This document shows positions 1 to 64,000 of a stretch of 64,000 nucleotides of DNA, piece by piece. Each line of letters starts with the position of its first letter. The first letter of the stretch is position 1. The position numbers were made by a program, and so were the translations under genes. The stretch is from Anthoceros angustus. Lineage: Eukaryota > Plantae > Anthocerotophyta. Below the pieces are notes generated by a model. It saw only the letters and a list, made by a program, of their open reading frames with translations, did no database searches and was not told the origin of the DNA. The stretch covers positions 1,612,001 to 1,676,000 of the forward strand of contig VJWM01000063.1 in the NCBI GenBank assembly GCA_010909165.1, written 5' to 3'.

Positions 1-40
1 TATCTTAATATTTCATAATTCTTAGCTTAACATTTAGATA

Positions 41-2148
41 GAAAGTGTTGAATGCTGTTCCAGAAGACAAGCAAGTACAAAAAGAATTAGAAGCTATAGT
101 ATTGGAGATGGAAACAAGGAAAGAAACTCATGTTGAAGCTACACAAGATATGAACAAAGTGCATGAAGAAAAGATAGAAGAAAAGTTATATTTACCGATG
201 CGTGTAGGTCCAATGGTATTTGAAGAGATTGAGTCTTCTCAAAGTACCATGCCTATCGCTCAAGACGTGCCCTTCAACACGAGCAAAAGAATATGGACAA
301 GTTTACCACGAGAGCAGTCACAGGTTATTCAATACATTATGAGTATATTGTATAAACTTTGGCATATATACACAACCATGATTTCAAACTTGTTATAATA
401 TTTTATTTTATTTTGGTTTTTGGGTCTCAGGGTTTGAATTCCCTCAATCAGGCATCAACTAGTAGGCAAATGAATCTTGGTGCACATGGATCTATGCAAG
501 ACCACATTAAAATAGAAAAAAAGAAGATGATAAATGATCCGAAAGTCAAAGGAGACAATGCAGTAACGACTAACTGTTTCCTCAAATGTTTGAGTCAAGG
601 GAATACCGAAGAAATAGCTTGTAAACAAGTGACAATGAAAGAGACAACCTTTGAAGAAGATATAGATGAAAATACAACAAATATTTCTTATAGTCAACCC
701 ATTGATACAGAACATATAAGCTTGAAAGATAATGCTGAAGAAGAAAGAACTAAGGGAAATGATTTCTTCAGAAAAGGGAATCTGACAATAGCATTAGAAT
801 GCTATAAGAAAAGCATCGAATTTAATCCCCAAGTTGCAGCTGTATTTGCCAATAAAGCATTGTGTCATTTAAAAGTAATCCTCATAAATATATAGGACTA
901 CTTTCATTATACATGAATATTTTTAAACTTTCCTGAAACAAGTGTGCTACGTTCTCTTAAATTTTTAGATATACTCAAAATTTTACTTTCTTTATTTTTT
1001 AAATAGATGGGAGAATACAAACAAGCAACCATCAGTTGTGATGAAGCTCTGAAATTAGATCCTACATTTATAAAAGCGCGCTACAGAAGAGGTTTAGCTC
1101 AAGAAAAGCTAGGAAATATATCTGCGGCTTTGAGAGATTATGAGGTGAGGAGACGAAGTTATGAATGTCTCAAAAAGTTTTATTATGTATAATACTTGAC
1201 AATTTTTTGAACTATATTTTTAGGTAGTTCAAAAGTCTCAACCACAAGATAAGAAGCTTATGAAGCAAATTGAGGAGATCGAAAGAGCTATTTCTTTCAA
1301 TAAGAAGGAACGTAAATTTAGGGAGGTGGATAAACATGAAACTTATAATGAAGATTGTGATAACACATTTATAAAAGTCAAGAGCACTACAAGATATAAA
1401 ACTAGTGAAATAAGCTCATGTGCATCGTGCAAGAAGTTAGACGGCACAAAAAATATTGAAGAAACTCAAATAAAAGAAAATTTAAGCGAAACAAATGTTT
1501 CTCTAGAAGCTTTGAAGCTCGACGAATGTGGATCACTAACAGAAACACCAAGATCAATTTTGAAGTTAGAAGAATTTGGATCACTTACAGAAACACCAAG
1601 GTCAATATCTTCTCGGTGGGAGGAAAGACCTTGTACTACAAACAATGTGGACAATGATGTTAAGAAATCCACAAAGACATTACCACTTCCACCAACTACC
1701 GCTTTACAATTTGAGCGAGGATGTACTCGTCTACAAGATGAACTCGAGTTGTTACAAGAGTATGTTAGTCAAGTGGATTCAAATAAGTATCCAGAAATAT
1801 TCAAGGAATCTCTTAGTGCTGATATTATGCGACTTGTAGCTAAAATAATATGCAAAGCTTACATGCCTCATGAACCAAGGGTGCGTAATAACTTCAAAAA
1901 TAAGTACATTTGGTTAAGTAAAATAAGTTGTCTCTCTTGACTAATGCTGTTTCGTCTATTGTCACTCTCAGGGAGCTATACGAATACTCCAAGGACTAAC
2001 AAAAGTGAAGAGATTTAAGCTAACAGTAATGTTGTTATCTTATGATGACAAAAGGATTTTTCGTAATATCTTCAACTGGCTAGGAAGTGCACATCACCCA
2101 GATCAGGAAGCTGATCTTATAAACTTAACAAAAGATTATAGTATGTGA
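41..2148 (+). CDS. RPAP3: RPAP3/Spaghetti-like TPR co-chaperone (R2TP complex), 5' part lies outside the window
   Basis: Phase-consistent GT-AG exons ~41-323, 431-874, 1007-1144, 1224-1880 and 1972-2148. TPR triplet AEEERTKGNDFFRKGNLTIALECYKKSIEFNP...FANKALCHLK/MGEYKQATISCDEALKLDPTFIKARYRRG. C-terminus PTTALQFERGC...KESLSADIM...RFKLTVMLLS resembles RPAP3_C. Confidence 0.85.
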
Positions 2149-2427
2149 ACATGATAGGGTTCTCTTTACTTTTATTATGGAAGATGCGTAAACACTACCT
2201 CCTCTATTTCTTCTTGACTTCTTTTCTTTGACCTAGGTTTTAAGGTCCAAGAAAACAGATTAGTTTAGGCAGGCTATGGTGGGATGAGAGTGCTCAAAGC
2301 TAAGTACATAGTCTAAAGATGCAATGATACAAGATAAAGCCTTTCATGAGACCCCCTCCTACCATGTTCTTGAGTTGTCTTAGGGCTAAGTATGACTTAT
2401 AGTTCCATGGAAAATAATTTATTATTA

Positions 2428-2523
2428 GAGTTATGACAAGAAATTTATTTTTTCAATATATAAGAATTATAGCAAGCAACCATGAGAGTCATGGCAAGCA
2501 ACTTTGAGAGTTATGGCAAGCCA
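2428..2523. repeat. Short degenerate ~22-bp repeats (GAGAGTTATGGCAAGC motif)
   Basis: agagttatgacaag, gagagtcatggcaagcaac and gagagttatggcaagc occur within 100 bp. Confidence 0.5.
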
Positions 2524-4985
2524 CACATTGTGGTCGAGATAGCACAGATCATATACAAGGCAGCCCAAGAAGAGTACTCAAACCCATAACGAACTAGATG
2601 GCAAATATCATATCAAGCAGCCCCGAAGGGCCTAAAACAGGCAATCCAAAGGGCTTCATAGCAGGGAGGCTACCATGGGCCAAAGTAATGGGGGATGAAT
2701 GACACCTTATCCTAGTGGTGGTTGAACATCATACTTCCACATTCATCCCCTACCCCTTTTGGCCCTTGATTACATATAGTGGATGATTTATTTTAGATTT
2801 AATAAATAATTATTTATAAATTTCAAGATATTATAGCAAATAATTATTTAAAAAATAAAAACTAATATAAGACATGTCTAAATTTTTAATAACATCTTTC
2901 ATAGCTACCCACTGCAACAGGATTCATAACAACGTATTGAGAGTCAATTTAATGTTCCAAGATGTCCCAAGGCTTTCATCCCAAGAGAGTGACCTCATGG
3001 AGACAGGAGAAGATCAAAAGCGGAACGCTCATCTTCCCGCCACATAGTCACACAAAATACGTATGCATGCCAGAAAAAATCCCCCATCCCGGAGTCATTT
3101 CGATTTCAGCGAGCCGCTCGGCGGTGCTCGCAACCCATCCCAAGAAACTGGCCTCATGGACCAGGAAAGGAACTGTACCATAGCACATGTGGGAATTCAC
3201 ACAACAGGGAGATTTCCCGCCATCCCGCCACACATGCACAGTTGTACATGCAAACGAGCACTGGGAATGCAAAATTAGAAGTCTCGTTTGTAAGTTTGCA
3301 AATGGAGCCCACATCCAACATCCCCACAACCAAGGCAAGGGCACATGCATCCAAGCGAGGTCGGTTGACTTTGTGGGCAAGCAAAGATCCACAAGGAGAA
3401 GAAGGTGTGCATGGAACTTGGAAGCAGACAAGACCAGTACAGCAAGCAGGCCCAGGGCAGGGCAGCAAGCTCCTGGTTTATCGTGTCCGATTCCCAAAGC
3501 GGCCCCAAACCGCGGTGGTGCCGGAAGCCTGGAAGCTGTGGGGTCCATCGCAGTAGCGTATGTTTGGTTAGCACCGTCTTGCAATTGGCCGCAGTTTTTA
3601 TTTCAGTCAGGCTTGCCTAAAAAGCGCATGAGCGCGTCCCGGGCTAGGTGTGGTATGCGTGTTTCATGGGCGCATTGAATGTGGCGTCTATTCCTGTAAC
3701 CACTTCCCGGCGACGCTGCAAAAAAGAAAACGACATGGTGAACGTTCTGGAACCGGTGTGCAGTCCAGCAGTCCAAAACCCAGTTTCTTCTGATCCGAAT
3801 GTATATCTGTATGGAATGGGGATCGTGTGATAAGTAATGAATTAGGAGACAGGAGGACAGGGATCCATGTTACGACTGCTTCTTACACGCAGGTGTTGCG
3901 CGGCAGAATGAGTGCTCCACAAGCTGGATGTCTGTCGGGTGGCGCGTGCTGCGTTATGGGTAGACATTTCTCTGTATCTGCAGTCTGGCAGAGGGAAGCT
4001 CCCATGTACGCATGTCGACATGCATGTCACTCACGTGGTAAGCCTGAAAGCTCGCTCACGTTAAGGAGGAACGAGCGTGTTTGCACAATGTGTTAAAGCT
4101 TAACTGTGTATGAGAATCTGGATGAATTTCAAACACGAGGCTGCAGTTTTTTGCGAGCCAGTATGCCCAAACGTTGCCCACACTCTACCCAATGCCCAAA
4201 AGCAAATGAGCAAGCAAAATGAGCAAGCAGTGCTGCAATCCTGAGGTCCGTTATCTGCCACGACAGTGGCCACAGCGCTCTTCCAACAAGTATGGGCAGC
4301 AGGAACGTGTTGGAACAAGAGCAAAAGGCACTGAGATCCATCCAGTCTTTGCGACTGCGGGGTACATGGTTCTTGCTGTCCATGAGTCTGTCGTGATGCG
4401 TTGCTCCAGTAGCTCGCAGTTTGAACAATTGGGGACCGAGTGCGAGCTACCACTGACCGTTGTCGGTCCATTGTGGCAGAAATCAAACTGTGAGAGCCTG
4501 CACACTCTGCAATCTGCATGCAATGCAAGGCGTGAGGGATTTTCTTCCAAACAAGGAAGAAATTACCAGCGCCACAGAAGCAGCTAAAACAGAAAAAGTG
4601 CCAAAAGCAGTTAGACGGAAATAACAGTTAACTTGTAGACACAGGGCAAGTGCTATTACTATCGCTATTGCTAAGATTAGTAAAGTTCCCAATGGAGTAA
4701 CTCTCAATAAATTAGATCTCCATATGAAAGAGCCATGGTTGCCCTAGGTAATGTTTCTCCCCCGTCGGGGTTTGAAGTCTTCCAGGCTGGCTGGATTGTT
4801 TAGCTTCCGTCGCTTCTTCGGAAACAGGTGTGAGATTTTTTATTTTTTATTGCAAAAGTGTCCGCAACATCTTGAGGTCTCTTGGCATTTTGAGGCTTTC
4901 TAACATCTTTTTCAACATCTTTTAGGTCTGAGTTCAAAATTATTTACGAGCTTTATTTTCTTGAAGAGGTGGTCATTTTTTGTCA

Positions 4986-6339
4986 TGATGGTGGTCAAGG
5001 GATTTTATCGTTTTCAATTTATATCGTTTTTATTTTTATTATGTACAGTATCATACTTCCCACTAGGGACAGCGATTGGAATCAATTGGGGACAACAATC
5101 TTCTCAACCATTGTCCCCAAGACAGGGTATCGATTTGATAAATAGATACGGATTTGATAAAGTCAAATTTTTTGAACCCGATCCTTCAATATTACAAGAG
5201 CTTACAGCACATCCGCACCTGCGACTTATGGTTGGATGTACAAATGAGGACGCGGTATACATGGAGAGGAACGCAACTTTTGCTAATTCTTGGGTTAAAA
5301 CAAATATCCTGCCTTATGTGCTTGGAGGAGCAAATATCACGTGAGTACACCGTACTTTCGAAATGGATCAATGCTTGATAGATAATGTATGTTGATGATT
5401 GTTTTATCCTGTGCTCACAGACATATTGCATTTGGGAATGAACCAACATTGCCTGGTCCGGGCAATCTTGGAGACTACAATTTCAGTTCAACACTAGTGG
5501 ATGGACTTGTAAATTTGAACTCTGCATTGGCTTCAAACAACATAAGTTTTATAAAGCTGACCATTCCATTGAGTGGTGCTGTGCTAGCTCCTAGTAATTC
5601 ACCAGCACGAGCCGTATTTAATGCGGATCTATTCCCCGCTATGACACACCTATTAAGATTCTTACATGAAAATGGTGGTTCATTTTCAATTAATATATAT
5701 CCTTTCTATGCTGCATTATATGATGACAATTATCCTTTAGAATGGGCTTTTGAAGGTAATCATTACAATGGCACGTCTTATCCTAGTGGATTTCAAGCTT
5801 CTTATGACTCGGTAGTATCTGCTTTAAATGCAACAGGTTATGCACACGTGCCAATTATTGTTTCAGAAACTGGATGGCCTACTAGTGGCATTGTTTTGGC
5901 AAATTTGACTAATGCACGTCATTACAATGAAAATCTTGCAATCTACTTGAACAGAGGAAGAGGAACTCCGTTGAGACCACATCATAAGTTGGATGTTTAT
6001 TTCTTCTCTTTAACGGACGAAGATTTGAAACGCGGGAGATTTGAACCTTATTGGGGAGTTGCAAATGCATCTGGTGTACCCAAATATAATTTGAATCACC
6101 TACTTAATACCACGTCGCACAACAACTCTACTATGGCAATGCATGATGCCACATCGCACAATGACTCTACTATGGCAAGGCATAATACCTCATCGCACAA
6201 CAACTCTACTATGCCAGTGCATTTCATTCAAAAATCGGATGGCAGCTCACGACAGACCGGATTTTCTTGGATGCTCTTTGTAGTCATCTTTTTATGCACA
6301 AGTAGTATATGTTTGCATGCTTTTGGATATTTTTTGTAG
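4986..6339 (+). CDS. Glucan endo-1,3-beta-glucosidase (GH17), signal peptide and hydrophobic (GPI-like) C-terminus
   Basis: Two exons (~4986-5340, 5421-6339) with GT-AG intron 5341-5420. IGINWG start, catalytic GNEP and VSETGWPT motifs, FSINIYPF, YFFSLTDED...EPYWG. Start codon choice uncertain. Confidence 0.92.
6106..6222 (+). repeat. 39-bp x3 coding tandem repeat in GH17 linker
   Basis: Encodes NTTSHNNSTMAMH / DATSHNDSTMARH / NTSSHNNSTMPVH. Confidence 0.9.
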
Positions 6340-6846
6340 GTTTTTTTTCATTCTCACTTATTGTAAGTAGTATATGTTCGCCATGACTGTAACTAGATTT
6401 TCTCTCGGCTATATATTTCTCATTTCGGTAATAATTATATAGCACGTAGATCTTAGTAAATTTAAAATGTGAATAGGCCTTCCTTATTCCAAACTAAAAT
6501 ATCTTAGAGTGGTAGCTAGCTTGGGAATATACAATCGGGGAACTATATGACACGGTGGGAGCAATAAATAGCTTGAGGGTAAAGATAACTAGAGGGTAAA
6601 CAATGGGGATTAAGGAGTGGTGGACAGCTTCGGGGTAGACAAAAATGGGCTACTCCCCTTAGCCTGGACCCTCAAGGGGGTTGTTCCCTTGCAAATGGGA
6701 CTTCCCAATCTCTTCATATTTATAAAGTCTAGGATCGGAGCTTAAATTCTCTCCAGGAATCCCATCAAATTCTCCCCAGGGTTTATGGGTCTATATTGGC
6801 CTAGACTTTGGCATCATGATTCAACGGAGTGGATAAAATTATGTTT

Positions 6847-8094
6847 TCAATCGTAGAGTAATCTTACTCCGTTCTCCTTGTATTTGCATCCTCGGACCTC
6901 CACCCTCTTGCCATCCTTGTCAAAAAACCTACCACCTAGTATAATCTGAGGAACACCTCCAAAGACTTTGACAAATGCAGTTGGTGGTGATAAGAACTGT
7001 ATGCTTTTGCAGGTCCCTTCTACACCTCGTATCTGAGGTGTTAAAGCTGCAGCCACTGTTTCAGGCTCTTCTGCTAATGAGTTAAAGAACCTACGAGCTA
7101 CAGGGGTGGAATCCTTAAGGAGAAGGTCCGTTAGAACCAATCCTGGTGACAGATTATGCACTCCTATGCTGGAAATTCCTGTGCAAGACAACGCACACGA
7201 ACTTCAATCGAGAAAACAATTGCAACAAGTTACAGTTAAGCAGGATACGAGGTGGGGGTAAAACAAGAATACCTTCTTCCTGCAGCTCAGTGGACAGGCT
7301 TTGAGTGAGCTGAGTGAGGGCAACTTTTGTGGATTTGTGCGTAGCTGCAGACTTGGTGAAACTGGCTCCCCACCTGGAGAAACCCATGTTGAATATGTGG
7401 TATTTGGGAGCTGCCGTTGGTGGCTGCTTCCTCATCACTCGGATAGCCTCTCTGCAACAGAGCAAAGAACCCAGCACGTTGCTGTTGGCCACCCTGACGA
7501 TCTCCTCTGCCTCCAAATCAGCCAGCAGTTTCTTCCGTGTCACCTCCCCTGTGCAGAAGAGCGCACTAGCCCACAGATGCCTCAGCTAAAGCTCGGGTCG
7601 GTTCCAGAGACAAACGACACATGCTAGAGGTGAGTGTATACTGTACAGACCAGCATTGTTGAGCCACAGGTGCACAGTCCCCAACTTCTCTGCTGCGAAG
7701 GCAGCAAACTCTGCCACATTGCCCGGAACTGAAACATCGCAGACCATACTGTGAACCTGCCCATTCGGGAACTGGGCCTGCACAATGTACATCCACCCGG
7801 AAACCCTGCTGGTAAGAGCATTCATGTTCCATCCTGCGAACGGAGCGAGAACCAGCCACTCACTACCTGCAATGCAGCTGTAGCAGACCCGAGCCGCCCC
7901 TCGTCACGACCGCACAGCACAACACTGTCCTTGGCGGACAGAAACTCGCGAGCAAGGGCAAACCCAAGGCCCTTGCTGCCGCCTGTGATCACCACACCCA
8001 AACTGCTGCCCTCCGAAGACGAGCGGATCGTGCTGCGGTAGTAAGAAGTTCCCGACCAGGGCTTGGCTGGCAGCGCAGCCACGCACATCGCCAT
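6847..8094 (-). CDS. Short-chain dehydrogenase/reductase, chlorophyll b reductase NOL/NYC1-like, with plastid-type transit peptide
   Basis: Exons 8094-7867, 7777-7651, 7548-7273 and 7178-6847. VVITGGSKGLG Rossmann motif, CDVS, WLNNAG, VHNLSPGLVLTDLL and GRFFDKDG all resemble NOL. Confidence 0.85.
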
Positions 8095-8484
8095 AACTTG
8101 ATCTGAGCTTCACCTTCACCTGCTCAGATCCGAGTGGTCTAGGTCTGTTTTTCTCCGGGCAACTGAAATGTGTGTTCCATTCCTGTGTCTCTGCGTCAGG
8201 TGCCATGGGAATTCGAAGGATGCTGGCAACAGTAGAGGCACTTTATCAGCTGGTGCATGGAAGGCGCGGTTACAGGCAGGTCCGATGTCTGTCGACTGTG
8301 CTATTAAAGAACCTCTTGATGCGGAGGATGGACAAAACCATGCCTTGGTCTTGTCTCTTTCCCTCTGATCCAGTTCCATTTGGACGATGGAATATTCTTC
8401 GTAGAAGCTTAAGACTCAGGATGGAAATGCCGGTGGTAGCAGGCCAGGGCATTGTGTCTGTCCAGTCTGGGAGCGGAAACGAAC

Positions 8485-9834
8485 ATGGCTTCTACTTCAG
8501 TCCTGGTTGACGAGGCATCCACCACAGGTGCGGGAACAGACAACATGGTTAAGCCCATGCTGCAGGCAGGAATTCAGGAGGTTCCTGAAGCATTTAGGCA
8601 GGAGTCTCCCATCGACCACCCATGCCCCAGTGGTGATCTGTCGTTCCTACACTTAGATGCCAAGCAGGATGGAATTCCCATAATTGACCTATCCGGCTGG
8701 TTCTCCGAGGACAAGGCTGCTAGGAAGAAAGTGACAGAGGACATCGGTCTTGCCTGCCAGGATTGGGGCTTCTTTCAGGTGAATCTCGCATGTGCTCGAA
8801 AACAGCTCCCTCGTGCTTCTCACATGCCTTGACTGCCACCTGTTTCACACAATTGTCAGGTGGTGAATCATGGAGTCCCAGAGTTGGTGATGGCTGATGC
8901 CTTGGAGGTGTGCAAACAGTTCTTTGACATGCCATCCGAGACAAAACAACAGTACGCTATGAAGCCTGGCACATACTCTGGCTATGGCCGATATTACGAG
9001 CACCCGGGCAAAACCAAGAACTGGAACGACGTTCTGGCCCACACACTCTCACCAGTTTCTCTGAGAAACCTGGAATGGCCGGACAAGCCACCCAGATACA
9101 GGTACCACACCCTGCTTGCTGCTGAAAGACATCTTCCTTGTCGTGGGTGATGTTTCAAAATCGTCTGCACAACGATGTAGGGAGGTTATTGACAAGTACC
9201 AGCTGCACGTGGAGCAGCTGGGGAGGAATGTGTACGAAATTTTGAGCATGAGCTTGGGACTGAAGGCATCCTACCTCCATAACATGCTGCACACCAACGG
9301 AGAAATCGGCAGTGTGCTCCGGGTGAACCTGTACCCACCGTGCCCCCAGCCCGAGCTCACCCTGGGAACTCTTTCCCACAGCGATGGCAGCACCATTACC
9401 ATTTTGCTACAAAGCAACGTCCCGGGGCTTCAAATCCGTCCGGAGGGGAAGTCCTGGGTCCTCGTTGATCCCGTCCCTGGTGCTCTGGTGGTGAACGTCG
9501 GGGATTCTCTGGAGGTAGGAGTCTGCTAGCCCCTCAGGTTCATCGCCCATCTTACCCACATGACTGAGAGCCGTCTGGTCTGCAGGTTCTCTCCAATGGC
9601 AGGTACAGAAGCACAGAGCACAGAGCGCTGGTGAACAGCGTCAAAGAGCGCTTCTCCCTGGTCACCTTCTTCATGCCTTCTTGGACTTCGGTACTGGCTC
9701 CCATTTCTGAGCTCATCAGCGAGGCGGATACGCCTCGCTATGGCTCCGTCAAGTTCAGTGACTACTTCCTCGAGTTCTTCGCCAAAGGGCCCGACGGCAA
9801 AACTCTTGTGGAGGCCCTTCGCCTCCCATCGTGA
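8485..9834 (+). CDS. 2-oxoglutarate/Fe(II)-dependent dioxygenase (DOXC class)
   Basis: Exons 8485-8778, 8860-9101, 9181-9514 and 9586-9834. IPIIDLS, WGFFQVVNHGV, NLYPPCPQP, HSD...H iron triad and RFS 2OG-binding motif. Confidence 0.95.
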
Positions 9835-10113
9835 CTGCATCTGGAAGCTCTAGACACCCATGCTCCGTCTCACATAGAAATTGAATACATGATGACAAGA
9901 TTCAAAGAACAATGCTCATGTGAACGCCACACACTCGATCCTCCGAGGCGGCCCTCGTGGGTCTGCTTTCTACGATGTCTGTCAGGCATGTGCTCACGGT
10001 GGTTGATAATTACATGGGTCAGTGATGCGCGCATAGAAATTCCTTCACTGCCAAACTAGCAAAAGTAAAAGGCGTGTGCTCTGGGGACACCTGCTGCACA
10101 GTGGGATGGATTG

Positions 10114-13100
10114 ATGGCGACGTTGCATCCCCCAACTGCCCATCAATCTGGGCTCGGAGCGCCGGGGCAATTGGCTTATCCAGCTGCTGCCTTTACCTGC
10201 AGGACTGGAAATGGAAGGTACAGAGGGAAATTGTTTCAGTATCAAGGATTGTGGATTGTTGCAATGCAGGCCAGGCTGTTGGTTGCGGAGATTCTCCCCT
10301 AAGATTTTTGGACTTGTGCGTTGTGCAGGCTACCCCTTACCCCTGGGGCCTCTGGTCTTGTGTGTGAGCTGGAAGATTCATGTCGAGAGGGAAGGCTTGA
10401 CAAGGCGCTGGTTGCCCTGCTGCCCATCGATCAGCAGGGCAGTGTGCTCCCGGTGCACTTGTATAAGAGTCTGTTGCACATGTGTGTGAAGAAGAAATCC
10501 CTGGCTGTGGCCAAGCAGTTGCATGCTCACTTGGAAAAACATGGGTTGGAAGTGAACGTTAGCTTGGGGGAGCTTCTGGTTACAACACTGGTCAGTTGTG
10601 GAAGTCTTGCAGATGGTCTGCACTTGTTTCACAGATTGCCAAACCGTACTGTTTTCTCCTGGACAGCAATTGTTTCAGGGTTTACTAATGCTGGTCAATG
10701 TCGGGAGGCTCTCACATTCTATCAGCAGATGCTACAGGAAGGTGTGCAGCCTGATAAGTATACGTTTGTCAGCTTGCTGAAGGCCTGCAGCAAGCTGGAA
10801 GACCTAGAAGAGGGCAAGCGCATTCATGCTGATGCTCGAAGACATGGGTTTGAGTCGGATGTGTTTGTTGGTAGCACGTTGGTAAGTATGTATGCAAAGT
10901 GCAAAAGCATTTTGTCTGCACAGCAGGTCTTTGATGCCCTATCACATCGTGATGTGGTGTCGTGGAATGCAATGGTTGCGGCATATGCTCAACAGAATCA
11001 AGGTGAGAAAGGCTTGCAGATCTATCGGCAAATGCAAGAGGAAGGGGTCAGTCCAGATGCTCGGACCTTTGTCAGTGCCCTCCAAGCATGTGGCAGCCTT
11101 GCAGACAGGGAGGAAAGTGCACTTGTGTGTGGTCAAAAGGTGAGAGTCGAGTCACTTCGAAAGGGAAGGCAAATACATGCAGAAGCTGTAAGAAGGGGTG
11201 TTGAATCGGATGTATTTGTTAGAAACACTTTGGTTAATATGTATGCAAAGTGTGGGAGCGTGGAGGATGCTCAAAATGTCTTTGACAGATTGACAGAACG
11301 CAATATAGTTTCTTGGAATGGGATGCTGGCAGCATATGCTCAGCAGGGTCAAGGAGAAAGGGTCCTGCAGACTTATCGGCATATGCAAGAGTTGGGACTG
11401 AGACCAGATGCTCGAACTTTTCTCAGGGCACTCCAAGCCTGTGGAATCATTGCAGATACTGAGGAAGCTGTACTTCTGGACGGGCACAACGTGAAGGTGG
11501 AGTCATTGCGGAAGGGAAAGGAAATTCATGCTGCGGCGGTGAACATGGGTTTTGAGTCAGATGGGTTTGTTGGTAGCACGCTGGTATGTATGTATGCCAA
11601 GTGTGGGAGCATCATGAACGCACAGCAGGTGTTTGATAAGATGTCACAGGTTGATGTTGTGTCATGGAATGCGCTGCTCGCAGCGTATGTACAGGAGAAC
11701 TCTGGAGAAGTGGGGTTGCAGATTTTCGCCCAAATGCAGGGGAAAGGTGTGAGACCAGATGCTCGGACTATTGCCAGTGCTGTGCAAGCGTGTGCCATTC
11801 TTGCAGGACAAGAGGAACTTGCAGTTGTGGATGGCCGTAACATCAAGGTCAAATCACTGCACAAAGGAAAAGAGATACACGGTCAAGCTGTGAAATCTGG
11901 TTGCGAGTCAGATTTATTTGTTGGTAGCACCTTGGTTAGCATGTATGGAAAGTGCGGGAGCATCATGGATGCACAGCTTGTGTTTGATGGATTGTCCCAG
12001 CGTGATGTTGTTTCATGGACTGCCATTGTCGCAGCGTATGCTCAGCAGAATGAAGGAGATATGGGCTGGCGCATATTTGAGCAAATGCAAGAGCAAGGGG
12101 TCAGGCCAGATGCTCGAACCCTAGTAAGTGCCCTCCAAGCCTGCGGTGCGATTGCAGAAAAGGAGCCATCTGTGGCGGAACAAGGGAAAAATGTCAAGGC
12201 AGAGTCGCTGACCAAGGGGAAGGGACTGCACGCTTTAGCTGTGAGCATGGGTTTTGAATCAGATGTGTTTGTTGGTAGTTCTCTGGTTAGTATGTACGCA
12301 AAGTGTGGGAGCATAGCAGATGCTCGGCAGGCGTTTGACACTTTGTCTGTAAAAGATGTTGTGTCATGGACAGCGATGCTTGGAGCATATGTCCAGCAGG
12401 GCCAAGGCGGAATGGGTTTGCAGATCTACCATCAAATGCAAGAGGAGGGTGTCCTACCAGATGCTCAGACCTACGTCAATGCTCTTCAAGCTTGTGCCAT
12501 CCTTGCAGAAGAGGAGACAAGTGTGCCTGTGGATGGTCAAAATGTCAAAGAGGTGGCAATGGTAAAGGGAAAGAAGATCCATGCTGATGCCGCTGCTAGA
12601 GGATTTGAAGGAGATATTTTTGTTGGCAATGCTTTGGTGAGCATGTACGCGATGTGTGGGAGCATCCAGGATGCACAACGAGTCTTCGACAGCTTGCCGC
12701 ATCGCAATGTGGTGTCATGGAACGCAATGCTCACAGCACATATCCAGCAGGACCATGGAGAGACGGCGTTGCAGATCTATGCAGAAATGCAGGCAGATGG
12801 GACGAAGCCAGATGAGGTTACATTCCTGTCAGTATTAGAAGCGTGCAGCAGAACAGGAGCCTTAGATATGTGTGCGGACGTCCACCAAAGTATACTAGAA
12901 GGTGGGTTAGAGTCCGATCCTTATGTTGCAAACAGTCTAATTCACGCCTACAGCAAATGTGGGAGCATGGTGGATGCTCAGAGAGTTTTTGACACATTGC
13001 CACATCCTGATCTGGTTTCATGGAATGCACTAATTGCTGGATATGCTCGCCTTGGATTATGGGAGACAAGTGTTGAATGTTATGAACGCCTGTGTCTATC

Positions 13101-13689
13101 AGGGATGAGACCCGATGGTGTCACTTTTTTGGCTCTCCTCTCTGCTTGTAGTCACGTGTGCAGGGTGGATGAAGGCCTGGAGTATTTTGAAAGCATGAGT
13201 AGAGATTACGGCATCAGTGCCCAGTTAGAACACTACGGTTGTGTGATCGATCTGGTTGGCCGAGCAGGCCTGTTTTACAAGGCAGAAGATTTGCTTCTGA
13301 GAATGCCAGTTGAACCTGACCTTGCTGTATGGTTAAGCTTGCTTGGTGCGTGTCAGAAACATGGCAATGCTGTGTTGGGAAGGCGAGCCTTCGACCGCGC
13401 CATAGAAATGAATCCCCAAGAAGCTGCAGCATATGTTCTCATGTTGAACATCTACGCTGATGCCGGAATGTGGAACAGCGTGAAAGAGATAGACGAGCTA
13501 AGGCAGAGAGCGGAGGCATGGAAGAAGAGTCCGGGCCAAAGCTGGATCGAGCATAACCATGAGGTGCACAAATTTATAGTGGGAGACCGCAGGCACGAGC
13601 AGGGAGTACGGCTTTTGGAATTTCTGAACCAGTTAAGTTGGGAGCTGACGGAGGCAGGGGATCTCGTGACGTTTAACAACAAAGAATGA
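10114..13689 (+). CDS. PLS-class PPR protein, E/E+ type (PG box, no DYW), with long-L motifs
   Basis: The 1122-aa ORF has an in-frame stop at 10300 and no early ATG. Exon 10114-10217 plus GT-AG intron 10218-10328 supplies a phase-matched start. Eight S-type repeats (e.g. MYAKCGS...AQxVFD), then E1/E2 and KKSPGQSWIE...HKFIVGDRRH. Confidence 0.92.
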
Positions 13690-13789
13690 AGGGGACAACA
13701 AGCCAGCAAACCAGTTTCTTGATGGAATTCAGTGCGCTTGTACAAACTCAAATGCATCCCCACATTTCAAAAGGCTACCAACTTCAGGA

Positions 13790-15992
<2,203 letters not shown>

Positions 15993-16038
15993 AGACATAC
16001 TTTGAAACCTTACAGTGCCTCCCACATTACATCAATTC

Positions 16039-19000
16039 TCAGCTTCCTACTGGACGAGAGACTCGCACTTGGGACACTTCGAACACCGTCAATTGGCCGG
16101 GGTTTTCTTCAATATAGACAACGATTTCTTTTTGGTGGCTAAATGAATATTCAAGTCGCCTTTGTTTTTCATTTGTGTAAATTCCTTGGTTTTCACTTTC
16201 CGACGACGCCTGCGTCCGTAGCATTGGTGGACTCCTCGGATGCTTCTCGTCCCCAACCAAAAAACTGTGCACCAGGCCGTCCTCGTCTGTCCACCAGCTC
16301 TGACCTGGCTGCTTCCGTGCCCTCATTCTTCTCCTCATCGCCTGCAACTCCTGTGCCTGCTCCCACATCTGGGCACCGGTGTATATGTTGGACATCAACA
16401 AATATGCTGCAGCATCTGTGTTGTCTAGCTTCAATGCTTCGTTGAAAGCATGGCAACCCACCTCCACGTTGCTCCACTTTCGGCAACCAGCCATCAGCGT
16501 GTGCCAAACTGAAGAAGTAGGGGGCACAGGCATTGATTTTACCAACGCTAGTGCCTGATCCAGTTGTCCTGCACGCCCCAGGAGATCTACCATGCATGTG
16601 TAGTGGTCCTCCGTGGGTGTGATGCCGTAGAGTCCGCTCATATTGTCGAAGTACTCCCATCCCTTCTTCACTTGACCCGTATGAGTGCATACAGTTAGTA
16701 CGCTAAGTAATGTAACGCTGTCTGGTTGTACGCCGTCTTCTTTCATTCTCTGGAGCAAGTCGAAGACCAGGTCACTTTGTCCTTGACAGGTGTAGCCGGC
16801 AATGAGTGCACTCCAGGCCACGAGATTCCTTTCGGGCAACGAATCAAACACCTTCTGTGCTTCAACCATGCTCCCGGACTTTCCATACATGTTAATCAAA
16901 CTGCCAGCAACAAACACATCGGATTGAAACCCGAGTTCTACAATCTGTGCATGTAGCTGCCTTCCCAGATACAGAGCTGCCACATCCGCACATGCCTGGA
17001 GCAGGCACACAAATGCCATTGAATCGGGTACAATGATGCCCTCTTCTAGCATAGCACTAAAAACATGAAGGGCTTCCTGCCCCATGCCCTGCTGGGAATA
17101 GCCTGCTATCAGGGCAGTCCATGTCACCACATCTTTCTGACCAAGTCCATCAAACAGCCTCTGAGCATTTTCCAAGCTACCACTCTTTACGTACATGTTT
17201 ACCAAACTGTTGGCTATATATACATCAGCTTGTAGGCCCTGTTCTCTAATCTGCTTATGGAGCTGCTTCCCCTTCTCCAACGCCAGGGCACCCACACTTG
17301 CACATGCCTGCAAGAGGCACACAAATGTCACGGAATCGGGTACAGCCATGTCTTCGTCTTGCATAGCACTGTATAGGTGAAGGGCTTCGTGCCCCATGCC
17401 ATGCTGGGAATACCCTGCTATCATGGCAGTCCACAACCCCACATCCTTGTGACCAAACCCGTCAAACACTCTCTCCGCATCTTCCAAGCTGCCACACTTT
17501 GCATACATGTTCACCAAACTGCTGGCTACAAACCTATCAGATTGACGTCCTTGCTCTCTAATTTGTGCATGCAGCTGCTTCCCCATCTCCAAAGCCAAAG
17601 TGCCCACACTTGCACATGCCTGAAGGACACACACAAATGTCACCGAATCGGGTACAGTGCGGCCTTCATCTTGCATAACCCTATAAAGGCGCATGGCTTC
17701 CTGCCCCATACCCTGTTGGGCATACCCTGCTATTAGGGCATTCCACGCCACCACATCCTTTTGCCCAAGTCCGTCAAACACTCTGTGAGCATCTTCAAAG
17801 CTGCCACATTTTGAGTACATATTCACCAAACTGTTGGCTACAAACACATCAACCTCATGACCTCCTTCTCTAATTTCCGCATGAAGTTGCTTCCCCTTCT
17901 CCAAAGCTGGCCTGCCTAAACTAGCACACGCCAGCAGGAGGCCCAGAAAAGTCACCGAATCGGGTACAGCCTTGCCCTCCTCCTGCATAGCAGTGTAGAG
18001 ACGAAGCGCTTCCTGCCCCATTCCCTGCTGGGAATACCCTGCTATCATGGCATTCCACAAAACCACACCTTTCTCACCCAGTCCATCAAACACTCTCCGA
18101 GCATCTTCCAAACTACCACACTTCGCATACATGTTCACCAATCCGCTGGCCAAAAACACATCATCCTGATATCCTCGTTCTCTAATCTCCTCATGAAACT
18201 GCCTCCCCTTCTCCAAACCCGGGCCGCCCACACTGCCGCAAGCCTGAAGCAGGGACACAAACGTCACGGAATTCGGCACAGCCATGCCTTCAGCTTCCAT
18301 AACACCGTACAGACGAAGCGCCTCCTGCCCCATACCCTGCTGAGCATACCCTGCAATCAGAGCAGTCCATGTCACCACATCCTTCTCACCAAGTCCGTCA
18401 AACACTCTCCGAGCATCTTCCAAGCTGCCGCACTTGGCATACATGTTCACCAAACTGCTGCCCACAAACACATGACCCTCATGTCCTCCGTCCCTAATCC
18501 GCAAATGCAGCTCCCTCCCCTTCTCCAAACCCCCAGTCCCCAAACTCGCACACGCCTGCAAAAGGCACACAAATGTGACAGCATCCGGTGCCACCACGCC
18601 CTCCTCCTCCATGCACCCATAAATCCAAAGAGCTCCTTCCCCCATTCCCTGCCGCACATACCCTCCAATCAAGGCATTCCACGTCACCACATCCCTCCGC
18701 CCCGCACCAAGCCCCTCGAAGACAGTCCGAGCGTCCTCCAGTCTGCTGCACTTCACATACATGTCCACCAACCCATTCCAAACCACCAGCTCCTGCTCCA
18801 ATTCCACTCCCCCCGCCACCACATCCGCATGCACCTCCTTCCCCGCCTCCAAATCCCCCCCCCTTGCGCAAGCCTGCAATGCTGCCGCATACACATGACC
18901 GTCCGGCTTCACTCCCGACCTCCGCATCCGACGATACAGCCGCACGGCTTGCCTGTCTTCCCCGTGCTTAACATGAGCAGAGATTATGGCAGACCACGTG

Positions 19001-19359
19001 AAGGCGTCCGGCCTCGCCACCACCTCAAACAAATCCATGGCATCCTCCAACCTCCCATGAGAAGCATACATCCGCAGAAGGTGATTGCACAGGAACGTAT
19101 CCGACTCGCACCCCTTCCTCACCATCAAGGCATGCACCCGCCGACCCAGAACCAGAACCAGATCCAGATTCCGGTCCCCGGCCCTCTTCGCTCCGCATTT
19201 CTTCACGATCGAACAAAGCACAGACGTGGAAATGCCACGATCCAGCTGCACCAAAACTCCCAAGGCCTCCACAGCCTCGGCGACGCGGCCATCTAGACAC
19301 AGCCGACTCACGGTCTCGTCCGTTACGCAAGCTGGCGTTCTTGCGAGCATGATCGTCAC
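16039..19359 (-). CDS. PLS-class PPR protein, E+ type with WW-type PG box, DYW truncated
   Basis: 1106-aa ORF with eight PLS triplets, E1/E2 and ARKQPGQSWWTDEDGLVHSFLVGDEKHP, followed by an unrecognisable tail. True start uncertain (in-frame ATG 19350 or an upstream exon). Confidence 0.92.
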   Translation of the reverse strand: MTIMLARTPACVTDETVSRLCLDGRVAEAVEALGVLVQLDRGISTSVLCSIVKKCGAKRAGDRNLDLVLVLGRRVHALMVRKGCESDTFLCNHLLRMYASHGRLEDAMDLFEVVARPDAFTWSAIISAHVKHGEDRQAVRLYRRMRRSGVKPDGHVYAAALQACARGGDLEAGKEVHADVVAGGVELEQELVVWNGLVDMYVKCSRLEDARTVFEGLGAGRRDVVTWNALIGGYVRQGMGEGALWIYGCMEEEGVVAPDAVTFVCLLQACASLGTGGLEKGRELHLRIRDGGHEGHVFVGSSLVNMYAKCGSLEDARRVFDGLGEKDVVTWTALIAGYAQQGMGQEALRLYGVMEAEGMAVPNSVTFVSLLQACGSVGGPGLEKGRQFHEEIRERGYQDDVFLASGLVNMYAKCGSLEDARRVFDGLGEKGVVLWNAMIAGYSQQGMGQEALRLYTAMQEEGKAVPDSVTFLGLLLACASLGRPALEKGKQLHAEIREGGHEVDVFVANSLVNMYSKCGSFEDAHRVFDGLGQKDVVAWNALIAGYAQQGMGQEAMRLYRVMQDEGRTVPDSVTFVCVLQACASVGTLALEMGKQLHAQIREQGRQSDRFVASSLVNMYAKCGSLEDAERVFDGFGHKDVGLWTAMIAGYSQHGMGHEALHLYSAMQDEDMAVPDSVTFVCLLQACASVGALALEKGKQLHKQIREQGLQADVYIANSLVNMYVKSGSLENAQRLFDGLGQKDVVTWTALIAGYSQQGMGQEALHVFSAMLEEGIIVPDSMAFVCLLQACADVAALYLGRQLHAQIVELGFQSDVFVAGSLINMYGKSGSMVEAQKVFDSLPERNLVAWSALIAGYTCQGQSDLVFDLLQRMKEDGVQPDSVTLLSVLTVCTHTGQVKKGWEYFDNMSGLYGITPTEDHYTCMVDLLGRAGQLDQALALVKSMPVPPTSSVWHTLMAGCRKWSNVEVGCHAFNEALKLDNTDAAAYLLMSNIYTGAQMWEQAQELQAMRRRMRARKQPGQSWWTDEDGLVHSFLVGDEKHPRSPPMLRTQASSESENQGIYTNEKQRRLEYSFSHQKEIVVYIEENPGQLTVFEVSQVRVSRPVGS

Positions 19360-19913
19360 TCCCCGCTCCCTTGAGCGCCAGCGCTGTAAGTTCCTTGTTC
19401 AATCCATTCGACACACGAGAAAAGCTAGAAACGAAGAGAGCCGAAATTGTTCCTTGCCTTCTTCCATTGTTTCCTGCCGGGACCAAATGCTCTTGTTGTT
19501 GGTCCAGCAGGAGACAATTCCCCCCTTACCTACGTCGCTGCAGTGACTGGGTGCAAACTTGCCGGAACCACATGCTATTGTTGTTGTGTACACAATTCTG
19601 CACAGAGACATCTGTCTGTCTCAGACAGGTTAGTCGACCTTGTCTGCAGAGAGCAGCAGATGCTCGAACAACCACTCAGATTCCTCAAGCTGGAGCTGAA
19701 GAGAAGAATGTTTTACAAATGCAGCAAACACCAGCTACGTAGAACAAAATTTGGAGTCCTCTGCCTACGCATATCCAGTTAAAGCTTTCTTGTATCTTTG
19801 CTACCTAGGCAGGGGACATTCAGGCAGAGGACATGGGTTGGGATTGCCTGACATCTTATTGCAAGAAACAGAGGGCTGGATGGAAGTTCAGCAGCAATTA
19901 CTAGGGACAAGAA

Positions 19914-21509
19914 TCAACGGGAGGGAGTGGGCTTTTCACGGACTAAGCCGAGCTGAGAGTCATAGTCATCGCTGTGCCGTGCCCACTGCTTTCTCAGCTT
20001 CTTCTCGTTCTCGATCTCCTCCACTGTCTTTGCGTTCTCTCGGGCATGATCTTCTGCCAATTTGGAATAATTGTCGGCTGACTTCTCGATGAAAGCACGC
20101 TCCTCGCCAGTGAGCTTTCTCAGAAACTTGGCCGGGTTTCCTGCCCAGATCTGATAGGTTTTTTTTTCCAGATCAGAACACATGAGGATGACAACGTAGG
20201 AAACACAGACATGTCGGTGAAGAAAGAAGTCAGATAGTACCTGTCCAGAGGGAATCCGGGTGTTTTGAGTGACGAGAGAACCTGCAGCAACCATGGCCCC
20301 TTTCTCTACAACGACACCATCAAGAAGGGTTGCTCCCATTCCGACAAATGATTCGTCCTCCACAGTGCATGCATGGAGGACTGCATTATGACCTGCAGGA
20401 GGGTCAAGTTGAGCCAGACCAGGTCACAAAGATCGCACTTTCATCAAAACCACACATCAACAATCTGCACAACGAATCACACTTCTACTCTTACCGACAG
20501 TGACTTTGCTGCCGATGATGGTTGGAGCAACATTCCCGCTCACGTTTGTCTTAGCTACGTGAACTAGTGTGTTGTCCTGGATGTTAGTCTCTGACCCGAT
20601 TGTGATGTGGTTCACATCTCCTGAAAAAGTCACCCATGGCACAAGCAGCTTTTACTGGCATGATACACTCGATGATGCCACAAGCGCATATCAAAACTTT
20701 AGATTTGCTACAATTTCCTCAAGCGGACGAAAACAAATTGTCTTGAAATTCCGGCACACTTTAGGGTGTACACAAGAACCTCCAACGTGGTAAAGGGATT
20801 TTGCACCAAGTTCAAGGATAGCCACCACACGTAAAACTTGTAGAATACCAGGACAGGGGAGCAGTATGACCAACAACAGGGAGCAAACCCGTACCTCTCA
20901 CGACACAGCCATACCAGATGGATGACCTCTTTCCAATTGTAACGTCTCCAATCACAGTGGCACTGGGGGCAACGAAGGCATCGTTGGCAAGGGCAGGCTT
21001 CTTGTCCCAGATGTTCATTAGCGTCCTCTGCCTATTCACTGCAACACAAATGTCCATCATCCACCACAATGAGGAACAGAATCCTGTGCCTACAGTTAGG
21101 GCTACAGTATGGAGAAGCTGCAAAACAGCCTCCTCTCACATCTACCAGCTGAAGCCACTTAGATATCCAACCGAACTCAACAGCCTAGGTCAAAATCAAG
21201 CACCAGCACTGCAACCACCAAATGCAAGCTCCCATGCCGCTCAGCTAACTCAGAACACACACCAGACCAGGATGTTCAATTCATCATCTCCACACCACGA
21301 CATTGCCGAAATTAGCAAAAGGGCCAGTCCTCCACTCCTCAGCTAAGCATCTCACATCCCGACCTCAGCAAGCGGGGGCAGACCACGGCCCGCACAAACC
21401 TACATTGCTCTTTGAAGGCGTAGTTTCCCTGCAGCCGGCAGCCAAGGCGATCCAGCGCCTGGCCCGTCTCCCGGATCCACATCCCCATCATGTACACGGC
21501 CTTGGCCAT
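19914..21509 (-). CDS. GAMMA-CA: Mitochondrial complex I gamma carbonic anhydrase subunit
   Basis: MAKAVYMMGMWIRETGQALDRLGCRLQG, AFVAPSATVIGDV, IWYGCVVRG/DVNHITIGSETNIQDNTLVHVAK, HGCTVEDESFVGMGATLLDG and WAGNPAKFLRKL, spread over several GT-AG exons. Confidence 0.95.
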
Positions 21510-21821
21510 GACGGCTGGTCACGCCTCCTTGCGTACAGCAATTCACAGCATTACAAGACCTGCGACAGATCTACGGGCACCGCACCTGTCTCGTGCCTGC
21601 TGCCCGCCACAACCAATGCTTCCCACGGGTCACCAATTGTTGGAATCGCAGTCTGAGCACCGCAGTCGCAGGGCACAAGGCCGACTGAAATGGAGACCAG
21701 CTGCTTAAGTTAAGCCTGGGTTAACGTCACCGCGGTCAGGGATTAGTGAAACCCGAGGCATCGGTGGCCGTGCTTACACCCAGCGAAGTGGAACCCGTCA
21801 TTCCATTCTCTGCGTTGCGAC

Positions 21822-23065
21822 ATGAGCGGGCCCAAGGCGATCCTTGCAGTGCGCGCGTTGCAGAAGCAGCGGGCGCGGCTGCTCTACCGGCGCGGTCTCA
21901 AGAATGTTCTTGACTGGGCCGTGAGCAAGGACATCTTCTATCCTCAGGTAATGCGTCACTGTGAGCTGGCATGACAAATGTTTGTAGGATCTCCGGTTTG
22001 CTTTAGAATCTGTGGAAGCTGCGGCTGAACATGTCACAGATTCTGAGCTGCCAAAGTCCACCTGTGCCTGCCCCTTGTACAGAGGGTGATTGCAAGGTAG
22101 TCTCAAGAGGAATCCGGCTGCAGCTCGATTCTATGGCAATTGTGATGATCAGCCGGTGCTCAGCGTGTGCTCCTGCTGCTACTAGGGCCTCTTAGCGTTT
22201 AGGTTGGAGTCATTGGCTGGCGCTGATGCAAGATTCAGGGACTGATTGTTTGATTTGCACGGTAGTCTTTGGTGGAATTGGGATGCAGCTCGAGCAGTTC
22301 CGATGGCCCCATGTCCGGAGCTCAGCGGGTCCTGAGCCGGTCCTGCAGGCATTGCTAGGGCCTCTTAGCGTTTAGGTTAGAGTCCGTGGCATAGGTACCT
22401 TCTTAGCGGCTAATTCTTCTCCTTCTCTGCAGGCTGCTAAGTTGAGGAACGAATTTGAGGAGAATAAGGATCTGGTATGACCTCGTGATTCTCTCTCTCT
22501 CTCATTCCAAAAATTACGGATAGGTCAGATCTTGTCTATGCAAACATTTTATAAGTCTAGCGGCGGAGCTTGGCAACTCATCATCCACCAAGGCAGGAGA
22601 GTACCCTTGGATGCTTTGCGTCTGGCAGGTTTTAGGTTTTGTTTGCTCTCTTGTCCATCAAGGCCTAATCTAGGGTCCTGTTTGTCAAGCAGGATGACGT
22701 TTCGAGGATAGAGCATGTGTTGCTAAAGGGGGAAGCACGGCTGCAGAGATATGGACATCCCGACCCCTACTTAAGTGATGGACACCCACTGCCTATTTGC
22801 GATTTTTTGCTCTCATCTCAACTCATTACCTATTGATTGATGGAAGACTCACGCTCTTCTGAATTGATGCAGTTCCTTGGGGACCGGGTGGTTCAAAATA
22901 TGTCCGGAATCCACCTGTTCCTCCAGAGGTGAAATGACGAATCCCGTCCTTCGGTTCGCAACTAGTTTTCACAGCAAATGAGGCTACATGGATGAACTGA
23001 AGCACAAATCGTATGTTTTGCAGATAGAGGTTATCATGGACTATGGAAGGGGGGAGGATTACTAG
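21822..23065 (+). CDS. NDUFB9: Complex I subunit B22/NDUFB9 (LYR family)
   Basis: Not in the ORF track because exons are short: 21822-21947, 22433-22474, ~22693-22774, ~22872-22928 and 23024-23065. Splices to ...RARLLYRRGLKNVLDWAV...HPDPYL.PWGPGGSKYVRNPPVPPEIEVIMDYGRGEDY*. Confidence 0.92.
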
Positions 23066-23303
23066 GTAGGCATGGTTTTGCTCGTTTACAAGGACTCCAA
23101 GCCTCGGTGAAGCGTGCAATATCTGCTGAGCACTTTTGCATTCGATGTCCGTATGGTGTGTATTGAAGTGAGAAACTTAAATGAATTCAAATTCGCCACA
23201 GGTTAAGGCCCTTGACACGAGGATATGAGACCCTGTAGTTGGGCACATCACATTCGAATTGAAACGTTGTAATTTAGAACTTTAGGAGATGCGTAAGCAT
23301 CCA

Positions 23304-25131
23304 TCACATCAGCCCCAAAGACCTCAGTTGTTGGACATGCTCAGCAGCAAGTGCAGGAGGAGCCCAATCGGGACCTAGAATTTCTCCGTCCAGATCTTCC
23401 ACAACATACTCCTGCAATTCCATTCGGAAAGCACGTATGATCCTCAGGCATAGGAATATAGAACAAAAAGGCATTCCACAGCTGATGGACAGGCTACGAG
23501 TGACGGACCTTTGTGAGCATTCTCTTGGCAAGAATGTGATAATGGCGTTGCCATATCCTCTGACCAACCATCGTGGCAACAAGCACGCTATAGAAAATGC
23601 CGACGATGGTGAATAATGCAAGTGCCACAACTGCTGCTATGAGAATAACTGGAGCCCCTGCTTCCCCAGCTCCCCCCAGGCAAGTTCCGCACTCACCAGC
23701 CGCTCCTGCACAGCCTTCAAAGCAGGCGGCACAGTCTGTCCACATGCATAAGGTTCCTGGTAAATGGCAGTCTGCGCACACCCTGCCAAACAGAGAACAG
23801 GGTCATGTCACCAACGAAATCCTTGAGAAAAAACCAAAGTTGAACGGCCAAAACCGGAGTCCAAGTACAAACTGAGCATACCCAGGATGACAACAGCAAA
23901 GACACAAATCCCTGCAGGGTTGCGCAAGATCGTTCCGCACTCGACGATCATAGCATGTAAAAAAACAGCCTGAGAGACCAAAGACAGCAAAAAAGAGTAG
24001 AGCTCCTGCATGAACCGCATCATCAAAACAAAGTTAGGCTAAACCACTTGGAGATGCACTTAACACAGCGACCCGCTTACCAGGGACCACTTGGACGATG
24101 CATGACAGAGCAACCACCATCAAAGATACCATCTAAACTACAGCGGAATCCTATCCCCAGAGTGAAGCATACCACAGATGTAGTAAAACTTGAACACGCT
24201 GTTATCGTAGTGCCATGCTAGTCTTAACCGATCATTCCAGTGATGGTCCCCAAGATATACAAGATACCCCAGCGAGATGGTCACCTGGTGGGGCACCAAA
24301 CTTCTTAGAACGGAAAGGTTAGTAACACACTTCGCTTATGCTTGGCAAGCATTTTTGGATAGTTGGATGACGCACCATCTGAACCAAGGCAAAAATCAGA
24401 ATGATATCCCGTGTTACAAAAAACCGGAACTTCAGAGTTCTCCATTTTCTGTCTGCTGGAACTTGAACTCTCAGATAATAAGGCGCTTTACAGGTTGTAC
24501 AATTAGCGAACGCAAAACCTTCCTGTACAGTAGAGAAACCATGTGCGTCACTCACACTTCGATGTGGAAGCAAGGTATGCAGAAGCCTACGTCTCCACCC
24601 AATAGGTGACTACACTAGCCACACTAAACTGCAACACCAGATGGTTATTCCTTGAACACAAATGCAAGCAGCGTCGACAAGATGAAGCACCTACCTTCAC
24701 AGCTCGCCAATGGTCCAGGCACACCCGATGGACATACTTTGAAGAGCCCTTGCACTTGCAAGGAGCAATGAAATCCCTCCCTGGAAATTCCCCATCTCAG
24801 TCATCGCAAGTCGGGAACCCCAACGCTTCTGACCTAACATGCACTCCATGCAGGTGCAGACTAGCATCAAAACAGATCCTACCTACCAGCAAAGCATGCC
24901 GAGCCTATCTTCTCCTCCGCTGCCCTAATTCATCCAAGACAGCCTCATTAAACCCTTACCATCGGATTCGAGGCAAATCCTGCATTGAGGCTGCTCTCCT
25001 GGCCCCGACTCCAAATCCACATCGTCTCTGCTCATGGTTATCAGAGCGCTTGCTTCGCTCACGCGATCAGATGCATTTGCGAAGGACGAGCAAGACACCT
25101 CCGCTGCAGGAGGGCCTAGTTGGATCTCCAT
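23304..25131 (-). CDS. RING-CH (C4HC3, MARCH-like) E3 ubiquitin ligase with transmembrane segments
   Basis: CRICLESDG/RDFIAPCKCKGSSKYVHRVCLDHWRAVK/EGFAFANCTTCKAPY...RKWRTLKFRFFVTRDI, later Cys-rich CADCHLPGTLCMW and C-terminal EYVVEDLDG...QQLRSLGLM. Confidence 0.92.
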
Positions 25132-25802
25132 GGCAGGAGAAAGCCTTCAAACGTAGAACGCAGCTGGACACCAGAATATACGCGTCTCACACACTGAGTT
25201 GCGGCTTGATCATGGAGAAGGGGGAGGCTGGACTGAGGGACACAGGCAGCTCAACCAACCCAAAAAAAAAAAACCCCTCTCCCCCGCCCGTGTGCCTGAC
25301 CCCCTATCCAGCCACCCGCTCCACACCAAACAGATCCCGCTCAGCTTAGACCAGAATTGGCAAGCTCAAGCGCCTCTGATTTGCAGCAGACTTACATGCG
25401 GTATCGACAGAAACGGGTGGTGAACAACAGTGCATCCAGCGGGCTGCTCGTGTTTGGATTATTATTGCTTCAGTTTGTTTGCGGACGAGGTCCTTAACAA
25501 TGTCGAAACTACCTCAATCCGCCGTGGTTTATAAAACGATTTTGTTGCATGACCGCCCAATAGACAGCCAGCTCCGCACTTGCGCGCACTACCAGGTTCC
25601 AGGTGCTTGGCTTGGCAATGGCACCACGAGTCAAACAGACTAGGTACAGATGGGAACAGTATCATAACCGGTTCACGATCTCAGATCTATGGCGATCCCT
25701 ACTGCGTGGAATCCAAAGTCTATCTCAAATGTGGATGGGATCTCAGGTTGTCACCTTGTGCATATTTACAATTGCCGTACAATGCAGAATATTGTATGCA
25801 GT

Positions 25803-27092
25803 CTAATAGCCTTGATGTTTCTCTTGCGGCAAAGCGTCCACTTGCTTCAGGCCCGGGGCCCAGCCCTTGCCCTTCTCCCACCAGTTGGCGAGCGGATCGA
25901 CGCCGCCTTCGGGGCCTTTGATGTCCTTGCGCTGCTCCCGCTTCTGCTTGAGCGAGAAATGGTAACGGTTCTCCAGGCCTGCGGAAAGCAGGCATGCAAG
26001 CAGGTGATGAGATGAGGTCTTGGAGGGAGAAGGAGAGTGGTGACAGCAACCTACTTTCAGCGAGCTTTGGGTCGAGCTGGCCATCGCCGGTGAGCGACAT
26101 CATGAGTTGCGGCGGGCCGAGCGGAAGCGTGTCCCCGCGGTCGAACTGCCAAAAGTGGTACACCTTGCCGTATGTAGACGCCACGGGGGCGACGGCGGCG
26201 CGCTCCGCCACCTCGGGTAGGCCCGGCAGAATAAGCACCCCGCTCTTCACCTCGTAGTCGTGCGAGTGCCACAGCTTCTTCTCCTCGTCAGGGAGTCCCT
26301 GGAACAGACGGTTCGAAATAATGTACTCCACCCCGATCAGCCGCGCGTTCTTCTCCGGGCTGTCGTAGATGACGCACTGCCGCATCTCCTCATTCAGGTG
26401 TCCACAGAAGTGGTGCGCCTCAACCTGCCGCCGCATGTCGTATCCGTAGAAGTGGAACCTGCCAATCGACATGGCGTCGATTCACAATTTGTCCAATCTT
26501 CAGATTGCAAACAGATGTGGAAGACACAAATCCACATGGACGCATTCACAATTGGACAAGTCTTCAAGCTCACAATCTTCAAACTCTCTGCATTGTAGAT
26601 ATGAACGCATGGAACGTTCACAATTTGACAAATTCACAGCTTGGTTCACGGCGAGTGCAACTGACCTACAAGGAAGCAAAAATTCTGGACAGAATAATTC
26701 ACAAATTTACAAGAAGCAACTTCACATGCATCCGGTCACAATGTCACAACGCATGCAGACCTGCAAGAAGCAAGCTCACACGGACCTGTCCACCGTTGGA
26801 CACATCCACGAAATCTCAACGCATGCAGTCTGATCCGAAAGCCGGGACAAGTCTCAGAGTCTGTAGGGGATCCGGAGGAGCTCAAATTCATGACACAGTA
26901 GTCAAGCTCAATTGCAGCTTCCAGATTATAGACATACGCGCAAAGGTGCTCGTGGATCTTCTTCAACGGAGTGAACTTGTGCAACATTCCCGCCCCCGCC
27001 TCCACCATCTTGCTGGTGGTCCGCGTGGGATCCCCCGGAATATCGCGCGTGGTGGAAATCGGACCTTCCCCTACCGCAGAAGGCGCAGCCAT
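25803..27092 (-). CDS. OBAP: Oil body-associated protein (DUF1264)
   Basis: Exons 27092-26938, 26458-26055 and 25978-25803. [35 protein letters not shown]...[21 protein letters not shown] and [27 protein letters not shown]. Confidence 0.93.
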
Positions 27093-27235
27093 AACGTCCG
27101 ATTAGCCAAAAACCTGCGCCAATTCCTCCTCAATCCCCTTCAATCCAACCTCCCGTCCCGCAGGATGCAAATCTCCGCAGAAGAAACCTCGGACAAACCC
27201 TGGCGACCTTGGAAAAGTGGCAGGAGATGTCCCCC

Positions 27236-27315
27236 GCCACGTTACCGCAGTCCCTGGCGCGCGCATGCGAGACGCCTGTTATGGCAAACCAGAGTCACAC
27301 CCGGGTTAACGTGGC
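27236..27315. promoter_or_regulatory. Pair of ABRE-like ACGTGGC motifs upstream of OBAP
   Basis: GCCACGT at 27236-27242 (ACGTGGC on minus) and ACGTGGC at 27309-27315. Function is inferred only. Confidence 0.4.
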
Positions 27316-27840
27316 CTTTATATCCCCGGTTACCCAACACCCCACCACGAGTGCACTCATACACTTGTACACCCAGCACATACTGCCTGTAGAGCGGTAG
27401 TACCTACCCGCTGCCACTACTGTCACTACCACTTCCACTGCCAGCGTGTGATGAAAGTCAGGACATGGGCCCGCGGGCCCCATGGTGCGCGCGCGGATGC
27501 GATGCTGGTCGCTCACCAAATACAGCCCACGCGGCCTTCAAGTTGCAACGCCTTCAAACCCAGTTCACCTTCCTTCCATCCCAAGCGTGGTGCGCACTAC
27601 CCAGACAGCATCCTATAAGCTGTCAACCCCCCCACCGAGCGGCATAGCCTGGTCGTGACAGGACCCGGGAATCCAGAGCTTGCGAAATGCGGCAAGCCGC
27701 CCCGCAGACTCAGTCAAAGCTCGTTATCCGACACCCATGTAGATTGTAATCCCGTTCCGTTCCCCCCGTCGCGCTTGTGCACTCGCTTATGTTATGCTGT
27801 TTGGGACATTCACAAGTTTCACCCCTTTTCTTTTTTGTAG

Positions 27841-27935
27841 TGTCCCTCCTTGACACTCCACCCCCTCTTTATGCATTGTCCCTCCATGACACTCAACCCC
27901 TTTTCTTTTTGTAATGTCCCTCTTTGACACTCCAA
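27841..27935. repeat. ~37-bp x3 degenerate tandem repeat
   Basis: tgtccctcc(t/a)tgacactc(c/a)acc at 27841, 27877 and 27915. Confidence 0.75.
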
Positions 27936-27941
27936 CCGGCT

Positions 27942-29171
27942 ATGTCCACCGACTTAAAACTCCAGCGTGGCGGACGCAGCCAGCTGGCGTGCCACCTCGG
28001 CAGGTGACCGGGGCGTGCAACCGGGAGAAAGAGTTGTGGAGCAGGAGCAGGCTGTGACGACCTGCGACGACGTTGTCAGCTCAGGCTTGCAGCCCTTCGA
28101 CTTGGGATACGATCCACGGCTACCATCTGGCCGCTTTGAATCCTTCGGGAGCACTCCAGATTGGTTCCACAGTCCGCGGACGATCTTCTGGAGCCCGATG
28201 GCCCGAACTCGCCCTTCATAGCCACCAACGAGTAATTCGGCCACCATCACCACTGTGAGCACTCCTACACCGCCTTTGACGTCGAGACTGCACTCCTACA
28301 CCGCCTTCGATGCCGAGTCTGCTCAGCAGCCTTACTGCAACACACCTGTTTATACTGCAGGAAATCGTACGCCATTCACTTCTTTGTCACGTTCCACCGG
28401 CGTGCCACCTCGGCGGTGGCGTGCCACCTCGGCGGTGGCCCACCTCTCCATCTTAGAGACGACCTGAACCAGCGGAACGGGCGGAGGTGGCGACCGGGTT
28501 TCAACAGCGCCATTGAAAAGATGTACGTCCGCGCTCCTCAACGGATGGTCCTCTGGTAGGAACTTCCGCGCCCCTTCGTACACCACCTTGTTCAGATGTG
28601 GGGAGTACCTTGCATCCAAGTGCTTCCATAGGTGGAGTGTCATATTGACTTCAGCAAAGGGCTCGAATTCTCCACCGACGAGCATCCTAATGGCAAGATC
28701 TTCCAGGCATACGAGGGAGGCACAGCCTCTACACCTTCGCAGAGGAGGACACGGGCAAGCCGGCCAACAACAGACCTAGTTTGCCTGGAGAAGGTTTTGG
28801 TGTGTCTACAGTTGGGAGGCTGTGCCGTAAGCATGCTCATGGGACCATATCAGCAAGCTCAGTCGGGAGGCCGTGCCGTAAGCGTGCTCATGGGACCACA
28901 TCAGCAAGCTCAGTCGGGAGGCCGTGCAGTAAGCGTGCTCATGGGACCACATCAGCACGCTCAGTCGGGAGGCCGTGCCGTAAGCGTGCTCATGGAACCA
29001 CATCAGCAGGCTCAGTCGGGAGGCCGTGCCGTAAGCGTGCTCATGGGACCACATCAGCAGGCTCTGCCGCCGATTGGGCCTTCACGACTTCCATCCTTCC
29101 GGTCACCCCCGGCCGAGCTGGCCCTCCAGCTGGTTGCATCCACCATGCTGGAGTTTTAAGTTAGTGGGCAT
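27942..29171. mobile_element. Foldback-like element: ~70-bp inverted repeats enclosing a CACTA/EnSpm-type transposase fragment and a minisatellite
   Basis: 27942-28011 is the reverse complement of 29099-29171 with some mismatches. The minus ORF 28350-28685 (KVVYEGARKFLPEDHPLRSADVHLFNGAVETRSPP...NGVRFPAV) resembles the TnpD/Tnp2 region YxGHRRFLPxDHPxR...FxGxxExRxxP. Confidence 0.62.
28815..29063. repeat. 51-bp x ~5 minisatellite
   Basis: Unit ggaggccgtgccgtaagcgtgctcatgggaccacatcagcaagctcagtcg at 28815, 28866, 28917, 28968 and 29019. Confidence 0.95.
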
Positions 29172-29829
29172 CATGAATGGGACAGAGGAACACAAAGTGT
29201 TCTTCAGTCTCAACACCCTTGTTGCATTGCTTCTGTATTGTCAACACTCCCTGCCTCTCCTCCAGCGAGCAACCCAACCTCTATGGTATGTCATTTTTGG
29301 TCTCTCATCTTCAGGAATCCTCTCGTCGAATTTGGAAGCCATCTTACGAAGCAAGTCATCTGAAATTGTGGCACCTTGAGCTTGGATTGCAAGAGCCCAA
29401 GTACATCACGAAAATATTTATAAAAAAAAGAGTGAAATTTCGGGAGAAACTTCTCCGTGTCCAAAAGGCGTGCCATACTCACTTCCATGACGGCCTTGAA
29501 TATAACAACCTACAATTCTTGTGGTTGTGCTACAAACTCAATTCAATTCAATAAAAGTGGTGAGACGCACACACACGACTCCCCAGGCGGAGTCAAACGT
29601 GCCCCCTATAAAGTCCAGCAACGTGCTGGGGCAGGCTAGGCTGGTTCTGGTTTCCCTTGTGCGAGACTTTGGAAGAAACACAAAATCGCAATATTATTGG
29701 TACGAAGACATATTATTGATAGTGCATATATATTATTGAACATAATATGGGACATAGCAATAATATGTCCGATAATACCGTTATGGGAACGAAGACATAT
29801 GAAGTCAGACATACGAAGCGCGGAGAAGT

Positions 29830-29945
29830 GGGAGGCGGGGAGGCGGGGAGGCGGGGAGGCGGGGAGACAGGAAGGCGGCGGCGACGCGTGGCCGAGGAGC
29901 TTGCGGGACGGCGGCAGGGCGCCGGCGCTGGCGCTGGCGCTGGCC
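29830..29945. repeat. GC-rich low complexity: (GGGGAGGC)n and (GGCGCT)n
   Basis: Four-plus copies of the 8-mer at 29830-29866; GGCGCT runs near 29918-29945. Confidence 0.8.
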
Positions 29946-30726
29946 GGACGGGTGGACAATCCGACAGGGCCATGCATCCCGGCCGACGCCGTGGTTCCAT
30001 TGGGGCCCGGGCGGGCCCGCTCAACAGCCTCGGCCCCAACGGGAATTCAAATAAGGCGACGTTGAAGCGTGTACATATAGAGTAAAACCTGGTGACCAGA
30101 CTCGGGCTGGAGGCACCAGTCCGCGGCCTGTCCAGTCATAACCGTCCTCCTCTTGTCCTGCTGGTTCCCGGGCCCGGCGGACAGCCGGCCTTGGCCTCGC
30201 CTCCCCACTGGCTACCATCGCCACCTTCCTGGAAACCTTCCCGCATTCCATGCCACCCCGCTCCGCCCCGCCCCCCGCTTCCTCGATCGCTCCCCGCGCC
30301 GCCAGGTGAAAGCGGGACGCGCAGGCCGGGGAAACGAGGGAGCTTGGATCCCGAGGAAGGGAGGGAAAGGGAACGGAAAAGGGAAAGGGAAAGGAAGGAA
30401 AGGGGAGGGAGAGAAGGACAGGACAGGACTGGGCGGGGGAGGGGAGGGAAGGGAAGGGGAGGAATCTGCAATCGGAAGCAGAGGATCGATTGAAGTTTGC
30501 GTTTTGCGTGCGCGCTTGCGTCTGGGAGTGTGGGAGTGTGGGAGTGTCAGCCTGCGCGTGCGAGTGTGCCGTGTTGGCGACCGCGTTTTTGTGGGTTTTT
30601 GTGGGCGATTGATTACTTCCATGTCTGAGAGAGTGGTTTGTGGGCGGAGAGGGGAGATCTCGTTCAAATCCAGGGAGGAGGGGATGGTGTTGAGGCCTTG
30701 AGGGGAGGAAGCGGACAGGGGGCGGG

Positions 30727-33362
30727 ATGGGGGAAAAATCCTCGGCGACCTCGGATTGGTGCGACCTGAGCGTGAGGTGCCGCTGTTTCTGGAGATGGAA
30801 TTCGCAGGGCCTGTGCTTCCGGTGCCACGACAAGCTCAAGAACCGGACTTGCGTGCTGCCGCCCGCGGCTCTCTTCTTTCTCGCGGTGCTGCTGCTGTCG
30901 GGGCTGCTGGGGGCGGTGTTTGCGTGGCTGCTCTTCACGCCGTTCCCGCCGCACGATTTCGAGGCGCGGGCCCGGGGGGGATGCCAGCCGGACAACGAGG
31001 GGTCGTGGGCCATCGGGGTGTTCCGGGGGAAGACGCCCTTCACGTTGAAGCCGATCGAGATGGTGAGCTGCGGGAGGCGGTTCTTGGATTGTATACTTTG
31101 ATTTGGGCGGCTATGGCGGCAGAGTGGGAGGGACTAAACTGAAGGGAATGCGGTGAGTGCAGGAAAATGCGCAGAGTGATGGAGGAAATGCTTGGCCGGT
31201 GGCCAACCCGGTGCTTACCTGCGCGTCTGTTTCCAATGGGAGCCATCTGAGCAACTTTGTGGCGGATCCGTTTTTATTCATTCAGGTGGAGGAGGACGCA
31301 TTATTGGGTCTGGTTTGTGTGTGCCTTGATGGTTGGTGAGCTGTCGTGGTGGTCGGCAGTTGGAGTTTGTTGGGTTTTGTCGCTAACGGGGCCGCGCTTG
31401 CTGGATCCAGGGGAATAGGTTTTATCTGTTTTACGAGACAAAAAACAGTGTGACATTGCAAGGGGACATTGGTGTGGCGGAGAGCCTGGATGGCGGGGCG
31501 ACCTGGACGCCGCTTGGAATTGCTCTGAATGAGGAGTGGCATCTTTCCTATCCTTATGTGTTCGAGCACGCCGGAAAGGTCAGTGATTGCTGCCTGCTTG
31601 ATCGCCTCGGCTTGGTTCGTTTTCGTTTTGGTTGAGGATGAAGCAGAGGAGGAGGCAGGAGCGTTGATTGAGGTGATTCGCTGGGTGGCAGATATATATG
31701 ATGCCTGAGGGCAGCCAGAAGGGTGACCTCCGGCTGTATCGAGCAGTGGATTTCCCGCTAGAGTGGACATTGGATCGTGTGCTTATTGGGAAGCCACTGG
31801 TGGATGCAGCCCTTGTGAAATATGATGGAGTGTTTTGGATTTTGGGCTCGGATTCTACACGATTTGGGTCTGTGAAAAATGGGGAGCTGGAGATCTGGTA
31901 TTCTAGCTCCTTGTCAGGGCCATGGGCGCAGCATGGAGCGAATCCCATCCACAACCGGCACAAGAGTTTGGGCTCTCGTAATGCTGGGAGACCTATCTTT
32001 TGGGATGGGAATTTGTACCGGTTTGGGCAGGACTGTGGTGAGACATATGGGCGCAGGGTGCGAGCTTTTAAGGTTGTCAAGCTAGACAAGACTAGGTACA
32101 AGGAGGTGGAGGTGCCTCTTGGCTTTGTAGAGTCCCAAAAGGGTCGGTATGCCTGGAATGGCATGCGGTATCACCACATGGATGCTCACATGCTCCCAAC
32201 CGGAGACTGGATAGCAGCCATGGATGGAGACCGAGTGCCCAGTGGAGATATCGTCAACAGGAGATTAACCGGGTTGTTAGGATTGTTGGTACTGGCTGTC
32301 TCAAACCTGGTGCTCGGCGTCCTGTTGGGTTTCCTCCGATGTGCTCTCCCACCCAGTATGTACCTCGTCTCAGGCAGGAGCGACATTTTGGCATCTTGGT
32401 ATCGTCCTGGTTTGGGGGCAAGGATGTACAAATTCTTGCACGGTTTGAACAGAAGTAGCAGCTTCATGAGGGGCCGGGTGCGAGTCAAGAGCTGTTTCGG
32501 CTTCCTTGTGCTTGCACTCAGTTTCACCATCAGCTTGGTGGCGGTGTGCGTGATGGTCAAATGCTTTCTCGGTGGCAATGGTGCAGAAGACCCCTACCCT
32601 ATCCGACACCAGTATTCCCAGTTCACCATGGTGACCATGACCTACGACGCCCGACTCTGGAACCTCAAAATGTACATAAGGCACTACTCCAGGTGTGCAT
32701 CGGTGCGGGAAATAGTGGTGGTCTGGAACAAGGGGCAGCCTCCTGATCCTGCAGACTTCGACTCAGCCGTGCCCGTCAGAATCCGGGTGGAAAAGAAGAA
32801 CTCTCTCAACAACAGGTTCAGACCAGACCCACTTATCAGCACCAGGGCAGTACTGGAGCTGGATGACGACATAATGGTCACATGTGACGATGTGGAACGA
32901 GGCTTCAAGGCATGGCGGGAGCATCCTGGCAGAATTGTAGGCTACTACCCCCGCCTAGTAGACAGCAGCCTGGTATACAAAAACGAAAGATACGCCAGGT
33001 CCCGAGACGCCTACAACATGATGCTCACAGGTGCAGCCTTCATGGACGGGCAATCCGGCTTCGAGAAATACTGGAGCAAAGCAAACGAACAGGGCAGGGC
33101 CATCGTCGACGAGCTTCTCAACTGCGAGGACATCCTCTACAACTTCATCCTTGCCAACAGCAGCTCTGGAGTGTCGGTCCAGTACATCCACCCGTCATGG
33201 GCCGTGGACACCTCAAAGCTCTCCAGCTCAGCCATCAGTCGGAACACCCAGTCACACTACGGGAAAAGGACGAACTGTCTGAAAAGGTTCTCTGATCTGT
33301 TCGGAGGCACTCCACTGAAGAAGCAAAGCTTCCGCAGCCGGCAGGACGGTTGGGACCTGTGA
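30727..33362 (+). CDS. GINT1: Glucosamine inositolphosphorylceramide transferase 1 (GT64 family)
   Basis: GCQPDNEGSWAIGVF, WPVANPVLTCASV...NFVADPFL, QGDIGVAES...EEWHLSYPYVF, MMPEGSQKGDLRLYRA, GT64 domain FTMVTMTYDAR...NSLNNRFRPD...VLELDDDIM...NCEDILYNF and C-terminal DGWDL. Short GT-AG introns at the 5' end. Confidence 0.95.
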
Positions 33363-34232
33363 TCAAGCCTGGATGCTGGGTTTCCCTCTCGTGTACAGTA
33401 GACAGCTGGAGAGGAAGGATGTAGCTTTGGTATCTGAGGATGGTTGCTTTGTTGTGTCTTCTGTCCACAATAGTGGTGTTTTCCGCTCCTTTGCAAATAC
33501 TTCATCTTCTTTCCATGGAGCTCCGTGCCCAGCAGGCTCCTTCGGAAGCTTGTTGTCTGTGACACGTCTTCAACGCTGGTGAGTAGATGCATTCATTCCT
33601 GCCGAGTTGTGCACTTTGCGCATCTCCTACGTTGGAATGCGGAGATCTGACTTTCCAGGCTGTGTTCTTGTCATCAGGGCACGCGAGTCTTGCGGCATGA
33701 GGCCCGTGAACAACAGTGGGTCCCCACTCCCCACCAAGTATGTACACTTGCTCCCACCAAACAGAAGCCCAGAAATCGAGAACCTCCAGGCTCCAGTCTC
33801 CAGTCTCTAGGCTCCAGGCTCCAGGCTCCAGGCTCCCTGTCGGTATGCTGCTGGGCTGAATTTGCCATGCTGTAGCGGCTGATTCGGGCCCGTCCCAGAG
33901 CCGTGCTCTTCCAAATGTCAAACCATTTCAAACAGCAGGATCGGATTTAAACAACTGTTTCCTGGCAGATCCTCCGGCAGCGGCAGCGGCAGCGGCATCG
34001 GCAGCGGCGGGGGACCCTATGCTTTCGCCACAATGTGCGTTACTATTTGCCGTTCCGTGCTTGTGGAATCTGTGCCCGCTTTTTATTAACGCTAACCGTT
34101 CACATCTACCCGTGAATGATGGACTGTAAGGCCTTGGAGGAGTTTTCCTCCTGTACAATATTCAAGTTCTCCCCGTCTATGTACATATCGCTCCCCGAAC
34201 TCGCCTGTATGTGTACAGCCTCTTTCAATGTA

Positions 34233-34756
34233 CAGTCCACCCCCCCTAATTGGGACTGGTTCGGAGTGCCTTTAGAGGTCCCATTAAGGGAAGTGTCCCG
34301 ATTGTATTTTCCCTATTTAAAAATAATAAAAATATTATAAATTTTAAAACAAATCAAAAAATACCAAAAAAAAAGAAATTTTAAATTTTGATTGATAGGT
34401 TTCACTAAAAATAATTTTTACCAGTTCTTTATATAGTTGTTTGAAAGCTAGCACTCTCTAAGCGATCAAAAACCTCTACCTATCATAAAGGAAAAGCTTA
34501 GCTTAAGAGTCTTCAATCACACCTAAAAGTCTATTGTGCTCTCAAATAATGGATTCTTTTTCTTTCTTTTTAAATTTTTAGTAAAAATTAGAAATCCCAT
34601 TTAGGAGGTGAAACTAACATGAATGTATGTTTCAAGGTCCCATTATCATTTAGGAAAAGTCCCATTTATTACATTGTAAACTAAAGGAGTAGGATGGGAG
34701 GTCCCATTTAGAGAGGAATCCCATTTATAGAATTCCCAATTAGGGGCCATGACATG
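34233..34756. mobile_element. Tc1/mariner(pogo)-like MITE, copy 1
   Basis: TA|CAGTCCACCCCCCCTAATTGGGA at the left end. Right end TCCCAATTAGGGGCCATGACATG is degenerate. AT-rich interior with repeated (G/A)TCCCATT motifs. Confidence 0.65.
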
Positions 34757-35928
34757 TACATGTGCACATGGTCACCATTGCTTAAGCTCGTCCACTCCAC
34801 CTCCAACGGTTCCAAGTTAATATATAATTAAATTTTTATGTTAGTTTAAATAATATGTTTTGAATACATAGGTGCTAAAAGGATGAATGATTGATGACGT
34901 GAGTTCACGGGTATTAGAGCATCTTGATGATATATGAGAGTTTTTGCTCAAACTTATCGTTAAGTGATGATGGAATGAGAGTTCGCCTCATTGGACAAGT
35001 ACCTCCGTAACTGTAATTATACTTGATAACAATTTGGCCAAAGCTTCCGCAGCCGGCAGGACGGTTGGGACCTGTGATCAAGCCTGGATGCTGGGTTTCC
35101 CTCTCGTGTACAGTAGACAGCTGGAGAGGAAGGATGTAGCTTTGGTATCTGAGGATGGTTGCTTTGTTGTGTCTTCTGTCCACAGTGGTGTTTTCCGCTC
35201 CTTTGCAAATACTTCATCTTCTTTCCATGGAGCTCCGTGCCCAGGCTCCTTCGGAAGCTTGTTGTCTGTGACACGTCTTCAACGCTGGTGAGTAGATGCA
35301 TTCATTCCTGCCGAGTTGTGCACTTTGCGCATCTCCTACGTTGGAATGCGGAGATCTGACTTTCCAGGCTGTGTTCTTGTCATCAGGGCACGCGAGTCTT
35401 GCGGCATGAGGCCCGTGAACAACAGTGGGTCCCCACTCCCACCAAGTATGTACACTTGCTCCCACCAAACAGAAGCCCAGAAATCGAGAACCTCCAGGCT
35501 CCAGTCTCCAGTCTCTAGGCTCCAGGCTCCAGGCTCCAGGCTCCCTGTCGGTATGCTGCTGGGCTGAATTTGCCATGCTGTAGCGGCTGATTCGGGCCCG
35601 TCCCAGAGCCGTGCTCTTCCAAATGTCAAACCATTTCAAACAGCAGGATCGGATTTAAAACAACTGTTTCCTGGCAGATCCTCCGGCAGCGGCATCGGCA
35701 GCGGCGGGGACCCTATGCTTTCGCCACAATGTGCGTTACTATTTGCCGTTCCGTGCTTGTGGAATCTGTGCCCGCTTTTTATTAACGCTAACCGTTCACA
35801 TCTACCCGTGAATGATGGACTGTAAGGCCTTGGAGGAGTTTTCCTCCTGTACAATATTCAAGTTCTCCCCGTCTATGTACATATCGCTCCCCGAACTCGC
35901 CTGTATGTGTACAGCCTCTTTCAATGTA

Positions 35929-36445
35929 CAGTCCACCCCCTAATTGGGACTGGTTCAGGTGCCTTTAGAGGTCCCATTAAGGAAGTGTCCTGATTGTATT
36001 TTCCCTATTTAAAAATAATAAAATATTATAAATTTTAAAACAAATCAAAAAATACCAAAAAGAAATTTTAAATTTTGATTGATAGGTTTCACTAAAATAA
36101 TTTTTACCAGTTCTTTATATAGTTGTTTGAAAGCTAGCACTCTCTAAGCGCATCAAAAACCTCTACCTATCATAAAGGAAAAGCTTAGCTTAAGAGTCTT
36201 CAATCACACCTAAAAGTCTATTGTGCTCTCAAATAATGGATTCTTTTTCTTTTTTTTAAATTTTTAGTAAAAAAATTAGAAATCCCATTTAGGAGGTGAA
36301 ACTAACATGAATGTATGTTTCAAGGTCCCATTATCATTTAGGAAAAGTCCCATTTATTACATTGTAAACTAAAGGGAGTAGGATGGGAGGTCCCATTTAG
36401 AGAGGAATCCCATTTATAGAATTCCCAATTAGGGGGGGCCGACTG
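35929..36445. mobile_element. Tc1/mariner(pogo)-like MITE, copy 2
   Basis: TA|CAGTCCACCCCCTAATTGGGA ... TCCCAATTAGGGGGGGCCGACTG|TA: terminal inverted repeats with a TA duplication. Confidence 0.78.
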
Positions 36446-37212
36446 TATGTACATGTGCACATGGTCACCATTGCTTAAGCTCGTCCCACTCCACCCTCCA
36501 ACGGTTCCAAGTTAATATATAATTAAATTTTTTATGTTAGTTTAAATAATATGTTTTGAATACATAGGTGCTAAAAGGATGAATGATTGATGACGTGAGT
36601 TCCTGGGTATTAGAGCATCTTGATGATATATGAGAGTTTTTTGCTCAAACTTATCGTTAAGTGATGATGGAATGAGAGTTCTGGCCTCATTGGACAAGTA
36701 CCCTCCCGTAAACTGTAATTATACTTACTGTATAACAATTTGGCCAAAGCGGGCTTCAAGTTGCACTAATGCACAAATATACCACCTCCATAAAAGGCGG
36801 TAGCCGTGAACTATGCTGCACTGGACAAGGTCCACACGGTCTTGTAATATGTGCGACTCACTACGAATTGTCTTGTGTCTAAGTATATGGAGACAAAGCA
36901 TGATTTGGATATTGGATAAAGTCTTGGCATGTTAGCCTCCTTTCGAGGGACTATTAAGGGATAAGAGGGTATGAGGGAGTATAAGGGCATGTGGACGCCG
37001 GCATGCTGGTGCCGTCACTTTAATATATAGTTTGTGCTTTGCAATAATCATTACACGGGAAAGTTGGTGAACTAATAAATGTGCGAGCTATGAATAGGAG
37101 GTCTTAGGTAGAGTCTCTAACAGTTTAGTTGACATTTTGGAATCGTTTAGTTGGAGTTTCTTCTAGGATGTGAGTATAACGGCGCCCTTTAAACATAAAT
37201 TTTGCCCAAAGC

Positions 37213-37362
37213 TATAAAATTCAAGGTCACTAGTTCGAGTCATGCTTCTTTCTTTTGGCCAGTATAAAATCCAAGGTCATTAGTTCGCGTCGTGCTTCTT
37301 TGTTTTGGCTAGTATAAAATCCAAAGTCATTAGTTCAAGTCAAGCTCCTTTGTTTTGGCCAA
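37213..37362. repeat. 50-bp x3 tandem repeat
   Basis: tataaaatccaaggtcattagttc...ttttggc at 37213, 37263 and 37313. Confidence 0.88.
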
Positions 37363-37634
37363 CATAGTTTATGTTGTAAGGGTGATGGATAATTGGTTCG
37401 GTTTTAAATCCCCTTATCTAATAATTCGTAGTCTTGGACTCAAAATCATAGAAATTATTTTTGAATTTCAATAATTTTTTAAGCATTCTATATGAAATTA
37501 TTCATACACTAATATTCTTTATAGAGTTTGTGAAAGCTTGACCAATGTTATTAGGCAGTGTTGAATTTCAGTGATGTATGAGTGAAGGGCTGTCTTTGCT
37601 TGACCTTAATTGAGAACGACATCCTACAAGACCA

Positions 37635-37790
37635 TAGGCCAAACGGACACACATTTAAACAACGTGGTTGTTAAGGATCTCCGCTTCGATCGGTATTTAG
37701 ATGGGTGTTGCAGGGAATGATGCCCTTGGTGCTAGTAGCTTGGGCACACCAAAGTACAAGTTGTGAAGTATCAAGTCCCATGTTAGGAAA
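37635..37790 (-). repeat. Dispersed repeat related to the 52613-53010 array
   Basis: Reverse complement ...gtgcccaagctactagcaccaagggcatc...cccatctaaataccgatc...taaatgtgtgtccgtttggccta matches gtgcctaagctacttacaccaagggcatc...cccatctaagtatcgatc...taaatgtgtatccatttggccta. Confidence 0.72.
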
Positions 37791-38006
37791 ATTCCATCCA
37801 AGTGTACTGAAAGAGTTTTCTTGTTCTTCGTACAGCCTCTCGATCAAAATTTCGGAAAGCAAGTGTTCTGTGCACTGATCAGAATATGACAAAGCAATGT
37901 GTTGCTCTAAACTGGGCATGCTAGGTGGATGTCGTCAATTACTCATCAGATCACGTACATAGTGATGCACACATCTTTGGGCTCCTGATGAAAGCACAGA
38001 GCAAGA

Positions 38007-41000
38007 ATGGTACTTGATTCGCGGGGTGGAGGGCCACAGGACTTCTGTACTCATCAGATTAGGGGATTTGCGGGTCTTGTAGGGAAGGCTTCCGCGCAAC
38101 TGACTGTAAGGAGTCGAGCATTAGCAAACACGGAAGCCGGGAGGTGCAGCAGCCTGCCAAGGAAGGCATCCCAAGCCCATCCAAGAGAAGACTTTCAGCT
38201 TGCTGAAGTAAGATCTTCAAGCGTAACGGCCGATACTGTGAACAGACTATGCGAGCAGGGGCAGCTGACTGAGGCAATCGAGGCCCTTGAAATTCTGGTG
38301 CAGAAGGAGGATCGAATTTCCAAGCCTCTCCTGTATACTCTCCTTAAAGCATGCGCGGTTAGGAAGGATCTGGTTCTGGGTCGTCGTGTTCATGCTCTTT
38401 CCGTGAAGACGGGTTATGACTCGGACACGTTCTTGTCCAATCACATCCTGCGAATGTATGCTTCTCAAGCAAGGTTGCAAGAAGCGATGGATGTGTTCAC
38501 CGTGGTTACTGAACCAGATGCCTTCATGTGGTCGTCCATCATTTCTGCACATGTGAGACAAGGACAAGCTAAGCAGGCCATCAAACTGTATCATGAGATG
38601 CGCAGGTCAAGTGTGAAGCCAGATGGCCATGTGTTTGTTGCAGCCCTGCAGGCGTGTGCTCGGGGAGCAGACTTGGAAACTGGGCAGCAGGTGCATACTG
38701 ATGTGTTGGCCAGTGGGGTTGAGCCTGATTCATTTGTTTGTAGTTGCTTGGTGGACATGTATGCAAAGTGTGGCAGCTTGGAAGAAGCTCAAAGAGTGTT
38801 TGCTGGACTTCGTCACAAAACTGTGGTGACGTGGAATGCGATGATGACCGGATATTCCCAGCAGGGCATGGGTAGGGAGGCCCTTTGTCTCTTCAGTGAA
38901 ATGCAAAAGGAAGGCCTGACTGCACCTGATGCTGTGACTTTTGTGTGCCTCCTGCAGGCATGTGCGAGTGTGGGCATCCCGGCAATGGAGAGGGGCAAGC
39001 AGCTTCATAGACAGATTGAAGAACAGGGACTGCATGTTGATGGAGTCGTAGGTTGCAGCCTGGTCAACATGTATGCAAAGTGTGGCAGCTTGGAAGACGC
39101 TCAAAGAGTGTTTGCTGGACTTCGTCAAAAGGATGTGGTGACGTGGAATGCCATGATAACCGGATGTTCCCAGAAGGGAATGGGCCAGCAGGCTCTTAGT
39201 CTTTACAATGCTATGCAGAAAGAAGGCATGGCTGCGCCCAATCATGTTACATTCGTGGGCCTTTTGCAGGCGTGTGCAAGTCTGGGCACCCAGGCATTGG
39301 AGAACGGAAAGAATCTTCATGCAGAGATTGAAAAACAAGGGCTTCAATCTCGTGTGATTGTAGCCAACAGTCTGATAAATATGTATGCCAAGTGTGGGAG
39401 CCTGGAGGATGCTCACAGCATTTTTAATGGGCTTGGTCAGAAGGATGTGGTGACCTGGAATGCCATGATAGCAGGGTATTCCCAGCAGGGCATGGTTCAG
39501 GAGGCCTTTCATCTTTTCAGCGCTATGCAAGAAGAAGGAAGTGCTGCACCACCTGATTCTGTGACATATGCAAGCCTCCTCCACACATGTGCAAGTCTGG
39601 GTAACTCAGCTTTGGAGAAGGGGAAGCGGCTTCACGTCCAAATTGAAGAAGAAGGGCTTCTAGCTGATGTGTTTGTTGCTAACTGTTTGGTAGACATGTA
39701 TGCAAAGTGTGGCAGCCTAGAGGATGCCCAGAGAGTGTTTGACGGGCTTGGTCAAAAAGATGTGGTGACTTGGAATGCCATTTTAGCAGGATATTCCCAA
39801 CAGAACATGGGTCAGGAAGCGCTTAATCTGTACAGTGCTATGATAGCAGAAGGCGGTCCTGCACCTGATTCTGTGACATTTGTGTGCCTCCTACAGGCAT
39901 GTGCAAGTGTGGGTACACCAGCGTTGGAGATGGGGAAGCAGCTTGATGCACAGATTGGCAAGCAAGGGCTTCAAGCTGATGTGTTGGTGGCAAACGGTTT
40001 GATTAACATGTATGCAAAGTGTGGCAGTCTAGTGGATGCCCAGACCGTGTTTAACAGAGTTGGTAACAAAGATGTGATGTTGTGGAATTCCATGATAGCA
40101 GGATATTTGCAGGCGGGACGGGGCCTTGATGCCCTTCATCTTTACAGTGCTATGCAGCAAGAAGGCATGGCTTGTCCTAATTCTGCAACATTTGTGTGCC
40201 TCCTGCAAGCATGTGCAAGTGTGGGCACCCCGGCTTTGGAGAAGGGGCAGCAGATTCATTCACAGATTGGAGAAAGAGGGCTTCAGGTTGATATGGTTGT
40301 AGGTTCGAGCCTGGTGAACATGTATGCAAAGTGTGGCAGCCTTAGCGATGCTAAAACTGTCTTTGACAAACTTGTCGACAAAGATGTGGTGACATGGAGC
40401 GCTCTAATAGCAGGATACGCTCAGCAGGGCATGGGTCCGGAAGCCCTCCATCTTTACAGTGCTATGAAAGATGAAGGAATCTCTGCACCTGACTCTGTGA
40501 CATTTGTTTGCCTTCTGCAGGCTTGTGCAAGTGTAGGTAATGCTGCTTTGCAGAAGGGGAAGCAGCTTCATGCGCAGATTGGAGAACAAGGGCTTCAGGT
40601 GGATCTATTCGTAGCCAACAGTCTGATAAACATGTACGCAAAGTGTGGCAGTGTAGAGGATGCCCAAAACGTTTTTGATATGCTCGGTCAAAAAGACGTG
40701 ATCACGTGGAATGCCATGATAGCAGGATATGCTCAGCAGGGCATGGGTCAGGAAGCCCTTCATCTCTACGGCGGAATGGAAGAAGAAGGCCTTGCTGCAC
40801 CTGATTCAGTGACGTTTGTGTCCCTCCTTCAGGCATGTGCAAGTGTGGGCACCCTGGCTTTGGAGAAGGGGAGGGAGCTCCATGCACAGATTGGGAAACA
40901 AGGCCTTCAGGCTGATGTGGTAGTAGGCTGCAGCTTGGTAAACATGTACGCAAAGTGTGGCAGCCTACAAGATGCTCAGAGTGTGTTTGACAGTCTCAAT

Positions 41001-42020
41001 GAAAAGAATGTGGCGACCTGGACTGCTCTCATCACAGGCTATATGCAGCAGGGCATGGGTCAGGAAGCCCTTCGTCTTCATAGTGCCATGCAAGATGAAG
41101 GCATTGCTCCAGAGCATTCCGTGACATTTGTGTGCCTCCTGCAAGCATGTGCAGGTGTGGCAGCACTGGATGCAGGGAGACAGCTTCATGCACAGGTCGA
41201 AGAACAAGGGCTCCAAGCCGATTCAACTATAGGCAACAGTTTGATAAACATGTACGCGAAGTCTGGGAGCATGGTTGATGCGCAGCAGGTGTTCGATACG
41301 TTGCGTGACAGGGACATCGTTGCATGGAATGCACTGATTGCAGGATACACCCGTCAAGGAGACAGTGAAGTTGTGTTTGCCTTAGTTCACAGAATGAAAG
41401 AGAGTGGCATCCAACCAGACAGCGTAACATTCCTCAGTGTTCTAACAGTATGCAGTCATGCAGGTCTGGTGGGCAAAGGGCAAGAGTACTTTGAGGCTAT
41501 GAGCAGACAGTATGGCATCAGTCCTGCGGTGGAGCACTACACTTGCATGGTAGATCTCCTGGGTAGAGCAGGCGACCTCGACATGGCACTAGCGGTGGTG
41601 CTGTCGATGCCTGTACAGCCTCACATTGCAGTTTGGCACACTCTCTTAAGTGCGTGTCGAAAGTGGACCAATGTAGACATTGGGCGGCACGCTTTCGATG
41701 AAGCAGTCAAGCTCGACGCAAAAGATGCTGCAGCCTATGTGTTGATGTCGATGATATATTCCGATGCCCAGATGTGGGAGGAGGCACAGGAGATGCAGGT
41801 GAGGAGGCAAGGAATAGGAGCGCGGAAGCAGCCAGGCCAGAGCTGGTGGACAGACGTAGATGGACTGGTTCATAGTTTTGTTGTTGGGGATAAAAAGCAT
41901 CCCCAGATCGGAGAGCATTCCTCGCTGAACCAGCGTGGTCTTGTAACGGAGCAGACTACATATGTGACACACCTGGACCCAACATCATGGGCCTTATCCG
42001 TGCTTGATCAGAGTGTGTGA
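38007..42020 (+). CDS. PLS-class PPR protein, E+ type with WW-type PG box, DYW truncated; paralog of 16039-19359
   Basis: 1337-aa ORF with ten S-type repeats at ~104-105 aa period, E1/E2 and ARKQPGQSWWTDVDGLVHSFVVGDKKHP. Possible alternative start ATG 37988 with a 71-nt intron (38010-38080). Confidence 0.93.
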   Translation: MVLDSRGGGPQDFCTHQIRGFAGLVGKASAQLTVRSRALANTEAGRCSSLPRKASQAHPREDFQLAEVRSSSVTADTVNRLCEQGQLTEAIEALEILVQKEDRISKPLLYTLLKACAVRKDLVLGRRVHALSVKTGYDSDTFLSNHILRMYASQARLQEAMDVFTVVTEPDAFMWSSIISAHVRQGQAKQAIKLYHEMRRSSVKPDGHVFVAALQACARGADLETGQQVHTDVLASGVEPDSFVCSCLVDMYAKCGSLEEAQRVFAGLRHKTVVTWNAMMTGYSQQGMGREALCLFSEMQKEGLTAPDAVTFVCLLQACASVGIPAMERGKQLHRQIEEQGLHVDGVVGCSLVNMYAKCGSLEDAQRVFAGLRQKDVVTWNAMITGCSQKGMGQQALSLYNAMQKEGMAAPNHVTFVGLLQACASLGTQALENGKNLHAEIEKQGLQSRVIVANSLINMYAKCGSLEDAHSIFNGLGQKDVVTWNAMIAGYSQQGMVQEAFHLFSAMQEEGSAAPPDSVTYASLLHTCASLGNSALEKGKRLHVQIEEEGLLADVFVANCLVDMYAKCGSLEDAQRVFDGLGQKDVVTWNAILAGYSQQNMGQEALNLYSAMIAEGGPAPDSVTFVCLLQACASVGTPALEMGKQLDAQIGKQGLQADVLVANGLINMYAKCGSLVDAQTVFNRVGNKDVMLWNSMIAGYLQAGRGLDALHLYSAMQQEGMACPNSATFVCLLQACASVGTPALEKGQQIHSQIGERGLQVDMVVGSSLVNMYAKCGSLSDAKTVFDKLVDKDVVTWSALIAGYAQQGMGPEALHLYSAMKDEGISAPDSVTFVCLLQACASVGNAALQKGKQLHAQIGEQGLQVDLFVANSLINMYAKCGSVEDAQNVFDMLGQKDVITWNAMIAGYAQQGMGQEALHLYGGMEEEGLAAPDSVTFVSLLQACASVGTLALEKGRELHAQIGKQGLQADVVVGCSLVNMYAKCGSLQDAQSVFDSLNEKNVATWTALITGYMQQGMGQEALRLHSAMQDEGIAPEHSVTFVCLLQACAGVAALDAGRQLHAQVEEQGLQADSTIGNSLINMYAKSGSMVDAQQVFDTLRDRDIVAWNALIAGYTRQGDSEVVFALVHRMKESGIQPDSVTFLSVLTVCSHAGLVGKGQEYFEAMSRQYGISPAVEHYTCMVDLLGRAGDLDMALAVVLSMPVQPHIAVWHTLLSACRKWTNVDIGRHAFDEAVKLDAKDAAAYVLMSMIYSDAQMWEEAQEMQVRRQGIGARKQPGQSWWTDVDGLVHSFVVGDKKHPQIGEHSSLNQRGLVTEQTTYVTHLDPTSWALSVLDQSV

Positions 42021-42249
42021 CATGCAGTCCTGAAAACATCTGGCCTCACACTTGACGTGGGCATCCGGTGATATAGTTCGAGGGCTGCCGTCTTATGCAG
42101 TGGAAATAGCAGACCATGGGAAGGCGGAAGTTCTCCAGGCTCAGGCCCGGTCCATGGAAAGTATGGCCAAATCACGTTATAACTCTCGTGTTTCAGTATC
42201 CGATAAAACAAACCAAGTTTACCGTACTAGATGCATCGGCCTTAAATAA

Positions 42250-42877
42250 GGCTAGCCGTAAAAATCAGGTGGCCAGGTGCGGGGCCCGCTGACTCCCTCG
42301 TGCAGAGCAGGCATGACCATGTAGTCCATACCCTCTCAATCTACCATATGAATATGTATATACCTCTGTATGCCACCGGCAACCCGGGTCACGCCAGACC
42401 CAACAAGGGCAACGCCAAACCCAACAAGGGACCCAACCCGGGTCACGCCAGACCCAACAAGGGCAACGCCAAACCCAACAAGGGACCCAACCCGGGTGAC
42501 GCCAAACCCAACGAGGGCAACAACCAACAAGGGACCCAACAAGGGCAACCCGTGTGACGCCAAACCCAACAAGGGCAAGGGACCCAACAAGGGCAGTATC
42601 CGACACGCAAAATGCAAATTAGGAGGATCGAGACCGAAACCGCTTCAATGTGGGGGGCTGATCCGACCACCAAACCACGACTTCGAGTAAGACAGGTATA
42701 ATAATATACAAACTAAAAGACAAAAATGCCCCCGAACGACGCACCACGGCGGTGGAATTGTCGGACCGTATAGACGATCTCGTCATGGATGTTAATGGCA
42801 ATGTGCGGGACATGACCATGAAGTACACCAATGTCAGCGGGCCCCGCACCTGGCCACCTGATTTCTACGGCTAAGCC
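42250..42877. mobile_element. 628-bp non-autonomous DNA transposon with ~45-bp TIRs and TTAAATAA target-site duplication
   Basis: 42250-42293 (ggctagccgtaaaaatcaggtggccaggtgcggggcccgctgac) is inverted at 42833-42877 with one substitution and one extra base. TTAAATAA flanks both ends (42242-42249, 42878-42885). Confidence 0.9.
42378..42597. repeat. Internal minisatellite built of CCCAACAAGGG modules (~57-bp higher-order unit)
   Basis: Repeated aacccgggtcacgccagacccaacaagggcaacgccaaacccaacaagggaccc. Confidence 0.9.
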
Positions 42878-42938
42878 TTAAATAACGCACGTACATATCT
42901 AACCGAGTGGCTACATTGATTGATCGACAGGGAAACTA

Positions 42939-43283
42939 CCGTACCTCGAAGGGTGGTTCAACAGGATAATGCCGAAATAATTATTTTTTGAAAAAAAACA
43001 AGGTTCAACATAAATATTTATATTTTTCAAAATTTCAACATTTACAAAAAATAATTTTATCAAATTTCAATATTTATTAAAATATATAGGTATGTATAAA
43101 ACTAATGGATATGTATAGATCTCCCTAAATAGGCCCTAATTTTCCACACAAACCCTAGTTTCCTTATTTTTCATCATAAACTCATAAATTTTACCTATTC
43201 AACATTTTAAGTATAATAATTTCTGGATTTTCAACTTTTACTAATTTTAATTAATTAACGCCGAATCACCCCTTGGGGTACGG
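42939..43283. mobile_element. 345-bp TA-flanked MITE (Tc1/mariner-like)
   Basis: TA|CCGTACCTCGAAGGGTGGTTC ... GAATCACCCCTTGGGGTACGG|TA: imperfect ~21-bp TIR with AT-rich interior. Confidence 0.7.
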
Positions 43284-43815
43284 TATTTTCTATCAGGGGA
43301 TTTTGGGCGATCGTGCCCGGCCGAGGTGTGAGGAGGTTTGACACGATGAGGCCGATAGAGTATATATATATGGGGTGAGTGGTTCAATTTTAAAATATAT
43401 AGGTATATATATATATATACTCTATATCATCACGAACATGGTATGTAGATATGTATATATGTACATATTATGAACCCGGCTTTATAATGACCTCGTAGAA
43501 CTTTACATCTTGCTTCATTGACTAGCTTTTAAAAATCAGGTATTCCTTCATATCTTGATTTAGTACGTTAATTACATATACTGTTCCAAGACAATTGATC
43601 TCATTGCCCGTGCGAACCATTAGTGCTATGTATATGTGGTTAATGTAATGTAATGTAATCTCAATACCTATTAAGTAAGCTTATACTAAATTTCTTAATA
43701 TAAGCCTTAAAAAATATATGTTATTTTTAACAGTTTTTTTGTCATAATTAAATTTCACAGAAATCTCAATAAGAAAATGGAATGGCTATCTCTATAAGTA
43801 ATAAGCTTGTTATCG

Positions 43816-43880
<65 letters not shown>
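43816..43880. repeat. (AAT)n microsatellite, ~21 units
   Basis: Direct reading. Confidence 0.99.
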
Positions 43881-44177
43881 TTAAAATTTTAAAAATTAAA
43901 ATCATAATATCACTAAGAATATAAAAATAAACTAAAAATCAGACTATTTTATTGAATAATAATATAAAATAATTGACTCAATTGAGTTCTTGCTATAAGT
44001 TTCAGTTTTATATCGAAAGTCATTATAATTTTTTTGATAGTATCGGAATTAATGGTCCTGGAGGGCTATATATGTGGGGTGAGTGGTTCAATTTTAAACA
44101 AATTTGTGCTTCCCTTCTTGTGGCTTACACATCTCTTTGTCTCACTGCATCTTGGGTTCTTAGGCTTTCTAGCTACT

Positions 44178-44510
44178 ATGGCTCTTGTGAAAATGTCTAT
44201 CATGTTGAAGATGATTTTGCTCATGATGATCTTTCTCTTGGGCTTTGGAGGGGCCACAATAATGTTTGGAGGTGCAACTACCACAAACGAGCACGTGGAC
44301 TATGAGTTCTGCGTTGATGCCAATGTGGTGGCTATGTGCGCTGGATCCGATCAAATATTTCCACCTCATCCAACCGCCGGTTGTTGTTCATATTTGCGGC
44401 TTGTTGGGACTCAATGCATGTGCCAAATTATGACAGCTCACAATTGTGACCGCAACCAGATGTATGATTACATCCTAGATTGCAATTTTGATGAATCTCA
44501 ACATTGTTGA
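44178..44510 (+). CDS. Small secreted Cys-rich protein, nsLTP/prolamin 8-Cys-motif-like
   Basis: Hydrophobic signal peptide MALVKMSIMLKMILLMMIFLLGFGGA. Spacing C-X8-C-X14-CC-X9-CxC-X7-C-X11-C-X7-C. TATA-like TATATAT ~105 bp upstream. Confidence 0.7.
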   Translation: MALVKMSIMLKMILLMMIFLLGFGGATIMFGGATTTNEHVDYEFCVDANVVAMCAGSDQIFPPHPTAGCCSYLRLVGTQCMCQIMTAHNCDRNQMYDYILDCNFDESQHC

Positions 44511-45935
44511 TGAGTGGACGGAAAAAGCTGACATGGGCACTCCTGCCGTACAACTTTTATGTTGAGGTGCACTGTTTGTACAAATAGTTGGATCTCTTGA
44601 TAGATGTTCAATGTGTAGAAGTGGTACAGTTCTACATAGTGGATTACAAGTTTGATGAATCTCAACATTATTGAGGAGAGGATAGAAAAAAAAGTTGACG
44701 TGGGTATTCATTCCATGAATTTTTTATGTTGAAAACTACTTTTGTCTTAAATAATTATAATCCTTATTTTCTTTGTTGTAATTGAGGATATTTTTATTTA
44801 AAGATTTAATAAGGTCATATCTCTTTGTAATTATAATCTCGTGTCCACCTCTTGTCTGTCATTGTGATGCGCAAAGTGCACATCACAAAATAATATTGTC
44901 GCACATACTCCAAAGCATGCACCAGTCATGAATAACAAGTCACCGATGATACATTGGTCAGAACTAGCACTAAAGCCTAGACCCGCACAAAAAACATTTG
45001 TTCTAGGACCCCAAGCTTGTATAAGGCTATTCACATAACACTAAAAATTCACACAATTATCGTTTCATGCTCCAATGCATGTGCCATTTAGATATGACAG
45101 CTCACAATTGTCACCACAACCAGATGTAAAACTTGCATCATGGAATGCAAGTTTGATGGATCTCAATATTGTTGAGGAGTGGACCGAAAAGAGCAAATAC
45201 GGCCACTCCTACTACCGTAGAACTTTTATGTTCAAGTTTAGGGTTAATAGTTGTAGCTCTTTATGGATGTCCTATGTGTAGAAGTGATACAGTTGTATGT
45301 AGCGGATTACACGTTTGATGAATCTCAACGTTGTTGAACAGCTAGGATGAAGAAAACATTGAGGAGTGGACTGAAAGGAGCAGATATGGGCACTCCCACT
45401 GTCATAGACCTTTTATGTTCAAATTTACTTTTTTGAACAAATAGTTGTAGTTCTTGATGAATGTCCTATGTGTAGAAGTGATAAGTTGTATGTAGCAGAT
45501 TACACGTTTGATGAATCTCAACGTTGTTGACCAACTACGATGAAGAAAACGTTGAGGAGTGAAGTGAAAGGAGCAGATATGGGCACTCCCACCACCATAA
45601 ACCTTTTAATGTTCAAATTTACTTTTTTGAACAAATAGTTGTAGCTCTTGATGGATGTCTTATGTGTAGAAGTGATATAGTTGTATGTAGCGGATTACAC
45701 GTTTGATGAATCTCAATGTTGTTGACCAGCTAGGATGAAGAAAACGATCACATGGATATTCATGCATGAAAATTTTTATATTGTGATGCACTTTTAACAT
45801 AAATAGTATTTTTTTTCTTATTTTATTTCTTGTAAATTTCTTTTTATGTAAAGGTTGAAAAAAGTTATGATCTCTTTGTTGATTATAAGCTCGATGCACT
45901 TGTTGCATGTCCTTGTGACGTGCAAAGGGCATGTC
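44415..45935. repeat. Duplicated nsLTP 3' end and ~190-bp tandem array
   Basis: 44415-44520 is re-found at 45073-45185. Core tttgatgaatctcaac(a/g)ttgttga recurs near 44485, 44651, 45152, 45313, 45507 and 45702. 44818-44880 resembles 45870-45935. Confidence 0.85.
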
Positions 45936-45974
45936 TCATCTATCTATCGCCAACTAGTGCATGTCTATCAGTGT

Positions 45975-46195
45975 TTTCCATTAGTACTCCTCGGTTACGG
46001 TTTTTTGTGAATAGATCGGGATACTTACATTCCACTCCTCGTTTACTTTTTTTGGTGAACAGATAAGGTATTTACATTCCATTGGTATTCTTCGTATACG
46101 GTTTTTAGTGAATAGATTGCCTATTTACACTCCACTCTTTGTTTCCTTTCTTGGTCAATAGATTGGGTATTAACATTCCACGCCTTGTTTACTGC
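45975..46195. repeat. Degenerate ~45-bp tandem repeat
   Basis: Recurrent gtgaatagat...tatttacattccact...tttac units, 4-5 copies. Confidence 0.65.
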
Positions 46196-46945
46196 CTATG
46201 TGAGCGATGATTTCTGGATCATTTTTTATAAAGTTTTATATTTTCAAAAAATCACTAATTAGGAGATTTTTCTTTGATAAAGCTTGATATTCTTATAAAA
46301 TTCAACTGGTAAGGTGATCGGTGACTTGTTATTTGTGAGCAGTGCATGCTTCGGAGTATGTACGACGGTAGTGCTCCTAGAAGCGAGGATGCTTTACTGT
46401 CTTTTGACAATCTTTGGTGATCTCAAGCATGAAAAGAATGTTCATTGGAATTCCACATTCAAGCGTCGATAGATCAATAGTCAAATGGGGTGCCACCCAT
46501 CCCTGTTTGATGGTTCCACTTGGCTGCCTGTTGTAAAAGCCCTATCGGGCCGCATGTTGTAAGAGCCCTGTGAACTAATTCAGAATGAAATGCATGATAC
46601 AAATGCACTAAAAGAAGATAATAAAGCTCAAGGAAACTTGGACATTCCAAAATATAGAGTTGAGAACTCCACAATTAAGCGCATTCAAATGAACCACTTC
46701 TAGGGTGAGGTGATTCCCCTGTTCCGCAATCACTCCCTACTCGATTATGAAAATCTCAGCAAAAAAGATAAACAATGCAATATCTTCCAGCCTTCATTAT
46801 TAACAAGTATAAATATGAAATATCTTAAAATTATTTACAATATTGTCAGTATCTTTTTCAATCTCAATTATAATTGAGCTACTAAAGGATATAAAGGTTT
46901 TTGCATGCTTTATAAACATGCCTATTTACTCGCTGACCCACTACA

Positions 46946-49150
46946 TCAAGCCTCTTCTACATCCTTAACTTTGGCCGAGTCAATGTGTTGAAGCTCTTCC
47001 CCTACATGCACGTCCTGGCCTTCGTGTAGCTTCTTGTAGGTATAGCAGCGAGCAAGAACTAAGAAAACTACGAAGTTGACTGACAGAGCAACGGACAAAA
47101 GATAGTAGTACTTTCTTAATCCACCGGTGTAAAATTCAGCGTAAAGCCACCCTCCTGAGTGCTTGGTGATCCTGTTCACCAAGTTCACGATAGCAGTCGA
47201 CAAGAAGTAACCCAGAGATATAGATGTGAAATAGAGAGATGTTGCCAAGCTCCTCATGTTGTCTGGGGCTTGAGAGTAGAAGAAGTTCAACTGACTGACA
47301 CCCACCAGGAACTCGGTGACCCCTAGTATCGCATACTGAGGAATCAACCAGTAGAAGCCCAAGGGAATCTTGTTTTCAGCAATCTGGAGAAAGGTGATAT
47401 TGTGGTTTTTGATGGTGTTCACCTTCTTGTCTTCTACTACCGCTGCTGTGACCAAGGCCAACATTGCCAGCACCAGGGCCACCCCAATCCTCTGTAAATC
47501 TGACAGGCCTCGGGGCTGACCTGTGAGCCGTCTCAAGAGAGGGACGATGAGAGTTTCGTAGATGGGGATGAAGATGACGGCAGTCCCAAGCATGAATACG
47601 GCGATGGAACCTGCAGGGATTGTGAAATGCCTTCCCATGTGCCTGTCCATGTTGACTCCTTGTTGGACGCTAAAAGACAGCATTTGCGAAAACATGATGT
47701 ACACAGACACAGTCGTCAGCCAGATGGGTAGAATCTGGAGCACGCACTTCAGTTCTTCCACCTGTGTGACCGTGCACACGTCCCATGGTCCGACCTCGTC
47801 CGTGTTTGCGTGTGGATAAATGGCAGCCTTATCCAACCATCTGTACATTTGAGGAGATCAGCAACAAGGAACGGGGCAACGTAATAAAATGAGCCATGTT
47901 CCACTAGCTGGGAGCAAATGACGGGTCAGTGTCACTGAATCGCCCACCTTAATCTACTGGTATGGGACAGCTTGCGAATAGCTTGGTTGTTGTACTCTTT
48001 GTTGCTGAGCTCATATAGCTGTTCATGAGCTGCCGGAAGTTTCTGTTTGTAGTTCTTGACTGCTACAACCACGACTTGTGTTACTCGTGTGAAGGCACTG
48101 CCCGACGGTTTAATATGCCTGTAATTGCACAAGGTAAAAACCAAAACCGAGCAGTCAGTGTCTGTTGCAACTTCACTGCACAGAGACGTGGGCAAGAGCT
48201 ACATGGGCAGTAGAGGACCTGTATGTTGGAGTGCCAACAAGGAAGATAAGAACAGAGATGGTGAAAATTGCTGTTCCGATACCGTAGGCCCAGCCAAAAC
48301 TGACATTTGTCTGAAGGTAAGTCAAAAACGTGACGCAGAAAATGGTGGTCACATTCAAGACGATGTAGTAGCCTGTGAAGAAGTGAGTCCCCAGCTTCTT
48401 CTCCACAGGGTCCGTCTGGTCAAACTGGTCCTGACCGAGCGAGGTTATAGAGGGCTTGATGCCTGCAGACCCAATGGCCAGCAGGTACAAGCCTGCGTGC
48501 ATCCAGCTCAGAACATAGTCACTGGCTATCGGACAGACGCCTTGATTGGCTGCATCGGGAACGCAGTGTGGAGGTTGCAGAGCTGGAATGGCAGAGGACG
48601 CAGTGAACACCACCAGTCCCTGCAGTCATGAAGATGTTTCAGGGCAGGGTTTACGGAACTTCTGCTACAGATTCCATACTACTGCTAATCCAAACAACCG
48701 TTGATGGTTCTCAGAAGCATACCACAAAGGCCAGAACTGAGGTGCAGAGCATTGTCCAGTATCTCCCAAAGTACGAATCTGCCAGAAAACCCCAGAACAG
48801 GGGAAGAAGGTAGAGAATACCCATAAAGTAGGACACTATGTTGGCAGCGTCTGGAATGGGAATATGCAGAGTTCCTGTAAGATAAAAAATAAGGTTCCCT
48901 GCAATCCCAAGCGCCCCCACACTGTCCCCCAGTTCAACAGCTGCACAGACAGTGGTGAAGGTAATCAACGGTAGTTTAGCAAAAAAAACTTATCGGAAAA
49001 TCCATGCAGATGTATACCGTAGACAAAAGGAACGGCCTTCCACGTTCCTGTTTTGGCTTTGATGGAGGGTCTGCCCCTGAGGTCAACCGACCCATCTCCA
49101 ACAAAGCCATCATCATGACGAAGGACTGGGCTCTCTGACACTGGTGCTGT
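46946..49150 (-). CDS. NPF: NRT1/PTR family (NPF) transporter; first exon not located
   Basis: GSVDLRGRPSIKAKTGTWKAVPFVY, GFLADSYFGRYWT, GLYLLAIGSAGIKP...GQDQFD, TVTQVEELKCVLQILPIW, LQRIGVAL, WLIPQYAILG...EFLVGVSQLNFFYSQAPDNMRSL. GT-AG introns restore frame. The exon at 49150 begins after a CAG acceptor, so the start lies further upstream. Confidence 0.93.
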
Positions 49151-50352
49151 CTGCAGCACATTTCCAATCAAAGTCACATACGTAAGAACAAACTTGGAAG
49201 GAGTAAGACCCCAGCAGACATACAAGATCCATAACCCACCTGCGCCATTGTGTGCAGATGGGTGGCGGGAAAATCCCTGCAGGCAACAGCCACCTAGCAA
49301 CAAGCTAGGAGCATACTGGAGGCCAGTCAGGACTTCAAAAGGGCTGCATCCAGGCCTCCCTTGCCATGAAAAATCGGTGGAGCGCCTGAATGTGCCCGCT
49401 GGGGAATGGGATCCCGGCTGGTCTGAAGAGGGCGGGCAGGCACCATATACATAGCTTGCAGGCAGGCCGGAGGCCCACCACCATGGCACCCATCGCTCCT
49501 TCACACCATAATGCTGCAGTCTGAGCATTGCTTCACTGCGTATCCGAGGAATCCAGTCGGCCCCGACCGACTAGATGCGCATACTTCACTTCCCCCTCCA
49601 CTCGATTCCTCTAGACAGCATATGAACAGCGATTTGCCAAAACGAGCACCCAGATATGGCCTTGCTTTCCCGGCCAACAGAGCTCGTCCATACCCCTATT
49701 CGCATCCCGCTAGGCCAACGAACATAGTCCATGTTCGTACCCTGCTCGGCCAGCCGACTTGGCCCATGTTGTTGGTTTTCTCCACAGTGACGCCACCAGT
49801 AGGCCCCAGCTTGTCTCAACAGCGCCATCTGTCCCAGGCTGTGCCAAGCCTTGAGATACTGACCGAGAGATTCTGCGGGAGTTGCAAGCTCGAAGCCAAG
49901 CTGTAGAACGGCCGCAGCCAGATTTTTTCCAAGCACACATGCAACCTCAGATAGCTCTAGCAGTGCTCGTTCAATTTTAAGATAAAGAATGATGCGAGTT
50001 GCGACTGCTGTAGAACAAAACAATTGAGAATGCAGCGAAGGCACAGGAATTTGCCAACCGCTCGTGCTTCGACCGGAATTGGATTGTCCGGCAGCACAAG
50101 CAACTCAGATCATTTAAGACTCTTGAGACACTGCTGTGCATTATCAGTCTAATTTACACGTTAATGTTGCGTGTCCGTCAATGAGACTCATGAGAGCCCG
50201 CCCCTTTTTGTCTACACCTCGAGTACTCGTACACTTAGTACCTATACAACCGCTTTTCCCAGACAAAGTTCTTGCAAGTCTTGCAAGTGCAACGACCTTG
50301 TTTTGCTGCCTGGAGGCAAGATAATGCCAAGAAAAGGCTCTAAAAACGCGTG

Positions 50353-51430
50353 TCAATCATACTCTAGTTCATCAGGAGTGATGGGATTCCTGAGTGGGAT
50401 GACAGACTTCTTCTCCTTGTCTCTCGGCATCGCTTTCCTCATGTCTGCAGAGGATTGCCGCGCAAACTCAGGATTCCAGCATGATATCCAACTTCGAAAG
50501 AGTGTGAATTGATATGGCTTACCTAGTCCATCCTCCTCTCCAGAATAATAACGAAGCACCCTTCGGTAGACGACATAACCCAGCTGAAACAGCACGACAT
50601 AGATGGAAACTGTCAGACGGAGGATTTGACCGATATAAGACGCGACGAGCAGCAGGGAGGTACATGTTCCTCTTACCTTCTCATACATCTGAATGGCCGG
50701 AGCATTGGATGCTCGAACAAAAAGGTCTACAAAATAAGCGTTGTGCCTGCCACACACAAGAGCCAGAAAGGGCCAGCCTGGTATAAAGATGTGCGATAGG
50801 AGAGACAACACGGCCCCACAGTTCAAACCGCAACAGCAGGAGAGGACATACGTCTTTTCAGTTACTTCCTCGAGAATCCCCATAAGTTTCTTCGCCAAAT
50901 TTTGCCGACGGTATTCGGGGGCTACACTCAAAGCCGTCACATGGCCATGCCATGACTCCACATGACCCTCGACCTTCCCCATAACTGCGTGCATCGACAA
51001 GACACCGAATTGCGATGAATTACACAGGTTATCAAACCACGGTCGTTCATCATCAAACTGGCATGTCCCAGCCCAGCAGACAGAAGTCACTACAGCTGAA
51101 AGAAACCCTTCACATCAGGCAGGAAAAAAAAGAGTTCGAAGGAATCAAGAAATCAGATTCGCAAGGTGACCCAACTGTAGCCCATCACACATCCATTGGG
51201 GCCCTTGGCGATGTGAAAATAGTCCGGCCATCTTGCAAGGTAAGTGAGGTAGAACGGCATGTTGTACTGTCGACAGGCAAAGAAACAAATCAGACTCCGG
51301 CTCGAGATCTTCCACCACGGACAACAACCAAATCAGGGAATGTTAGAACTACCGTTTCCGTGAGATAGTCCAAATTCACGGGCGAAATGCGCAGCAGGTC
51401 TTCGCAACAGAATCTCCGGATTGTCGTCAT
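50353..51430 (-). CDS. NAA20: N-terminal acetyltransferase B catalytic subunit
   Basis: MTTIRRFCCEDLLRISPVNLDYLTET/YNMPFYLTYLARWPDYF.../MGKVEGHVESWHGHVTALSVAPEYRRQNLAKKLM...FVDLFVRASN...YRRVLRYYSGEED...DMRKAMPRD. Confidence 0.95.
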
Positions 51431-51517
51431 AGCTTGAGCGATCGTCAATCCTACAACTTCCAATTCGCGACGACAACAAATCCTTCAATCCTCTCGCGAC
51501 GCAGTGTTTTATCGTAT

Positions 51518-51525
51518 AAACCCTA
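51518..51525. promoter_or_regulatory. Telo-box (AAACCCTA) upstream of NAA20
   Basis: Exact motif 88 bp upstream of the NAA20 ATG; function inferred. Confidence 0.35.
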
Positions 51526-51587
51526 GGGCGATGAGGAAGATACTAAGCCCTACATTTGTAAAATTTCCTTCTTGTTTCTCGGAAAGT

Positions 51588-52127
51588 CTATGTGGAAACT
51601 GCAGGGCTGGAATTGGCAGCAGCGACGGCAGAGCAGAGGCATCTCCACACGGGCACCAGCATGTCCACAGGGGGCTTGGTCTCCTGGAAAGCCAGCGCGA
51701 GCTTAGCCTCGTCTCTGAGGAGCAGAGCCAAGTAAGAATAGCAGCGAGTGGGCGTGACAGCCTCGTTGATGACGGCAGCCAGAACCGTGTGCATGGGGTA
51801 AAAGCGGTGCGACACCTTTCCGCTGCTGTAGACAGTCTCCAGCTGCACCCCCAAGTTCGGCATCACCACAACAGCCTCCTGCAGCACCGAGCGCCGTCTC
51901 CGAAGATGCGCACCTGCCAGAACCAAGGCTAGTAGGATCACCACACTGCCTGCCGCTTGGATCGTGCCGTAACTCAGAGCTGTGATTAGCACTAGAGGCA
52001 AAGGAAGCATCCACCGTCCGAGTCCCCTGCCTGCCGCCTGCGTCACAAACACCGTGTGTGTGGAGATTACAGGATGCCCAGGCTCCATCTCCTTCAGGCA
52101 CACGTACTTGTAGCGCTTGTGATGCAT
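51588..52127 (-). CDS. PIGH: GPI-GlcNAc transferase subunit H
   Basis: Intronless. Two TM segments then QEAVVVMPNLGVQLETVYSSGKVSHRFYP...VINEAVTPTRCYSYLALL...LAFQETKPPVDMLVPVWRCL, typical of PIG-H. Confidence 0.88.
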   Translation of the reverse strand: MHHKRYKYVCLKEMEPGHPVISTHTVFVTQAAGRGLGRWMLPLPLVLITALSYGTIQAAGSVVILLALVLAGAHLRRRRSVLQEAVVVMPNLGVQLETVYSSGKVSHRFYPMHTVLAAVINEAVTPTRCYSYLALLLRDEAKLALAFQETKPPVDMLVPVWRCLCSAVAAANSSPAVST

Positions 52128-52274
52128 CTTACCATCTCGGTCATGCCAAATCGTCCCCTGTGCTTATCACGCCTAGTGCAGAAGAAGAATATGCCGTTTC
52201 ATGGTGTATCGAAGTTTTGGTGTGTGATTTCAAAAGTTATGAATAAGTTGTTTGCTTCCCTCAAGAGCACGCTT

Positions 52275-52347
52275 GGTCGCGTGGCCTAATGGATAAGGCG
52301 CTCGCCTCCGGAGCGGGAGATTGTGGGTTCGAGTCCCACCGTGATCG
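52275..52347 (+). tRNA. tRNA-Arg(CCG): tRNA-Arg (anticodon CCG)
   Basis: 73-nt cloverleaf: acceptor GGTCGCG/CGTGATC, D-loop TGG, anticodon arm CTCGC-CTCCGGA-GCGGG, T-arm GTGGG-TTCGAGT-CCCAC. Confidence 0.95.
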
Positions 52348-52412
52348 AGAATTACCCCTCAGCCTTTGCTGAAAGGGTATTACTTACTTTTAAGAGAGGT
52401 TACATGTGAATT

Positions 52413-52488
52413 GCGCCACATATGATGACTGCATTGACGCCACATATGATGACTGCATTGACGCCACATATGATGACTGCAGTGACGC
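52413..52488. repeat. 24-bp x3 tandem repeat
   Basis: gacgccacatatgatgactgcatt repeated. Confidence 0.92.
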
Positions 52489-52612
52489 CTCTATGTCATC
52501 GGCTTGCCATGTATGTGCAAAAGAAGAAGAAGAAGAGTTTTATTTAAGTCATGGGCTTGCCATCTATGTGCAAAAGAAGAAAAAGAGGAATTTTATTTAA
52601 GTCCACGAAGGA

Positions 52613-53010
52613 CCAAGGGCATCCACTCCCTTTAGGCACCCCATCTAAGTGCCGATCCAAGCTTAGGATGCTTAATCATGGGAGTTGGTACTTAACAGTG
52701 TGCCTAAGCTACTTACACCAAGGGCATCCACTCCCTTTAAGCACCCCATCTAATGGGAGTTGGTACTTAACAACTTGTACCATGATGTGCCTAAGCTACT
52801 TACACCAAGGGCATCCACTCCCTTTAAGCACCCCATCTAAGTATCGATCCAAGCTCATGATGCTCAATCACGGCGTTCTTATAAATGTGTATCCATTTGG
52901 CCTAAGCCAAGGGCATCCACTCCCTTTAAGCACCCCATCTAAGTATCGATCCAAGCTCATGATGCTCAATCACGGCGTTCTTATAAATGTGTATCCATTT
53001 GGCCTAAGCC
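52613..53010. repeat. ~100-bp x4 degenerate tandem array
   Basis: ccaagggcatccactcccttta(g/a)gcaccccatctaa at 52613, 52718, 52805 and 52907. Confidence 0.9.
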
Positions 53011-53159
53011 ATTTGGACACACATGGACGATGGAGGCGAGCATCTGCAAATATAAATAAATGCATTGTGTATCCATGTGTAACATAGGGGATCAGAACCC
53101 TTGCTGAAGATTTCTTCCCTGGTTTGTTTTGATTTGTTTTAAAAAAAAAAGCTTTGTAG

Positions 53160-53697
53160 ATATGTGCAAAAGACATGGATGCAAGTGATGTGGCTTGTAT
53201 GTGATAACTTTTTTGTCGCCAATATTCCACACTTAGTTGCCTCGGCATCTTCAAGAAACTTTTGTCGTCTTATATAGGCCACATCATCGCATGACGGGAT
53301 TCCGTCTTATATGGGCCACATCATCGCATGACGGGATTCCTTCGTTTTATATGGCCCACATCATTGTATGATGGTCCGTATGCGGCAGAAAACTTTGTGT
53401 CTCACAACTTGGGCTCTAGTGTTTGGATGTAGCTATGTAGGTATGTGCAAAAAAAAGAAAGCAATGTAGGTATGTGCAAAAGACATGTATGGAATACACC
53501 ATCACCGGCTTGTGTGTGATAACTTTTTTGTTGCCAATATTCCACATTTACTTGCCTCGGTATCTTCAAGAAACTTTCGTCGTCTTATATGGGCCACATC
53601 ATCGCATGACGGGATTCCTTCATTTTATATGGGCCACATCATTGTATGACGGGCCGTATGCGGCAGAAAACTTTCTGTCTCACAACTTGGGCTCTAA
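53160..53697. repeat. Local duplication (~53160-53415 and ~53471-53697) with internal GGCCACATCATCGCATGACGGGATTCC repeats
   Basis: Both blocks start tatgtgcaaaagacatg and end gcagaaaacttt.tgtctcacaacttgggctcta. Confidence 0.85.
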
Positions 53698-56053
53698 ACA
53701 ACATATGTGTAGAAAGGGGTTTCTCCTGCCAAAAGGGGTTTTGGAAAAAATCCCAACCCTATTTTGCTGGAAACTAAAGTTGGTTTGGTTTTTGTTGGTT
53801 TTTGTAGGTGCTCATCCATCGGTTTCGGGCATTCTCGGCTCCGGCACCACTTCCTGTCGAGTCATTTATACCGCTCTGGCGCCTTGTACTCAGGTTCATG
53901 GCGATTTAGTCGGTGTGATGAAGGGCCAATGACCTCATTGTTCCATAATTTCGTCATGTCCGTAGTTTGTGCATTTTGTGTGGTTTTGTATGTTTTTGTA
54001 TACCAGGGGGGCTTTGGCGCACATCAGTGCACGCCTAAATAACACTATGCGCAAACTTGTGCACGCACTATGCAAAAAGAATGCGAAAAATGATCTTCTA
54101 ATGGGGAAACATGTCCTTTTGGAGGTCTGAAGATGTGCCGGAACTCCCGACAAAATAACAAGTAGCAGACATCGGCGGAGGTTCACCTAGACCACTCTCA
54201 TATATCTATCCTATGCCCTAATGCGATGAAGAACACCCTATCCCTTTTTATCCTTTACGGTGTTTAGTCTCTTTCGTGATGACCTAATCGGGTTATCATC
54301 AAACATGCGGGGGCCCTGGGTGAACAAGTGCACCAAGGGGCAAGGGGCCAGTGCACGCACTTATGCGTGCACCAAGGGGCAAGGGGCCAGTGCACGCATA
54401 AGTGCGCGCACCAAGGTCAAGAAGGGCCTAGGAGCATGAACCCATATGGTTCATGCCTCCTAGTGCATTCAGAGTTCATCAAAGAAAAAGAGCAAAAATC
54501 TAAAAACCTCAAAAAGTCCAATTTTTGAGGCAAGTCTGTACTTGCCTAAAATTTTTGATATTTTTTGAAAATTTTGGTACTTTTTTTGATATTTTTGTTG
54601 TTTTAAAGGGTTCCTTTCGACGTTTTCAACCTTTTTTTTGCACCTCCTCAATGTGGATATGTTCTTATCTTTACTTAGCCCTCATTTTTTTCTAGTGGTT
54701 AAAACTTTGAACTAGTAGTGAGAACCTTTTGCATCTTTTGAATCTTGAGACGTTTGGCGTGGGCCTAGCTCCAAGTACAAACCATGCCACTCTCATTCTC
54801 GCACTGCACGCAGATCAAGAGCATCAGGTCAACGAAGATATTATTGTCCTAATGTCTAAGAAACAAAGTCCTATAAAATTCCCACAGCGAGAGTATAGTC
54901 TTAGGATTGACTGGTATGAATGAAAGGTTGGTGCGCAAACAAGTTTGCAATCTACAAGCCCTAAAAACTCTAAGCGTTTGTATCGTCCAACACAGCAATG
55001 ATTGCGGATGTTGGAAGCTGTTAGATGTAAGTGCGCATAAGTTTTTCCAATTACGTGTCTAGTTTGAAAGAAAAAGCCGAGCGAGAATGGGACTTTAGGT
55101 TTTGCCACGTACTTGCAATCTACAATCTCAAATAACGTGTATCAAAACAATTATTCAAAAGGTTGCGGGTGACATGTCTGCAGAGAAGTACCAAAAAGGC
55201 TGATTATAGTGCGGATTTTTCAAGTGCAAAAAAGAGTTCGGCCACGTTCGTGTGCAAAAAGGGGTTTCAGGAGAAACCCCTTTCTACACAGACGCTATTT
55301 CTAGTGTTTGGATGTTGTCATCCAGGTTTTTTCCTGCCTTTTAGGAGTTTTCTTACACACATTCACATGTTTCTTTTCGCCTGGAACACACATGCACATG
55401 TTTGGTAGACACATCTGGCCCTGCACAAAGGCCCCAGATGTTCGGTCCCATTCGATGAATACAGATGCAACGGCTCGCCATCAAGTGTCCAAATCGATGG
55501 TTGGGGACCAGAATTACATGTTCAAGAGTGTGTCTCCTCAAGGCTGCTGAAGGCTGCTGAATGTCTACTCAAGGATGCTGAAGGATAATGAAGGCCGCTG
55601 AATTTCTGCTCAAGGGTGGTGAAGGCTGCTAAAGGTTGTTCAAGGGCTAGACATGGTCCCATACTTTGTGGCTCAGGTTCAGGTTCGCGAGGGTTAGCTA
55701 GATGATATGGCTGCTTGCGCGAATGTACTTGCAAGCGCCAATGTTCCCACAGCCCCAAGAAAGAAAAACATGTGTATTGCACGCAAAAAGATTCTTGACA
55801 CACCTCTTGACCACATCGGTACATGGGGCAGCCCCCCTCCCCTTCCCTTGGCGATAATATCGGTGTGTACTAAGTTTTCTCGCCCGTGTCACGGAAAACT
55901 TCTTATGCAACCCTCAATTAAAAAAACTCTTGGTATCACAGTGACGGTATTTCATAGACACGCGGCATTCATGTGAATCACTTGCCATCTATATAGGTAT
56001 GGGCAAAAGACAAATGGCATTTATGTGGAGGTGGCGAAGACCGGGCGAAGTCA

Positions 56054-56127
56054 TGGAGATGCGGGGTATCCATCCTCGTACCTCTCACATGCTAAGCGAG
56101 CGCTCTACCCATCTGAGCTACACCCCC
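56054..56127 (-). pseudogene. tRNA-Ala(AGC): tRNA-Ala(AGC), probably pseudogene
   Basis: Reverse complement GGGGGTGTAGCTCAGATGGGTAGAGCGCTCGCTTAGCATGTGAGAGGTACGAGGATGGATACCCCGCATCTCCA. Differs from the usual plant tRNA-Ala by an extra D-loop G, an A-C mismatch in the T-stem and T-loop ATGGATA instead of ATCGATA. Confidence 0.75.
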
Positions 56128-57699
56128 AATTACGTTCTATGCTACATCCCCAGTTACGTTTCTACCATCTATACGATGTAGCACTTAACAACAACCCTTT
56201 CGTAGTTTATTTATAGCGTCAAGAAACAAATACTAAGAAAATGCTAGAGTAATTATTTAAGACATTTCAGTGAAAGAGGCATTTTAGTCGGAATCCTTAA
56301 GCTTCGTGCGGCAACAGTTGATGCATCCTCTTTATGTAGGCCCTTCACTATTCCTCCAAATGACATTATCGGGGTGGTAGGTCACTTTAGGGATGGAGCT
56401 TACTTGCTCCTTCTTACCGCAACCCCTGGGGTTCTCCCTTCGATGTCCTCTGCGAGAGCAAGTAGACTCTCCCTATCTTCTCCTCCCCTCAGTAAAGAAT
56501 GTTGCTTGAAATTCATTTGTAAACAAGGGGTCCATGAAGGTTCTACACATGTGCACATTCGCCTTGTTCCAAGGTATTGTCATGTTGTGCTTCCTTTGTT
56601 TCCCCATAGTGTTATTTTACAATTATTCACATGGGAGAATTGTATTCCAAGTCTAACGTGCTTCCTTTTGTTTTCCATATTTAAGGAACATGTTGAGGCT
56701 AAGGACATGTAAGAAATGACAACTCTACATGTATGTTGTGAGTCTAGACACATAAGTTTCATGAATAATGACCTCATGTAATTAAACAAGCGGCCTGATC
56801 ACATAGTTGGTATTATTCTTTGCATAGGTATCAAAATATATTAAGTTTGGATAGTTGTAGACATCTCTGATACTCCATCTTTGATACTCTTGTTGTCATT
56901 AATACGTCCAAAAGAGGCTGCTACTTTAAAAAACCTTGCGGAATATGACTCATTCTAACCTGATCCACACATATGTGAAACTACATGCAATCTCAAAAGA
57001 AGTTGCATAACATAAACCTAGTGCAAGATAAATCAGACATAATACCATGAGAAATGAAGACGATTCTATGTGATCTAAGAGAGATGGGGAATGTCATCTA
57101 CAATTTTGTGAGAAAATAGACTCGTAAAAGACATTGTGAGCACAATATTGTAAACAGGGAAGCCTGACTAAGATGGTAGGAACAATTTGATAAGTATATG
57201 CTCGAGTAATTCTTGTTAATAAAGATTAACTAAGTATGTAGCTCATATCCATACATTACGTATAGCCCAAACCAAACATGGCAAGATATGGCACATAATG
57301 TATCGTAGTTGATATGGTTATTTGAGCGTTAAATATTTTTTTGGTCTACCTAAAAATTATCATAAAGATTGTAAAATTTTGAGAAAGCTCTACATTGTAT
57401 GGGCATAACTGTACAAGTGCCTCTTTTTCATAATGGATACCTGATTAGAAGCGGATTATTTTTTACTTTCAAATTTGGTTTGTCTAACGTCCTCTCTAAT
57501 AAGAGATTGCATGAAGCATGCAACACATGCATCTTCTTAACATGGCAGCTGCTAACTTAGCCTTTTACCCCCTTTTAATTTTTTACCTTTCTACTTTATT
57601 TTACCAGTACCATTCCTCTCTCCTCCACTGGGAAGATATCATTTTCCTCAATGACCTCCACTGTAACATGAGATCATCCATGATCCTTGTTGCACATCT

Positions 57700-58880
57700 T
57701 CAAGTGAAGCCTTACCAGATATTCTGGTGCATTACCACGGACAACAGATGCGCTTCAGAACTACGAAAAGTCCTCCATACTTAGGCCTTAACTTTGAGGT
57801 CAACCCTTGTGGTAGTGAAAAAATTCTTCAATTTCACCCAGACCTGATCACCTATTTGAAACTCTGCCTCTTTCATGTGCCTGTCAGCAAACTTCTTTTG
57901 CCTGTCCTGAGCCTTGGCCAATATCTTCTTAGCAACTTCAGGTCTGGCTCTTAACTGCTCAATGAATTCACGTGGTACTCTTGTTGTTGTCTCAAACACG
58001 CCAACATTCAACATGGAAACTACGTCCATTGCTTCGTTACCTGAAATCTGAAAAGGCATATAGCCTGTGGAGCCATGTATAGTGTTATTGTAACAAAACT
58101 CTGTATCTTCAAGATGATTACTCCAGTCTCACTAGTCCATCTGTACATAGTTTCGTAAGTATTCTTCTTGGATTCCATTCACCCTCTCTGTTGATCCATC
58201 TATATCAGGGTGGTACGCTCTGCTCATACATAATTGCACTCATAAGCTCTTCATAAGTTGTTGCTAAAACTCTGCAGTAAATCTGGAATCTCTGTCACTC
58301 ACAATCTGCATAGGGAGTCCATATAACACATATACATGCTTCTTGAACAACTGAGCAACTTCAGAAGCTTTCACTCGCTTCTTCGTAGGGATGAAATGTG
58401 CTTGCTTTCTGAATCTATTAACTACTATCATGATAGTTGTGTGTCCATCACTGGCTGGCAATGGCATAATGAAATCCATTGATATACTTTTCCAAGGCCC
58501 ACTTGGAATAGGCAGGGGTTGCAACAAACCTCGCGGACTTGTCTGCTCCACCTTATCATGCTGGCAATCTACACAAGACTTAACATACTCAACAGTATGC
58601 TTGTACATTCCAGGCCAATAAAACAGCTTTCTCAACTTCTCATAAGTTGGGGCAATCCCTCGATGACCTGCACTTGGCACATCATTACATTCTGCAAGCA
58701 ACTTCCTTCTCAACTCTTGAGAATTAGGAATCACAATCCTATTTTGCTTGAACATCAACAAGCCATCCCTAAGCTTAAACTTAGATCCCGGTTGCTCCAC
58801 TTCATTGATCCAATCCTGTACTGATGGATCTTGCAGATAAGCTTCCTTGCGTGTGAGTGTCCCTTGGCTCAATCAACATC
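57700..58880 (-). mobile_element. Ty3/gypsy retrotransposon remnant (integrase)
   Basis: ORF 58264-58872 has integrase-associated GHRG...TYEKLRKLFYWPGM...CVDCQ, GLLQPLPIPSGPWKSISMDFI and IVSDRDSRFT. ORF 57781-58059 has AQDRQKKFADRH...FQIGDQVWV. Stops and frameshifts in between. Confidence 0.93.
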
Positions 58881-59061
58881 TGTGTTGCAACTAGCTTAGG
58901 TCTCTTCAGCGTAAAAGCAGTTATTAAACTTAAACTGTACTTCCGACTCAAGGCATCAACCCAAAACCCATATCGGTGTAGTAGTTCGTGGCAAAGACAT
59001 GAGGGAAGAAACTGTAAGAGTGTGGGAAAAGAAGAGCCTTAGACAAATCGCCCAAGCAAGT

Positions 59062-59125
59062 CCCTTGGGATCGAACCTATGTATTTAACAACCGTGGAAT
59101 AAGTCTGGCCACTGAGGCTACCTCT
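59062..59125 (-). other. tRNA-derived Pol III A/B-box pair (possible SINE head)
   Basis: Minus strand TAGCCTCAGTGG followed 43 nt later by GGTTCGATCCC, tRNA-like spacing. No convincing cloverleaf. Confidence 0.4.
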
Positions 59126-59766
59126 GTGTGACCGGGATAAACCTACCACAACTCCTAAGAGAGGACGCCCTTTAGAAGAGAAACGCCTAAGAGAGGAGGC
59201 ACTCCACTACATATGCAAAGTGGAAGCAACCATGTAGAAGAGAAACTCCTAAGAGAGGACACTCTTGATAATCGGTTGAGGTCGATGCCATGGTGAAGCA
59301 TGACATCACCGTACCACTTCTCCATCAGAAGCTACTTCAAAGTACCTTGGTCTTGCAATCGGTTGTCAATAGCAAAAGCCGACAACTCATATTGTAGCAC
59401 CAAGGCCCAACGATACTAGAGGTTTGGATCGTGCAAGAGTTTTGGAAGGTTTTGGATGTTTTTGGCAGGGAGCCATTCACGGATTTAGGGCTTTGCTAGG
59501 ATCTTGTGCTACCTTGGCTGTTAGATTAGCTTGTGAGTAGCTTGAAATGCTCAAGCGTACAGCTTCACTATTTTTGACAGCTTAGGAACTTGGCTTTTGG
59601 CCATAGATATAACTATACCGCTTCACAGCACGACAATTCTCATGGCACGGATTGATTACGTAAGATAAATCTCGTAATTGAACTATGAAATGTAGTAAAG
59701 ATGGTAGCCGTATACGTAGATGTGAGTATGTAGTACAACATGAGGTAAGAAGGATATCTATAAATA

Positions 59767-59769
<3 letters not shown>

Positions 59770-59827
<58 letters not shown>
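59770..59827. repeat. (AT)n microsatellite, ~29 units
   Basis: Direct reading. Confidence 0.99.
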
Positions 59828-59829
<2 letters not shown>

Positions 59830-60138
59830 GGTGGACTATTATTGATATTAAACAAGATGTCGAGCATAGGCACAACTAGGGCCTATATATGTAGGAGCTG
59901 TGATCCTAGTCTTCATGGTAGAAATATATTACTTGTTGTGCTTCACAAAGGTAACTACTTAAGGTTGTTTTCATTGTAAGTTTTCTTTTTCCAAGATACT
60001 ACGATTGTAATTGATCTTGAAATTATGTGATAAAAACGTATTACTTGTTGTGCATTTTACCTTAAAAAATGTTATTTTTTGTGTACTTTTATGTAGGGAG
60101 ATAAGGCTTTTTTTTGTTACAAGTGTTCTTGTTTCAAG

Positions 60139-60333
60139 ATGGGTTTCATCGACACAAAAGAAGCAAGCAAACAACGTATAGCCACTTACAAAGCGTTTGA
60201 GGTACCTGGCAAGATAAAAGACTCGATGAGGAACAGCGTTCAATGGGTAAAAAAGAAAATGACTCGTGATCCAAGCCCAAAGATGGGAGATCCTAGATTT
60301 CGTAGGTTTTATTTGCCTAAAGATCAGGAGTAA
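60139..60333 (+). CDS. Small DUF3511-like protein or terminal exon/fragment
   Basis: MGFIDTKEASKQRIATYKAFEVPGKIKDSMRNSVQWVKKK resembles the DUF3511 core WGFxDPExKRKKRVASYKxYxVEGKxKxSxRxSFRWIK (recalled consensus). ATG directly follows a pyrimidine-rich AG, so it could be a spliced exon. Confidence 0.55.
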   Translation: MGFIDTKEASKQRIATYKAFEVPGKIKDSMRNSVQWVKKKMTRDPSPKMGDPRFRRFYLPKDQE

Positions 60334-61379
60334 TTAATAAATAGTCATTCAAATTCAAATTTCAAATTAAAGAATCCAACTGGTAGAGGATGGATGTTTG
60401 GATATGAAACATTTTGAGAAATTTTCATCTATTCTAAAGTGTTTCTTCTATTTAAAAGTTTAAAACTATTCCTTTTAAAAAAAAGTGGTTCTTGGTTTAT
60501 TGAATTTGTACCTATTGGTGTCTATTTAGTAATGAGTTTGCCTCCTTCTCGTGCGAACCGGAACGTATAAATCATGGATGCTTGTTCTTCTACACTAATC
60601 CTAGCAACATGATGACGGGAGTCAGATTCAAATTTATCATATTGATATTCTAAGTATGAGCCTAAAGACATGCTCAAAACTTTACCCTACCTTAATCGTA
60701 ATGGCTAGGATGCCCGCTTATGTGTTAACCCGTACTTCCTCCCACACAATACTGCGTGAAGAAATAGATCTAATGACTCGTAGGCCAACAACAAAAGTAA
60801 TTCTATCTTCAACTAAAATTCGCGAACAGCAGACATGGTGTCACGCGCCAAAGGCCGGGCCCGAAGTTTCCTCTCACAATATGAAATTGAGAATATGCTT
60901 CAGGTCTACTTTGCTTGGTCACAAGACTCCATCTACGTTACCACCCATCACTTAGCCACATGACGATGGATTTCCGACCAGCCTGTTGGCACCACGTTAG
61001 TTGCCCTAGGGGTGAATGAAAGAAATATAGCTTGAACTAATATCCTCAGTCCTAGATTATCTAGACAAACTGCAACATAATCATATCCTAAAAAATATAC
61101 ACAAAAACCATTTTAAAATGACCAAGATTCAATGAAATAAGGACACATGACTTTGCTTTTGCCCATAATTGAAGCTTAAACAATCTTAAGCACCTACCAA
61201 TAAATGTAGAATAAACGTAGAGGCATGTTTACTCGTGCAAAGTAGGTCGGAACAGGAGGTTACGGTTGGGGAAATGGTCCCACTACCAACATCTCATTAG
61301 TGAGGAGTCATAAAATAGTATATTAGGGGTAATATCTAAATTAGGGCACCCTTCATATTCAAGACCTAAATCTCTAATT

Positions 61380-62860
61380 CAGTTCTCGTCTACTTCAACA
61401 CACGTGTATTTCCTCACTCGCATTCCACTCTTCAATCGCTCAAGCCGCGCCGATCCACGAACACGACTCCATGAGATGTATGCCTCGCTCGTCAGGTTGC
61501 CACCGAATCACATCCGTATTGATCCTCAAGGCGGTGCTGTCTAGAGCTCCCAACCTGGGCAAATACTTTTCCGGACACACATCAGTGGCCTGCCACACCT
61601 TAGACTGGCTTTGTCGGGTGAGCTCTCGGGCCAAAGCTTTTGACAGCATGGGGGTTTTTCTTACATACATGCACCCACTGCTTTGACACACCTCCTGCAC
61701 CCCTTCCCGCATGAGGTCCTGAGTTTCTTCCCACACCACTTGCCTATGCACAATGTCAGCCGTACAAGCCGTGAATGCAATCATGCTATCTGATTTTTCA
61801 GCATGTCGCCTCATATCAAGTGGTATCCTGGCCACTTGTGTGAAATCCCCATCTCGCCACCGTGGCCTATAAAACGCTTCTGAATGCAGCGAATCTACCC
61901 CCATTGCTGGACCGTGCGTGGCATCAGCCCCAAGTAGCACATCATAATTTCTTGCGTTAGACACCAAGCAATGAACTTGGATGACAGAGGCATCCTTTGT
62001 GCCTAGCTTGAACTCTATGCGTACTGGCTCACGAGTCATTCCCATCACTCGTTCCTTGGTTCCTGCAGATGTGGTGATGTGCACTTCACATGGCTTAAGC
62101 TTATCCCGTATAGGTGGAGCCTTACATGCCGTGCCGAGCAATACCGGATCCTTTTGTATCTACCAACACATATTCTGGAGCAAAACCGTTGACCGTTACC
62201 TCCCGACCTTGATTCTTAACCATGGCAATGCCTCCTTTTCCCCGTGCCGCTGGCTTCAGGTGGTCCCCGCGTAGGCTGATACATCCAGACACCTCGTCGC
62301 GTCCTGCAGATTCCTTTTGTATCCAGGCCTTCATAGCTTGCTTAAATGGTTGCGTTTTGACTCCCAGATCACGCAAACTCATCACGGGCACATCCATTAC
62401 CTTCTCGAGCATAAGTTCAGCACTGGGTGATTTCTCTTCAGACGTCCGTCCCTCCTGGTCTTCTTCATACTGTCTAAAAGATTTGGGCATCTTGAGCTGA
62501 TTCCTTTCTTCACCCTTCTTTCTTCGCACCGCTCCACCCAAGTCGACGCTAGCCCGTTCATCCTCAGGCGACTTCGTGGCCATTAGCGCATACACCTCTG
62601 GATCCGAATCATAATCCTCAGTGATAGCAACCGAACTTCCCCCCGTGCTTACACTCATGGCTAACTTTTCTTGCAGCCTGTGCACCTCACTGAGAAGCGC
62701 TTTCCGGGTGTACCCCTCTGTTGATTTTGCCTTGTCAGACATCCGTTCCACAGCCCCCTTTGGCTTGAATTCAGGATGAGCCTGCCAACATGCTGCTTCC
62801 GTATGTCCGGTTTTGGCACACATTCGGCACTGCTCCTTCTCCTGCGTACTAGGAAGCACT
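61380..62860 (-). mobile_element. Retrotransposon fragment: gag zinc knuckle, aspartic protease, and decayed C5 DNA-methyltransferase N-terminus
   Basis: CRMCAKTGHTEAAC (CX2CX4HX4C, ~62787-62828). Protease-like VLVDT and NYDVLLG across a frameshift. Then WQPDERGIHLMESCSWIGA and, in a shifted frame at 61435-61382, LKSGMRVRKYTCVEVDEN. Confidence 0.85.
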
Positions 62861-63194
62861 AGATAATTATTATTTTTTGAATTAATAGTTTTTAACTATA
62901 TTTACATTATATTTACCGATATTTAGTGAATAAATAGTATAATGTACCTTAAATGCATGCAATGCACATTGGTTACGTTGTAACCAATGTGATGCGACTT
63001 GAAGTCAATGTCGCACGGATCTATGGTTAAGGGAAGACAGTGATTTGGGGAGGGGGGCAAGCAGCAATGATGGCAGGAATCGTTGCGCTGATTCCTACCA
63101 TTATTCACACTCACATGCATGCAAGCCATGGGTGGCTGCTGAATTTCAAATTTCATGCCTTCAATGTCTACGGACAGGTTGAAATGCTGACCTC

Positions 63195-64000
63195 ATGAGG
63201 GAGGAAGGTAGCTGGTAGCCGCGCAAGGGAGGCAAAAAAAACCTAAGAAAACATGGCATAACAAGAACAGGGAAATGGTGTGAGACGGAGGTGGGCAAGG
63301 ATTGTATGCAGCCGGCAAATACACCACAATCGGGAGGTGTCTACGGCGACGCTGGCGATAGGAGGCCATAGAAAGGTGGGGAGGATGAGGAGGGTAGCTT
63401 GACTGGGCTATCCTCCTCATCCACCTAGTCTGTGGTCGAGCCGTGAGGCTAGGGGAGTGCGAAGAGGCTATCGCCACGCTAATAGGGTGGGGCCATCGCA
63501 TGGCAGTCACAAGACAGGCAGAGGCAATGTGGATGACATCGTGGAGGATAGCGAGGGCGATGATGTAGCTGTTGTCCCAGCAACACCAGGAACCAGCAAG
63601 GTTCGGGCAGGAACGGGCGGTGGTCATGTTGCTTGAGGGAGGGACAAGGTGGATGTGTCGAGAGGGGCACAAACAAGGACAATGAAAACAGCTTGGGGAG
63701 TGCGGCATCACCAGCAAGTGATAGGTATGTGTTGTCTCTTGATAGCAGAGGGCCAGGTACATAGGCAGGGAATGGTAGTATCCATCAAGTGCAATGTAAT
63801 ATATGTGTGTAGGGAACATCAAGACAAGATGTGTCGCAAATGCAAGAAGATCGCTGGGCGAGCATGGGGTGAGGACATGTGAGCCTAATGTAGTTGAAGA
63901 AATGAGGGAGGAAGGTAGCTGGTAGCCGCGCAAGGGAGGCAAAAAACCTAAGAAAACATGGCATAACAAGAACAGGGAAATGGTGTGAGACGGAGGTGGG
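63195..64000. repeat. Direct repeat with ~707-bp period, continuing beyond the window
   Basis: atgagggaggaaggtagctggtagccgcgcaaggg...gagacggaggtggg at 63195 and again at 63902 to the end of the window. Confidence 0.9.

What the first reader, a model, noticed from the sequence alone, without database searches (positions are those of the whole stretch)
61380..62860. Retrotransposon carrying a decayed cytosine DNA-methyltransferase domain
Seen: on the minus strand a gag CCHC knuckle and a retropepsin-like region (VLVDT...NYDVLLG) are followed by WQPDERGIHLMESCSWIGA instead of reverse transcriptase. The codons GAG TCG TGT TCG TGG ATC GGC are three single-base changes from E-L-F-S-G-I-G, the SAM-binding motif I (FxGxG) of C5-MTases. 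After a stop/frameshift, 61435-61382 reads LKSGMRVRKYTCVEVDEN, which fits the beta-strand ending in the acidic residue of motif II. The element breaks off at ~61380 before the catalytic PC motif. Knowledge: DNMT-carrying retrotransposons have been reported in dinoflagellates and charophyte algae, and this protease-spacer-WQP-GIxLxELFxGIG layout matches such elements as I recall them. Inference: this land-plant genome hosts, or hosted, a retroelement family with its own methyltransferase, possibly for self-methylation.
Basis: partly seen in the sequence, partly recalled or inferred. Interest (0 to 1): 0.85.

Follow-up and report, generated by a model that had tools for sequence, protein, structure and literature searches.

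The report
Broken plant retrotransposon carrying DNA methyltransferase
This is a broken 1.5 kb piece of a jumping gene whose complete relatives carry a built-in gene predicted to encode a DNA-methylating enzyme; such elements were described in a green alga, and this piece, likely from a hornwort or lycophyte, adds to evidence that land plants host them too.

Summary
Window 62856-61382 (minus strand) is an internal fragment of a Ty3/Gypsy retrotransposon: gag zinc knuckle, aspartic protease, spacer and the first ~45 codons of a DNMT3-like cytosine methyltransferase. Both ends are cut off and there are clustered frameshifts. A frameshift-aware profile of relatives scores the motif I-II stretch 27.9 bits (next best in the window 0.7; 0 of 2000 shuffles reach it). 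Relatives found through the protease continue into complete DNMT3-like domains, then RT, RNase H, integrase and PHD. Some have A-coding-B-A-B terminal repeats, as described for KnitGypsy-Dnmt3 of the alga Klebsormidium. Named kin come from Calypogeia, Marchantia, Coleochaete and Closterium. The host is a seed-free, non-fern land plant, likely a hornwort or lycophyte. This copy, as assembled, cannot methylate: it lacks the catalytic motifs. Self-methylation is untested; the algal domain was inactive in yeast (inconclusive). Ten paper searches found no land-plant report, but this scan noted the family earlier in mosses. In passing: two subfamilies have a conserved, likely leaky stop between DNMT and RT. 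Verdict: a new member of a known kind, in a dead copy.

The parts
62788..62829 (-). gag nucleocapsid zinc knuckle CX2CX4HX4C. It is the second knuckle; the first knuckle and the rest of gag seen in the nearest relatives are missing.
   Evidence: Read directly. Aligns with P0003 and P0004 from 62856.
62230..62787 (-). gag C-terminal region and linker to the protease, open frame
   Evidence: 29% identity to P0004 over 258 columns (62856-62155); 55% to P0003 over 83 columns at 62382-62134
61810..62229 (-). Retropepsin-type aspartic protease, broken by a cluster of small indels just after the catalytic Asp-Thr (62155-62100)
   Evidence: phmmer 1e-34 to P0003. Relatives hit Asp_protease_2 and gag-asp_proteas. 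Breaks.
61518..61809 (-). Protease-to-DNMT spacer, open frame
   Evidence: YDVLLG-to-motif-I distance is 157 aa; relatives show 85-202, the nearest and the P0055 group 137-157
61382..61517 (-). Decayed start of a DNMT3-like C5 methyltransferase: motif I (FxGxG, degenerate) and the strand leading to motif II. It has a frameshift cluster at 61457-61435 and is cut before motif IV.
   Evidence: 27.9 bits against a next best of 0.7, 0 of 2000 shuffles. Aligns collinearly with P0004, P0055 and P0014.

Best explanation
The stretch is a broken internal remnant (gag knuckle, protease, start of a DNMT3-like domain) of a Ty3/Gypsy retrotransposon family whose complete members encode gag-protease-DNMT3-RT-RNase H-integrase-PHD and likely use the methyltransferase to methylate their own newly made cDNA. 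Shown: the anatomy of the fragment, its place in the family, the domain order and terminal repeats of relatives, the DNMT3-like fold and catalytic motifs of relatives, and purifying selection on their DNMT. Inferred: that the enzyme is active on DNA, that it is packaged with Gag and acts on cDNA in the particle before integration, and that this pre-marks new insertions. In two subfamilies a conserved, likely leaky stop would make gag-PR-DNMT the abundant product and RT-IN the rare one. This copy, as assembled, is non-functional: it lacks LTRs, most of gag, the catalytic Cys motif and all of RT-IN. It was probably whittled down by deletions in a repeat-rich intergenic patch.
For: phmmer with the protease-spacer peptide gave 41 hits among 1.84e9 representatives; 38 are element-like and 3 bacterial InlB-repeat proteins were dropped. 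Of the 10 that run >=140 aa past the protease, 8 hit a DNMT profile. In a protease tree the window groups with P0003/4/6/7/19 (SH-aLRT 97); P0004 there has motifs I, II and IV, and P0007 has motif I. A second search gave 23 long proteins, 18 with PF00145; P0058, P0059 and P0061 are single ORFs with PR-DNMT-RT-RH-INT in that order. Of 33 metagenome loci, 9 hold PR, DNMT, RT, RH and INT in order and 6 of these also PHD. L028 has A-coding-B-A-B repeats (A 344 nt at 91%, B 115 nt at 93%); L013 and L033 have the B-A-B end (12 loci examined). The family profile hits DNMT3A at 7e-16, DRM-type chains at 3e-8 to 3e-5 and bacterial HaeIII/HhaI at 1e-6 to 1e-4. The AlphaFold model of the L002 domain has pLDDT 92; all 33 listed Foldseek rows are DNMT3A/B/C complexes (best E 8e-19, TMt 0.80). 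dN/dS of the DNMT in the L002 group is 0.09-0.13 (4 pairs), like protease and RT (0.03-0.13), against 0.39-0.44 for the spacer. The conserved stop is in 19 of 21 loci.
Against: The window copy holds no catalytic motif, RT, integrase or LTR, so its class rests on relatives. The host genome was not available. Two long-tailed relatives (P0010, P0013) and the Closterium protein models P0028/P0242 show no DNMT hit. The K. nitens Gypsy DNMT domain gave no methylation in yeast; the authors call this inconclusive because DNMT3B also failed (PMC5890265 section 10). In the decaying L006 group, DNMT dN/dS is 0.36-1.40 (8 usable pairs of 9), higher on the whole than RT (0.22-0.50). The Pro of the PC motif is replaced by Glu, Ser or Asp in many relatives, P0004 included. 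Relatives' CpG o/e of 0.53-0.59 is no lower than that of host genes here (0.44-0.65), so it gives no separate sign of self-methylation.
Confidence: 0.8

Rival explanations
1. Same element, but the DNMT3-like domain does not methylate the element's cDNA. It would serve as a DNA- or chromatin-binding module that, with the PHD finger, steers integration, or it would methylate RNA.
For: No activity of the Klebsormidium domain in yeast. The PC proline varies. A PHD finger sits at the end of Pol in 6 of the 9 loci that hold PR to INT in order. The domain occurs at two places in Pol, before RT or between RNase H and integrase.
Against: The catalytic Cys and the motif I Phe and Gly are invariant in all 23 rows of alignment A4, and the motif VI Glu-Asn-Val is kept in at least 90%. 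dN/dS is about 0.1. Related DIRS-borne DNMT3 domains do methylate CG in yeast.
Confidence: 0.25
2. The breaks and truncations are assembly artefacts (long-read indels, a collapsed repeat), and the plant carries a more complete copy here.
For: The indels are clustered while about 480 codons in between are free of stops. No reads could be laid.
Against: A model in which the losses shorten runs of one base did not beat the alternative at either cluster (run minus non-run -4.1 and -8.0; 3 and 11 of 60 shuffles reach these). The nearest relative P0003 is damaged in the same part of the protease. Both ends pass into low-GC sequence, sharply at the 5' end.
Confidence: 0.1
3. The motif-like tail is chance, and the fragment is an ordinary Gypsy gag-protease remnant.
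For: Pfam finds no DNA_methylase in the window. The pieces are weak alone. Motif I is degenerate.
Against: 27.9 bits against null maxima of 10.9 and 7.5. It lies at the family's spacing after the protease. The relatives were collected through the protease, independently of the tail.
Confidence: 0.02
4. The fragment is algal or other foreign DNA misjoined into the plant contig, so it says nothing about this land plant.
For: The nearest relatives are unnamed assemblies of unknown organism. The family occurs in algae.
Against: The fragment sits among decayed repeats in one contig with land-plant genes. Homologues lie in named liverwort assemblies on 13-47 Mb scaffolds.
Confidence: 0.05

Closest known systems
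KnitGypsy-Dnmt3 of Klebsormidium nitens (de Mendoza et al. 2018, PMC5890265; called 'streptophytes (Gypsy-DNMT3)' in bioRxiv 10.64898/2026.05.21.726589)
   Same: Gypsy domain set with an intronless, unrearranged DNMT3-like domain in Pol. DIRS-like A-coding-B-A-B repeats and purifying selection (<0.2) are reported there, and both are seen here in relatives.
   Different: The host here is a land plant and the copy is a 1.5 kb remnant. The window's subfamily is a separate protease clade. Two subfamilies of relatives split Pol by a conserved stop after the DNMT.
SymbioDIRS-Dnmt3 (Symbiodinium; PMC5890265)
   Same: DNMT3 domain inside a retrotransposon Pol; shown there to methylate CG de novo in yeast
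   Different: A DIRS element with tyrosine recombinase in a dinoflagellate. Relatives here have a DDE integrase (rve, Integrase_H2C2) and PHD.
Host DNMT3 of mosses and animals (PpDNMT3b, Yaari et al. 2019, PMC6453930; human DNMT3A/B)
   Same: Best sequence and structure matches of the relatives' domain are DNMT3A/B/C; motif order is unrearranged
   Different: Only 20-22% identity in the structural alignments. The domain is fused between a retroviral-type protease and RT, and is not a host gene.
EpiLTRs of Cymbomonas and Euglena (bioRxiv 10.64898/2026.05.21.726589, passages)
   Same: LTR retrotransposons with a cytosine methyltransferase and a chromatin-reader domain
   Different: Their DNMT is reported as sister to DNMT4 and comes with a DAM and a chromodomain. 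Relatives here have DNMT3-like plus PHD, and Pfam showed no DAM.

Membership tests
Gypsy-DNMT3 (KnitGypsy-Dnmt3-like) retrotransposons | gag zinc knuckle and retropepsin upstream in Pol | tested here: met
   In the window itself
Gypsy-DNMT3 (KnitGypsy-Dnmt3-like) retrotransposons | Intronless C5-methyltransferase domain in the polyprotein | tested here: met
   Motifs I-II only in the window, decayed; complete in relatives
Gypsy-DNMT3 (KnitGypsy-Dnmt3-like) retrotransposons | The domain is DNMT3-like and unrearranged | tested here: met
   Met in relatives by ranking against solved structures. The window piece is too short to test alone. No tree with reference DNMT classes was built.
Gypsy-DNMT3 (KnitGypsy-Dnmt3-like) retrotransposons | RT, RNase H and DDE integrase in Gypsy order downstream | tested here: inconclusive
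   Absent from the truncated window copy. Present in relatives, but not shown for the six-member protease clade that holds the window, whose records end earlier.
Gypsy-DNMT3 (KnitGypsy-Dnmt3-like) retrotransposons | A-coding-B-A-B terminal repeats | tested here: inconclusive
   No repeat pair flanks the window fragment. Present in relatives L028, L013 and L033.
Gypsy-DNMT3 (KnitGypsy-Dnmt3-like) retrotransposons | One clade with the K. nitens element | not testable with these tools
   No named K. nitens sequence came back from the searches
Active C5 DNA methyltransferase | Motifs IV (catalytic Cys), VI (ENV), VIII and X present | tested here: not met
   The window copy ends before motif IV. 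Met in intact relatives such as L002 and L003.
Active C5 DNA methyltransferase | SAM-dependent cytosine methylation | not testable with these tools
   Needs a bench assay; the published yeast test of the algal domain was negative and called inconclusive
DIRS/Ngaro tyrosine-recombinase elements | Tyrosine recombinase in place of a DDE integrase | tested here: not met
   Relatives carry rve and Integrase_H2C2; no Phage_integrase hit in 15 proteins or in the L002 and L025 ORFs

The most novel reading that the evidence does not exclude
DNMT3-carrying Gypsy elements are an ancient streptophyte lineage that crossed onto land and persists as several subfamilies in liverworts, mosses and hornworts or lycophytes. 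In some subfamilies a leaky stop after the DNMT makes the methyltransferase at Gag-like abundance, so particles would carry many copies that pre-methylate the cDNA: transposon-encoded de novo methylation inside land plants.
Probability: 0.35. Interest if true: 0.72.

Novelty: new member of a known kind. Interest (0 to 1): 0.42.

Why it matters
Cytosine methylation is the plant's main tool against retrotransposons. Elements that keep their own DNMT3-like domain under purifying selection were described in one alga. Finding them in named liverwort genomes, and as a distinct subfamily in a hornwort or lycophyte, would bring the question of what a transposon does with its own methyltransferase into transformable models (Marchantia, Anthoceros). 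It also warns that DNMT3 counts in seed-free plant genomes can include transposon domains. This particular copy is a relic and serves as a pointer, not as an experimental object.

Tried and rejected
No whole genome is held for the window, so copies in the host were not searched; tblastn and blastn of the window against itself show no second copy. No sequencing run was listed; this is no evidence either way, and no reads were laid. The word-index search with P0002 for longer proteins scored 0 of 891 candidates; the full HMMER search then found the family. IMG/VR scans gave no element: 0 of 65 stretches for the close alignment and 1 of 28 for the wider one, a 43-residue match in a 71% GC contig with no other element domain (L001). 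The ESM Atlas gave no answer in seven tries. I first took the host for a fern from its PPR genes; the GINT1 tree rejects a clade with ferns (AU p 0.005) or seed plants (p 0.004) and does not reject lycophytes, bryophytes, liverworts or mosses. The integrase remnant at 57736-58960 was tested as the element's missing 3' part and rejected: 23-32% identity to seven family integrases against 41-60% among them. The idea that the indel clusters are homopolymer read errors was tested and not supported. DNA of the 34 loci, terminal repeats included, has no blastn match in the window at E 1e-4, as expected at this divergence. The paper I recall on stop-codon readthrough in the SIRE1 retroelement was not held, so the CARYYA readthrough motif is recalled knowledge. 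No complex-prediction job was sent.

Full report
Observation. Pfam finds nothing in these peptides, so the test had to come from relatives.

Relatives. phmmer of the 239-residue protease-spacer frame against 1.84 billion representatives gave 41 hits. Three are bacterial InlB-repeat proteins and were dropped. The other 38 match mainly through the protease. Ten of them run at least 140 residues beyond it, and 8 of those 10 hit a DNMT profile; three shorter ones do too. A search with the protease-DNMT part of one hit gave 23 long proteins, 18 with PF00145; P0058, P0059 and P0061 are single ORFs with protease, DNMT, RT, RNase H and integrase in that order. A metagenome scan gave 33 loci; 9 hold all five domains in order and 6 of these end in a PHD finger. 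These loci were picked by DNMT patterns, so they show the layout, not how often the DNMT is present.

Is the window's tail really a DNMT start? A 44-column profile from 26 relatives, window excluded and run with frameshifts allowed, scores 61517-61391 at 27.9 bits. The next best place in the window scores 0.7; 0 of 2000 shuffles of the tail reach the score (max 10.9); 30 whole-window shuffles reach at most 7.5. The distance from YDVLLG to motif I is 157 residues, within the relatives' range of 85-202. In a quick protease tree of 66 rows the window groups with P0003, P0004, P0006, P0007 and P0019 (SH-aLRT 97; highest identity 58%), and P0004 carries motifs I, II and IV.

State of this copy. Homology runs from 62856 to 61382 only. 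The first knuckle and the rest of gag are missing, as is everything after motif II. No terminal repeat pair flanks it. There are two clusters of small indels, after the protease's catalytic Asp-Thr and after motif I. A test for homopolymer read errors was not supportive, but no reads could be laid, so an assembly artefact is not excluded. The integrase remnant 2.5 kb downstream belongs to another Gypsy element (23-32% identity against 41-60% within the family).

What the intact domain is. The family profile matches DNMT3A at 7e-16, ahead of DRM-type chains (3e-8 to 3e-5) and bacterial enzymes (1e-6 to 1e-4). The AlphaFold model of the L002 domain (pLDDT 92) has DNMT3A/B/C complexes in all 33 listed Foldseek rows. 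The catalytic Cys is invariant in alignment A4, while the Pro before it varies. Pairwise dN/dS is 0.09-0.13 in the L002 group, like protease and RT and below the spacer (0.39-0.44). In the decaying L006 group it is 0.36-1.40. L028 has A-coding-B-A-B repeats, and L013 and L033 have the B-A-B end.

Host. The window holds three long PPR genes with E motifs, a POT transporter, a GH17 and GINT1. GINT1 is 56-67% identical to the 120 listed relatives. Its tree places it outside ferns and seed plants and not inside mosses or liverworts; AU tests reject ferns and seed plants (p about 0.005) and reject none of the other groupings tried. No named hornwort was in the set. PMC13386178 (passages) reports the PLS subfamily as confined to land plants, rare in liverworts and some mosses, and much expanded in hornworts and lycophytes. 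A hornwort or lycophyte is therefore likely; this rests on one gene with a long branch. Named kin of the element come from Calypogeia fissa, Marchantia polymorpha, Coleochaete scutata and Closterium (20 proteins of the first search looked up, 6 clusters named to these organisms).

Mechanism. Shown: layout, fold, motifs and selection in relatives. Inferred: the polyprotein is cut by its protease, and the DNMT3-like domain travels in the particle and methylates cDNA before integration, as proposed in PMC5890265 (section 11). A conserved stop followed by CAR-YY between DNMT and RT in 19 of 21 loci, from two subfamilies, resembles a leaky-stop signal that I recall from TMV and SIRE1 and could not look up; it would make gag-PR-DNMT the major product. 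Against: the algal domain was inactive in yeast, which the authors call inconclusive (section 10). I put the identity of the fragment at about 0.9 and cDNA self-methylation at about 0.5.

Comparison with print. PMC5890265 (read: abstract, introduction, first part of the results, passages of section 9, sections 10 and 11, searches in three supplements; the main supplementary PDF was too large to read and figures are not held) describes KnitGypsy-Dnmt3 only in K. nitens. PMC10952607, PMC7027989, PMC11982613 and PMC6453930 (passages) mention no such element. Ten library searches (one search was about PPR genes) listed no land-plant report. The library lacks most subscription papers, and unseen supplements or repeat databases may hold it. 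This scan noted the same family twice before, in moss-like DNA; I confirmed the liverwort part and the layout, not the peat-moss assignment.

Verdict. A real, dead fragment of a Gypsy-DNMT3-like element: a new member of a known kind, in a further land-plant lineage. Interest 0.42, carried by the family and not by this copy.

Noticed in passing
L002:5083, L003:2081, L004:806, L006:13811, L007:2686, L028:12995 and others: A conserved stop (TAG or TAA) followed by CAR-YY lies 222-243 nt before RT, in the RT frame, in 19 of 21 loci that span DNMT to RT; only 8 of 147 other stops are followed by CAR. L002-L004 have TAG-CARYYA exactly, the leaky-stop signal I recall from TMV and SIRE1. The loci belong to two subfamilies, so this is about two independent cases. 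Other subfamilies (P0058, P0059, P0061, P0099) have one open ORF.
   Followed up: partly
P0062-P0070, L025:2-4729: A second layout, RT-RNase H-DNMT-integrase-PHD, forms its own clade in the DNMT tree (SH-aLRT 96, quick tree), so the domain has occupied two positions in Pol.
   Followed up: partly
P0241, P0041, P0009 (Calypogeia fissa); P0016, P0036 (Marchantia polymorpha); P0030 (Coleochaete scutata): Pieces of these elements are annotated as unnamed or hypothetical host genes in public genomes. P0241 has the protease plus motifs I, II and IV.
   Followed up: partly
window 57736-58960 (-): Decayed RNase H end and integrase of an unrelated ordinary Gypsy element
   Followed up: yes
window 63195-63295 and 63902-64000: A 101-nt stretch repeated about 705 nt apart at 98% identity, cut by the window end; origin unknown
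   Followed up: no
window 10303-13689 (+), 16039-19398 (-), 37992-42020 (+): Three intronless PPR genes of 1100-1350 codons ending in an E motif without a DYW hit, typical of plants with heavy organellar RNA editing
   Followed up: partly
window 52275-52347 (+), 56054-56127 (-): Two tRNA-like matches in a repeat-rich patch with tandem arrays at 52410-55645
   Followed up: no
window 33502-33927 and 35214-35654 (-): Two open frames with near-identical translations, suggesting a local duplication
   Followed up: no
L031:1597-2649: A divergent DNMT3-like domain in a 65% GC contig with no element domain detected in 2.9 kb; could be a host gene or another element
   Followed up: no
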